Position numbers and translations under genes: made by a program. 64,000 nucleotides of DNA from Selaginella moellendorffii (taxonomy: Eukaryota > Plantae > Lycopodiophyta). Positions within the stretch are counted from its first letter, which is position 1. Each line of letters begins with the position of its first letter. Positions 1 through 64,000 of the stretch are shown here, piece after piece. The stretch is taken from the NCBI RefSeq assembly GCF_000143415.4, contig NW_003314263.1, positions 4,095,628 to 4,159,627 of the forward strand, read 5' to 3'. A model generated the notes under the pieces. The model was not told the origin of the DNA, ran no database searches, and worked only from the letters and a program-made list of their open reading frames with translations.

Positions 1-999
1 TCCAAAAGTATAGTAGGGATATAGTAGGGATAGTGAGGTCTAGGAATCAATCTTGAAAAAACTCTCCAATGGTGCTTCCAAATTGACTTAAAGTTGAGAC
101 TAGGGCTTAAAAGCCTTAGGCGGGAGAGTGAGCATGGACTCAAGTGGTGTTAGAGGGGCCACCTAAGGAAATGCTCAAGAGTAGCTCCCACTCCCAAAAG
201 GGAAATTGATTACAATGCTCTCGACTCATATGAAGTGGTGCCCCACTTGAGTACCTTATGCCTCATTAATCCTTACCCTTCCTAGAGGTTTAGGCCTTCC
301 TTTCAAAATAGAAATGGGGGAATAAAGGTACCCATATCAGGTTATTTGGCTATGATGTTTTCTTTTGGTGTTCTGAAGTAAATATTGCACCCAAGGCTTG
401 GGATTTATAGAGTCTTATAATCAAATTTTATTATAACAAAGGATGTTAAAAATTTGGAAACTTAGTGTGTTTGGCTACTTATCCTTGCAGGGAGTATAGC
501 CGAACCTTAAGTCCAGTCTAACCCGGGGAGGGGGATTGAGAGAGAATTTGGGAATTTGTGAATGGATGGTTAACACTTTGTTGCTCATGTAGTGAGTTGT
601 TAAAACCAAATAAAAGTTAGTACAATAGACAAGAACCTTGGCGAGGGAACTTAATTAAAGCCAAGGCCATGGTGGTCAGATAAATGAAGTAAGTTAGCAA
701 ATTGGGAAGGAAAAATTTGTGGCTTATAATAAACCCTATGCCCATAAACGTACTTCAAATCAAATATAATCATATTTAAAAAAATGAGTACACCATAAAA
801 AAGCTAGCTATCTTATACACGTATATCACCAACTCCAAAGTATTAATTAATAGAGTATTACTATTAACTGTTTTGACAATCTCTTTTATTGCGCCACTAA
901 ATTCAATATATAGAATATTATACTCCCAATTGATCCTTGGCTTCTTGTCATAAAACAATTCCTTCCCAAAAATAACATATGCGCGACCAAGATCCATAA

Positions 1000-2450
1000 C
1001 TTGAAATGAAAGATGGTCAAGAATCCCCTAAACGGTCAAAAGAATATTCAAAGCCTATTCACCATAAACACAAATGCTACATCCATATTACCATAACCAC
1101 CTTGTAGATTACCAAGCTTTTTTCCACAAGCAAACCAAGTTTCTTTACCACTTTGGAACTCAAAAAGTTGTGTGTAGCATTTAGATTGAAAAGACTACTA
1201 ATTGCACTACCCTAAATGTCCCTTTTGGCTTTCACAAGTTAATTGCATATAAAACTATCAAGCTCTATAGAGTTGATATGAACTTGAAATTTAAATTCTT
1301 GAACTTTCGCTATAGATGTGGAAAAGCCACTATAGCAAATGCCTAAACCATATCTATGATGGATTCCACCACATTTAACTTAACATTCTTTAATCTTTTC
1401 ATAAAAAGATAATCCTTGCTTTGATATTTAGCCTTATAACAATAAAAACAATTGCCCTCCACCTTATTTTTCTCTTGTTGGTCTAAACTAAACTTCTTAG
1501 CCTCATTGCTATCTCCATTCTTCAAACCATGACATAATAATAGTTGTTTTTTTCCTGAATATGAAGTATTAGCTAGCTGATCATCACATTAACTACCTAG
1601 TAGACCATTCCGGTAACTAGAGTTGACTGATAGTTTTGGCAAAAAAATCTAAGCGTTAATGATAGCATTAATTAATGTTGCTAGAAAATCCTTCTTAACC
1701 TTCTACTACATATCCACTAAACTTAAACCTTTGATGAAACATTACACTTTTAACAACTCATTATAAGTGTCTAACACAAAGATCATAGAACTTACGAGCA
1801 TATGTATCCAAAGACAAAGTCCCTTACCTAATTTCTAATAGTTGGTTCACAAAATCAATCTTATAAATTTTTTGTCAAATAAAGTCAAATTTTGTCAAAT
1901 TTTTTGTCAAATCACTCTAAGAAGTTGATTTTGGATTAGTTTTGATGTAATTCTTCCACTATGAAAAAGTATAGCTTGTAAATTTCATCATAAAAAAAGC
2001 AATTTTCATCTTATCTTCAAAAGGGCTATGAGACCAATTAACTTTCACCAACCAAGAAATAACCTCTTAACTATCACAAACATTTAGTGATGACTTTCAT
2101 TCCATAATACCACAATCCTCAACATGCTTAACGTACCAATGATAATCACATATATGACATTGATTTAACCCTGAAAGGTTTATGTAAAATAAATAATCTT
2201 TAATTTGATGGAATCCTTAACCTCTTTAATGTTACTTTGAACTTTAATGACCTTGTTACACAATGACATCAATAAAAGTCCCCAAAAGAACACACTACTT
2301 TAATGCCAATGAAACAAACAAGGCTAAGCCAACCTCCCAACCCTATAGGCCATAAAATGTTCTTAGAATATTCTTGTGGTTTGTGTCACTATTGCATTCA
2401 GTCTAAGGCCATCTAACATGTTGCTTGAAGCAAATGTTACTATGTTCTAA
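1000..2450 (-). mobile_element. Decayed Ty1/Copia-like gag/protease remnant in AT-rich DNA
   Basis: Minus ORF 1343-1525 has a degenerate zinc knuckle (GNCFYCYKAKYQSKDY); a protease-like remnant (SLFNLNATHN, cf. W.xDSGATxH) follows near 1170-1200; many stops; boundaries approximate. Confidence 0.55.
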
Positions 2451-2584
2451 CTGATAGCATAGCAGGTGATACATTTTTGCATAGCCTACTAAACTCCTCA
2501 ACAAGGGCTTTAATGACAATCTAGTGCCACCGTGCCCTCTGATAATTTATAGATAAGAAGTGATGAATATTCTTAATTATGATT

Positions 2585-3581
2585 TTAGGGCATGTTGAGG
2601 GTTTTAGTTAGACAAGTCGACAGCGGTGTTCCAGCGTACTCTTCGCTGGTGTAAATCGCAACCTCGGATGGCGAGATGATTCTAATGCCACGGACAGAGC
2701 TCACGAATTCCCTGAAGGAAAGTGCTTGGGTGAGAATTCTGGAAACTGATTATAGAACTTACTCCCAGCGATCGTCCCCTACAAGAAGGATGTCACCGTC
2801 ATTGTCCATGTAAACTAGCTGCCAGTGTGAGCTTTGATCCAGCTGACCCTCGAGACCAAACATCCTGGCTAGCTCGCTTCGCAGCTCTGCGTAGCTGTTA
2901 AACCTTGCGATGTTTAGTGACCTTCCAATGGAACCCAGCTTCAATACCTAGGATCATGAATCGATCCATAAGCAACTCCCAAGCCCGTCATAGCCACGAA
3001 ATTTGAAAGATATTTGCACTTACCTTCGTGTAGGATCGAGGCTTCATCTGTTTGAAGCTGGAAGAAACTCTTTGAGCGTTTTGATCGTGGTGATCTCCTC
3101 GAGCTCCATGAGCTGCACGTCCCTGTGAGCTATACAAGCTTTGCCTTGAAGAGGTAGCACCTCCATCGCCCAGAGCTGGCATCGATGATGACGTAGTTTC
3201 GTTCTCATGGAACTGCGTCTCAAGGAATGGAAATCCAAACGGTTGAGCCTGGGAAGCCGCTGGATGATTCACTGGAGGTTGCAAACTCTTGCCACCGAGC
3301 TGGAAGTAGTAGTGCTGGTGGTGATCGTAGCGAGTTTGAGGCCTAATGCTTTGGAGCTGCCAAGGCTGGAGTAGCCCGGACTCTACTGCATGCTGCGCCT
3401 TGATTTGCTGGAGCAGTCTAGCATCGAAATTCTGCAAGGAATCCACCGCTTCGGGAAGACTACTACTCACCGCCACCGCGGATCCATAATCGCTGGAGGT
3501 GGATGAATTCACTAGAGCTGCTGCGTAGCTGCTGGTCCAGTGATTCCCGGTATAGTTGTGGTCCTCCTTGTTAGAATCCAT
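2585..3581 (-). CDS. ARF-type PB1 protein without B3 DNA-binding domain (ncARF-like); exons 3581-3024, 2947-2763, 2711-2585
   Basis: GT-AG splicing gives RSYTK|[55 protein letters not shown]|[17 protein letters not shown], a class-A ARF PB1; Q/S-rich N-part; no B3 exons seen before the divergent gene at 4122. Confidence 0.85.
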
Positions 3582-4121
3582 CTATCCATGTTCTACACGG
3601 CGAAATATCGTCCTCGACGAAGATCCTAGCAGCGAAACGATGACGATTCCACACAAATCAACATCTTAGGAGCTGGAATCCACTCACATTCTCCCTGGAT
3701 AACCTACCATTGCTCGATCTTGATCTTGCAAGCGGCGATGCTAGCGCTGGCCGCGGCGCCTCGACGCATGGAATGCCATGGACATACCGGCGCGATCGAT
3801 CGCGCGCCGCGTCGTCGATCAATTCTTTCTTTCTCGAAAACCTAGCGCGGTGAGGGGGAGAGAAAGAAAGAGCGAGAGCTTCGTCTAGGACGGAAAATGT
3901 CCCATCTGACCGAGAGAGGAAGAGGTGGATATTCGCTCGCCGCCGTACAAGCCTCCTAGGTGATGGTGCCACAAACCATATAAATTTACACGCACTGCTT
4001 GACAAATGTGGAGCACTTGTCGGTGCCGATAGATTTGGCGGCAACTTGCCCTAAAAGCCCCTTTCAAAAAGATGCGCTGCTAAAACCCCGAATATCCACA
4101 AATATTTTAGGGTTTATTGAA

Positions 4122-5573
4122 ATGATTCTCGAGAACACGTGCATCTTGCTCCACGGCGATGGCGCCCTGGCGCTGGAGCGCTCCAGGATCAGCAGCGGCG
4201 ACATGGAATCCGGCTCGGTGCTGCTGCGGATGATCGCGGCCGAGGTATGTGGCACTGACGTTCATCTCAAGCATCGCCGCCTTGATACCGTGCCCTATCC
4301 GATCATCCCCGGGCATGTTGCTGTGGGGCGAGTCGTGGCCATGGTTGGCTCGGTCAGGGACGTGGATGGAATGCAGGTAACCACGGATGTTTCACCCGCA
4401 TTCTTGTTATTTGCGATGATTTTTGCTAATCTTTTGGGCTATCAGATAGAAGAGGGAGCAGTGGTCACTTACTTGGACGTGATCGACACTTGCAATTCTT
4501 GCGTTTCATGCCTGGTACATTTTTTCTTTTCTTTTTGTTTGTATCCCCATTCGTATTTTTTTGGTTCTCGCTGTTCTATTGCTCTTCCAGGTGGACAAAG
4601 AATCCACTCGCTGTCCGAAAAGACGTGTCCTGGGAATCACTTGCCGTGCGGATCCTCGCGACGTAAAAGGCCTGTTAGGTGGCTGGTCTTCTCACATTTA
4701 TCTTCCTCCCAATACCAAAATCATACGTTTGCCAGAAGTTCTTCCTCCTCGGGTCTTCATGGCTGGAGGATGCGGGTACGTTTTTGTGCTTTCCGCTGTA
4801 ACTTTTGACTCGTCGATGTGCTGCTGGATAGGCTGCCGACTGCTTTGCATGCGATCGAGCGAGCTGGTATCAAGCTCATGGACCGTGTTCTAGTCCAAGG
4901 ATCCGGCCCTGTTGGCTTGCTGGCAGCTCTCCTGGCACGTCTGAGTGGAGCACTCCAGGTACTTTCAAGCTCCACCTTCCATGTCGAGCCCATCATAAAA
5001 ATCCCGATGGCATCACAGGTGATCGTGACGGGGGCTCCGGAACATCGCTTGGAAGTAGTGAAGAGATTCGGGATTGACTCTACAGTAAACATCGAGGTGA
5101 GAAAAGTAACCACAGAAAACAACATCTGTGATTAATGATTTTCCTGTCTCCTCCAGAAAGCGGCACCAAGTGAGAGAGTGGCTATAGTGCGGGATTTGAC
5201 AAACGGCCGAATGGCGGACGTGGTGATTGAAGTGACCGGACGGCCCGAGGCCATTCCCGAGGGGATGAGCTTCTGCCGAGACGGTGGGACTTACGTTGTG
5301 GTGGGGCAGTACACGAACAACGGAGACGCTGTCGTCAATCCCCATCACCTCATCAACAGGAAGCATCTCACGGTGAAAGGGTGCTGGGGGTCGGACTTTA
5401 GCCACTTTTACAAGGGAGTCCAGCTCATGGCCAAGCACGTCGATCTGCCTTGGGACTCGGTCATCTCCCAGACGGTGAGGCTTGGGGATGTGGAGAAGGC
5501 GCTCCTACAGGTGGAGAAGCTGGGCATTTTCAAGGCGCTGGTTGAGGAGCCCGAGGCCGAGAAGGCGTCGTGA
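4122..5573 (+). CDS. Zinc-dependent MDR alcohol dehydrogenase, 6 exons
   Basis: EVCGTDVH and PGHVAVG catalytic Zn region, TCNSCVSC...TRC structural Zn, GGCGLPTA, QGSGPVG NAD motif; five GT-AG introns join the ORF pieces. Confidence 0.9.
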
Positions 5574-5771
5574 TCGCGTTATTGATGACAGAGGCCTCCT
5601 CGCTCGGGGACACGATCTGACAGGAGGAACCCATCGACTTGGAAGTCACGGTAAAGAAAAGCTTGACTTTGATGGGAGAATCGCTCTCGTCGTATTCACA
5701 GCTCTCGTGGTGGCACTGTTATGGATTGGCGAGATCTTCCTCGGAGTGGAACTCTTAAATTTTATCTTCAA

Positions 5772-5855
5772 GTGCCACGTCACTATAGTATATACTAATG
5801 CCACGTCACCCGCTAAATGCCACGCCACCATTTAATTAGTGCCCCACGTCATCCG
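5772..5855. promoter_or_regulatory. Four GCCACGTCA-like (TGACGTGGC, bZIP-type) motifs
   Basis: gccacgtca at 5774 and 5800, gccacgcca at 5819, cccacgtca at 5843. Confidence 0.5.
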
Positions 5856-6310
5856 TTAAATTTACTTTATCCACTGGTATATGCTAATGAAGGTTCTTTT
5901 TTGAATTTTAGGTCTGGGAAGGGTGGTAGCGTGCGAGAGAGAGGGAAGAGGGTTTTAGGGTTTTGATGATCGAGGGAATGGATAGCGCCTGGCTGTGCGG
6001 GCGCGATGTCGGTGATGGGGACGAGTTTAGGGTGCGATAATCTGCAGCGCGCGCTGAGGTAAGATCGCTGCGAAACCCTGGAGCGATGTCTTGATCTGGT
6101 CTCCCTCTTGCAGCGCCAGTGAGGGATTGTTGTCTAGGATGAGAGGGAATCCACAATGCGGCGTAGGGAATGGCATGGAGCATTGTCCAGCATGTCAGGT
6201 GAGAGAGATTTGGAACCCTTGCTTCTTTCTCTGTATCATATGCTTATGCAAGTTTCCTTGTTGTGTTCTTGACAGGACGATGAAGAAATCCCTGTTAGGA
6301 CGTATGTAGG

Positions 6311-9300
6311 ATGACCAACAGTGCTTCACTCGGGCGCAATGGCTGTCCAACTCGAACGAGCATGGAGAACATCAAGCAGCCAAAGTATGGATATGCCCGT
6401 GCAAGAGGAGAGCTCCAGCGTGGTGGCTCACGGGCAAGATCACACGAAGCTCAAGCGTCTCCGTTGCCCAAGAGCCCACAGCACCACCATCACTCCAAGG
6501 TTTCAAAGGCGAAACGCATGCGTTTTCTCACGAAGTCGGACAAAGGCTGGAGTTGGCTGTCGGTGCAAATGCGTGACGTTGCCTCGGAGGTTAAGATGGG
6601 AATGGCCAGGAAGGGAGAGCTTCCACAGGAATTGGTGCAAGCACTCTGGGGCCGTCAAGGCCCCGGGTCGTGTTGCAAGGGACAGGAAGCACTGCTTGAT
6701 CACAAGCTCGAGAAGAAGCTAAAGCCCAAGGGAAAAGGAAAGCCAGGACGTAAGCCACAGAAGCCTGACACCAGGGTCTATCCTGACGAGGATGATAAAG
6801 TTCTTGAGGATGATGCTCCAAAGGTACGTTTCTTTTCTCTTGTTCTTTTATGTTATCTATACAGCGGGCTGATCGACAGCATGTGATGCAGACACGCAAA
6901 AGTAGGCAGAAGAAAATTCCTGAAACCTTGATGGACGTGCTGCTGGCAAAATGGGTTTATTTTGACCATTCGCATGCGGATGTGTCGCAGGTTCGCTCGT
7001 TGTTTTTTTTTCTGGCTTGCTTTACATATGGTTCAGTGCTTGCTTTATGTCACAGGTTGATAAGCACATCCACGCAAAGTATTGTGAGAATGCTTTTGGT
7101 CACTTCCTTTTCCCCGATGGCCGACAAGTTCATGGTTCTTACAGCGTTCCCTTGAGCTACTTGGTTCAAGAGCTACGGAAGCTGCTGACACACCTCAGAA
7201 GCAAGATTGTCAACACGCATTACAAGGTACGTAAACAACTCTTTGTTACTCGTGGTTCAATGCTTTTCATTTTTACAGGATCTGCCTATTTTCAGTCCGC
7301 CAGAGCAACAAATCCTACCCGAGTTTGAGCCTCCAGAAATGAAGCCTTTGCCACAGCTGTATCCCATAGACGGCCTTCTTTCCATTCCAACCGAAGAATC
7401 CGAGGGGATTGGTCCTACCCTTGAGCTCCCGGTCTTTGAAGCCCCTGTTCCCAAAGAACTTCCTGCGCTTGATTTGCCACCCCCTCTCCGCGTCTCACCT
7501 TTGAAAATTCCGCCTCAGCCAATCTTTCTGGAAGATGAAAACAGCATCGACAGAACCTTATACAAGGAAGATCCTCTGCCAACTTACTATGCCCCTGAGA
7601 AACTTCCTTTGCCTCAATGGGTGGAACCAAAACTTCTCGACTTCCCGAGTGCTCCAATTCCTATGAAGGTTCCAGTTTTACCGATGCCAATTATGGAGGC
7701 CCTTCCGCCATTTGTTGCTCCGATTCCTGAACCTCGGCCTTGTGAAAAAGCCTACTATGCTGTCGACGAGAGCTTTGGTCCCTGTTGTTGCGAGGGGAAG
7801 TGCATGCCAAATGTCGACATGTATGCTAGGAAAGGCAAGCCTTGTCAAGCCAAGCCGAGAGCTCTCCTTCCTTATCCAGAGTCACCTTATCCTCTGCCTC
7901 TAGTGTTGAAACCCGAACCCGTTTTCCTACCACCTGTAGGCGAGCCACTTCCAGAATTCCATCCTCCCGCATTGAAAGTAAGGCCAGCTTACGTTCCACC
8001 ACCTCCGCTCGTGTTGCCTCCATGGAAGCCACCTCCAGCTCCGGATCCTATAGGATATCTTGCTGGACAGAGGCCTATATTCCTTATAGACGCCAGTGGA
8101 ACCATGGCTAAAGGAGGTATGAAAATGGCTCATGACATCCTGGCTGCGGTTTTTTCTCCCGGGGGCCAGGTGAGTATGTCACACATTGGCTTTTGATCAA
8201 GTTAGTTACTGAGTTTGCTGATGTTTTGCAGGTTGCCATAGCAGCAACTCATTTCGACATTATCATGTACTCGTTTGATGCCTGGAGTTACGCTTCCATG
8301 GAGAACTACAGGCTGTACAAACAAAACACCAGAAACACTGCGTCACCCCGGTTCTGGAGTCCTCAAGAGGTGAGAAATGGTATTTTTCTGTCATTCTGCT
8401 AAACGCAAGGGAACATTCAGGCAGGCAATGATAGAGAAAACGCCTGCCAGCCTTGAGGAGGCGCTGAACTGGGCATTGCGTTGGGGAGCAGGAGGCCCAA
8501 CGAATCTGCTGAAGGCTCTCGATGTTTCTTTTAGTCGGAGCTTTTGTGATTGCATATATCTTCTCACTGATGGAAAGCCAGACAAGCCTGTTCTGGTATG
8601 GTTTCTCTTTTGTTGCTTTAGAAGTTTATTTGACATTAACTATTGTCATTGTCTCAGGTGATGCAACAAATCAAGAAGCTTCTAAAGATGCAAGGCGCTG
8701 TCACCCCCCTGTACACAGTTGGATTGGGAACGACGAAGTATGGAGAACGTTTCCTGCAGAGGATCTCCGAGCTAACTGGAGGCGTTGTAAGACATGTCGA
8801 CCGGAATTGGGCAACAAAACCGCCGCCAGTGTCAGGGGTGGCTCTGGAAGACATGCTGTGGGCTAAATCCATCATAGAAGGCGAGCAACGGAGGAACATC
8901 GTTCGTGGTATAGTTGAGACGATACACGACCTTGAGGAGAAAGTGAGGCTACGTTACGACAAGGAAAGAAACGCACCTCGGCTAGCAGCTTATCAGAAGA
9001 ATCAGAAGAAAATGGAGGAAGACTACGAGGCGCTTATAAAGTCAATTGACGAAGAGAACGAAGCATTGCTAGCGGCTGCAAAGAGGAAGTACGAGGACGG
9101 CTGCAAAGATATCATTGCAAGGAACATGGTGCTGCACGACTTTGCCAGGGAGAAGTGGTTGGAGGAGTGCCGGCGTGTCGAGCAGCTGAATCAACGCGCT
9201 GTAGAAGAAATCGAGAAATGGAAGCGCCAGGTGAAGCACATTGACGAAGAGAACGCAAGGCTGGCAGCCGAGGCCAAAAAGCAGTACGAGAAGGACGTGA

Positions 9301-10619
9301 AATGGGTGGAGGAAATGAACGCGCTCAGTCTGAAGCGAGCAATGGAAGAGTACGAGGCCGATTGTCTCAAGAAGAAAACAGCATTCGAGTTTAAAGTCAA
9401 GGAGACCGAGAGGCAACAAAAGGAGATGGAAGAGACAGTCGCGACCAGGAACAGGATCAACCAGGAGAACCACGCAAAAATGGTGGCCGAGATCACTCAG
9501 ACGAACAAAGAAACAACAGAGAAAGCTCACGCGGATCACGCAGCGAGGGTGGCGTACATCGAGTCGGAAAACGCGCGCATCAAAAAGGAGTCGGAGGACG
9601 CATTCCAGAGCACCTACGACAAAGTAAAGCTGGAAAACGCTCGACGAGTAGCGGCTCTCAAACAGAAGATCCAAGACCTCAAAGAGAACAAGGAGAAGAC
9701 GCTGTCGACTTACAAAGCAGAGCTCGCAGCAGCCATGGCGGAGCACGAGGCACAGTCCAAGAAGTTTGCCAAGCTCAACCAGGAGACCGAGGAGCGCGCA
9801 AGGGCGAACTGGAAGCTGGCGTGCGAGGCAGTGGCTGCCGAGAACATGGCGATTGCAAAGGCCGCAGTGGAGGAGTACGAGCGGCAATCCAAGTTCGTTC
9901 ACGAGCAGAACATGAGGCGAGCCAGTCAGATAGCAGCAATGCTCAAGAAAAAGGCGGAGGTGGAAGCTCAAAACGAGGAGGTGACGAGGGTGAAGAAGAT
10001 CCAGTGGAAGGCGGCCTGCGCACAGGCGGAGGTCGACTACGAGATGGATGTAACACGGGCGAAAGAAGAACACGAGATGCTCTCGCTGGAGGTGAATGCC
10101 AAGAACTCGGAGGCTTTCCAGGAGGCTCTGCTGGAACACAAGGCAAAGGTGGCGGCGGTGAAGAGCTACAACGAGACTATCCGCCCGTTTGTGGAGGCGT
10201 CCATCCTCGTCAAGGCGGAGATAGCACGCGTGGAGAAGTTCATTCGCTACATCGGCAATGCGTGCCTGGATCCAAACCGCAAGTCCACGGACACGGCGTC
10301 GGATCTAAACGTGCTGGGGAAGTCCGAGCAGGGAATGGAGACCAAGATCTTGGTGGAGGCGCTGCAGGAGGCTTACAGTACCAAGCGCGAGGGTGGTGAC
10401 TACGTCCAGAGGCCCAGTTTCTACTCGGGCAAGGACTTCTCCGGGATGATACCGATCCATCCGCCTCGAGCACCACAGCACCACTGCCCGGACTTGGATG
10501 GCCACGTCCGGTTGAAGGAGCTGGAACTGGAGAGGTTGAGGCTCGAACTAGAGGAGATCAAAGCCGAAGAGGAAGCCAAGATATCCAAAGAGAAGGACAA
10601 GCCGCTCTTCAGATTCTAA
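6311..10619 (+). CDS. VWA3-like vWA protein with long Pro-rich insertion and C-terminal coiled coil; about 7 exons, start uncertain (6311 or 6362)
   Basis: IFLIDASGTM MIDAS strand, GGPTNLLKAL, CIYLLTDGKPD, RFLQRISELTGG; Pro-rich exon 7279-8169; E/K/A-rich heptad region in last exon 8658-10619. Confidence 0.8.
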
Positions 10620-10890
10620 CACTTCGACCAACAGGAAAGAAGAAAAAGGTACCTGGCTCGAGGATTGTGAATACGACCGTGTACAGGGCCACCATCGTGT
10701 ACAGAAGAGAGAAACAACGTTCCAGTTTTGCACGGCACATAGAGATCATCTGTAAGTTTGAGAGAAAAAAGTGTTTCGTTTTTGTAAGTTCTTAGCTAAG
10801 TTTCGGCTCTACTTATTTTTCGCCTCAAATGTGTAGAGCTTACCAACAAAAGAGAGAAAAAAAACCGGAAAACTATGTACAAGGCTCGTG

Positions 10891-13800
10891 TTAATGAGCA
10901 TACAAGGTTTCGTTCCTCCGTAGTGGCCGGTCGGGTATAGTTCCTGTGCACGAATCAAGCGTTAGTATAAAAGTAGAGCGAAGAAAGCTATGGGCTTTAC
11001 CAGGCTTGAATTTGGAGGCCTCGTGTCTCGACAGCTCTGGAGGAACAGGACTGTTGCTCTGCACAAGCATCTGCGTGAAAAGGAAACCTCTCTAAATCAG
11101 CCACAAGCACACGAGACTATCAGAGCGTTACCTGCTTTAGATCGTAAAACACTTCGGTATCTCCCAAAGTTAAGAACGTCGTGGCCACGCCAGTCTTGCC
11201 CGCGCGACCAGTACGACCTGGAAAAAATGTTTAGCTCTCAGAAACCGCGGGGAAAAACAAAAAACTAAACTTACCGATCCTGTGCGTATACATCTCGATG
11301 TTATTCGGCATATCAAAGTTAATGACATGGGCTACGTCCTGCAAACTCGACGTGAGTTGTTTTGATTCCAAGAGAAGTAGAATAAGAAACCAACCGGGAT
11401 ATCGATTCCACGACCAGCGACGTCGGTGGCAACGAGGCAGTTGTAGCGTTTGCTACGAAATCCTTCTAGGCTGATCTGTTAAAAACACGGACTACGTAAC
11501 AAAAAGAACCAAAAAGAAAGAGGAGCCTTTGGACCTCACGCTGTTCTTGAGTTTTCCCACCGTGCAAGGTCGTCACTCGGTAGCCCAGCTTATCGAGTTG
11601 CCTTGCTAGACCGTCGGCAGCTTTCTTGGTGTTGACAAACACGATGGCCGTCTTGTCCGCAAGATCATTCAACATGCGCTGTAATCTGCAATGAAAAAAA
11701 GAGGTGAGCTCCAATAAAAGGCATATGTACAGACCTGTCGAGCTTCTCAGAATCCTTGACCATGAGAACATTCTGCGTGATGAGATCCGTTGTTTTTCCA
11801 GCAGTTCCAATTGTAACTACGACCGGATTACGTAAGTACTTCCGTGCAAGCCTTTCCACGGCAGGCGGCATCGTTGCACTAAACATGTAAGTAGTTCTGT
11901 AAATCTTTTTCTCATCCAGTTCCTACAAGAGATCAAAACAACTTAGTACGACGTTTATGAGACGCTCATACTTTCATACCGCGTCCTCGTTCTCGGGTTT
12001 GAGATTACTAGACGGCATAGCATCAAGAACACCGACCACCTGCATTTCTTGAATTAATTCTCAATTCACATAAGAATGAGAACATGTACCTGCGGCTCAA
12101 ACCCCATATCGATCATGCGGTCCGCTTCATCTAGTACCACGTAGTTGCACTGATTGAGAACCGCATATCTACACAGACAGACAGACAGACACACACACAC
12201 ACACACACAATCGTTTCAAAGTTACAGGAAGGAGTGTCGTTCTACCTGCGTTCAAGGCAATCCAAAAGCCTTCCAGGCGTAGCAATCACGATCTCGCAAC
12301 CCTGAAAGAAAAGAAAATCTTGGTAAAATGCAGCACTATATAAAAATGAGAAACCTGGCGAAGTTTAAAACCTTGCTCCTCTATTGATTGTCCTCCAACA
12401 ATTGACACCACATGTATATCCTGATAAACAGCGCAACTGGAAAAATATATAAAAAGACAGCAAAATCGTACCAAATAATGTGCAAATTTCACAGTTTCTT
12501 CTTCAATTTGCTGCGCAAGCTCCCTCGTAGGAGCCATGACAACCGCATAAGGTCCTAAGAAACACTGTTAAGGATACAGAAATTATATAGAGCATAGTAC
12601 CTTCGGCTTCGTTCTCTTCAGTCATGGGAGGAAGCCTTGATATGTACGTGAGCATTGGTAGCACAAACGCAGCTGTTTTGCCGGATCCTACATGCAGCAG
12701 AACAAAATAAACTGTAGAAACGAGAAAAGCAGCTCTCTGATCCGCTTTCGTACCCGTTTCCGCAATACCAATGACATCTCTTTGTTGAAGACCGAGTGGA
12801 ATTGCAGCCATTTGGATGGGAGACGGATTCTTGTACCCAGCCTTGTTAACAGCCTTCAATAGCTCAGTACTAAGGCCACCTTCTTCCCAGTTCCGCATAG
12901 GCCGCGGGATGCGGGATCCCTACAACGACATTCCTGTGAGAAGAATGAACAGTTTACGCAATAGGCGCACGGATCACAGTTTTTCACCTTGTATGAGATG
13001 TTGAAATCCTCTCGGAAAATACGCCAATCTCTCTCAGTCATATCCTCGAGCTGGTCAAGCCAAGGACACAAGCTCATCTCAGTAAAGTAAAAGATTCTGT
13101 TAAGTTTCATCACCTTCTTCTCTGACCAATGCCGATCTACACGCATATCAAATGCATCGTATGCATTCGCAGCCTCTTCCTTGAGTTTCTGAGCCTTTGC
13201 TTCCTCCGGCTTTTCTTCAAGTCCCTTGGTTGCCTATCATAATTTTTCATATTAGATTCGCTTGAAGCAGTATGAAAACGCGTACCCGTATTTCAGCTCG
13301 CAGGTCCTTCTCATTCTTTGCAGCAAGCTACACAAGAAAGATCAGTCACAAAAATGTTTGACATATATCCGACCTTCTTTTGCTCCCTTCGATCCATGCC
13401 GGCACGAAATCCTCGGCCAAAAAGCAACTGTGCTTCGTGAGGATTTTGATATCTGAAAGAAGAAAAGAAGTATCAGACCTCAAACTAGAACGGCAACTTT
13501 CTGTACGTACATCGGGTTCATGTCTCTTGAAGTATCTTCTGTATTTTCCCAATCGAATGAGAATCTGAACTTTTCGCTTGGCTTCACAACACGTTTCTTT
13601 AGCTTTTTTGTTCCAAGATACTGGTCAAAAACGACGTTAGAAGGGATGGGAAATAAAACTACTAGAAATATTACCTGTTCTTTGATTGCATCCATCTCTT
13701 TCTCTCGTTCTCTGTTAGCCTGTTTCTCGACGCGTTCACGCTCCCTAACTTTTGCTTCCTCTTCCCGTTGCTCTCGGCGCTCGCGGTCTCTTTCACGTTC

Positions 13801-14861
13801 AAGATCTCGCTGGCGAATTTCTGAAGAAAAAAATACGTAAGAACGGAATCACCTTTCGAAAAAGAAGAAAGTTACCTTCTTGAGATTTCTGTGTTGTATA
13901 CAATTTCCGCTGCTCTTCGACCCTGCAAAATATAACAGAGAGTCATATCAAGCTAAACCGCAACTCTGGCTACCTCCGCTTATGTTCGGAGGCTTCTTCT
14001 TCACGTTTTTTAAGAGCAAGTTCCTGCCTTTGCTCTTTAGTGAGAAATAACGGCTGCCAAACATGTAAAGTTACATTAACACTAGCCACGAAAAATGCAA
14101 AACCCATGCTGAGCAAAGGGAAAAAGCACAGTCGAACGAGCATTCACCTTAGACTGTTGGAGAGCATCCTCCTTGCGCTTCTTCAACATATCCTCCAAGG
14201 AAATCGGCTGGAACGAACAAACGCAAGTCTGCTAAGCACGCAAAGCAAGCGGAAAAGCGAGAAGCAACTTTACCTCTGCCCGCTTGGATTCTTCCTGAGT
14301 AGTCGTGGCAGTCGTGCCAGCAGAAGCCTGATCGTTTTCATCGTCTCCACTCTCCCCAAGTTCACCATGAATTTCCTGGGCTTCACTGGCTAGCTCATCC
14401 GACTTCTCGCTGTTTAGCACCTCCTTTCTATCCTTTCTATCTCGATCCACACTCCTACTCCTGCTCCTGGCATTCCCAGCCTTGAGACGATCACGGCTTT
14501 GGCTCCTCCTACTTCTCCTCTCTCTACTCAAGCTCCGGCTGCGGTGCCGACCCCGGTGCTGCTGCTGCTGCTGCCTCTCATTCCGCCTGGATTTGGCAGC
14601 GGCATCACAGCTAGGGCTCTGGCGCTTCTCCACGCCGCGCTTCCTCTCCGCGCTCTCGCTCCTGCTGCGCTTCCTCTCGCGATCCCGCTCCCGCTCCCTA
14701 TCCCTCTCCCGCGATCCGTCGTACCTGGCGCTGTGGCCGCGATGATGCTCGTCTCTACCGCCCGGGGGGCTCCTGCTGCGAATGCGCTTCCTGGAGGATG
14801 CGCTAGGGCTGCCGCGATCCGCCATGGCCTCCCTCCCCCGCTTGCCAGCTTCGGGCGCCAT
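10891..14861 (-). CDS. PRP28: DEAD-box RNA helicase PRP28/DDX23 (plant RH21), many exons
   Basis: RS-rich N-terminus; [65 protein letters not shown]; last exon [17 protein letters not shown]-stop at 10891. Confidence 0.95.
12171..12209. repeat. Compound (CAGA)n(CA)n microsatellite in a PRP28 intron
   Basis: acacagacagacagacagacacacacacacacacacaca. Confidence 0.9.
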
Positions 14862-15007
14862 GGCCACAAACCCTAAACAGGGGCCCTAGGGCTGAGTCAG
14901 CTTAATTAATCAAGAAAAAGCTATACACTTTATTACTTTAAACCCTTCCATCTATCAGTTATATATTAGGTCAAAGAGTATAGAGAGAAAGAGAGAGAGA
15001 GAGAGGA
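14862..15007. promoter_or_regulatory. Short bidirectional promoter with telo-box and GA tract
   Basis: AAACCCTAAA at 14868, TATA-like tatatatt near 14960, (GA)n at 14983-15005, between divergent ATGs. Confidence 0.55.
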
Positions 15008-15568
15008 ATGGCGCTTTTGGGTATGAGCACCGAGGAGTACACTTGGCTTTTCCAGCAATTCCAGCTGCCCATGGAAGAGCGCAACACCAAAGCCATCCTC
15101 ATCAAGCATCTGGAGGAGGTATGGCGCTCGATCGAGCAAAGAATCATGCAAATGGATCACTGCTCTTCTCCATTCTTGTCATCTTGAAGGTCCTGAGGCT
15201 GCATGGAGTTCGCAGCAAGCTCATCTTCCGGAACAAGGTGGGAATCGTTTTCCTCCTCCTCGATCGCGATCGGCTAAGGAGCTTTTGTTCTTTGCACGAT
15301 TCCAGGGCCAGATGCTCGAAGCCCTGGACAACACGAGGATGATGAGCATGATGCGCTCCACAGTGGGTTCTGTCGAGATCGCGGGAGCTCCCATCAATGC
15401 CAAAGCCGATCTCAAGGCGCTCAAGTGGAACGACGGGAAGATCCTTGAAGTGGTGAAGCTCGAGCCTCCTCAGCGAGCTCCGATCGATCCCATGGAACGA
15501 AACCCTCCAGAGGTACTTCGCCTAGAGCTTGTTTACTTCTCTAGAGTCCCGATCTTTTCCAGGCTTGA
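15008..15568 (+). CDS. Small spliced protein of unknown function, about 123 aa; exons 15008-15118, 15190-15237, 15306-15512, 15563-15568
   Basis: Three phase-0 GT-AG introns give an uninterrupted frame MALLGMSTEEYTWLFQQFQLPMEERNTKAILIKHLEE|VLRLHGVRSKLIFRNK|GQMLEALDNTRMM..KWNDGKILEVVKLEPP..NPPE|A; last intron least certain. Confidence 0.65.
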
Positions 15569-15619
15569 AAGAAAGGGAGAAGCGCGCGCCGGGGCATCAC
15601 TCTTCTTCAATCGCTTCTA

Positions 15620-16130
15620 TCTTCCAGCATTTTTTCTCGAAAATGTTCTTGAGCGAGCTCCAAAACCGTGATGCCGCTGTTCTATGAGAAAAACCACGAT
15701 ATGCTGATATGGAGCTTCTTCATATCCATGCCTTTCTGGGACGAGATCTTTACAAACACAGTGCTCAAAGGTGATGATCACTGCATATGCCCAGATCGGG
15801 GATTTGCAAACGTTGCATTCAAAAATCACTAAGGTGGCCGCGTTCTTCTCTCGAAGGATTTTTTGTGGCCCGAGCTTGAGAGACGTTTGATTTGATGCCA
15901 CAAAGGAATGTTGGAATTCGATGATTTGTGCAGTTGCCCAAGCTGGGTGCTTGGAGGAGGCAACAGTGGTGCTTGAGAAGAAACCACAACACAAACAAGC
16001 TTCGTATTTTCTTCTAATGCTTCTTTACAGCGAGAAGCAAACGATCGATTATCTTATGTCAATGTTCCAGCGGCTTGTGGAGAGGAATGTTGTGGTAATG
16101 GACATTGCTCATATCAGCAAATGCCCGTGG
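15620..16130 (+). pseudogene. Degenerate 5' part of a paralog of the PPR gene at 19708-21639
   Basis: Colinear DNA matches with deletions: 15720~20040, 15775~20170, 15880~20311 (gagacgtttgatttgatgccacaaaggaatgt), 15920-16130~20358-20570; frameshifts. Confidence 0.85.
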
Positions 16131-16632
16131 AGGGGATTTTGGACGAACGCTCTCTGTAATTACATGCTTCTTAACAGTACGCGACCGCTTAAGACACTGC
16201 TGGATTATGGAGAATACGATGGGAGGAAGCATCATCTTGAAGTGGAGCGAGCAAGAAATTCATGGATGGAGATGGATTGGATGCGCAGCCGCAACGGAAG
16301 GAGAAATTTTTGCGTGCTGGAGAGTGGTATCATACTGTGGCACACACATCGCTGATGTGCATTTGCGCAGCTGTGATGAAGGCAAGAAGCAACGTGGCTG
16401 CTCGACAAGTGTATTCTAATGCGGAGAAGATCAATCGACTGCCGAGTTTTCTGCGAGAATCAGTGGGACAAGCACCACGGAAGAAATCGTATTTCTTCTC
16501 GTCAGTGGACCACCAGTTCTAACGAGACTGGACTAAGTGCGACCCCACCGTAGCGTCTTCGTCTTGTTCATTCTCCAGTGCTCTTAGAGGTCACTATATA
16601 ACGTGGATCAAAATCCGAACTTGGAAAGCGGA

Positions 16633-19313
16633 ATGTCCATCACTGGTCTTTTTTTCATAGTTCTAAGCATCCTCTCGTGGAACAAGGCAGCAGGCATCGA
16701 GGACGAGCGTCAGGTACTTCACGGCCATCTTTCTACATATATTTACTACTTGGTTCTGTTTTTGCAGATTTATATCGTGTACCTCGGTGGAAAAGGCAGT
16801 CGCCACAGTTTGCAGCTGGTCCACAGACACGGCAAGATTCTCGATTCTGTCACGAGCAGGCAAGAAGTGATCGTGCTCCAAAGTATAGCCCGTACTGACT
16901 TTAAAACTCACACGACAGTGAAGTCGAGTCCCCTGAGATCGTCTACAGCTACAAGCATGGATTTGATGGATTTGCTGCCAGGATGACCCCGAAGCAGGCA
17001 AAAGCTATTGCAGGAATGCGGGACGTGGTCAGTGTGTTCCCGAGCAAAACTCTGCAGCTGCATACAACGCGGTCCTGGGAATTCCTGGAAACGTTTTCGA
17101 CGGGTCGCTCATACTCGAGACGCAGACTTGGAGAGGGAGCCGATGTCATCGTTGGCGTGATGGACACAGGTACATAGGTTCAAGAGTTGACAAAAGTGAT
17201 ATATATATATATCAAGTTACTCTCTCTTTCCTGAAGGTATATGGCCAGAGTCTGCAAGTTTCAGCGATGATGGAATGTCATCTCCTCCCAGCCGATGGAA
17301 AGGATTCTGCAACAACGCTGGTGTGAATCCCGTGAAATGCAACAAGTAAGTTTCACGATAGTACCGTTCTAAAGACGAAAGAAAACGAATTATTTATGGA
17401 GCAGCAAGATCATCGGAGCTCGTTTCTACAACGCGGAGAGCGCAAGAGATGAAATAGGCCACGGATCACACGCTGCATCCACCGCGGCTGGCAGTGTCGT
17501 CTCCAACGCGAGCATGAAGGGTGTTGGCAGTGGAACAGCCAGGGGTGGGCTTCCATCGGCCAGGCTCGCAGTGTACAAAGTGTGTGGGATCGATGGCTGT
17601 CCCATCGCAGACGTCCTCAAGGCCTTTGATGACGCTATGGACGACGGGGTGGATATATTATCTCTTTCGCTTGGTACCTCGCCGGAGAGCTACGACGAGG
17701 ATGGCATCGCGATTGGAGCCTTCCATGCCATCCAGCACAACATCACTGTGGTTTGCTCCGCTGGGAATTCGGGTCCCGACGAATCGTCCGTCTACAACTC
17801 GGCCCCTTGGATTTTCACGGTCGGAGCAAGCACCATTGACAGGTCCATTGCGTCCGACGTCTATCTTGGAGATGGAAAGACTCTACGAGTGAGCAAAAAG
17901 TTGGCTTTTCTTTCTCATCACCTTTCTACTACTTCACTTCGCAGGGAACGGCCTTGAGCTTTCAAGCTCAGAAAGAACCACCTTACAGCCTCGTGCTTGG
18001 CTCTTCCATTCCTGCTAATGAATCTATCCATGCCTCAGCAGCCAGGTGAAAGTGCTTCAAACACTCTCTTTTTTGTTCTTCAATAGTGGCTCATAGCTTA
18101 CTTTGCAGCACCTGTGATCCAGACAGTCTAAATCCCAAGCGAGTAGAGAACAAGATCGTCGTCTGCGAGTTCGATCCCGACTATGTTTCCACGAAAACAA
18201 TCGTGACATGGTTGCAGAAGAACAAGGCCGCTGGTGCCATCCTCATAAACGACTTCCACGCAGATCTCGCTAGCTACTTCCCCTTGCCTACGACCATCGT
18301 GAAAACAGCCGTGGGAGTCGAGCTGCTATCCTACATGAACAGCACCACCTCACCAGTCGCTACACTGACACCGACAGTGGCAGAGACTTCCAGTCCAGCT
18401 CCAGTAGTTGCCGGATTCTCTTCAAGAGGTCCAAACTCCATCAGCGAAGATATAATCAAGGTACCACCTATCAATTCGTTATCAAGATCATTGGTCTTTG
18501 TTGCAGCCTGATATTACTGCTCCAGGAGTAAACATCCTTGCGGCCTGGCCGGATATCGTTCCAGCGTACTATGAGAACTACGACACGAACAAGCCCGTTT
18601 TTGTGAAGTATAACTTCGCCTCCGGAACCTCCATGGCGTGTCCTCACGTCGCGGGAGCCTTGGCCATGCTAAAGTCTGCATATCCTTCTTGGAGTCCCGC
18701 GGCTCTAAGATCTGCGATCATGACCACAGGTAACTCTCTACCACCTTTTCTCTTCCCCAGTCTCATACAAGCCTTTGAGTCTCCAGCGACAACTCAAAAC
18801 GACGGCATACTCGACTATGATGGAAGCCTGAGCAATCCATTTGCTTACGGCTCCGGCCAGATCGATCCCTTGAGATCTCTAAGTCCAGGACTGGTCTACG
18901 ACGCAACACCCTCCGACTACGTCGCTTATCTCTGTGCCACTGGCTACAGTGAGAGCAAAGTCAGGATGATCGCAGGAAAGAAGAACACGAGTTGCTCCAT
19001 GAAGAATTCCAACCTCAACTATCCTTCCATCGCCTTCCCGAGATTGAGCGGCACACAGACCGCTACCAGGTACCTGACGAGCGTGGATTCTTCTTCGTCC
19101 TCCTCGACTTACAAAGTAACAGTCAAGATACCATCGACGCTGAGCGTGAGAGTGGAGCCAACGACGCTCACATTCTCGCCAGGAGCAACGCTGGCCTTCA
19201 CTGTCACTGTTTCGAGCAGCTCCGGCAGCGAAAGCTGGCAGTTTGGATCCATAACTTGGACGGATGGGCGACACACGGTGTCCAGCCCCGTTGCTGTGAA
19301 GACCATGGCTTGA
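16633..19313 (+). CDS. Secreted subtilisin-like serine protease (S8A, I9 prodomain, PA and Fn3-like domains)
   Basis: Hydrophobic signal peptide, IVYSYKHGFDGFAARMT, LHTTRSW, VGVMDTG, GHGSHAAS, SAGNSGP, FSSRGPN, SGTSMACPHV, LNYPSI. Confidence 0.95.
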
Positions 19314-19334
19314 TCATGATTCTTATGGAGTAGA

Positions 19335-19510
19335 CGGGGTTGCGAGGCAGAAGAGTTGACAGCATGCCTTTCACTCCCGACGACGTTTCATGTGACTACA
19401 GAACGTTGTGGAGTGTGGGAACGAGTAGTCAGTAACATCTTCTACTTACAACATGGTCAAACGCTCAAGATTCCAGCAAATCCTTACATCCTTCTTGCTA
19501 ACCTTACATT
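19335..19510 (+). pseudogene. Degenerate 3' end (E domain) of the PPR paralog
   Basis: gaggcagaagagttga..cagcatgcc.ttcactcccga and agtaacatcttctacttacaaca match 21445-21630. Confidence 0.85.
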
Positions 19511-19740
19511 CTAGAGCAGTATCATCACCAAAAGCAAAACTCCAGATTCAAATAGTATATGAATGAACTTAAAAGACACTCGGGCTAAGGCCGACGAGAG
19601 CTAGTTTTTGAAGACATCTGTCAACTTCCAAGAACGAAAGCTTGCAGCGGTTTCTCGAAAATGTTCTCGCGATCATAACAGATTCCAGCCTTTAAGTTCC
19701 ATCCAGTTTGAGTCGATTCAAACCAGGTGTTCTTTCTTGC

Positions 19741-21639
19741 ATGATCTTGAAGAAGGTAGGGCCGCAATTTAACAGGAGTAACAAGTTTTGGAGCGACCAG
19801 TTGATCGGGATCCATGGAAGAAGAGGCGATGTTTCAAGAGCTCGCCGGGTTTTTGAGAGCATGGAAGGTCCGGACGTTTTGTCCTGGAACGCCATGCTCA
19901 CGGTCTACACGCACAATGGATTCATGGAGCAAGCAAAGCATTTCTTCGATTCCATGGAGCAGCGGAGTGTGGTGTCGTGGAACATTGTCCTGTCCGCACT
20001 TGGAGAGCTCGATGATTGTTGCTACGAGAGTTTCTTCGAATCCATGCCTTGTTGGGACGTGATCTCCACAAACACGGTGCTCAAAGTTCTGACTGAGCAC
20101 GGAAAAATCGTCCAAGCTCGTGATATTTTCGACAATACAAGCGAGAGGAACCTTGTGTCGTGGTCAATAATGGTCACTGCATATGCCCAGGTCGGAGATT
20201 TGCAAGCCTCCGAGAGCTTCTTTTTAAAGATGGCAGAGGGAAACACGATAAGCTGGTCGGCTATGGTGGCCGCGTATTCTTACGAAGGATTGTTTATGGC
20301 CAGAGCTCGAGAGACGTTTGATTTGATGCCACAAAGGAATGTGGTGTCTTGGAACTCGATGGTCTGTGGATTTGCCCAAGCTGGATGCTTGGAGGAAGCA
20401 GAAGTGATGCTTGAGAAGCAACCGCAACACAACCAAGCGTCGTATGTTCCTCTTTTTCTTCTCTACGGTGAGAAGAAAAGGATCGATGAACTCATGTCAA
20501 TGTTCCAGCGGCTTCCGGAGAGGAATGTTGTGGTTTGGACGTCGCTCATATCAGCATATGCCCGTGGAGGGCAGTATAAAAAGGCGAACGATACCTTTGA
20601 AAGAATTCCATGCAGGAACACTGTGTGCTACAACATCATGCTTCAGATGTACCGCGAGAATCTTAATACTGAGAAAGTTGGCGAGCTTTTTGGCGACATG
20701 CCTCAGAGAAACTTGGCTTCGTGGACGACTATACTTCAAGCAAACGCGGATTCTGGTAATCTTTGCACGGCCACAACGACATTCTGGAAAATGCCGGGGT
20801 GGAGAGTGATAAGCTGGACTTCAATGGTGTGTGTGCTCGTGTCCAAGAGGAAGCTGGAAGAAGCGAAAGTTTACTTTGAGAGGTGCCCCATGCGTGATCT
20901 TATGTGTTGGAACGCTGCAATTTCAGCTTTAGCCACTGCTGGATATCTAGATCACGCAAAAGCTTTGCTCGAGAAAATCCCGGCGAGCAATAATCTGTCA
21001 TGGGCAAGCATGGTAATTGCTTGTGGAGAGAATGGAAACGTGACTCAAGCCAGAGATTTAATCCCTTGGAACGCTTCTCAAGAAACATCAGTCTTGAATG
21101 CTCTGATCGTAACGCATGCCCATAATGGCCATCTTTTCGAAGCAGAAGAAATCTTCGACCAAATGCATGAGAAAAACACGGTTTCCTGGAATTCTATGAT
21201 CGTTGCTTACGCTCAAAAAGGTTGCATCCAAACTGCGTTGGAGCTATCGTTCAGGATGTGCCTTGAAGGTGTCAGCTGCGAGGAGACGACAGTCACAGGG
21301 ATTTTGTTTGCGTTTAGCCACGAAGGAATGCTCCAGGAGGCGCTGTCGTGGTTTAGATCCATGGCTTTTGATCACGACTTTAGACCGTCAGTGGAAAACT
21401 TCCGATGCATGGTAGACATTCTGGCGAGAATGGGAAGGATTCACGAGGCAGAAGAGTTGATTCACAGCATGCCATTCACTCCCGATGACGTTTCATGGGG
21501 AAGTTTGCTGAGTGCCTGTAGACTACAGAACGATGTGGAATGTGGGACACGAGTAGCCAGTAACATCTTCTACTTACAACAGGATCAAAAGCTCCTTAGA
21601 GCAAGTCCTTACATGCTTCTTGCTAGCATAACAAACTAG
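19741..21639 (+). CDS. Intronless PLS-class PPR protein with E-type C-terminus, no DYW domain
   Basis: Repeated (N/D)VVSWN/WT..M motifs; ENFRCMVDILARMGRIHEAEELIHSMPFTPDDVSWGSLLSACR; ORF open from 19708, first ATG 19741. Confidence 0.93.
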   Translation: MILKKVGPQFNRSNKFWSDQLIGIHGRRGDVSRARRVFESMEGPDVLSWNAMLTVYTHNGFMEQAKHFFDSMEQRSVVSWNIVLSALGELDDCCYESFFESMPCWDVISTNTVLKVLTEHGKIVQARDIFDNTSERNLVSWSIMVTAYAQVGDLQASESFFLKMAEGNTISWSAMVAAYSYEGLFMARARETFDLMPQRNVVSWNSMVCGFAQAGCLEEAEVMLEKQPQHNQASYVPLFLLYGEKKRIDELMSMFQRLPERNVVVWTSLISAYARGGQYKKANDTFERIPCRNTVCYNIMLQMYRENLNTEKVGELFGDMPQRNLASWTTILQANADSGNLCTATTTFWKMPGWRVISWTSMVCVLVSKRKLEEAKVYFERCPMRDLMCWNAAISALATAGYLDHAKALLEKIPASNNLSWASMVIACGENGNVTQARDLIPWNASQETSVLNALIVTHAHNGHLFEAEEIFDQMHEKNTVSWNSMIVAYAQKGCIQTALELSFRMCLEGVSCEETTVTGILFAFSHEGMLQEALSWFRSMAFDHDFRPSVENFRCMVDILARMGRIHEAEELIHSMPFTPDDVSWGSLLSACRLQNDVECGTRVASNIFYLQQDQKLLRASPYMLLASITN

Positions 21640-22142
21640 ACAATGTGTATAAATATGTAATCGAAAGGAGGACAGTCGGTTTCATCCGCAATTGCTACCT
21701 CCCCTCTCTGAATTGAACAAGGTCTATTTGTTTCTCTGAAGAAGACTATCAATGATTCAAGTTTTTGCTGGTCCTCCTTCGATTGATAGACAATAGGCTT
21801 CTTGTTCTGGAACATAGCAAAGGTAATTGTATGGGCTGATTGTCCACACCAGATTTCTGAAGTAGAGCTTTGAAAACCCTCCAGTTTAATCAGCATTGAT
21901 GGGAGCTCCCATCATCTTGACTGAGGAGAAAAGTCCAGAAAACGATAGCATTGCAAACTCCATAAGAAGGCCCAGTGCTTTCGGCGCTTAGGTATGGGCC
22001 GTTGACTATTTCTTGTCGTTGACCTGACCATTAGATGGGAACCGGCTGGACCTGGATCGTGTTGGGCCAGAAACGCTTGCTTTGGAGTTCGGAACACACT
22101 TATGCTTGTCAAGTTCGAGCTTTGTCAACTTGAAATCTAGAT

Positions 22143-23852
22143 CTATCTCTTACTCTTGAATTTCTTGGATTTGTCCAGCATATCCACCATTGCCGACGTT
22201 CGGTACGACTCATCATCTGAGGGTGTCTCTTGTACCAGGCTTTCTGAAAGAACGCCACCAGTGCTCATTCTTTTAGCACTAGCACCAACACAAGGAGCTC
22301 CATTGCTCCGTGGTTTAGCACCACCACCTCTGCCCCCTCTGCCACCTCTGCCAACTTCGAAAAAGGCGGGGCGCTTCCGTGCTGATTTAAGTAACAAAAT
22401 TCACAAGAGTTAGAACACAAAAGACATCCAAAATGTCTTACCTTTCGCCTGGTACGAAGCTCGCTGGTTGCAGTGAGAATTCCCGTTGGCAAGCAGCACA
22501 GCATGTCCCTCGGAGTGGTAATAGTCCCCCTTCATGCACTGGATCAGCTCGTCGAGTTCTCTCACCAATCTCCTGGACAAGCCATCGCCAGCTCCAAACG
22601 CTCGGGAGCTCTCAATCTTCTGTTTCACGTCCACCAGCACTTGCTTTGCCGACGCCAAGCTGCCAGACCCCAGCTTACGAGCGGCAGCCATCGCCTTCGA
22701 GGCACTCACACGGTTCTTCTGCCTGTCCACCTCGATCTTTGTCGCCTCCTCTTCTTCGCCAGCTTTGAGCTCCTGGATCACCAAGCTCGAAGTTGCAAGC
22801 TGCTGGGTCTTGTTCGACTGCCCAGGGTCTTGAAAGCTTCCCTCAACTTTGAGAAGTTCCATCGACAAAGAGCTCGAGTCGGAGCTAGGCAGCAAGAGCC
22901 CCACCAGGATATCTCTCTCCTCTTCCGCATACAGGGATCCAAGCTTCACTGTCGCAGCTCGATCGCCATCCATGGCCGTCGTCCCGGCGGTGGCTTCCAC
23001 ACTCCTGATCTTCGCTCCGCCACTCGCCTCGATGCAGACTTCCACTTCCTGTGCCACCACGCTAAGCAGCCCGCCAATGCACTGAGCAAACGCGTGCTGG
23101 ACGGTGGACTCCTCTTGCACGTAGCAAAAGCTGCCGCCTGTGGCCTCGGCGATGCTGAGCATGGCCTCGGGATCATGGTCACTTCCAAATCCAAAAGTGT
23201 GCACTGGAACTCGCTCGATCCCATTCTCGAGGTAGGAATCAACAGGAAGAACTTTGCATCGCTTGAACGTGATCGCATTGTCCATCCCGTCCGAGAGAAG
23301 CATGATGCTCGACACCGGGTTCCTGTTCCTGCGCCGCGAGAGAAGATCGAATCCAGCCTTTAGCCCCGGACGGATCTCGGTCCCTCCCAGGGTCCGCAGC
23401 TTCTCCACTGCACTGAGTGCCGCCTCTCGACCGTCGTGGGTCATCCTCTTGAGACCGAGATGGACTTTGGGCTCGTCCGAGAAGGAGACGATCGCGAGGC
23501 GGTCCTGCTGTCGCAAATTCCGGATCACAAACTCCATGGCGGTCTTGACGAGCTCCAGCTTCTGGCCGCGCATGCTGCCGCTCACGTCCAGCACTGTCAC
23601 CAGATCGACCGGGGCGCGAGCATCGGCGGCGGCCAAGCTATCGTCTTTGGGAGCTTTGAGATGAACGAGCGCTGTAAAGCATCGCTCTTCTTCTTCTTCT
23701 TCTCCCCTGGCCTTGATCTTGTCGACCTCGCCGATGATCTTGAGCTCCGGCTGCTCGCCAATCACTAGCCAGCCTAGCTCCTCGCTAAGATGGACGATCT
23801 CGTCTTCCTGGAGCGCGCTGCTTACCTCGGAATTCTCAAACCCTGCCGCCAT
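22143..23852 (-). CDS. vWA-Vwaint protein lacking the N-terminal RING; exons 23852-22442 and 22381-22143
   Basis: RAPVDLVTVLDVSGSM, MLLSDG, VHTFGFGSDHD, LYAEEERD, SHCNQRAS; second exon ends YRTSAMVDMLDKS. Confidence 0.9.
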
Positions 23853-23859
23853 GTTCTCT

Positions 23860-24155
23860 ACCTATGACCTAATCGAAGAGAATCATATACTTGCATACTT
23901 TTCTTGGTATATTCGTTAATTTGTAGGTCATCTTTATTCTTGATGATCTATAGAACTATTTAAGTTCCCAGCAACCATCTTGTGGAATTCTGGAAGGTCA
24001 TGCCGGTTAAGTCAAGTCACTGACCCATCTCTTGTCATTGATAAAGAAAAAAATGAGCATAACGACGTGGAAAATCACATGCGAGCAACTTTAAGAAGAA
24101 ATGTATTTGCCGTATCCAAAGGGAGATCCCCACGCCTACTCTCTGCTTTATAAGA
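23860..24155. promoter_or_regulatory. Divergent promoter with seven TGAC cores including a W-box, and TATA for PR-1
   Basis: TGAC/GTCA at 23865, 23927, 23997, 24011 (AGTCAA), 24016, 24021, 24034; ttataag near 24147. Confidence 0.55.
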
Positions 24156-24229
24156 GGATGGTCTCCCACAGTAAGTTTTCGTGCTCCTATACTTTTTAGT
24201 TGTGCAATCCGCGTTCTAGTTTGATCGCT

Positions 24230-24733
24230 ATGGGGGGAGTTCTTCGTGCAACTCTAATGGTTGTTGTGATCTATGGCACTGGATTTCTCCACGCAGGTCT
24301 TGCAAGCACGGAGAGTGATCTTGTCAACGCACACAACTCCGCGAGATCTGCTGTTAGTGTTCGTCCGCTGGTTTGGAGCACGCAAGTTGCCTCGTATGCG
24401 CAAAACTGGGCCTCGACTCTCCAGGCGAGCTGTCAAATGGTCCACTCTAGCGGGCCGTATGGCGAGAACTTGTATATGTGGAGGGGGAGCGATGGCTCGG
24501 TGGCGCCTCCAGCCACGGACGCAGTCAAAGAATGGGTGAAGGAAAAGGCTGATTACAATTACGCATCAAACACTTGTGCTCCGGGCAAGGAATGCAGGCA
24601 CTACACTCAGGTTGTGTGGAGGAACTCGACGCGAGTGGGATGCGCTCGAGTGAAATGCAATGGTGCGAATGCGTACATTGTGAGTTGCAACTACGATCCA
24701 CCAGGCAACGTTGGAGGCCAGAAACCTTACTAA
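24230..24733 (+). CDS. PR1: Pathogenesis-related protein 1 (CAP domain), intronless
   Basis: Signal peptide, AHNSAR, GPYGENL, CRHYTQVVW, CNYDPPGN..PY. Confidence 0.95.
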   Translation: MGGVLRATLMVVVIYGTGFLHAGLASTESDLVNAHNSARSAVSVRPLVWSTQVASYAQNWASTLQASCQMVHSSGPYGENLYMWRGSDGSVAPPATDAVKEWVKEKADYNYASNTCAPGKECRHYTQVVWRNSTRVGCARVKCNGANAYIVSCNYDPPGNVGGQKPY

Positions 24734-25365
24734 AGATCGATATGAAAATAGTTATGTATGAAATAAAGATGAAAGATCAATAAATTTGCTCTTCTGCCTT
24801 CATGCTACCAACGAAGGGATTGAAGACGTCAAGCAACACCATTCTGCTAATCAGGTAGAAAGCAATTCTTTTCTTGTTTCTTATTTCTTAGTGACTCAGA
24901 TAAACTGGAGGACGTGGGAAGTTCTTGTATGGGACGTGTTTGTACTGAATGGAGCGATATCATTGTGGGAGATGTCATAAACGATTGGTTATCTTCTCAA
25001 AAATTAGAAATTAAATAATTTGAGTGCTTTTTATTTATTAATCACATTGATAACTTGTAATAAAATTAATCTTGTGTTATAAATTATAAACATCAGATTA
25101 ACTTAGAATATACTAGTAAGTGGTTAAGAAAGTTTATAAATTATAGATACAAAATGAATAACAATCTTTAGATAGTAAAATAAACCAGAATATTTTAGTA
25201 TATTTTAGATACAGGTTCCAAAAATTATATACTGTTAATAATTTTGTACATGTGAGATTTGTTAATTTAAGCTGGACTTCCTTGTCCAAGACCAAGAACA
25301 ACCAGGAAAGTGTATTGCTTTTACTGAAAGAAAGCCTTCACTCCTCACTCCTTCGCTCTTTGTTT

Positions 25366-26025
25366 ATGCTCCTACAGCCGCATTGTGGAGCAAGCTTGAT
25401 CAAACTTCCGTTGGGTCCCAGTAACGAACACCTAGGGCAAGAAAAGTTGGGAAAGAATGGAGATTCTTTCTCTCGATCGGTGTCAAACACCGAGGTGGCC
25501 GAGTTCGTGGCGGCCAAGCAGCCAGGCAGCGTGAGCGAGGCCCAAGCCGTGGTGGCCAAGCTCACGGCGGCGCCGCTGGCCAAGCGGTGCTGGGTGTGCT
25601 ACATGGGCAACGAGGACTACGGCAACTGGCTCCGGGGCACGGTCAACGGCCGCCCGGTATCCTTCATGCTGAGCCAGAACTCGGACAGCTTCGTGTCGGT
25701 CAATGCGGTCAATAGGCTGGGGCCGACCACGACGCTATGCCGCCCGTTTTGCGTCAAGTTCCTGGGCTGGAACCCCTCTCCGCCCCACAATCGCAAAGTT
25801 CGCAAACTCAAGTTTCAGCTCGAGGGCGGCTACAAGGGCTGCATGGATTTTTCAGTCATGGATCTGATTCACCACGATTTCGTCCTCGGGCACCAGCTCT
25901 TGAAGGTGTGCTCCGAGGCGATTTACAAGGACGATGATGGTATCATCAAGGTCGACTTTGGATTAGGCGGTGGGCAGAAGTTTACCTCGCCGTTCCACCA
26001 GGGGCGTCCCCAGTTTGAGGAGTAA
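25366..26025 (+). CDS. Retropepsin-fold pseudo-protease copy 1 (possibly pseudogene; ATG homologous to copy 2 at 25457 is out of frame)
   Basis: LRGTVNGRPVSFMLSQNSDSFVS..LG..DFSVMDLIHHDFVLG; paralog of 26645-27220. Confidence 0.6.
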   Translation: MLLQPHCGASLIKLPLGPSNEHLGQEKLGKNGDSFSRSVSNTEVAEFVAAKQPGSVSEAQAVVAKLTAAPLAKRCWVCYMGNEDYGNWLRGTVNGRPVSFMLSQNSDSFVSVNAVNRLGPTTTLCRPFCVKFLGWNPSPPHNRKVRKLKFQLEGGYKGCMDFSVMDLIHHDFVLGHQLLKVCSEAIYKDDDGIIKVDFGLGGGQKFTSPFHQGRPQFEE

Positions 26026-26644
26026 ACGGCGTGAGTTTCTGCTCGCTGCTCTTTTCAGTTCTGTTAACTTGCAGGTGATGAAAGGGCTTGGACATCGTCC
26101 AGAAGTTATGATTCTCATGGTTTTAGCGTTTCCCAAGCTCGGCTATCGTTTTAGAAGACGAAGCTATATAAGCTTTGCGAACAGCCTCATCAATAAAAGC
26201 TACCTATGAAACCATCAATGGATCAATATCCTGATGGTGCTTTGGAACTGTGACCCTTAGCTGGCCAGCTCATCCACTCAACTCTCACGTTCGCGACGGC
26301 ATCAAGCTGCAAGCTCCAAGACGTATCCCAATGCCAGTGCATGACATCGGGTACTCTTTCTCGAGAGGACGTGGTAGAGGGCCTCTCCTAGAAGTCTCAT
26401 ACCTACTCGCTGTAACCACACTTGTCATCGTTGTTCAGGTGGTGAATAAGATCAAGCTACAAGGCTCAGAAACTATGACAAAGATCATCAAGGAAAACAA
26501 CCATGTCTGAATAATGCATGGGTTTGGCCGAAAAGAACAAGGTGCGAATATTCCCTGCTAACGTTCCTGAGTCGCTCCCTACCCTAATGCAGGGTTTTAA
26601 AAGCACCGGTATATTCTTCTCCTGAAACGGTCCTAGGGCAAGAA

Positions 26645-27220
26645 ATGGAGCTTCTTCCTCTCGAGGTATGCAGCTTTCTCCAGTCGGTGCCCAACGCTGA
26701 GGTGGCCGAGTTCGTGGCGGGCAAGCAGCCAGGCAGCTTGAACGAGGCTCAAGACTTGGTAGCCGAGCTCACGGCGGCGCCGCTGGCCAAGACGTGCCTG
26801 GTGTCCTTCGTGGGCGACGACGACTATGGCCGCTGGCTCCGGGGCACTGTCAACGGCCGCCCGGCGTCCTTCATGCTCAGCCAGAACTCGGACAGCTTCG
26901 TGTCGGTCAACGCCGTCAACCGCCTCGGGCTGACGACTTCGCTGTGCCATCCGTTTAGCGTCAACCTGCTTGTGGGGAGCACCGCGCAGCCCAGCAATCG
27001 CAAAGTGGCGGACCTCGAGTTTGAGCTCGAGGGCGGGTTCAAGGGATGCCTGGATTTCGCGGTCATGAATCTGGCTCGCCACGATTTCGTCCTCGGCCAC
27101 GAGCTCATAAACTTGTGCTCCGAGTATGTTCTCAGCTTTCGGGATGGCATGAAGATCGAGCTAGAATGCGGAGGGCAAAGTTTCACCTCCCGGTTTCAGC
27201 AGGGCCGTCCCCAGTTCTAG
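26645..27220 (+). CDS. Retropepsin-fold (Ty3/gypsy gag-protease-like) protein lacking the catalytic D(S/T)G, copy 2, 191 aa
   Basis: Gag-like helix QPGSLNEAQDLVAEL, then LRGTVNGRPASFMLSQNSDSFVSVNAVNRLGL..FAVMNLARHDFVLG. Confidence 0.75.
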   Translation: MELLPLEVCSFLQSVPNAEVAEFVAGKQPGSLNEAQDLVAELTAAPLAKTCLVSFVGDDDYGRWLRGTVNGRPASFMLSQNSDSFVSVNAVNRLGLTTSLCHPFSVNLLVGSTAQPSNRKVADLEFELEGGFKGCLDFAVMNLARHDFVLGHELINLCSEYVLSFRDGMKIELECGGQSFTSRFQQGRPQF

Positions 27221-30200
27221 GCAATCCGTAAGTTTACAATGAAGTTTCCGTCGTTTTCTGAGTTCTCATGTAGACTCTCCAGGTTGTCGTGGGTCATGAA
27301 TCGTCGAGAAGATGTTCTTGGATGTTGTGTTTTTTCCATTGTTTCATCGCAGAGCTTGTTTCCATCGTCTTTCCATGTTTTCCATTGTTTCGTATAGTTC
27401 TTTGAGCTTCTCTTTACGTGGCTCTTTGATTAGTCACGCTTTCTGGTCCTGGAGAATCGCCCCCAGCTGCTTCCAGGCCTGTCTCCTCTGTGCCATTAAG
27501 AACGCACTGGGCTGTGATTAAAAATCCAATGAAATCAAAAGCATTGGTTTGCAGATCAACATATGCTTTTTTTTCTTTCTCCCCGAGCGGACAAAGAATA
27601 TAAGAATTGTAATCTATTTGGCCTGGATGGCTCTAAATAGGCCTGAATCAGCATTGCAACTTTGGCATTAGATTCTCTTTCACCTCTTGAACCCATCCCG
27701 TGGCCATTGCTCATGCCCAACCAGAAAATCACATTAAACTTTCCAAAAGACAGGATCCAATTTGCTAAATATTGATTGATAATATTCCCCCGCCACCAAC
27801 ATCAATGCGCAGTGTAGGTTGGATAACCAGCACTCGCCATATCAAAAACTCCAAAGGTTCATATCAGATCACGCTGTCACCTCCTTATTCAACCTTATCA
27901 CCATGTGGCTTGTGGGTGCCCAAAAGAAAAATAATCAAATCTCATTCTATATTGTTGTTTAGGGCGTGTGTGAAATTTCGAGCACACACTGTCATGGCCA
28001 CAGTAATGGTATGTTTCTCGCTGCCAACACAAACACTAAACAAGCTTAATTGACTAAAATAATACTTACTACTAAAATAATGCCCGGGAGATCTACCGTC
28101 TGGATACCGACGGCCGAGACAAGCCCACGTGACAGGAGCGCCAGATCGGGACCACACATTATTCAGTCCACATCGCCCGTTGAAACCGGCTACCGTCGCT
28201 TTCCCACCTTTTTCTTTCCTAAAGTGGCCATATGGCCCAAGCCGTACACCGCGGGAGGCATATGCCTTGGACTATTCCAAGATATTTGGGTGTCTAATAT
28301 TCCTATAGCTACATGCAGTGCACAAGGCTATGGTATTTTATCACACACCCAATTAGACAATTTAGGCTAGGAAAGGAAAAGAATTTGGAGGAAGTGGTCC
28401 TGGCGCTCAATGAAGAGCCTTGTCTCGGATTGCGGGGACAAGGATACACAGGGTTGGCTGACACCCCCACCAAAGCACACCAGCACACAAAACAGATGAT
28501 AGGGGAGTAACAGGCAGCCAGTGGTAAAGGAAAAGTAGAAGATTTTTACACGCCTTTTACCCCCCCCAGCCCCACAGGGATTGCGAGCCGGGCTTGGAGG
28601 CATCCACAAAGATCTGGCTTTTATGCAACAAAGATATGTCATTGGGATGGAGAGCGCAGGCCCACCACGATTCTAAGGCATGCATCCCTCGGTCCAATCC
28701 ATTTCCGTATCATCTTTTTTGCCCTTTGATCACACACGTCTCGCTCGTCTATCTCGGTGTCACGCTTTGCTTGTGACCCCAAAACACACACTCTGGGTCA
28801 CACTGACTGCTGACTGATTGACGAATTGACCCGACCCGCAAAGGTTTATGACGTAAAAGGTGGTGGAGGGGACGAATAAAACCCCCAAAGGTAAAAGGGG
28901 TGCAAAGGGTAAAAGCAAAAGAATGGGTCGAGGAAAGCACCGCTCAACTGATTTCCAGTTCCGGGGAATTGGATCCGGGACTGACCCATACCCGTACTCG
29001 CGCAGATATTCCACTCCAAACAAACACACACACCTAAACCCGCCACCTTTGCTCGTACGGCCAGCCCACGAAATATTTTTGCCGGCCCAACAAACAATCT
29101 GTTTCTGACTGCCACGTTGAAGCAGGGATCTTGATCTTGGTTCGGACTCTTTTGACTGGCTCCCACCTAAACTACATGCTTTGAATGTGTTGCCCTAATA
29201 CTCACGCACGCTCGGATGTGGAAAGGTGGCGGGCACCTACCTCAGACTTACCAACAATAGCAAGGTGGTGCACAACACCACGCACGAAAAATAGAGCCTA
29301 GGCCAACTTTTCTTCTTTCGCAATGGGTCCGAATCGAAAGTGACCTTTGCGGAGCATTGCATTTGCCCTAAATCTTGGCACCACCACCTTTTTCAGCATG
29401 ACCTTTGAATGCGTGGCGGATATTCCTATCTATCCACTGGCCACTTCAGACAATTTGGTTACGCGAGCTGGATTTGGCCGGACGCTCATTGGCACAGAAG
29501 TGGGGTGGCCAAATCGTCTGGCCTGGCAGGCAAGAAACTGGGCGCCAGGTGGCGGTCACCCAAGGTGGTATATTCGCCGAGCAGAGCGACTGCTGTGGTT
29601 CTCGCTTAGTGGTACGTCTCTATCCAAAGGACTATGATTTTTCTGACCAATGGCCGATGTGGAATTTTCCCATTGGCGATGGTACAGGGCCTGCGATGTA
29701 ACGCCTTCCCCCAGCTATATCTATCTACATGATGATGATCTATCTCTTTTGACGTTTTCAAAGTGGGCTAAGGCTAGTTTTGCCAAGTCTGGGGGACCGC
29801 CCGCTAGATTTGGTGGCATATATGAAAGGTGAATTTGAGGGAATTCGTTTGTCGTGTGGGATGATAGCAGCCGACCAAACATGGGCCGTGTAGTGCCCAA
29901 CAGCGGCATTGCAAATCTAGCGTCGCGTCTCTTTTTGGGTATAGGGTTTAAGCGCGATAAACCCTAAATCTCTCCCCGGGCTTTTTGTCTGTGATTGAGA
30001 TTCTCTTCCGTCCATGGATCAATCAATCAGTCAATCAATCAGCTAGCTCATCGCGCGGGCATCTTGGACTGTGTCAATTATACAATCTATACACCAAGTG
30101 TACTGGGCATTTGCCCATTGTTTTATGCCACTTATCACGCCCCCAGCGGCATGCGTATGGATCTCTTTAGCGTTGGATCCACGCCACCTTGACCTAATCC

Positions 30201-30715
30201 GGATTCCCCTCTCGCGGCATTTTCAAAGCCTGTCCACGCCAAGAATTTTGGGCGGTGTCCATCGCTTCTAGAAATTCATCCAAAGACTGCCGCACGAAAA
30301 CTGGAAATCTTTGGAAACAAAGATTTAGATTACAAAGGGCATCGTGCTAAACGCTTGCGCTGGGAATCGAACCCCAGATCTGATTCCCTCGTACGTACTC
30401 CCATGAGGGGGCCACACAGCTGAATCGCCGGCCGCCGCATTAATGTGACCGGGCCGTACCCTGCCGTACGTTTGCTGCGGGGAACTGGAATTTGTGCCAG
30501 CCTGCCAAAATATGTCACGCATTGACTGGCACTGCGCCAGTTTCCCAGTAGTGGCCCAGATCTTAGCCTGCGCGCGCTACCGGCTGCGCCCGCCAGGTGT
30601 CAGTCAGCTGGATTACCCTGCCGGTAAGCTTTCCTCCCGTTAACTTACCGCGCGATTTGGCTTTTACGGCGCGCGCGACACACGTAACGGGGGCAGCCAG
30701 TTAAATGCCGCGTTG

Positions 30716-30741
30716 ACCGTTGGATCGGGGATCCAACGGCC
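30716..30741. promoter_or_regulatory. Inverted pair of MSA-like elements upstream of the SPEAR gene
   Basis: gaccgttggatc-ggg-gatccaacggc; reverse strand reads TCCAACGGTCA. Confidence 0.45.
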
Positions 30742-31133
30742 GGGATGTGGCGGGGGATTAGCGTCGTCCGATGGCGGCCATCCGACGGCAGTGCCACGGG
30801 GGATTAGGGTTCTACTGTTAAGGATGAGGTTATTTTAGCGAGAGTAATATTGAGGCCAATGTGAAGAAGTGGAGGAGCGAGCGCTAGCGGCGAGAGCGAC
30901 GATCGCATTCTCTTTGTGATCGATTCGAGCTAGGTAGAGCTGCGGTGCAAGGTACCACTGGGATTTCGATTCCATTGCCAGGGTTCGAGCCTATGTAAGG
31001 GGAGATCGATCCATTCGCCGCGCGAGCGCGTAGCGCTCCCTTCCTTGTTCTTGGCAATGTGTGACGAGATGGAGGGCGGCGAGGCCCGGGGCAGCGATAT
31101 TTCGGCGTGATTCCACCGCGATTTCGCCCGAGA

Positions 31134-33167
31134 ATGGCCGCATTGGTGGTGAGATCCTCGGACCACGACAAGGTTCTCTCGGGGCTGGGGCATCACGGCA
31201 GCGCTCACTTCACGGCCGATAAGGTCGTGTCTAGGATCTCTAGGGGAGGCGGCGGCGATGAGCCATCGTCCTCGCTCCTCCAGGGAGCGCGCGGCCGGTC
31301 GCGCAAGAGCAAGAATGGGCCAAAGAAGCAGCCGCAGCGGGGATTGGGCGTGGCGCAGCTAGAGAAGCTGCGATTGCAAGAGGAGAGCAAGCAGGAATCG
31401 GCGTGCCTGGCGTCGCTGGGCCTGGTGCCGCTGCCATCCGGCTATGGATTCCTGGACCAGGATGTCTATCCTCTCCTCTCGTCGACTCCGCGGCACCACC
31501 ACCACCACCCCCACCACATCAAGGGGATCTTGGGCTTTGGGAGTGGCTACAGGGGCAGCAGCAGTGGCTCGCCGGATCATCGAAATGGGGGGTTCTCGCC
31601 GGGAGGCTGTGATCCGTCCGTGGAGCCATCGCCGCTAGAAATTCTGATGCAGCAGCACGAGGTGGCGCGAATGGTGGCCACGTCCAAATCCTCGCCTCTG
31701 GTGCCGGCCTTGGTGGCTCCTCCTCCTCGAGCTCCTCCTGATAAGAATGCCGGGGGTCTCATGGCTGCGGCGATGATGCGCGCGGCTGCTTCTTCCAGCT
31801 CCTCGCGCAACGAGGATGCGATGGTGGTCAAGCAGCAGCAGCAGCAGCAGCAGCAGCGAAAAGCTGGTGGCGAGCATCACCCCTTGGGTGTGAATTCCGG
31901 CCAGCTTTTCGATGCGTCGCTGCCACCGGGGTCACTCCCGATGCCGCGCGATTGCAGGGAATTGTCTATGGTACGTTTCGTGTTTTCTAAGCCTCGCTCT
32001 ACTCGTGAAGCTTTTAACAAGCATTTGTTTCTCTCTTTTGTTTCCTCGCGCTGGCTGGCTGTCTCAAGGTTGGCATTCCCAAGGAGCTCTCTTCTTTCCA
32101 AACAAACTTTCCAGGACACCAAGTGTGGCCTAGCATGCATAATGTAAGTTCGCTCGTTCCTTGTGCTGGGCGTTTGCTCGCGTAAAGTATACAGGGAGAT
32201 TGACTCTCTTTCTTCCTGGCAGGCTTCTGTGGAGAAGCAGCGTCCATGCGTCGTGATTTCCCTGGATCACGGGGAAATCCACTCCAACTCTTCACAGAGT
32301 GAAACCGCCGACAACATTCTCAAGCCGGGCGCGCACTATACGCCTCGGAGCATCAGGTATTGCGTGCGTGGGTGGCCAGTCTCTTGTCTCTCTTTTCTCG
32401 TTGCTTCAATGCTGTGTCGTCGACCGAATCATGGAACTGAGAGTCGCTTTTGTTTGCGTGCAGTAATGCGCTTGGCAAATCATCGCTGCCGTTTCTTAAG
32501 GCCGATGCAATCAAGCAGCAGCCGAGTTGCATTGGTGCCGCGCCTGGCTTTGACAATCTCGTCAAGAGCGAGCACCACCCGACCGACAGCAGCACGTCCA
32601 GCGTCTCCAGCATGCCATTCCTGCGCAAGCGAGTCGCGGCTGCTTGCTATCTCGACTCCACATCATGCTCGGCGGCGAAAAAGGCTCTGGTGTCATCAGG
32701 GGCTGACTTCCTCGCCCTGAGCCTTTCAATCTCGCACAGCGACGTCGAGTCCAGCGGCAGGAGCCTGATTTGCTCTGCCAACACCAACGCTTCTCCCGCC
32801 GCTGCCCAGCAGCAGCAGCAAAGATCGTCACTGTCGCTGCAGGTACGATATTATAGATGACATACCTCCTCTCTCCCTCTTTTCTTTTCTGCTCTCTTTG
32901 GGTTTCCTTCGTTGTCACTGGTGACTGATGACAGACATGACATTATTTTGGATCCAGGAAACACTGACTGATGTGGAGGATGGCAGCAGCAGCCAGAAAT
33001 CTCCGAGCTCTTATGGCAACTCCTTCACGGATGTGTCAACGATCGAGGAGGTGGAGCACAGCATCACCGTGTCCCACCGGCAGGATAATCGCCATCATCA
33101 TCAGCATCATCGTCGCCGTCGCAGCAGCGCCCAAGATGTGGATCTCAACTTGAAGCTGGCCATCTAA
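31134..33167 (+). CDS. SPOROCYTELESS/TIE-like (SPEAR) transcriptional co-repressor, about 5 exons
   Basis: KKQPQRGLGVAQLEKLRLQEE SPL motif, ELSS motif in exon near 32084-32143, terminal EAR motif DLNLKL. Confidence 0.9.
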
Positions 33168-33217
33168 AAGTATTCCACTTAACTACCGTAACAGTATTAT
33201 TATTGATTAATTAAACG

Positions 33218-33390
33218 TGACACGTGGCAGAGGCATCTTTGTGCCACGTTGAGCATACTCAACCGTTGGATAAGGCTACTCTCCTATCCTTTAAAAATCA
33301 ACCTTTGGATGAGGCCCTAATTTCTATAAAAATCAGCCGTTGGATGGGACATACCCTAAAATAGTTTAAAAATTAACCGTTGGATGCTTA
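33218..33390. repeat. Four degenerate ~38-bp units with A(A/G)CCGTTGGAT core preceded by TGACACGTGGCA
   Basis: Cores at 33261, 33300, 33335, 33375. Confidence 0.7.
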
Positions 33391-33437
33391 TTGTTCTAGA
33401 CAAGAACAATAGCTCTTTTATTTTGTGCCAAGCCACA

Positions 33438-34943
33438 TCAATGTGTTAAGTTGGCTTGGACGGCCTTCTCTTGCGCCTTGTGACGATCATCGCCCGGAGG
33501 AACAAAGTCTGGCTGGTTGTTCACCGATCGCACCCACGCCCACGATGGATTGTTTACGTCCACTGGATTCCTGGTCACCGCAACCAGCTCCAGAGGGATG
33601 TAGCAGTAGTTCCCGTTCACTGGCCCTGCGACGAAGCCCGTGTAGCCAGCCATGGCCCCGTGAATCGCCGAGTGAGCGAGAATGGTGCAGTAGAGAGTGT
33701 CGGTCGCGTTGCTTGGGACGGCACGAACCATGTAAGTCGGATCGATGTACTTGACGGCGAAGAGTTTGTCCGGGTGCTTCTCCTTAAACCACTTCTTGAA
33801 CTCGCTGCTGAGCCACAGTCCGATGTCCCGGAGCAAGACGTTGCCGGATTCATCCTTGGTCGACTCCTTCAAGTTCTCGTCCAGCAAGTCCTGCCCGGCA
33901 CCCTCCGCCATGACGATGACGCAGTGCCCGTTGTCCATCAGCCGCTGCTCCATGAATTCGAAGAGTCCACCTCGGCCCTGCGTGAAGAACTTGATCTCTG
34001 GAATGAGGCAACAGTCCACGTCCCTGCTGCTCAGCGTTGCATTCACGGCGATGTGGCCGGCGTAGCGTCCCATAACCTTGACAAGCCCGACGCCGTTTGG
34101 AGTGCTTTCCGCCTCGACATGAGCTGCACTAATGGCTTCCTGTGCCACCTCCACAGCAGTCTGGAGACCAAATGATCTGCGCACCAGCGCGTAAAGTTAC
34201 TCACACTTGTCGAAAACGAAAGGAAAAAGAAGAAGAAAAGTTCGTTTTTTTAATCTAGGATACCTGTCAATTATGCCGACATCGTTGTCCACAGTCTTCG
34301 GGATACAAGCTATGGAGACTTTGAGCGAGCGCTTTTTGATCTCGTTGAAGATTTCCACAGCACCACGAAGAGTTCCATCCCCTCCAATGAGGAAAACAAT
34401 GTTGTAGCCTCGATCCTGGATCGCGTTCACAATCTTCTGCAAGTCGAAGCCACCCCTGGAAGTTCCCAGCCTGGTTCCTCCCTGCTTGTGCCAGTGATCC
34501 ACAACCTTGGGTGTCAGCGGGACGTGCTCCGAAGAGAAGAATCCCCGGTAGCCAGCCTGAATCCCCCTAATATCACGTACGTGATACTGATACCACAGAC
34601 CGTTCACCAGCTCGCGAATGACCGTGTTCATCCCCGGGCACAAGCCACCGCACGTCACGATGGCAACTTTCACTTCCTCGCCTTCGAAGAAGACGCGCTC
34701 TCGAGGTCCTGCCCGAGCAAAGTAGCGCTGGTTTTGATCGACCGGCTTGTCAACGTCCATGACGATGTTCTGGGCGATGGCCTCTCTGTCCGTGACGAAA
34801 AACCCCGGAACCGGATGGAAGTAACTGTTCTGGTAGAGCGGGTTGGGATAGGATCGCAAGTCCGGGAGGAAGCTCTTGAGGTGTGGCACCTTCTCCAGGA
34901 GTATTTTGGGGCCTTGCTTGACATCGGTCCCTCCATTGGCCAT
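33438..34943 (-). CDS. PFK: ATP-dependent 6-phosphofructokinase; exons 34943-34264 and 34176-33438
   Basis: IVTCGGLCPG, GTSRGG, IGGDGT, IPKTVDND, D-R|SFG junction, KVMGRYAG, YIDPTYMVR. Confidence 0.95.
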
Positions 34944-35354
34944 TTTGGTGGACTAGAGCTTAAGAAACTGCCAAGGAACAACGATCACATCAGATAGAGA
35001 AACTACGCTACAGACTCTCACAATGGAGCTTACCTCCTGGAGCTCGAGAATGAGAAAAGCAGACCTAGTATGCGATTCGTTGCGGCAAGTGACCATTTTG
35101 ACGACTAACACTTGTCGACCAGTGGGCCGTCCGATTTGTGTCAGCAGTTAGCGCGTGACGCGTGGCAGATAGTCGCCAAGTCGAATAACCAAGAACAGGT
35201 ATATGCTACTTGAATCGATTCTCGCAACGTAAAAGCTATACACCAGCCTAGAAGTTACAGTACAATGTACAGCAGCTCCTACAAGTGACCACAAAAGCCT
35301 GCGTGATACGTAAATAATTACTTGGTCAGGACTAAATCCACATACTTACTAGTT

Positions 35355-37239
35355 TTAGTTCTGCTGCAGCAGGATATTTGTAAGCCGTAAGTGGAGTTCT
35401 ATCAGCTCCTCCTTGGAAAGATGGGCTAGAATCTTCTCAAAACCAAACACCAGAAGCAACATGAGGAGTGTGCAAGAAAATAACTTCGAATACCTGCGCC
35501 AGAAAGCTTTCTACAGTGTAGTTGTGCGAAGAAATGAAGGACTGGAGGTAAATGTACGAGAACACGGCCATAACCATCTGCGGTTCGCAAAGTATGAGCA
35601 AAACAACGGTTCACAAAATCTGAGGAAAAGTGACATGCCTGGCAGTCCATGCGGTCTGTCATTCCTCCATGCCCGGGAATGCTGTCTCCAAAGTCCTGTG
35701 CAACGGTAGTTAGCGTAAATGCTCACAAGCTGCATGCCAAGCTAAATCGTACCTTTATCTTGAATGCTCTTTTGAAGCCACTGGCAAAAAATCCACCGAA
35801 GGGGGCAATGCTCGAGGCAAACAATCCAAACACAAGTGCATGAATTTGCAAAGGCATCACCTCTACGTACTCCCGGCGTGTCTGCCAAAGAGAAATGTGA
35901 CTCTACAGCAAGGACAAGAATTCCCTTACCACAAAGGTTATCCAGGACGGAAGTTGATATTGAACATCCTTAAACACGGGATCCGGATCGCACTCCAGCC
36001 AACTCACTGTCAAATCCTACAAAGATATTTCCACCGTTGGCTTCAAATTAGAAATTGACTAAGGCCGTTTGGGCTACCTTCCGCGGGCAAATCAGCCATT
36101 GTGACCTTCCCATGATATCCGCCAGCTACAATTACAACAGTAAAATCTACTGCAAATATTCTCACTCGTGGTCTTACCAAAAAAGCAGATATTATAGTCG
36201 TGACAGAAGCACCAATAAAGCCCTCCCAAGTCTTCTTCGGCGACAGCTTTATAAGAGGCGTTCGTCCAAAAAAGAATCCAAACAAGTAGGCAGCAATATC
36301 GTTGATCACGATCAGCGAGACCGGGAGAAGAAACCTACGACATTGGACGTGAGAGACAGAGTAAAATAAAGTGAACTGACGCCGCACTGACCATATTATG
36401 CCTTCGAAAATATTTGCGACAGTGAAAGACGACTGCGCGAAAACGACGAACAGTATCATATGCGTCCAAGCAAACTCTCCAAACTGTTGCCGATACATCC
36501 GCTTCTTAAGGGTGAGGATAAACGAAACGAATCCTACAAGAAACAGTAGAACATCAGCTACACGCTTCAGAAAACAACAAACCTGTGATATAGATCAGAT
36601 AGCAGATCATCGTGTGATACTTGATGAGCCCGCTGAAGATCATGAGGAGAATCTTGTCGGATGAGATGGTATTCACAAACTGCTTTTTCAAGAACCTACC
36701 GTAGGCATATACCATGGCTGTGAAGAAAAAGTACCTGCACAAGATCAAGGTGTGGAAGCCTGATATACAAAGAAAAAAAAAATATACATACCAATTAAGC
36801 CTAATAAAGCCAGGCTGTCCATCTCGTTCCCTGTGAGAAGCTCTCGCGAGCGTGAAAAGCTCTTTGGCCATGAGCACCTGGATGACCACGATCATCAAGG
36901 CGATGAAGAGGTGGCCGAGATAGACGATGAGCGCAAAGCCACCGATCATGAGCACCGACGACTGGACTCGAGTCCTCATGCTCCGGTACTTGTTGCGATC
37001 GTCCACAAGAAGCTCCCCATTTGTTCTACCGAAATCCGCGCTCTGGCAATCGAGATTTCAATCGCATTCTTGGAAAATCTAGACCTAGAAGGAGTAGAGC
37101 TTACTCGCGATTCCTCGTGGCTGCGCTTGCGATGCCGCTGCCTCGCCACGGCAGCTTGCGTCGCGACGCTGGCGGTGGCGACGAGCGCCGCCGCAGCTGG
37201 CGATGGCAACGCCATGGCGTCCTCTCCGTCGGGCTGCAT
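35355..37239 (-). CDS. CDS: Phosphatidate cytidylyltransferase (CDP-DAG synthase), multi-exon
   Basis: [61 protein letters not shown]. Confidence 0.95.
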
Positions 37240-37434
37240 GCTTCCAGCCAAGAGCCCTAGCCCTAAACGCAAAGAATTAGAATGCTCGCTTTTCCAGGAG
37301 ATTCTAGAATATGCAATTAGAATTTTCGCGCCTTTTCTTCCAGGATTCGAAACGCGGATCTTTGAGCGTGTTTTAGGGCGGCCAAGAGAAAGAGGAGGAG
37401 CTATGTCGCTTGGCGAGGCGGCGCCGGTGGGAGA

Positions 37435-39807
37435 ATGGCCGGGACCGGCACATTCAAGGAGATAGTCGAAGGCGATGTCTACAAATTCTACGCCGATGGA
37501 CAGTGGCGGCTCTCCTCGTCCGGGAATATTTCATACGTCTACAATCCCACAGTGGCTGGGAAGCAAGCGTACAAGATCACAGGTGCTGGAATGTAGCTAT
37601 AGCATCCATTCTAGAGATTGGTAGCAGCATTGCAGCTATAGCATCCATTCTAGCCGATAAGCATTGCATGGTTCGTGCAAGAGATTGTTAACCGATAGAA
37701 GCATTGCATGGTTCGGGTACCAGAATGTAGCTATATCATCCATTCTAGAGATTGGTCTCATAGAAGCATGGTTCGGGTACTAGAATGTAGCTATATAGCA
37801 TTCTTTGCTGCTTACACTCGATCTTTTCTTAGTTTTCTCTGAACATGAGCTGATTTTTTTCTTCTTCTTCTTCTTCTTGTCCCTGTAGCTTGTTCTAAGG
37901 ATGAGGTGAACCAAGCTTTCCAAAGTGCGAAGGCGGCACAGAAGATATGGGCCAAGACTCCGCTCTACAAGCGAGCCGAAATGCTCCACAAGGTGGCAGA
38001 GATCATGAGAAAGAACAAGGGACCGATCGCCGAGTGTCTGGTGAAAGAAGTGGCCAAGCCAGCCAAGGATTCCGTCACCGAGGTCTCATAAAAAAAACGT
38101 TGATCCTGCAAAGTAAGCAGCATTTCCAGACTCGTTTGATTGGGCTTTTCAGGTTGTTCGCTCCGCAGATTTGCTGTCCTATACTGCGGAAGAAGGAATC
38201 AGGATACTCTCCGAGGGAAAGTTTCTCGTCTCGGATTCTTTTCCCGGGAATCCAAGGAACAAGCTGTGCCTTGCTTCAAACGTTGGTCTTTGCTCTTTCT
38301 TTCCTATGAGTTACAGTAGTTTGATTTAACTTCTTTCGCAGGCCCCTCTTGGAGTCATTCTGGCGATTCCTCCATTCAATTATCCCGTGAACTTGACTTG
38401 CTCGAAGATCGGTCCCGCTCTCATTGCTGGAAATGCTGTAGTGGTCAAGCCACCGACGCAGGGCTCGGTGTCAACGTTACACATGATGCATTGCTTTCAC
38501 CTGGCAGGATTTCCAAAGGGGCTACTTTCGTGTGTTCCGATCAAAGCATCAGAGCTTGGCGATTATGTTACCACCCATCCTCTAGTAAACTGCATCAGGT
38601 AAGAAATGTTTCTGTAGGCTGGTTTCTCTTATAGAAGTATTTGGTTATTGGTTTCAATGTGCAGTTTTACGGGTGGCTGTGACACTGGTATGTCGATATC
38701 AAAGAAGGCTGGAATGGTGCCGCTGCAAATGGAGCTTGGTGGGAAGGATGCTATGATTGTTCTTGAGGATGGCGACATTGAACTGGCAGCGACGAACATT
38801 ATAAAAGGAGGCTTTTCCTTCAGGTGCATACTTTTGTATTTTGTCCCTCAATTTGGTCTGAAAATGCTCGTTCTTGCAGTGGGCAGCGCTGTACGGCAGT
38901 TAAAGTCGTGCTGGTGATGGAATCCGTAGCAGACAAGCTGGTTTCCAGCGTGAATGCAAAGGTGGCACAGCTGAAAGTTGGGCCTCCTGAGAACGACTGT
39001 GATATTGTCCCGGTTGTGACTGAAGCGTCGGCAAATTTTATCGAAGGCCTGGTCACGGATGCAAAAGCCAAGAATGCGAAGCTTTGCCAAGCAAGTCGAT
39101 CATAACTTCCTTTTGGATGATTCAGCTTGAAAAGAATTTTCACGACAGGAATGGAAGAGGCAAGGGAACCTGATATGGCCATTGCTGATCGATAACGTAA
39201 CAACGGACATGAGAATCGCGTGGGAGGAGCCTTTTGGCCCCGTGATACCGGTCATGCGCATCAAGACTCCAGAAGAAGGCGTCAAGCACTGCAACTCTAG
39301 CAAATATGGACTCCAAGTAAGCTCATATTCCCGATGGAAGCCAAAAGAAGCTTACGTGCTTTCGTTTTCCCGTGACAGGGCTGTGTTTTCACATCCGATA
39401 TCAACAAAGCTATGCTCCTGAGCGATGCCATGGAAAGCGGAACGATCCAAATAAATTCCGCTCCGGCTCGTGGTCCCGATCACTTCCCTTTCCAGGTCGA
39501 GCTATAATTCGAAAAGCAATGCATTGTAACTATAGTTTTCTGGATGTTTCGCAGGGAATCCGTGAGAGCGGCGTGGGATCACAAGGGGTCACGAACAGCA
39601 TCAACTTGATGACCAAGATCAAGACCACAGTTCTCAATCTTCCGACCGCTTCTTACACGATGGGTACGAACAAACTTCCATTCTCATCTCTTCTCTCATT
39701 CCTTCTTTCGCTTGTTCTTGGCAGTGGGAGGCGACGTGTCTTTGCCGATCGAGAAAAAAGGACCAGCGTGTGGTGATTGTATCGTGTGCATGCATAGCTA
39801 TGGATGA
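37435..39807 (+). CDS. GAPN: Non-phosphorylating NADP-glyceraldehyde-3-phosphate dehydrogenase (ALDH11A); 3' end 39807 if last intron is spliced, 39776 if not
   Basis: [77 protein letters not shown]. Confidence 0.95.
37585..37806. repeat. Interleaved short tandem duplications in GAPN intron 1
   Basis: gaatgtagctata..ca(tcc)attct x3 and aagcattgcatggttcg-type units x3. Confidence 0.8.
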
Positions 39808-39937
39808 AAATGCCGAAAAAATGCTATCGAATATGCTAGAGAATATTTTTAAGCAACATTCTTGGCATTATTCCTAATCAAAGTTTAGGGTTTTTGAGAG
39901 GATCCGGGCTAGGGCGAAGGAGAGCGAGCAAGCAAGA

Positions 39938-40702
39938 ATGTCGAGGCGCTATGACAGTCGCACCACGATCTTCTCGCCCGAGGGGCGGCTTTACCAGGTA
40001 GAGTACGCCATGGAGGCGATCAGCAACGCGGGCGCTGCGATTGGGGTTTTGGCTCGCGACGGCGTCGTCCTGGCGGCGGAGAAGCGCGTCACATCGAAGC
40101 TCCTCGCCGCGTCGCGATCCACAGAGAAGATGTACAAGATCGATGGGCACGTCGCGGCGGCGGTGGCAGGGATCATGGCCGACGCCAACATCCTCATCAA
40201 CACCGCCCGAGTCGCCGCCCAGGGCTACACGCTCTCGTACCAGGAGCCCATGCCCGTGGAGCAGCTCGTGCGATCGCTGTGCGATACCAAGCAAGGCTAC
40301 ACGCAGTTTGGCGGCCTCCGCCCATTCGGGGTGTCGTTCATCTTCGCCGGCTACGACTCGAGCTATGGCTTCCAGCTCTACATGAGCGATCCCAGCGGCA
40401 ACTATGGCGGATGGAAGGCGGGGGCGATCGGGGCGAACAACCAGGCCGCGCAGTCGATGCTCAAGCAGGACTACAAGGATGAGATCACGAGGGAGGAGGC
40501 GGTGGCTCTGGCGCTCAAGGTTTTGAGCAAGACGATGGATAGCACCAGCCTCTCGGCGGAGAAGCTGGAGCTGGCGGAGCTGTATGTGGTGCCCGAGAGC
40601 GGGGCGGTCAAGTACGAGGTTTGCTCGGCTGCCAATCTCAACAAGCTGCTCGTCAAGCACGGGATCACGGTCGCGTCCTCGTCTGGTGCTGATGAATCGT
40701 GA
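39938..40702 (+). CDS. PAC1: 20S proteasome subunit alpha-3 (alpha type-4), intronless
   Basis: [49 protein letters not shown]. Confidence 0.97.
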
Positions 40703-43646
40703 TTGCTTAGTGCTTTGTGACACACATTCACCCTATATTACCACGATTGCCCAAAGCCTTTTCAAGGTGGATGATGTGTGCTTTAAGAAATGAGAGCTGG
40801 GAGTATATTCTAAGCATAATTAAATTCAGGCTCAGCGGTTTAGAAAGAGGTTTAATATAAAACCTCTTTATGGTGTTGATTGTAAAAACAAAGGGATCTT
40901 GAGGAAAGTTTAATTCTAAGTGATGTGTATTTTGATAAAGTTACATAAATTTGAGTGAAAATTGGGTGGGGCAAATAAACTCTAACTTAGTCATGTTAAG
41001 CAATAACCTAAATGGATTGGAAATTGCTTTTTACACATTTTGAATGGAATTTTATATTTGATAGCATTAGTGTATGTGTGGGATAAAAACTCTTGTTTCT
41101 TTAAATTGTCCCATCACATTTCACAATCTAAAATATTTAGTAGCACCATTTTTCAGGATGAGACATGTGCTGTTGCATAGTTTTACTGATGGAGACATGA
41201 ATAAATTAATTATGTATGAGGTAATAAAATGGAGTTAAAGGGTAAAGATGGTAAATTTTAAAAAATTTCACCATTTCTAACTTGGAGAAGTTAATCAGCC
41301 CATGATTTACATTTTGATTGTTCTAGCAATTGAATAAGATTATACAATAAGATTATACATATTAATATTTTGATTGCTCTTGTAATTAAGGAAGACAATC
41401 AATTCTTCTTCAAGAATAACAAAGTTGGCATATATTAACATTTCAATTTGTATGAACTTTAGTATAAACCTTGTAATATGAAAGTGCAACTTTATTCAAC
41501 ACTTCAAAAGAATAGACTATGTTGCCTTTCAAAGTCGAAGGGATGGTCTACACTATAGTATGTTAACTAATAATAGTATGATTGACATAGTCACCTCAAC
41601 AAAGCTATTGAGTTTTGAAAAGTATATAAGCCATGTGATTTATGGGGTACAATCACTTTTGCAGTTCTTCTTTGGATTACTTGCTCATTATGTAATAGCT
41701 TTGAGTGGAAATCAAAACTTGCCTTTGATAAAATGGAAAATGCTACACCCATGAATTTTAACTAGACACAAGTAGTAGAGGTTTAGGTTTAAGGCACTAA
41801 TAAATAGGACACTAAATTTATTAGTGTGAAGAGCATAATGATTTGTCTTTAAATGTATATTCTAATATACTACTTAGAATACATAGCAATGAAATACTTG
41901 TTTAAATTAAGGCATTAGACATAATGATGTCATCATTTCCCACTGTTGGCTGTGTCGAGAGAAGAGTGGGACAACATTCTGTAAGATCTTTCAGAAATGG
42001 CTGTATTCAGGGTTTTAAGAATGCCTAAATTTCTCAAGCCTATCTAGCCAATTTTCTTACCTTGAAATGTTGAAAAACCCACTACCCCCACAATGGAATC
42101 ACAGTCCCACAAAGGGGAGGAAAATTGTTTAGGTCTAAAAGAACAATGTCACTTTTTGCTGAGATGGCTTAATCTTATTGGCTCCACCTCTCCTTCCCCA
42201 CTAGATATGACCCAAGGATCCCATAGGATAACAATTCAGAAATGTATGCAAGTTTCCCTTGAGAAGTTCAACAAATGACTCTTTAAGAGGATAGTTTCTG
42301 GAGTCACAAAGAATACTGTGCTTGAGAACGTGTGGTTGATAGAAACCAAAAGACAAGGGAAAGAATGAGGTGAGAAGGATAGTGCTTATGCTAAACATGA
42401 TTTCAAAAACCTTGTTAAAAAAACTAAAAAAGTAAGGAACTAAAAAAGTACAAAGCTAAACTCAAGCAAAACTCTCGCATTACTCATTAATCCCTCCACC
42501 TCCTTTGCAAAGTTAGAGCCATTATGCCCTAAGGAATGCAAGACTCCTCCTAAGGCACTCCTCCACTCAATTGCCAGAGACACCAAGTGGTTTTCCAATT
42601 GACTATCTTCTCCAAAGCCACATCATGGTGAACTTCACCTATCTTGGAGTGTCCTATCTTGGGGTGTGACCGTCCTCCAACTTAACCCGTTGGAGTGTGC
42701 ATTCTACTCGTGAAAATGCACTAGACCACTTCCATATGACCAATAAAGCACAGCAGTGGATTTGTACTCAGAAATAAACACTTCCCTATCTTTGACGCTG
42801 GCACAGGGACAGAGAGCTACACTAGCGACGTGGAGGAAGCCGATCTTTCCAGGGCTCACCAGCGACACTCCTCGCCCTGGAACTCGTCCACACTGGACAC
42901 TCGTGGCAGTGCACTGGAGCCTGTATCAGCTCTCCAGGAAGTTCTAGCCGCTTGAGAAGCGCTGCAAGCTTCATCCTCCACACGGAAAGAGATGCTTCAA
43001 ACCCGTCGCCCGGGGATGGAAGCAGGGAAGCGCCTGAGGGAGCAAAGTCATTGTCTTGAATCCTGCTGCTCCACGCCTTTGCAACAACAAGATAGGATCA
43101 CACTGGAGGATACTTCTTCAAGCATTCAAGCAGCAACTTCATGATCATCGTTGTCATCATCTTCCATAGATGTCCTTCATGGAGGAATCCTGGATCATCT
43201 GCGCGAGCTTGCCAGGGCCTCTACATCTTCCGCAACGCGGAATTACAGCCCTGGAATAGTGATCTCTGGCGCAAGATCCTCGAAATCAGCAGTTGCTCAG
43301 TGACGTCACTGCCAGAATCACCCCGACACCGAGACGTGAAGATTCAAGATTTCACCTCGTCGGCGGTGGTGGCTTGCGAGTTCCAGCTCGAATGTGGCCA
43401 AGCTGCCATCCCGGATCAACGCAGTGATCCGCCCCAAGCAATGCAAGAAAATCCAAGAAGAATCTGCCAGATCCTCGTCGCGTGCGTAGAAGAGGTCGAG
43501 TTACAAAATAGGTTTATCCTCGATTCTAACCGAGCCGGAGCGTCGCCTTCTTCCTATTAGAATCGGGGAAATGGAGGATGTCTTAAATTTTCTCTTCTTT
43601 CTTCTTGTTTCCTTCGCACAAAACTAGCAAAAACTTCAATATGTAA

Positions 43647-43900
43647 GTTGTCATCATGCGTGTCATTGATCCAGAAAGAGATCAAGGAGAGCATTGCTTG
43701 CTCATCAACCATAGTACGTTCCTTGAATGTGAAGTTGTCTTGCTGGTTTCATCGAGGTAAGTTTTCCATATTTGTTCTAGGAGATACTCTTGTTTGTTCT
43801 CTTTATAGCCAGAGGAAAGTCTGGAGGAGGCTACGTGAAACTCGAGAGGAAACTGGCGTTGAAACTGGCAGCATCGTCTATCACAGCTGGCCAGGCAACG
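43647..43900 (+). pseudogene. NUDT19/NudC-like Nudix hydrolase gene fragment with retained intron
   Basis: VVIMRVIDPERD..RALLAHQP*YVP*M*SCLAGFIE | intron 43757-43808 | PEESLEEA(frameshift)RETREETGVETGSIVYHS. Confidence 0.8.
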
Positions 43901-45600
43901 GAGTAAGCAACTGGTGAGAATTGTAGCCACCCGCTGCTTGCTTGAGTTTGGAGAGCCGACCATCGTTAATTTGAAGGTCCCTTTGGACTTCCAATTTGGA
44001 GTTGGAACTAGCCATGTACACAATAAAATAGGAGCACCGATACTTAGCATAATTTGAATTCCATTTCAAGAGTGGGATTTGAACCCACGCCCTGGCATTT
44101 AATAGGAAAACAAAATCATGCTTGAAACATCTCATACAGTTACTTGCAGAAGACCACTTGGCAATTGCTACCATGCATACTTTAGAAGTATATAGGGCCT
44201 CTGGCCTCTAGCAATTAATCAGCAAAATTATAAAGCTTATTACTATAGTCATGAAGGCTATTTTAGAGTTGCTTGTGTTTGGAGCTCATAGAGATTTCAG
44301 CAGTGATAGAGCCAGCATCCAGATCTTTGATTGTGACTCTTTCAGACATGGATGACTGTGGAGGAAGGAGGTGATGGAGAAGGCAAGCACAAAAGGAACA
44401 GCAATAATAACATAAACATAAATAACCATATACTTTTGCAGGGTACGAGTTTGGACGAACCATGGGGATGATCATGGAAAACGTTGACATTACAGATGTT
44501 TCGATCCTCCCCACCTTGTAGATTGCATCATAGAATCCCATTGACCCGCGGCTGGCCAGAGCTCTGTTCCTCCAGATATGCTTTTTAATCCCACTGCCAT
44601 TGATCACAAGGATTCTGAAACGCCTTTTCTCCTTCATACAACGCCAAGAAGCCCACTTTCCTTCACACTAATCTCGAATGACGAACTCCCACGTTTTGCC
44701 GGCTATTGTGTTTTTGCGTTCGCATTTTTGCTCTTGTGGCTTGGGCCAGCAACTTCAATCTTCACATATTTTCGGGCATGGAGGCTGTTGGATCCAGCGC
44801 AGTGGACGGAAGTAAGGCGTAATGCGTGAATGCCATCATGGCTTGATCTTGGGGAGAATGGTGGAAGACCATAACAATTTACTCACCTCCTGGATGGGAA
44901 TAGACGAGAAAAGAATGGTCGATCACAGAAAGAACTTCACTCAAATCCTGTTTTAACCATTTAGCCATAGACGACAGAGGGCTTTGTAGAATCCCAAGTA
45001 TGAAAAATACTTCAGAAGGATACATTCCTTGATGGTAACTGATGAAGTGACTTTCTGTTTTGGTAGGTGGCTTTGTAGAAATATTTCACCAGGATTGACT
45101 CTTGGTTTTAGAGTTTCCATGCTTTCTTCGGGTGTTTGGAAAGTTTCAAACGTTTGTTACATTTCGTTCACCCAACCATGGTAAGGTACGTGGTTCATTC
45201 CAATTGAGCTGTCTCATGCATGCCGCGGATTTGTCGCCTCAAGATTTCTTATTGTCTGTGCATGACCACTTTGGGGGAATGAGGATGACTAGGAAACAAT
45301 TCAATGCAGTGTCGATAGTTATCCGTCCCTATGGTTGACCATGTACGAAAGTACAGTTGTCTTATTCCGTACGCGACGGGCGCGAATCGGCGCGAATCTA
45401 GTGGCACTGAAAGCCATGGTAGTGTTAATGGGCGGCTGCGATGGGCTCGCGTCAATGGGAATTGTCGTGGACGGCCCCGATTTGTTTGAGTGCTGGCCTG
45501 AATAAACACGATCTAGGAGCAATTGCTTCGGTCTCTTCTCAAGAAAAATCTCTTAGAAGTTGCTCTCTTGTCCTTCATTTTCGACTTGTTTTGCTAGATC

Positions 45601-47008
45601 ATGCCTCGCGTCAATCCTTTTCGATCGGTCACGGTAGCAGCTGAAACTGCCGCCCCGCTGCAGACGCAACCCAGTCGCCGCTCCTCTCCAACCGGTGTTT
45701 TGCTCTCGCCCTGTTCGTCGATGGAGCTTCTGGCTGTGCAAGTTCTTGCAATGGGATTCCGGTGTCAAGATACCACTGTCAAGGGCACGCGCTGCCGGCG
45801 TTCGACATCACGCAAAGCTAGAAGCTCTCCTTGGCCGTCACACCATCTTCTTTCAGCTCGAGCTCAAAAAGTTCTGGAAGTCCCTCCAGTTGATCCTCGG
45901 CTCCTGGCAGCTATGGATGGAGCTGAGCATGATCCAGTGCTAGCCCCTCCAGCAGCTCCTTCTCGTGCTCATGCAGCCGCATTTATATTGCCCCCGGTAG
46001 CTCCAGCAGTGGTGAGGGCGCCAAGAACAAAGCGACGTCGTCTAGCACCGCTCTCGTCAGCGATGGCAACAGTGGAGTCGCAAAGCTCTCCCTCTTCATC
46101 ACTGGCTGCTGAATCCGAGAATAAAGAAGATGGCAGTGAGGAACCGGCAAGCTTTTGGTCTTCCACCGATGGCAATGGTGAGCGGGCTGCTGATGATCAT
46201 CGGGTAATCAAAGAGGAGAAGAAGCCCTTCTCCATGGCCACTTGGGCCACTCCGGGGATGCGCACTACGTCCTCTTCTTCGAGAAGGAAGAGGTCCAGCT
46301 CGAGCTCTGCGACTGAGAGAACTACCACGATCAAGCCTTCGTCTCAGAGCTCGAGCTCTAAGTGTTCTAAGAAGAAGACCGCAGTTGCTCCGAAGGGATT
46401 GGAAGAGGAAGCGAGCAAAAGGAAAAGAACCCCGCCAAAGTCCGCTAGGAGATACACTGCAAAGTCGTCCAGCTACGTTGGAGTCTCGTTCTACAAGCGA
46501 GTCGAGCGGTGGGAGGCACACATTTGGTGAGTATGTTCTTCTTCGTTTTCTCGTTTTCTCAAAGAGTAGTGAGTTCGTAAACAATCTAACCATCAGGGCT
46601 GTCGACAAGAACAAACAGATATACATCGGGTCATCCAGCACCCCGGAAGCCGCAGCCAGGTTTGTTTCCTTTCTTTTCTAGAAAGATTTTTGATAAAATG
46701 TTTAATCACAGGATCTATGACCGAGCTTACATCAAGTTCCGGGGTGAAAACTGTCCAAACTTCCCCTACTCGGACTACGTGCACGAGATGCCCCAGGTAC
46801 GATCATACTAACGTTTAGAGTACCGAAGTTCTTCTGGAAAGCATCTGAATTGTTTGGCTTTTCTATGCAGTGGATCAATCTGCCCGGGCAGGACTTTATC
46901 AAGATGCTACGTAACATGAGTCGCGGCGATTCGTTGCTCTGGCTTACACCTGAGCATCTGGTCAGGACCAGGACAGCCTCGAAAAGGAGTTCAAAGTACA
47001 AGAACTAG
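45601..47008 (+). CDS. Divergent AP2-subfamily factor with a single AP2 repeat; exons 45601-46526, 46597-46659, 46712-46796, 46871-47008
   Basis: SSSYVGVSFYKRVERWEAHIW|AVDKNKQIYIGSSSTPEAAAR|IYDRAYIKFRGENCPNFPYSDYVHEMPQ|WINLPGQDFIKMLRNMSRG..RSSKYKN-stop. Confidence 0.85.
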
Positions 47009-49334
47009 GAAGGTCAAGGCGAGGAGGATTGAAACATTTCTTCCTCTTTTCGCAGTAAAGACGTCCATTTCCATTTTGCACCCATGAAAACGATTCCTGA
47101 CAAAGACTTTCCGTCAGAGTTCCATCCCTGGCTGTTTAAATCTTCATGCGATTGAAATTTCATCCCAGAGTCTCTTCCTCCCGGGACTGTCCAAATGATC
47201 CTTTAGATTTTTTCTCTGCGTTCTTTCGATAGCTTATTGTCTCTGGAATTCCCAACAATAAGACGGTAAGAAAAGAATGTCGTGGATGCGGTCAATAGAA
47301 TCTTGGTGGTCAGCCTGTCAATCAAGGTAAAAATACTGAAAGTTTCTTTAGTATTTGAATGAGATTGCTTCTGTGAGAAGGGAGCCGCTATCATCTAGTG
47401 CACAAGCTTCAATTTGAAAGACTCCTGGCACATCAAAGTTTAGTTTTTGTGTAGTATAATTTTCTAACGGATGGGCGCGAGGTAAGAAAACATGATTTTA
47501 AGATCATGGCAAGTTTCTGAGATCCTAGAGTTCTTCCCAGGTTGCTTTGCTCACGTCCTGGTATGGAACTGGCCCATGATGAACACCAAAAGAGTTCTCG
47601 AGGCCGGAAAGCCAGTGGGAGGATTTTGAATCGAGGGCGGTGTGTGGACGAACACTTGGAGCCAGTTACTCGCCTGTGAAGAAGCTCTAGAAACGAAGAA
47701 CACCATCTTTGTTCTAGTTTCCTAGATTCAGAAAGAGTAGAGTGATGACGCACCTTGTTGATAGGATTTGCTCCCTTCTCCTTCCTCTGTGATTCCTAGA
47801 ATGTAGCAGAGCATACTGGAATGGACGAGAGACAAGGGAAGGAAATGCCGAAAGATGTAGTTTGCGCAGCACACATTGAGTAACCCTTTGCATTTGGACG
47901 CTGATATGAATCAACATCTCCAATGGTGCCAATGATAGTCTTGGTAAGCGCGTCATCATCCAATTCAGGCCCTCTCAGGAACTGGACTGTTAAGTCGTAG
48001 TTGTACAGGGTCTGGTCATACTGGTCTCAGTAGGACATGTAAATATGCTGAGAGACACAGATAGACGGTGAAGCTCGTGCTTTACTCGAATCAGAATCCA
48101 AGTCTCAGTAGCACCACCACGTGCCAATGTATTTGGAAATAACATACACCCTTTTGTTGAGCTCATATAATTCTGGGAAAAAGAAAAACCAAAAACAAAA
48201 ACAAAGTTATGAAAGGGGAGTTATAAATTTTTCTGTTACCTTATTGTGGATCTCTAGTAAAAGCTATCATAGTACAAAGAAGAGATTATGTTATTGTTAT
48301 TGAGCCTAAAAAATCCTTGAGAAAAGCACATTATTTTATATACTCTTCAACAGTTAACTTATCTATAGAGTGCTATTTCAAGAATTATATGTTTATAATA
48401 AGAATTCTATGTTTTATTGCTTTCTTTTGCTAATTCTAGCATATTGTAATGCAGAAATTTGGTCATACCAAAGTGACTAGAATTTTTTCCTCTCCACATA
48501 AGTTGTCACAAATGTGACTTTAAATATCAAAAGATATTAGTCCTTTTTTAGATTCTCATCTTACAGCAAAAAGTTGATACTATTAGTTCCTTTGTTGGTC
48601 TTTACCCAAATTAGTTGAAAAATGAGTCATTGCATGTGCACTTAATCAGAAGAGTATAAGAACGGAATTCTTAAATATTATTAGTCAAACATACTTAACT
48701 TGGTTAAACAAACTCATTCATGGCCAATTGAAAGGAGTTCTAAATTTAAAATAGAATAATGATTAAAAGCATGATTGATCTTAATTTAATTTCTATTAAG
48801 TTGTGTTGCTCTTTATTATATATTCAAGTTGGGTTTAAACCCAAGTGTCATACCATGGGGTAACCACTTTTTTGCATTAGACCTTTAGTATATTAAAATT
48901 TTGTTAAATTTTATGTAACAATAAAAGGGTTGAATATATGGAATTGGTGCTTATAGGGCATTTTAGTGTATACCAGATTGTTTTGTAGTATAATAACCTT
49001 GAGGTTTGATTTTAAATTTATGTGTATTACATTTGGTATTATAGGGATTGTCTTAGCAATTTGTATTTAACTTTTATCAAAGTTTCTAATTTTAATTGTA
49101 TACGCAAAAAATTTCCTATAAAATCTAAATTGACATATGTAAGATTATACCATTTAAAAAAATGTTTTATTTATTGTTAAAGACATGAATACAATTGGTT
49201 AAATGGCAAAATAGAATTATGCTAATGATAAATCAATGGAAGGAAACTTATATTATAAATGCTATGAAAAAGGCTAAATTTATGTTAAAAATTTAAGGAA
49301 GGACACCTAAGCCCTTTACACACCAAGGCATGCG

Positions 49335-50096
49335 AGCTGTGAATTCTTGTCAGCTCTTAATGCAATCCCCAACGTGCGGATGCACTTTTTTAGCTCCGGT
49401 AGGGAGTGCAGGAACATACCTCTTGTGCAACAGATCATGGAGGGTTGCTGCTTAAAGTGTAGCTATGATACCTTTTCTATGTCTCACATGACAAAGGAAT
49501 CTGGTTCTTGGGATTACAAAAAGAAGTTGGAGAACTTGGGTTTTGAGCTTCCATGGACCATCATGGTGGACGACGAATCCCCGGATGTTGCGGCTACTGG
49601 CGAAGAGATTAACTTCTTGCAGATGTATTATTTCGGTCAATCAGAGCATCCGCGAGATCAGCAAGTGCTAAGGCTGCGCAAAGAAAACAGTTTGATCCGA
49701 GCTCTCGGTTTGATAATCTGGGCTTTGGAATTGTCAATGATAGCAAATTGCACTTTGGTTCAAGCTTTGGTCGCAATACAGTGGGACCAACATGGCAGGT
49801 ATGCCCATCAACGAACGAATGCGATGCAAGTTTATGGAGTTGGACTTGCCGCAATGCAAAAAATAAATCAAAGTATCACACTCTTGGGTTGCAGCAGTGA
49901 TGCTACTGTCTATCCATGGTCTGAATTAGAGATGGATGATCATGCAAAGGCCCATCAAAAGTTTTGGAGGATTGGGTTTGGGAAGCAAAAGTTAGACAGA
50001 CTAATGATGCATAGACTGCAATTAGATGTTTCTCTCCCAGCAGTTCAGACTCGTGATGTGGAAGATCTTTGTATTGATGTACTGTATTGCCAATAA
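49335..50096 (+). pseudogene. Intronless NIF/FCP1-like HAD phosphatase-related ORF, 5'-truncated
   Basis: CEFLSALN..MHFFSSG..KKLENLGFELPWTIMVDD resembles the NIF C-terminal half; no DxDxT motif; abuts AT-rich DNA. Confidence 0.4.
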
Positions 50097-53000
50097 CACA
50101 AGAAGCTTTGTCGAGCCGCAGGGAAGAGAAACTCAAGTACGTTGAGACGGCTCTAAGATGAATCAGCGTGGCGAGGGGCTTGTAAAAATAGCCACTGCTG
50201 GGGCGAAGCATCAATAAATATATTGAGTTTCTTAGAATCTATAACAAAACGAAGAAGTCGTTCTCATTTCTTGTACTGCACGGTGAAGTTGCTTAACCAT
50301 ACCTCGTATATCACCATGATAAGACATTAAATGAAAGAATACAAAAGAAAACGAGAGTGGAAACAAAAATAAGCAACAGAACAAAACTGAACGTGCTAAA
50401 AGCAACGCCAGTCCAGCGAAAAGAGTTTAAACGCGCAATGTATACAGTCGCTAGGACAAATGTATCTTGCTCTTAAAACTGCTTCTGGTCACTGCTTCGA
50501 TTTTCGGGCGCTGATTCCACTCGGCGGGCGCCAATGAGGTTTGCAACGATCACGCCAGATTACTGCCCAGGCTGGCTCTTGCAAAAAGTGGGGAGCAAGG
50601 CGTGAAGACGATAAGAGATGCCGAAGCTTTTTCTTGACATCGTTAGATTAGAAGAACACGAATTTTTGATATGGGAGCTTTCCAAGTTTTGCTGCATTTT
50701 GATTGCGATCCGGTCTTGCAGGCAGACTTGGATCCCACAGTCTTGCACTCCCCCCGGTCCATCTAAGCTGGGACAAGGTGTCACTCTTGCATTGTTTTCG
50801 GAGCATGGAACTTCTGTGACACTATGCGTGTAAGCAAACTCCTCTTCCCAGGGGACTGTAATTTAGAACCAAGAAAGTCACCAACAAGCCATGACACAAA
50901 AGCAAGAAATCGTACTTGATCCACAAAATATATGTCTCGAGATAATGTTTCTACTTTTTGTAGGACATTTCCACTTAGCGCCTCGCGACAAGAATAATAA
51001 AAACTTGGAGGGCGTAGAAGGTTTGCAATAAGACCCAGAAGCTGGCTCCGTACTTGGGAGCTTTCGATGATTGGAGGGAGATGGGAGGGAGATGAAGCAC
51101 GCACCAGGGTCCCGGGGTGAGCTTCTGTTGTTTTCTTTTCTTTTCATCAGAAGGACTACGAGATGGGCGTGTGTGGTCGATCTTCTGTTGTTCGGGAAAT
51201 TCCACGATATTTCCAGCTGCGCTGATTGATTGATCGATCGATCGCCTGGATCCGCCGCCGTGACTTTTTCTTTTTTCATTGGGACTTCGATTGTTTACAG
51301 ATTCCGCATTTGGTCGAGCTTGGCGTGACAGGAGTTGAGCTTCTTCAGTACGACGAGCTTAGGAGACTGAACCGACATGGTTAGTCGAATAAATTATTGC
51401 GATTTCTACAAACTCATTCCTTATACCGGTAAATGCTTGGGGCTACTCAACCATGAACTTCTCTCTGGAGCTCAAGCAAATGGTGAAAGCGCTTCATATA
51501 GTAAGCTGAAATTTTCCAGGCACTATGTTCTTTCGTGATGATAAAGTCCGCTTTTTCTGTGAGATGGCGATGCCAGGTCGGGTGCTTGGCCGTGAGCTGG
51601 CTCCATGACCTTGAAACGCAGTTGAGTAGGCCACATTGTTGGCGATGAGCTTTTTTTGACGCAATGAAGCGTTTCACTCAGCACAGCAGCGATCACCGAT
51701 CAACCCAGGAGAGTTGCTCCTGGAACGCCTGGTAACTATGCCTTCTAGCTGGAGCGACATATCAAGCTTCCACTAGAGTAGACAGAGGAGCTTACCGATT
51801 CCGTGGAGGGCTTTGGCTGTTATGGGAATATTCACTCAGAGCAAGATTTAACACTATAAAAGACTAGAAGATTTGTGATTCACAAAAGCCAGTAAGCTTT
51901 TCTTATTCTACTAATGAAAGAAAGTTTGCAATTTCATATCAATTTTTCAGCATGCGGATTTACACAGATTTTTAAGAGAAAAGGTGAATCCTTGCCACAA
52001 GAACTAAGGGTTTAGATCGATCACCCAGCAAAATGCTGCCACCAGCATGGTTATATGTGAGATGGCGAGTGGGAGTACCTTTGGAGTGGATGCCAGGGAA
52101 GGCATGTACTGCCCTAGAAAGCACACTAATAGAACTTGTCACTCAGGAGTTTGATCACAGTGAATGAAACAACAAAAATAAGAATATATCCCAATTGGAA
52201 CCAGTACATCCTTTCATCCTGAGACTTTGACTAAGACTTTCCCCTACCATTTTACCAACTTTCAACTAACCTCTCGTCACTGTTTCTCGAGCTCTTGACA
52301 CAATAGACCGCACCCCTGAAGGAACTCTATGAACATGTCCTCCACCTGTAACTATTGAAACAAATATCCATCGATCGTCATCTGTGGTGGAAAACGCAAA
52401 GTCCGTAGTACAGGCTGTGGCTTCCACCATCCGAAGTTCCAATGAGGCATAGATAGCAAAAACTGCATCCAGCGTTGCCTAAACAGACCAAACAAGTTAT
52501 AAGTCAATGCGAAACAAAGTACAAAGCGTTCATTTACACACCTGTATCAAAGTCCACCATCCCGACTCGCTGCGTAGCTCCTGTAACACAGCCAAAGTTG
52601 GGAATGATGATAAGAGATGACATTTTCTCCCCAGTGGCTACACCACCAAAGGTGATCTTGTTTGGATCCCGACTGGCAGGACGAATCCGCATTCCCCGGT
52701 CTAGGCATTCTCCAAGAGCTTCCTCAAAAAGGTTCCCATGCTGCTTATACTCGTAAACAATCTGCCCATGAACGTTGGCTATTGCTGGTGTTATGTGTAG
52801 CAGCCCCATGTCATGTCTACACGATAAGACGTCCGGAAGAGTGACCACTCCAGCCTTATCGTGAACGCGTAAATTTTTGAGGAAGATCTTGCAACGCTTG
52901 GTAAGCTTGCTTGCTTCTGGCCTTACCCCGTGGATGGTTTCCAAGAGAGCTGCGGTGATAAGCTTGATAAACCTGCCTCCTGCGTCATTCTTCCGAAGAT

Positions 53001-53444
53001 CTTGGAACCGTTGCTCAAAGGACTGGCAAATGCTGCCCAACTGAGGGTGTCGGGCAGCAAGAACAAGCGTCCACAATCAGCCCTTCCCTAAGGTACTCTA
53101 GGTACAAAGAGTGGTATGACATCACGCCTAACATCCAGGTATCTTGTTTTGCATATCGGCAGCACATAACAAAATTGTCAAAACCTCTTTTAATGCTCCG
53201 AGGAATCAAACATTACCTTTAAAAGCAGCTACCTCAAACGCTATGGCATTGGTAAACCCATGTTGCTCTAAGCTCTAGTTCCTCAGCTAGCCGCACACTG
53301 CATCCTTCCACGTAAATTAATAATATACCCTTGGATTGTAACCGTCAATCAAAGTCAAAGAAAGTCAAACAAAATCAACGTAACTCCTGTGGAATAAGCA
53401 GTTCTGATTTCGTCTATCCGTATTTCATGCCCAAAACTTCGGTT

Positions 53445-56266
53445 CTAACTGCCTTCCTCTTCGTCTTCGTTGTCTTGTGGAGCATTGAAAAGGTCGGTGT
53501 TCTCGGGGAACACGAGACCAACGTCCGAGTTTAAGATCGACGGAACCACCACTGGGAAGTCTCGTATCCGTCCGTAAGATGGCCCAGCCTCGAGCGCTTC
53601 TGGTTCAATCCCGATGAACGAAGCTCGTCCAACAAGTCCGGGACCGGTGATGGTTATCACGCTGTCACCTTCGTCAGCAAACTTCACCACCGGACGAGAC
53701 CGAGGTGGAGATGCCCGAGGAGGGGAAGCTGCCGCTGATGCTACTTCTCCTAGATTGCTATCCGGTCCAAACTTCACAGTGGGCCGAGGCTTAGCGTCCG
53801 CTGGTTTTGGAGCCTTCTCACTGACTTCCACGGCTTGAGGAGCTATGGATATCGAACGACGCTCGGAGATCTTTGGTGGTGTTGCTGCCGCAGCTCCCGT
53901 AGTTGCTGCCACTGCTGTGCTGCTGCTACTACTAGCCGCGACATCTGGAGTGTTTGGCCTGCTTCGAGGAGGAGTAACACTCTGCTTGCCTGGCGCCGAC
54001 GAAGTTCCTGCGGCTGCTGCTGCCAAAGCTGCTGCTTCCGACGGTCTCAAAGGCCTCACAGACTTGGCTCGAGGAATAGTCCCTTTCACGTAAGCTAAAA
54101 CGTTGGGCCGGCTGTATGGAGGAATGAAACCAGGTGGAAGATCTGGAGCCGACGTTGGAACTGGCTGAGTGCTGTTGGCGTCGTGTTTTATGTGAGAAGC
54201 CGGCGGCCTCGTTTCGGGTCCAAAGTGCGAAGTAAAGATCGGATCCACTTTCTGGACTCGTTGGCGCATCGATTCAATGCTAGTCGATTGATCCCCAGCA
54301 GCAGCAGCAGCAGCTGTAGCAGCATCGCCTTCCTCCACCACATCAGCGATTGTTCTTCCAGTGACCACAGATCCCAGCATGTTTGGATTCTCGTAGAAGT
54401 GAGTTCTTTTCCTTAGAACTGGAGCCAAGCTCAACGGAGAGCCACCACCCGCGGGAGTAACTTGCCAGCCTCGAGAAGGACTTCTTGTCAGCTGATACGG
54501 TCGCTGCTGCTCCGGAAAGAGCTTTGGCCTCGGACCACCTTGCTGCTGCTGCTGCTTCGCTGATCCTCCTCCTGAAGATTTTCGTGATGTTTGCGGTGGT
54601 ATGGCTATGGCCGACTGTCTCCGGGATGATCTTCTTCCTAACGAGTCCTCTGAGCCTCGAGGTTGGACAACTGTGAATCTTCGGTGAAACTCTTCTTCTG
54701 TCTCATGCTCCTCGTCGCTGTCGTCGTCGGATTTGGAGGCTCGAGCAAGCAACTCCAGTGTTGCTTGTTCGTCATCAAGGACAGGAGCTTTGACGTAGAA
54801 CATGTCTTCGTAAATGCCGGAATCCACGTTAAATGAGAACCGTGGTGCTTTGGCACGTATCTGTAGGACAACAGCAGCACAAGATACATCCTTGGTCACT
54901 AGAAATTATTTTACCTTTGCATGGTGCTCTTCTATCAAGTCAAGCACCTGGCGGACAAAACTGACCAGGAGAATCCGGCACTCTTTCTTTAGCTGCACGA
55001 GGACTATATAAGTGTGGATGCACGGAAAGGAAACGATCCTTGCTTACATCTTGTAGACCGTCACCTTGGAAGAGGCTCCCTTTCTTAAAGAGAAGACGAT
55101 AGATCTCATCCGAGTAGCGAACTTCGTCCTGGAGCCTAGTAAGCGTTGGATAATCATCGTTGGGTTCTCTCCCTAGAAAATGATGACAAACAAAGCACTT
55201 CGGTGACTGGAAACTCTTCAAGAACAGATTTTAGTTACCTGGATCAGTCAAAGACATTATATCCCAGAGAATCAACTGCTGCAACACTGCGCTCTCCTGC
55301 CTGTCCGCTTCAATCGACACAGCTTCGATCTCCTTTCTCAGATCAGCCATCTCGGCATTAGCTCGTAGTAGCTCCAGCTATTCCAGCTAGTATCTGACCC
55401 GAGTTAGAAAAACGAAAAACAAAAAGGCGGATGCAGAGGTTTCTGGATTACCTGAAGTGCCTGAGCTTCCTCGCCATGAAGAGAAGCAAAGAGGCGCTTC
55501 TCGGAAGGAGATAGCGCTAGCAATCCCCGGATCTCTCCAACAACAGCGCGAGCGCAGCGAAGATCTCCTGGACAGGAGAGAAACAAAAAAGCAAGGTTTA
55601 GCTCTAGGAAAGTTTGCGTTCCTTTACCGTGTAGCTCTTCTCTACTCTCGGCAGCGAGAACCAGCTTCTCTGTCCATTCTTCCTACAAAAAAGAAGAACA
55701 AGAAGAAGAGAGCTTGAGCAATCAAGTTTAATAAATACATACGCACCAGATTATCACGGGACGAGGCTGCTAGAATGTAAGTCTCGGTCTTGGAAAATCC
55801 AACGTGTTGTGTGCCGATGTTGAGATAAAAAACATATCTTCGCAGCTTGCCTCCAACATCCGCGGACTCTTTGATCGTGCAGCCCTCGATTGGAATAAGT
55901 CCCAGAGGAGTTTCTGTCTAAACGAAACAAATGAAACAAAAACAGTGGCGATGGTCATTTCTATCGAAACTTGGATTACCTGTTGCTCGCTTATAAAGTA
56001 GAAGAGAAAATATCCCTGTAAGACGAAGTAGCGGCGTTTCCACGATGTAAATCGCCCTCCGCGCTTCTCCAGGTAGCCAGCAATCTCTGGATCGCCCCAC
56101 AAAACTCTCTAGGATAGAATGCGCGTGTTGTTAGATCGATGATTTGGGCGAGAATCCTGTTGCTTACCTGGTTTTGCATCCCCGACAAGGTAGTGGTTAC
56201 GGATTCCCTGGGCAATCCTTCCTTGGCAGCGGTTTCTCGCTTCCCAGCCTCCTCCTTGCCCGCCAT
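53445..56266 (-). CDS. PH-domain protein with helical middle and long disordered Pro/Ser/Ala tail, multi-exon
   Basis: AGYLEKRGGRFTSWKRRYFVLQGYFLFYFISEQ|TETPLGLIPIEGCTI..TYILAASSRDNL|EEW; last exon within ORF 53445-54899. Confidence 0.85.
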
Positions 56267-56943
56267 TTTGCTTCAGTGAACCTTTTCACGATAGGTTAGA
56301 TAGTAGACCTAGGGCTTGCAAAAAGAATATCCTCAATGTTTGCTTAAACTTCAAAATTTGATTGCAAAAAAGAGAATTTAAACTTTGTCATTTATGTCAT
56401 CCATATTACAACCATAATGTGTTTTTGAACAAATGTATTAAAGTAGTGCATGAAGTCTTTATGTTGTTTTCACCATCATATAAAGTTTGATACCAAAATC
56501 ATTTAGCAAATATTTCTTATAGATATAAAATTATATCTTATTCTAATTTTTAATTTACATTTTTTCAGCACACACCTAACATTAATAGGTTTTAGCATGA
56601 TCAATAAGAAAAAATTATGCATATGCAACCTTTGTAAGATTATTTATATCTAATGTTATAAAATAATTTTTTATATTATAGACTCAATCTTTAAAACTTA
56701 ATATTTTTATATGCTTTTAAATCTAGGTGGTTTATAGGGTATAAACTTTGAAATTCATACAATTGGAGGCAATTGTAAAATTTTATTATCCTTAGAACTT
56801 GAAAAAGAATTTAGTTACTTAAGTTTAATTACTTTTACTTTTTTATTACTTTTTAACTCCGATCTTTTTTGGTCACCACAAAAATAATCGGATGATACAA
56901 AGCAGGCATTTGTAGAGTTTGAGCTTGCCAGAGTCCACATGTT

Positions 56944-58670
56944 TGTGAGACACAAAATCCCTAAGCCTCAAAGTGGAGCTGGAAAGGGTGCCACGTGGTA
57001 GTGGCCGAAGCGAAAGCCAAACGAGCATAACACGTTTGGACTAAAAGCTCCGACTTGGAAAGTCGAGAGTGGGAGTGGAACTCCCAACAAAGGGCTCGAG
57101 GAACAAGCACGAAGCAAGCAATAAGTGAGGCTCCAAAAAGGGACCCAAAAAGGACCAACACATGACACGTGGAAGAGTTCGAGATGGACCGAGATGGAGT
57201 CCGAGATGGAGTCCGAGGTGGAGTCCGAGATGGAGTCTGAGATGGAGTCCGAAGTGGAGTCCGAGATGGAGTCCGAGATGGACCGAGACGGAGTCTGAGG
57301 TGGAATCCGAGATGGAGTCCGAGGTGGAGTCCGAGATGGACCGAGACGGAGTCCGAGGTGGAATCCGAGATGGAGTCCGAGGTGGAGTCCGAGATGGAGT
57401 CCAAGATGGAGTCCGAAGTGGAGTCTGAGATGGAGTTCGAGATGGACCGAGACGGAGTTCGAGATGGACCGAGACGGAGTCCGAGATGGAGTCCGAGATG
57501 GACCCGAGATGGAATCCGAGATGGAGTCCGAGAAGGACCCGAGATGAAGTCCAAGGTCGAGACCGAGACCGGGACCAAGACCGAGACCGGGACCGAGACC
57601 GAGACCGAGGCGGAGGCCGAGACCGAGCCCGAGTCCGAGTCCGAGCCCGAGTCCGAGTCCGAGTTCAAGTCTGAGAGGGTGAAAGCCCAAAGCGTTCGTC
57701 TCCTAGACCCTGGAGGGTTTGGTGAGCTCCAAAAGTATAATAAGGGGGAGGACTGCAGTGGAGCCAGTTTGGCCAAGAAAGGCCAGTTTGGCCCAGGAAG
57801 GCCAGACCCAGTGTTGGGTGATGAGCTGACCACTGGGAAGTCCAAGACTAGAGTGAACATGGACCGACAAGCGAGGTAGCTTGGTGAAGTGTTCAAGATC
57901 CGGCTCTAGTTCCCTGGGAGATCGACTGGCCGATGCTCCCAGTCCAAGTGTGGGTGGCACTACCTACTTGGATACCAGGCGTGGCTCAGCGGAACCTCGC
58001 TCTAAGCCCATGGCTAGAGCACCCAATGGCGGAAGGCAGGGAGAGTACCCAGGTGGCTCGCGTAATGCCACGGTGTTCCGAAGTGTTGTCCCAAAGTCCC
58101 AGACTGTGGAAAGGAAAAGGAGCAGTCCTTTGGTGTGGTGGCCAAGGATATGGTCACGTGGTGAGGAAGTCCCAGAGGACTGTGGGACTTAGTGGTCGGG
58201 CCTGTGGGCTTCGATCTAGTGGCAGTGTTGGCAAACTCGGCCAAAGGCAAAAAGGGACTTAGTGGGGACTGACAGAGGGATATTGGGGAAGGCTGTTCCC
58301 TTTGTTGGTGGGCATCCTAAGGATGCTAAGGAGTGGATCTGGGATGACCACTCATGGATGGTTGGCCCAGTCTTGGAGAGACAAGACTGTGTTGTAAGTG
58401 GTATTGGACTACCAGTGCAGCAAAGGTGATTGGGCATGGCCTTAGCGTAACAGGTTGCTATGTCGGTGGTACCTTTGAGTGTCGGTCATGGGATCGAACA
58501 CATGGAGCACTTGGACCAGGTGCAAGGGTTGAGTGGCATGGATGCCATTCTTGGGGCTAGCAAGTCCCAAGTCTTGAATTGGACTTATGGAGATTGTGAA
58601 TGAGACTCCTCCAAATGGTCGGAGGTGTGGTTAAGTGACTAAAGTAGAATGGAAAAATTAGTCGCTTACA
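56944..58670 (+). repeat. 5' LTR (1727 bp, TG...CA)
   Basis: Ends gcttaca at 58670, immediately followed by PBS-like site; TATA-like gtataataag near 57734. Confidence 0.8.
57175..57675. repeat. GAGTCCGAGATG 12-mer and GAGACC/GAGTCC 6-mer tandem array in 5' LTR
   Basis: Directly visible array. Confidence 0.95.
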
Positions 58671-58673
58671 ACT

Positions 58674-58685
58674 TAGTGTCGGAGC
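58674..58685 (+). other. Degenerate tRNA-iMet primer binding site
   Basis: tagtgtcggagc versus canonical tggtatcagagc (three A/G transitions). Confidence 0.65.
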
Positions 58686-61600
58686 TGTTCCTTAGTCCGA
58701 CTTTTATTGGTGCTCAAGTATATCACCATTGATGTTGGCATCGGAAGGTCTTAGGAGTGGGCTTATCCTTGAGGAGTAGCATGTCGAGAGGACATAGCTC
58801 TCCACTCAAGTTCATGCGTGAACTTGGGCACAATGTGGTGGATAGAAAAGGGCCAATAATGGAACGACTTTGGGATTTTGGGAATAGTATAAAGTTTCCT
58901 TAGAGAGTTGAGGATGTGATCCAAATGAGTGTTTGACGCAACAAACGCGATAAACATGATAAACAACTATAGTTGGGATCACGGGAAAGATAAAAACTCC
59001 AAAGCAATAAAGGAGTCACAAGATTATCCTCATATAGTTGAGGTTGGTGCTCATGAATGTGAGACCAGAAGTAATGACTGTGGGAGGTCAAATAAGGAAG
59101 AGGACTCAAGTCCTTGAAATGGTAGCTGGGGCTACCTTTAATAAATGCTGGAACAACCCAAGGAGTTGGGGGGTGTACTTAGAGAAGTGCTGGTATTCTC
59201 ATCACATGGACAAGTAGTCCTAAGGGGCAAAGGTTGCCCCAAAGAACAAAATCAAGTGTCAGAGTAACACTTGTGAAAATAGTCCTTGTGAGTGAGGACA
59301 TGAATGCAAGAAGTGTATTCCAGTGAGCTAGTGCCCGACAAGTAGGACCTTACGAGTCTGTGGATTAACCAAGTCCAAAACTGCTAGATGACTCAAGTAG
59401 AGCCAAGGAATGGTCCTAAAGGACTAATGGAAGCATTTGGACTGAAGTGTGTGGTACCCCACGAAGGATGGGGGGGATCATAGGATCCAAGGATGAGAAC
59501 AGAGGGTATCTCATCGATGGCAAAATATGCCATGCTAAAGTCGTGGGAAGGGTGTTCCCAAAAGAAAACAGCTTTGAAACAAAGTTGTGTGTGACTTTTA
59601 TGGTGCAGTGCTAACGGATGGTTGGTATGAGAAAGAGTGGTATTGGTCTTGGCAAAAGACTTAGACACAAAGAAGAAGTGTCATAGAGGTAAGCTTGTGG
59701 AGCCGATGGTGTGGAGACACCAAATATGCTAAGGTGTGATACCTTGAGGCTATGTTGGTGGGTTCATGAGAACCCCTTGCCAAAGGAATCCCAATGGAAA
59801 TGGGAATGGCATAGCCTAAGCTGCAGAGCATGCAGTTGGAGTGTGGTGACCTAGATAATGATGGAGTTGTGGAAGCACTAGCAATGAGTTGTAGGACTTG
59901 ACAGCTATGAAGCAACTAAGCAAGAGGTGCAAAATAATTGGTTAAACGGGTAGAAGGTAGCTACCCAAGCCTTCTTAATGGCATAAAGAAGTTGGATATA
60001 CCCTTACGGGGGATAAGTTGCTTATGTTGCGATATAGTAAGTCAATGTCATAAAAGGAAATACTCATTGTCAAGGAAGCCGTCATTGGGACACCCGAACA
60101 CTCTAGAACACCAGGAGGTGGTGTTTGATGTCGCGAGGGAAATAGATAAGGCCCAAGGGACTAAGTCCCTAGCGAATGATGGACAGAAGGTGCTATCCAA
60201 ATGTCCAAGGTAGCAGAGATAGAAGAAGCCTGTCTACTCGAATTGGACAAAGCCAAAAATGGAATTTTGGCAAGGCGAGCGATGGGCATGTAAAGGCCCA
60301 TAAGCAACAATGTAATCTCGGTGTGTGGGATTATAGGGTTAGCATATCTGGATTGAGGAACCACTCCCTAGGCTATCGGGTAGGTTCATCCCTAAAAATA
60401 CTTGCTAAGGCATGATAGAAAGTGCAAAGCTATCCTCCTGGTCTGGAGGAGAATGACCGAAGGAAAGGTGTGAAGCCAAAAGCAAGAAGTAAGGGGGTAG
60501 AACCGAACCATAGGAATCGAAGGGCATAACCAAGGTTGGTTATGCCAACTGGGAGTGGAGAATCAAGTGGGGGCTCGAGGGTGTTGTCGCTAGCAACCGT
60601 GATGCCATGGAGAGTCTAAAATATGGAATTGTTCATGTTAGACTATATGGTAATTGAAAAGCTCGCAAAAAGGGAGGCCTTAGCAAGCTAAGGGACAGAG
60701 TTCCTTCAAGGTTCCCAAAGATGATTCTAGGTAGCTTAGTACCTAGAAAGGCCAAGCGTAAATGGTTCAAGGAACGTGCAAAATCAGAGTGGCGCAGCAG
60801 AAGCGTGGTTTTGAAGCTTGCCATGAGGCAAGGCTATCAAGGTTAGGGAAGTAATTCCCGAGTGTTCAAAGAGAGGGCTTTGAACGAAAGTCGATGATCA
60901 AGGGCTTTCATGCTTGTGCAAGAACCATGTTACAGTGGTCGGAGGACTTGCCAAAGCGAGATTGGCAAGTCAGGGGAACAAATACCCTAGTTGAAGGTGA
61001 TAACTTCAAAAAGGGTGAGCCATGGGGCCAAGCATGGAGGAGTCCATGCATGATCACAGACTTGTCAAGTGAGAGGACTTGGCAATGTGGAGGAACTAGG
61101 TTCCTAAGCTGTGATCTATAGTGCGCTTTAAGTATAAGTTGGTGCACCGGCGTGGGGAGTCACGCCAGGCATCTAGAGTGATGCCGTCCGTAGATGCATA
61201 TATGGAGGTTGGGTTCAAGTCCCGACCCTCTAGTGCTTGGGTTCGAGTCCCAAATCACTAGGGCGTGGTGATGGTTTGGAATATGAGGACACTCATATTT
61301 CGGTGGTCATGGACTCTCAGTGAAGAGACTGGTTTGGGCACACTGCCAAACGAGGGATGCCTCGGAGTCGTGATGCACGGTTAGATTGCTTAGAGTGAAA
61401 GCTCGGCATATCTAACTTGAACACTTTGGTGCAAAGGGCACCAAGGACATGGTGAATGAGATGGGGACACCCAGTCTCAGTTGCTATGGATCATTGGTTA
61501 GAAGGGCTGGCTTGGGCGCACCGCCAAGTGTGGGGGATGCCCCTGGGGTCATAGTCAACAACTTAGAAGGGTCTGGAAGACTTAGTTCCTATTGGTGGAC

Positions 61601-62718
61601 CTATTAAGGGGTTAAGATGAGATCACTAGGTGATCTTGTGGCTAAACAAGGACAAGGTCCTTGTTTGAGTTAAGGGATATGATTCCTATTCAAAGTGTTA
61701 ATTTGAACTATTGATAATGGTGTGGCTTGTTCAAGGTGACCAAGTGGGAAGAGCACCTATGGGAAATGAGCTATGTCACTGCTATGGCATAGGAAGTCCG
61801 AAGAAAGTAGTCTCTATAAAAGATCCAAGGGAGGGTCTCAAAAGTTAGGCCGTGGATAGAGCCCACAGCCGGAAATGTTAAAGAGACGTACTAGGGGTGA
61901 ACACCCTCTAGACTTAGCAAAAGCAAAGTGTTTGCTATGGAACTGAAAGGAAACCTCGAAAATGGAGGTAGCGATCCTAGGTTGTTGGGTGCAACAATCA
62001 AGGATAGGAGAAAAAGACTAGTGGCTAAGAAAAGAGCCATGGGAATCATGGGGAAGAATCCGAATGGCAAAGTTAAGCCGAAAACACTAATGTGTTGGGT
62101 GCTAACGGATTGTGGGAAAGGCAATGTTTCCCCAAGGATGGATTCTCAACCGCTCCGATTTGGCGAAAGTGGATGCTCTAAAGGGGGGAGTGGTAAGGTA
62201 GCCAAATAATAGGGCCGTGGGCAGCCCTAGCACCAATTATGATAAGTTCTTTACTTGAGGGTACCATCATCCTCTCTTCGTTATCGTGCCACCTTTAGGC
62301 ACTAAGTTCCAGTTCCTAGGATAGGGAAGTGGAATTGCACCATGTGCAACGTAAGGTGTTGGAGACACCTAGGAAATTGATTCGGAGAAGTTAAAATTAA
62401 AAGTTCCAAAGTGCAAAGGTTATGTCAATAGAATTGAGACTACTCAAGTATGAGTAGTGGGAATTGAGTTAGAGAAAATCTCTCTAATAGGTTTAGCAAG
62501 AACTAAACCAATAAACAGAAAGAACCACCACAAGTGGTCCAATCAGTCTCCAAGTTGGAGAGACTATCCTCCTTAGAGGATGGACAAGGCATGGTGAGCC
62601 TTCGGGGTCAAACCATAGACAAATGTTGGCCAGGTGCCAAGGATGAGAATGGTAATACCTGCGGGTGTTACTTTATAAAAGGGTTTACCGTTCAATGAGG
62701 ACATCGAACTTCATCTAT

Positions 62719-62730
62719 GGGTGGTGGAGT
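62719..62730 (+). other. Polypurine-tract-like site
   Basis: gggtggtggagt directly before the 3' LTR. Confidence 0.7.
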
Positions 62731-64000
62731 TGTGAGACACAAAATCCCTAAGCCTCAAAGTGGAGCTGGACAGGGTGCCACGTGGTAGTGGCCGAAGCGA
62801 AAGCCAAACGAGCGTAACACGTTTGGACTAAAAGCTCCGACTTGGAAGGTCGAGAGTGGGAGTGGAACTCCCAACAAAGGGCTCAAGGAACAAGCACGAA
62901 GCGAGCAATAAGCGAGGCTCCAAAAAGGGACCCAAAAAGGACCAACACATGACACGTGGAAGAGTCCGAGATGGACCGAGACGGAGTCCAAGATGGAGTC
63001 CGAGGTGGAGTCCGAGATGGAGTCCGAGATGGAGTCCGAGGTGGAGTCTGAGATAGAGTCCGAGATGGAGTCTAAAGTGGAGTCCGAGATGGAGTCCGAG
63101 ATGGACCGAGACGGAGTCCGAGATGGAGTCCGAGATGGAGTCCAAGATGGACCCGAGATGGAATCCGAGATGGAGTCCGAGAAGGACCCGAGATGAAGTC
63201 CAAGGTCGAGACCGAGACCGGGACCAAGACCGAGACCGGGACCGAGACCAAGACCGAGACCGAGACCGGGACCGGGACCGAGACCGAGACCGGGACCGAG
63301 ACCGAGACCGAGGCGGAGGCCGAGACCGAGCCCGAGTCCGAGTCCGAGCCTGAGTCCGAGTCCGAGTCCGAGTCCCAGTCCGAGTTCGAGTCTGAGAGGG
63401 TGAAAGCCCAAAGCGTTCGTCTCCTAGACCCTGGAGGGTTTAGTGAGCTCCAAAAGTATAATAAGGGGGAGAACTGCAATGGAGCCAGTTTGGCCAGGAA
63501 AGGCCAGTTTGGCCCAGGAAGGCCAGACCCAGTGTTGGGTGATGAGCTGACCACTGGGAAGTCCAAGACTAGAGTGAACATGGACCAACAAGCGAGGTAG
63601 CTTGGTGAAGTGTTCAAGATCCGGCTCTAGTTCCCCGGGAGATCGACTGGCCGATGCTCCCAGTCCAAGTGTGGGTGGCACTACCTACTTGGATACTAGG
63701 CGTGGCTCAGTGGAACCTCGCTCTAAACCCATGGCTAGAGCACCCAATGGCGGAAGGCAGGGAGAGTACCCAGGTGGCTCGCGTAAGGCCACGGTGTTCC
63801 GAAGTGTTGTCCCAAAGTCCCAGACTGTGGAAAGGAAAAGGAGCAGTCCTTTGGTGTGGTGGCCAAGGATATGGTCACGTGGTGAGGAAGTCCCAGAGGA
63901 CCATGGGACTTAATGGTCGGGCCTGTGGGCCTCAATCTAGTGGCAGTGTTGGCAAACTCGGCCAAAGGCAAAAAGGGACTTAGTGGGGACTAACAGAGGG
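62731..64000 (+). repeat. 3' LTR (partial)
   Basis: Near-identical to 56944-58279 outside the tandem arrays. Confidence 0.93.
62962..63395. repeat. Same tandem array in 3' LTR with different copy numbers
   Basis: Shorter 12-mer block, longer GAGACC block than in the 5' LTR. Confidence 0.95.

What the first reader, a model, noticed from the sequence alone, without database searches (positions are those of the whole stretch)
25366..27290. Tandem pair of domesticated retrotransposon-protease-fold genes that lack the catalytic aspartate
Seen: two paralogous GC-rich ORFs, diverged from each other yet both reading FMLSQNSDSFVS, with no LTR, RT or integrase sequence nearby; each has a candidate GT-AG intron just after the stop (26031-26074, 27228-27282). 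Known: the pattern (L.G.V.G..V..LIDSGAT.NFIS...V.RLGL ... F.V..L...D.VLG) is the Ty3/gypsy retropepsin fold, which needs D(S/T)G; QPGSLNEAQDLV resembles the last Gag capsid helix. Inference: an exapted Gag-tip plus pseudo-protease family that may act as a peptide-binding scaffold or as a dominant-negative partner that poisons the obligate-dimer proteases of active LTR elements, i.e. a possible host anti-retrotransposon factor.
Basis: partly seen in the sequence, partly recalled or inferred. Interest (0 to 1): 0.82.

Follow-up and report, generated by a model that had tools for sequence, protein, structure and literature searches.

The report
Catalytically dead retrotransposon-protease genes in Selaginella
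Two neighbouring genes in the spikemoss Selaginella moellendorffii descend from the capsid-protease part of a Ty3/gypsy retrotransposon, have lost the protease's catalytic aspartate yet still evolve under constraint, so they look like a small host-adopted "dead protease" family whose job is still unknown.

Summary
Two intact paralogous ORFs, c1 (25366-26025) and c2 (26645-27220), are 66% identical, GC-rich, and sit among ordinary plant genes in Selaginella moellendorffii. No LTR, RT or integrase signal was found anywhere in the 64 kb.

Pfam and PDB sequence searches on c1 and c2 alone find nothing. An exhaustive profile search links them to retropepsins through intermediates:
- A Selaginella gene (P0003/P0009) with a full Ty3 capsid domain and the same altered protease domain.
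- An expressed multi-domain pseudo-protease (P0004).
- Ordinary DSG retrotransposon proteases.

hhalign gives 98.7% probability against DSG proteases. An AlphaFold model built with those relatives matches DDI1, XMRV and HIV protease folds.

The catalytic Asp is Leu in c1 and c2 and Ala in P0003, and the motif Gly is Gln or Asn. dN/dS between c1 and c2 is 0.24-0.46, which points to purifying selection after catalysis was lost.

The "domesticated Gag-tip plus pseudo-protease" reading is therefore supported. The proposed anti-retrotransposon, dominant-negative function has no direct evidence. Expression, orthologues outside this species and the true gene models remain unknown. c1 is broken in two of three copies on another scaffold.

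Verdict: a new variant of a known kind (domesticated retroelement Gag-protease genes), of moderate interest.

The parts
25366..26025 (+). c1: 219-aa ORF, Gag-tip remnant plus pseudo-retropepsin domain. Basic: the shared core has pI 8.75 and net charge +4.
   Evidence: Start is the first in-frame ATG. GenBank model EFJ36185 (P0002) starts here.
25457..25459 (+). ATG in c1 homologous to the c2 start codon. A c1-specific 19-nt deletion at about 25476 puts it out of frame, so c1 depends on the upstream ATG at 25366.
   Evidence: DNA alignment; indel list
25483..25560 (+). c1 remnant of the last Gag (Ty3 capsid) helices
   Evidence: Colinear with the c2 segment that hhalign places on P0003 residues about 113-140
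25582..25941 (+). c1 pseudo-retropepsin core
   Evidence: 47% identity to the P0003 protease-like domain. tblastn hit by DSG protease P0005 at 25630-25902.
25666..25698 (+). c1 degenerate active-site loop (MLSQNSDSFVS); Leu replaces the catalytic Asp
26031..26074 (+). Candidate 44-nt GT-AG intron 5 nt after the c1 stop. A second possible donor (GTAAAC at 26022) overlaps the stop and is homologous to the c2 donor.
   Evidence: no transcript data
26026..26644 (+). c1-c2 spacer. It holds the middle exon of the fused GenBank model (about 26262-26438). It is the least conserved segment between copies.
   Evidence: 87-88% identity and 10-11 indel events against 97-99% elsewhere. In-frame stop 20 codons upstream of the c2 ATG.
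26645..27220 (+). c2: 191-aa ORF with the same architecture as c1. Acidic: core pI 5.0, net charge -6. Intact in all four copies seen.
26690..26767 (+). c2 remnant of the last Gag (Ty3 capsid) helices (residues 16-41)
   Evidence: hhalign against P0003/P0009. The P0003 Ty3_capsid Pfam match spans residues 10-143.
26789..27148 (+). c2 pseudo-retropepsin core (residues 49-168)
   Evidence: 50% identity to P0003 over residues 49-155. hhalign to DSG proteases over residues 65-168, probability 98.7%. AF2 core pLDDT 86-94. Foldseek top hits DDI1, XMRV and HIV proteases.
26873..26905 (+). c2 degenerate active-site loop: Leu78 for Asp, Ser79 kept, Gln80 for Gly
27228..27282 (+). Candidate 55-nt GT-AG intron 7 nt after the c2 stop
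   Evidence: no transcript data

Best explanation
c1 and c2 are tandem paralogues of a small host gene family in Selaginella moellendorffii. The family descends from the gag-protease portion of a Ty3/gypsy retrotransposon. Its most complete member (P0009, with allele P0003) still has the whole capsid domain. c1 and c2 keep only the last capsid helices plus the protease domain. The protease domain kept its fold but lost the catalytic Asp (Leu or Ala) and the motif Gly (Gln or Asn) before the three genes diverged. It has stayed under purifying selection since. The proteins are therefore most likely kept for a non-catalytic role. I propose a retropepsin-type dimer, either a homodimer or a c1-c2 pair, whose groove binds an extended peptide instead of cutting it. 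Shown here: descent, loss of the catalytic residues, non-mobile host context, and constraint. Inferred: dimerisation and peptide binding. Unknown: the ligand, expression and phenotype.
For: Homology. An exhaustive profile search of 1.84 billion proteins gives only 8 hits: P0003 at E 9e-28, P0004 at 1e-10, and four DSG proteases at 2e-4 to 9e-4. Pfam calls RVP_2 in all of these and Ty3_capsid in P0003, at 34 bits against a cut-off of 29. hhalign of the family against DSG proteases gives 98.7% probability, E 3.6e-16. The AF2 model has mean pLDDT 76.7. Foldseek finds DDI1 RVP at E 5e-6, then XMRV and HIV proteases, and caulimovirid and retroviral proteases. Catalytic loss is shared by c1, c2, P0003 and P0009. 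Host context. The window holds ADH, subtilase, PPR, VWA, PR-1/CAP, PFK and a proteasome subunit, with no retroelement domain or LTR. P0003 and P0009 lie between oxidosqualene-cyclase and PDI genes on two syntenic scaffolds. Constraint. c1-c2 dN/dS is 0.46 by NG86 (bootstrap 0.32-0.68, 0 of 300 replicates at or above 1) and 0.24 by ML, with dS 0.47-0.82. P0003 against c1 or c2 gives 0.39-0.46. The invariant Ser79, which in retropepsins forms the inter-subunit 'fireman's grip' (my own knowledge), the flap Gly111 and the D147-x-x-L-G151 helix motif are all retained. c1 is basic and c2 acidic; 16 of 22 charge-changing differences go the same way.
Against: There is no expression evidence. Exact-product look-ups found no transcript-derived contigs. 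No paper names these genes. No orthologue outside S. moellendorffii was found, so constraint is shown only between paralogues. c1 lost its ancestral start-codon frame. It carries frameshifting deletions in two of three units on scaffold GL377609. The P0003 allele is interrupted by a repeat insertion. The confident structure depends on canonical proteases in the alignment; with the four family sequences alone AF2 fails, at pLDDT 34. Dimerisation and binding were not modelled.
Confidence: 0.6

Rival explanations
1. Host anti-retrotransposon factor. The dead protease subunit heterodimerises with the protease of active Ty3/gypsy elements and poisons it. The Gag-bearing member P0009 may also co-assemble with element Gag and poison it.
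For: Ancestry from gag-protease. The fold and the fireman's-grip Ser are retained while the Asp is lost. The array differs in copy number between two scaffolds (one unit against three), with gene birth and death next to PR-1 genes. Gag-derived restriction factors are an established class, including Fv1 and Ty1 p22 (reviewed in PMC13709905) and RTL8 against PEG10 (PMC11684626). From my own knowledge, engineered inactive HIV protease subunits act trans-dominantly.
Against: There is no direct evidence. The nearest DSG proteases are only 28-38% identical and come from ferns and unidentified samples, not from a Selaginella element. dN/dS is below 1 rather than showing the positive selection usual in arms-race genes, although no site-level test was possible.
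Confidence: 0.13
2. Functionless relics: a captured gag-protease fragment that was duplicated along with its neighbours and is slowly decaying. On this view the low dN/dS reflects history, GC-biased gene conversion or chance.
For: The family is seen in a single species. c1 is broken in two L001 units and its start-codon frame has shifted. One P0003 allele is interrupted. There is no Pfam hit on c1 or c2 and no expression data. Flanking non-coding DNA is as conserved as the coding DNA between the window and L001.
Against: The ORFs stay open across dS 0.5-0.8 (c1-c2) and about 1 (against P0003), with dN/dS significantly below 1. c2 is intact in all four copies, with dN = 0 among the three L001 copies. 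GC3 of 0.82 is codon-position specific.
Confidence: 0.2
3. c1 and c2 are exons of one gene, as in GenBank model EFJ36185 (456 aa). That gene would encode two pseudo-retropepsin domains forming an intramolecular pseudo-dimer, as pepsins do.
For: The stored model P0002 joins them through a donor at 26022 that removes the c1 stop. That donor is homologous to the c2 GTAAGT donor. P0004 and P0010 show that transcripts with four or more tandem pseudo-retropepsin domains exist in another organism.
Against: The spacer carrying the proposed middle exon is the least conserved segment, with many indels. RefSeq models c2 alone. c2 has its own ATG preceded by an in-frame stop. c1 is followed by AATAAA at 26192. 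c1 is broken in two units in which c2 is intact.
Confidence: 0.1
4. Still an active peptidase that uses other residues, for example the invariant Asp83 or a Ser/His pair.
For: S79, S82, D83, H146 and H152 are invariant in the family.
Against: From my own knowledge, no retropepsin is known to work without the Asp dyad. Asp83 lies five residues past the catalytic position in both alignments.
Confidence: 0.03

Closest known systems
Ty3/gypsy retrotransposon proteases (Pfam RVP_2 PF08284, gag-asp_proteas PF13975)
   Same: Same fold and colinear motifs: G-x-V-N-G strand, F-V-S after the active-site loop, flap Gly, and the D-x-x-L-G helix.
   Different: No catalytic Asp or Gly. No RT, RNase H, integrase or LTR. 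Too divergent for a direct Pfam hit.
Selaginella SELMODRAFT_447725 / 438917 (P0009 / P0003), annotated only as hypothetical or retrotransposon gag domain protein
   Same: Same pseudo-protease domain: 47-50% identity, with Asp and Gly lost and the S-x-x-S-D motif shared. Host-gene context.
   Different: Carries the whole Ty3 capsid domain and a linker of about 45 aa that c1 and c2 lack.
Mammalian domesticated Gag-protease genes PEG10, RTL1 and the protease ASPRV1/SASPase
   Same: Host genes derived from the Ty3/gypsy gag-pol region that have lost LTRs and RT (PMC3406341).
   Different: Those keep the DSG active site, and PEG10 and ASPRV1 are active proteases (PMC3406341, PMC7212762, PMC11402058). 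The origin is independent and in animals.
Arabidopsis AT3G29750 family of cellular proteases derived from a Ty3/gypsy protease
   Same: Plant host genes reported to nest within Ty3/gypsy proteases (PMC13547354).
   Different: Described there as proteases. No sequence link appeared in my searches. It is an angiosperm family, not a lycophyte one. The state of its catalytic motif was not checked here.
DDI1/DDI2 retroviral-protease-like domain
   Same: Best structural match, TM 0.66-0.71 normalised to the target.
   Different: DDI1 is pan-eukaryotic, keeps the Asp, and has ubiquitin-like domains; from my own knowledge it has no Gag part. Identity is 8-16% only.
Gag-derived restriction factors (Fv1, Ty1 p22, RTL8 against PEG10)
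   Same: Truncated retroelement structural proteins that interfere with their relatives (PMC13709905, PMC11684626).
   Different: They act through the capsid, not through a dead protease. No interference has been shown here.
Plant co-opted gag genes Crtg8-11
   Same: LTR-retrotransposon gag co-option in plants (PMC8321522).
   Different: All four events fall within angiosperms, two of them within eudicots (PMC8321522); the words 'protease' and 'Selaginella' do not occur in that paper, so neither a protease part nor this lineage is covered there.

Membership tests
Retropepsin-like domain (Pfam RVP_2 / gag-asp_proteas / Asp_protease_2) | Profile match above the curated threshold | tested here: not met
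   c1 and c2 have no hit at E <= 10. Their closest relative P0003 just passes RVP_2, 21.0 against 20.3 bits. P0004 scores 80 bits.
Retropepsin-like domain (Pfam RVP_2 / gag-asp_proteas / Asp_protease_2) | Homology by profile-profile and transitive search | tested here: met
   hmmsearch reaches DSG proteases at E 2e-4 to 9e-4 in 1.84 billion proteins. hhalign gives 98.7% probability, E 3.6e-16.
Retropepsin-like domain (Pfam RVP_2 / gag-asp_proteas / Asp_protease_2) | Retropepsin fold | tested here: met
   The AF2 model with relatives in the alignment has core pLDDT 86-94. Foldseek finds DDI1, XMRV and HIV proteases at E down to 5e-6. Caveat: the family-only alignment gives pLDDT 34, so the model is not independent of the sequence link.
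Active aspartic peptidase, family A2 or A11 type | Catalytic D-(S/T)-G | tested here: not met
   The motif reads L-S-Q in c1 and c2 and A-S-N in P0003 and P0009, in both the MAFFT and the hhalign registers.
Active aspartic peptidase, family A2 or A11 type | Obligate homodimer | not testable with these tools
   No multimer prediction was available and I built no joined chains.
Ty3/gypsy Gag (Pfam Ty3_capsid PF19259, Retrotrans_gag PF03732) | Capsid domain match | tested here: not met
   c1 and c2 have none. Only a remnant of about 25 aa is colinear with the end of the P0003 capsid match. P0003 and P0009 themselves meet the criterion.
LTR retrotransposon (mobile element) | LTRs, RT, RNase H and integrase in the same locus | tested here: not met
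Domesticated (exapted) transposable-element gene | TE-derived coding sequence at a fixed host locus without mobility features | tested here: met
Domesticated (exapted) transposable-element gene | Purifying selection | tested here: met
   Between paralogues only: dN/dS 0.24-0.46, with bootstrap values never reaching 1.
Domesticated (exapted) transposable-element gene | Syntenic orthologues in other species | tested here: inconclusive
   None appeared in the protein databases. Genomes of other lycophytes could not be searched at the DNA level.
Domesticated (exapted) transposable-element gene | Expression | not testable with these tools
   No RNA-seq access. Exact-product look-ups were empty.
DDI1 family | Ubiquitin-like domain plus an RVP domain with the Asp | tested here: not met
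   No UBL or UBA Pfam hit and no Asp.

The most novel reading that the evidence does not exclude
A plant lineage has turned a retrotransposon's own protease, and in P0009 its capsid too, into a catalytically dead decoy subunit. The decoy would restrict Ty3/gypsy elements by forming inactive heterodimers or defective particles. That would be the first natural host-encoded 'protease poison'. It sits in a copy-number-variable array beside PR-1 defence genes.
Probability: 0.1. Interest if true: 0.85.

Novelty: new variant of a known kind. Interest (0 to 1): 0.5.

Why it matters
Domesticated retroelement Gag and protease genes are well documented in mammals and have recently been reported in Arabidopsis. 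The documented cases keep the active site. Here a lycophyte family has lost catalysis yet remains constrained, and it includes a graded series: full capsid plus pseudo-protease, then capsid tip plus pseudo-protease. That gives a concrete system for asking what a retropepsin fold is good for without catalysis. It also gives a testable candidate for protease-level or capsid-level interference with LTR elements in plants. In practical terms it corrects the annotation: the genes are currently "hypothetical" or "uncharacterized", with three conflicting gene models.

Tried and rejected
- **Direct family scans:** Pfam on c1 and c2 at E <= 10 gave no retroelement family.
- **Solved structures by sequence:** phmmer against PDB sequences at E <= 10 gave nothing.
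- **Word-index searches:** c2 found only its near-identical copy P0001, and P0003 found only itself.
- **Family-only structure model:** AlphaFold with only the four family sequences failed at pLDDT 34, so I did not search with that model.
- **Gag tip by pairwise search:** BLASTP of the c2 N-terminus against the P0003 Gag part found no significant pairwise match. Only hhalign aligns it.
- **Transcript evidence:** exact-product look-ups for c1 and c2 found no record.
- **Literature by gene identifier:** no hits.
- **Conservation between the window and scaffold GL377609:** I rejected this as evidence of selection, because the non-coding flanks are equally conserved.
- **Reading past the stop codons:** for c1 the two candidate donors I checked, each joined to the 26074 acceptor, leave the protein end unchanged. 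For c2 the donor lies after the stop.
- **Fused c1-c2 model:** I judged it less likely (see rival explanations).
- **What I did not build:** The fused and spliced models were examined only as stored database proteins P0002 and P0003. The broken c1 copies are only described. No contig looked human.


Full report
**What is there**

The window is nuclear DNA of the lycophyte Selaginella moellendorffii. The word-index search with c2 returned one protein, RefSeq LOC112349934 (P0001), at 98% identity. The window itself matches GenBank model EFJ36185 (P0002) apart from splice-junction residues.

The two ORFs are real. c1 is 25366-26025 (219 aa). c2 is 26645-27220 (191 aa). They are 66% identical over 184 aa and share the FMLSQNSDSFVS string.

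Their GC is 0.60-0.62 and GC3 is 0.82. Local GC is 0.46-0.49, and the neighbouring genes have GC3 of 0.54-0.70.

The neighbours are ordinary plant genes:
- a PPR gene (19708-21639)
- a VWA gene (22410-23852, minus strand)
- a PR-1/CAP gene (24200-24733)
- further away, ADH, subtilase, phosphofructokinase and a proteasome alpha subunit

No long ORF in the 64 kb has a retroelement domain. No LTR-like direct repeat flanks the pair. Gag and protease probes hit only c1 and c2.

**Is it a retropepsin?**

Direct tests fail. Pfam gives nothing at E <= 10, and PDB sequences give nothing.

Because the word search and the family scans left the protein open, I ran the exhaustive profile search with a c1/c2 alignment. 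Among 1.84 billion representatives only eight proteins pass E 0.001:
- The two models of this locus.
- P0003 (E 9e-28).
- P0004 (E 1e-10).
- Four proteins at E 2e-4 to 9e-4. Pfam assigns these to RVP_2, gag-asp_proteas and Asp_protease_2 above threshold, and they carry a normal DSG motif.

hhalign of the family (c2, c1, P0003, P0009) against those four DSG proteases gives 98.7% probability and E 3.6e-16 over 101 columns.

An AlphaFold2 model of c2, built on an 11-row alignment that includes these relatives, has mean pLDDT 76.7 and 86-94 in the core. Foldseek then returns the DDI1 retroviral-protease-like domain (E 5e-6, TM 0.66-0.71 relative to the target). XMRV and HIV-1 proteases and a Rickettsia retropepsin follow. 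In the viral library it returns caulimovirid and retroviral proteases.

As a control, the same prediction with only the four family sequences collapses to pLDDT 34. The structural match therefore corroborates the sequence link but is not independent of it.

**The catalytic site**

In the hhalign register the canonical V-D-S-G aligns with M-L-S-Q in c1 and c2. In P0003 and P0009 it aligns with V-A-S-N. MAFFT shifts the register by one residue, but it also finds no Asp.

The aspartate and the glycine of D-(S/T)-G are therefore gone in every family member. The motif Ser (S79), the F-V-S that follows, the flap Gly111 and the D147-x-x-L-G151 helix motif are all kept. Canonical aspartic-protease chemistry is excluded.

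**Where it came from**

P0003 (SELMODRAFT_438917) and its allele P0009 (SELMODRAFT_447725) are Selaginella proteins of 326 and 329 aa. Their N-terminal half matches Pfam Ty3_capsid, at 34.2 bits against a cut-off of 29.1, and also Retrotrans_gag. Their C-terminal half is the same pseudo-protease, 47-50% identical to c1 and c2.

P0009 is one uninterrupted ORF. Both alleles lie between oxidosqualene-cyclase-like and thioredoxin/PDI genes on two syntenic scaffolds, with no RT or integrase nearby.

hhalign of c1/c2 against P0003/P0009 extends colinearly upstream of the protease. P0003 has about 45 extra linker residues. BLASTP alone does not see this, so the Gag-tip claim is moderately supported.

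The simplest history has three steps:
1. One gag-protease fragment became a host gene and lost catalysis.
2. A truncated copie arose.
3. That copy duplicated in tandem to give c1 and c2.

**Selection**

| Comparison | dN | dS | dN/dS |
|---|---|---|---|
| c1 vs c2, NG86 | 0.22 | 0.47 | 0.46 (bootstrap 95% 0.32-0.68; 0 of 300 replicates at or above 1) |
| c1 vs c2, ML | 0.20 | 0.82 | 0.24 |
| P0003 vs c1 or c2, protease core | not listed | 0.9-1.2 | 0.39-0.46 |
| P0003 vs P0009 alleles | 7 nonsynonymous changes | 6 synonymous changes | about 0.33 |

The Gag tip, the core and the C-terminal tail of c1 and c2 give similar ratios.

c1 and c2 arose by local duplication, not by transposition. This constraint therefore reflects selection at the host locus after the aspartate had already gone.

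**Reasons for caution**

1. No relative outside S. moellendorffii was found, apart from P0004 and P0010 from an unidentified sample.
2. I could obtain no expression evidence.
3. On scaffold GL377609 (L001) the unit [PPR fragment - VWA - CAP - c1 - c2] is present three times. c2 is intact in all three. c1 is intact in one unit and carries frameshifting deletions in the other two, at window-equivalent 25598, 25628 and 25818.
4. The window's c1 has a 19-nt deletion that puts the ATG shared with c2 (25457) out of frame. Its long ORF therefore needs the upstream ATG at 25366.
5. Identity between the window and L001 is about 98-99% in the flanks as well as in the ORFs, so that comparison says nothing about selection. 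Only the c1-c2 spacer stands out, as poorly conserved.

**Gene models**

Three models exist:
- Two separate genes, which is my preference.
- RefSeq's c2 with a 103-codon upstream extension. That extension is closed by a stop in this window.
- GenBank's fusion of c1 and c2, through a donor at 26022 that removes the c1 stop and a middle exon in the variable spacer.

Their donors are in homologous positions. They would be 3'-UTR introns that leave the protein unchanged. Only transcript data can decide.

I examined the spliced and fused models only as stored database proteins.

**How it probably works**

My best reading, at confidence 0.6, is a pseudo-enzyme. The retropepsin fold is kept for a non-catalytic role: subunit pairing and peptide binding in the former substrate groove.

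Two observations are consistent with pairing: the inter-subunit Ser and the flap are retained. The opposite net charges of c1 (+4, pI 8.75) and c2 (-6, pI 5.0) hint at a c1-c2 pair. All of this is inference.

It has good precedents for Gag-derived factors (PMC13709905, PMC11684626). It has no direct support here, and the family is only distantly similar to any active protease found. I give it about 0.13.

The relic hypothesis gets 0.2. The single fused gene gets 0.1. Residual catalysis gets 0.03.

**Comparison with what is known**

Domesticated Ty3/gypsy gag-pol genes that keep an active DSG protease are known in mammals: PEG10, RTL1 and ASPRV1 (PMC3406341, PMC7212762, PMC11402058).

A family of Arabidopsis cellular proteases derived from a Ty3/gypsy protease was reported in 2026 (PMC13547354).

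Plant gag co-options described so far are all within angiosperms, and that study mentions neither protease nor Selaginella (PMC8321522).

I found no description of a host-retained, catalytically dead retropepsin family, and none of these Selaginella genes. I therefore rate this as a new variant of a known kind, with moderate interest (0.5).

Noticed in passing
L001 (GenBank GL377609.1:236156-257040) against window 20632-27735: The roughly 7.3-kb unit [PPR 3' fragment - VWA - PR-1/CAP - c1 - c2] is single in the window but present three times on this other scaffold. One unit has an extra VWA gene. This is copy-number variation between haplotypes or paralogous segments.
   Followed up: partly
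L001:8940-9506 and L001:18417-18983: The c1 copies in units 2 and 3 keep the 19 nt that the window's c1 lacks. They carry frameshifting deletions of 1, 13 and 23 nt and are probably pseudogenes. Annotation fuses one of them to c2 as a 421-aa model.
   Followed up: partly
L003 and L004 (Logan SRR33208242 and SRR33208241); proteins P0004 and P0010: These are contigs from an unidentified organism that encode at least four tandem retropepsin-like domains, 50-59% identical to one another. In every domain Ser stands in place of the catalytic Asp, and acidic linkers join the domains. The two contigs are 100% identical except for blocks present in only one of them, which looks like alternative splicing of an expressed gene.
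   Followed up: partly
L002:9692-10402 (P0003 locus): The P0003 allele has an insertion of about 350 nt just after codon 19. It contains telomere-like TTTAGGG repeats and copies of a repeat about 60 nt long. A 67-nt inverted repeat pair (99% complementary) brackets the first exon. The annotation splices the insertion out, and the other haplotype (P0009, L005:8001-8990) is one uninterrupted ORF.
   Followed up: partly
window 25465-26022 against 26672-27217: c1 is basic (net +4, pI 8.75) and c2 acidic (net -6, pI 5.0). Of 22 charge-changing differences, 16 make c1 more positive. This is a weak hint that the two could pair.
   Followed up: partly
window 24200-24733 (+) and 22410-23852 (-): Immediately upstream of c1 lie a typical PR-1 (CAP domain) gene and a VWA-domain gene. 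Both are co-duplicated with c1 and c2 on the other scaffold.
   Followed up: no
window 56000-64000: There is strong purine-strand bias, with GC skew 0.14-0.30 and AT skew up to 0.23 in 2-kb bins. The long ORFs there have no Pfam match.
   Followed up: no
window 15911-16096 and 20349-20534: A 186-nt direct repeat at 84% identity. The second copy lies inside the PPR gene, which suggests a second PPR paralogue or fragment upstream.
   Followed up: no
window 8643-10619 (+), 7207-8196 (+), 31107-32147 (+), 53445-54899 (-): Long ORFs of 329-658 aa with no Pfam family at E <= 0.001. The ORF at 31107 is low-complexity, rich in His, Gln and Ser.
   Followed up: no
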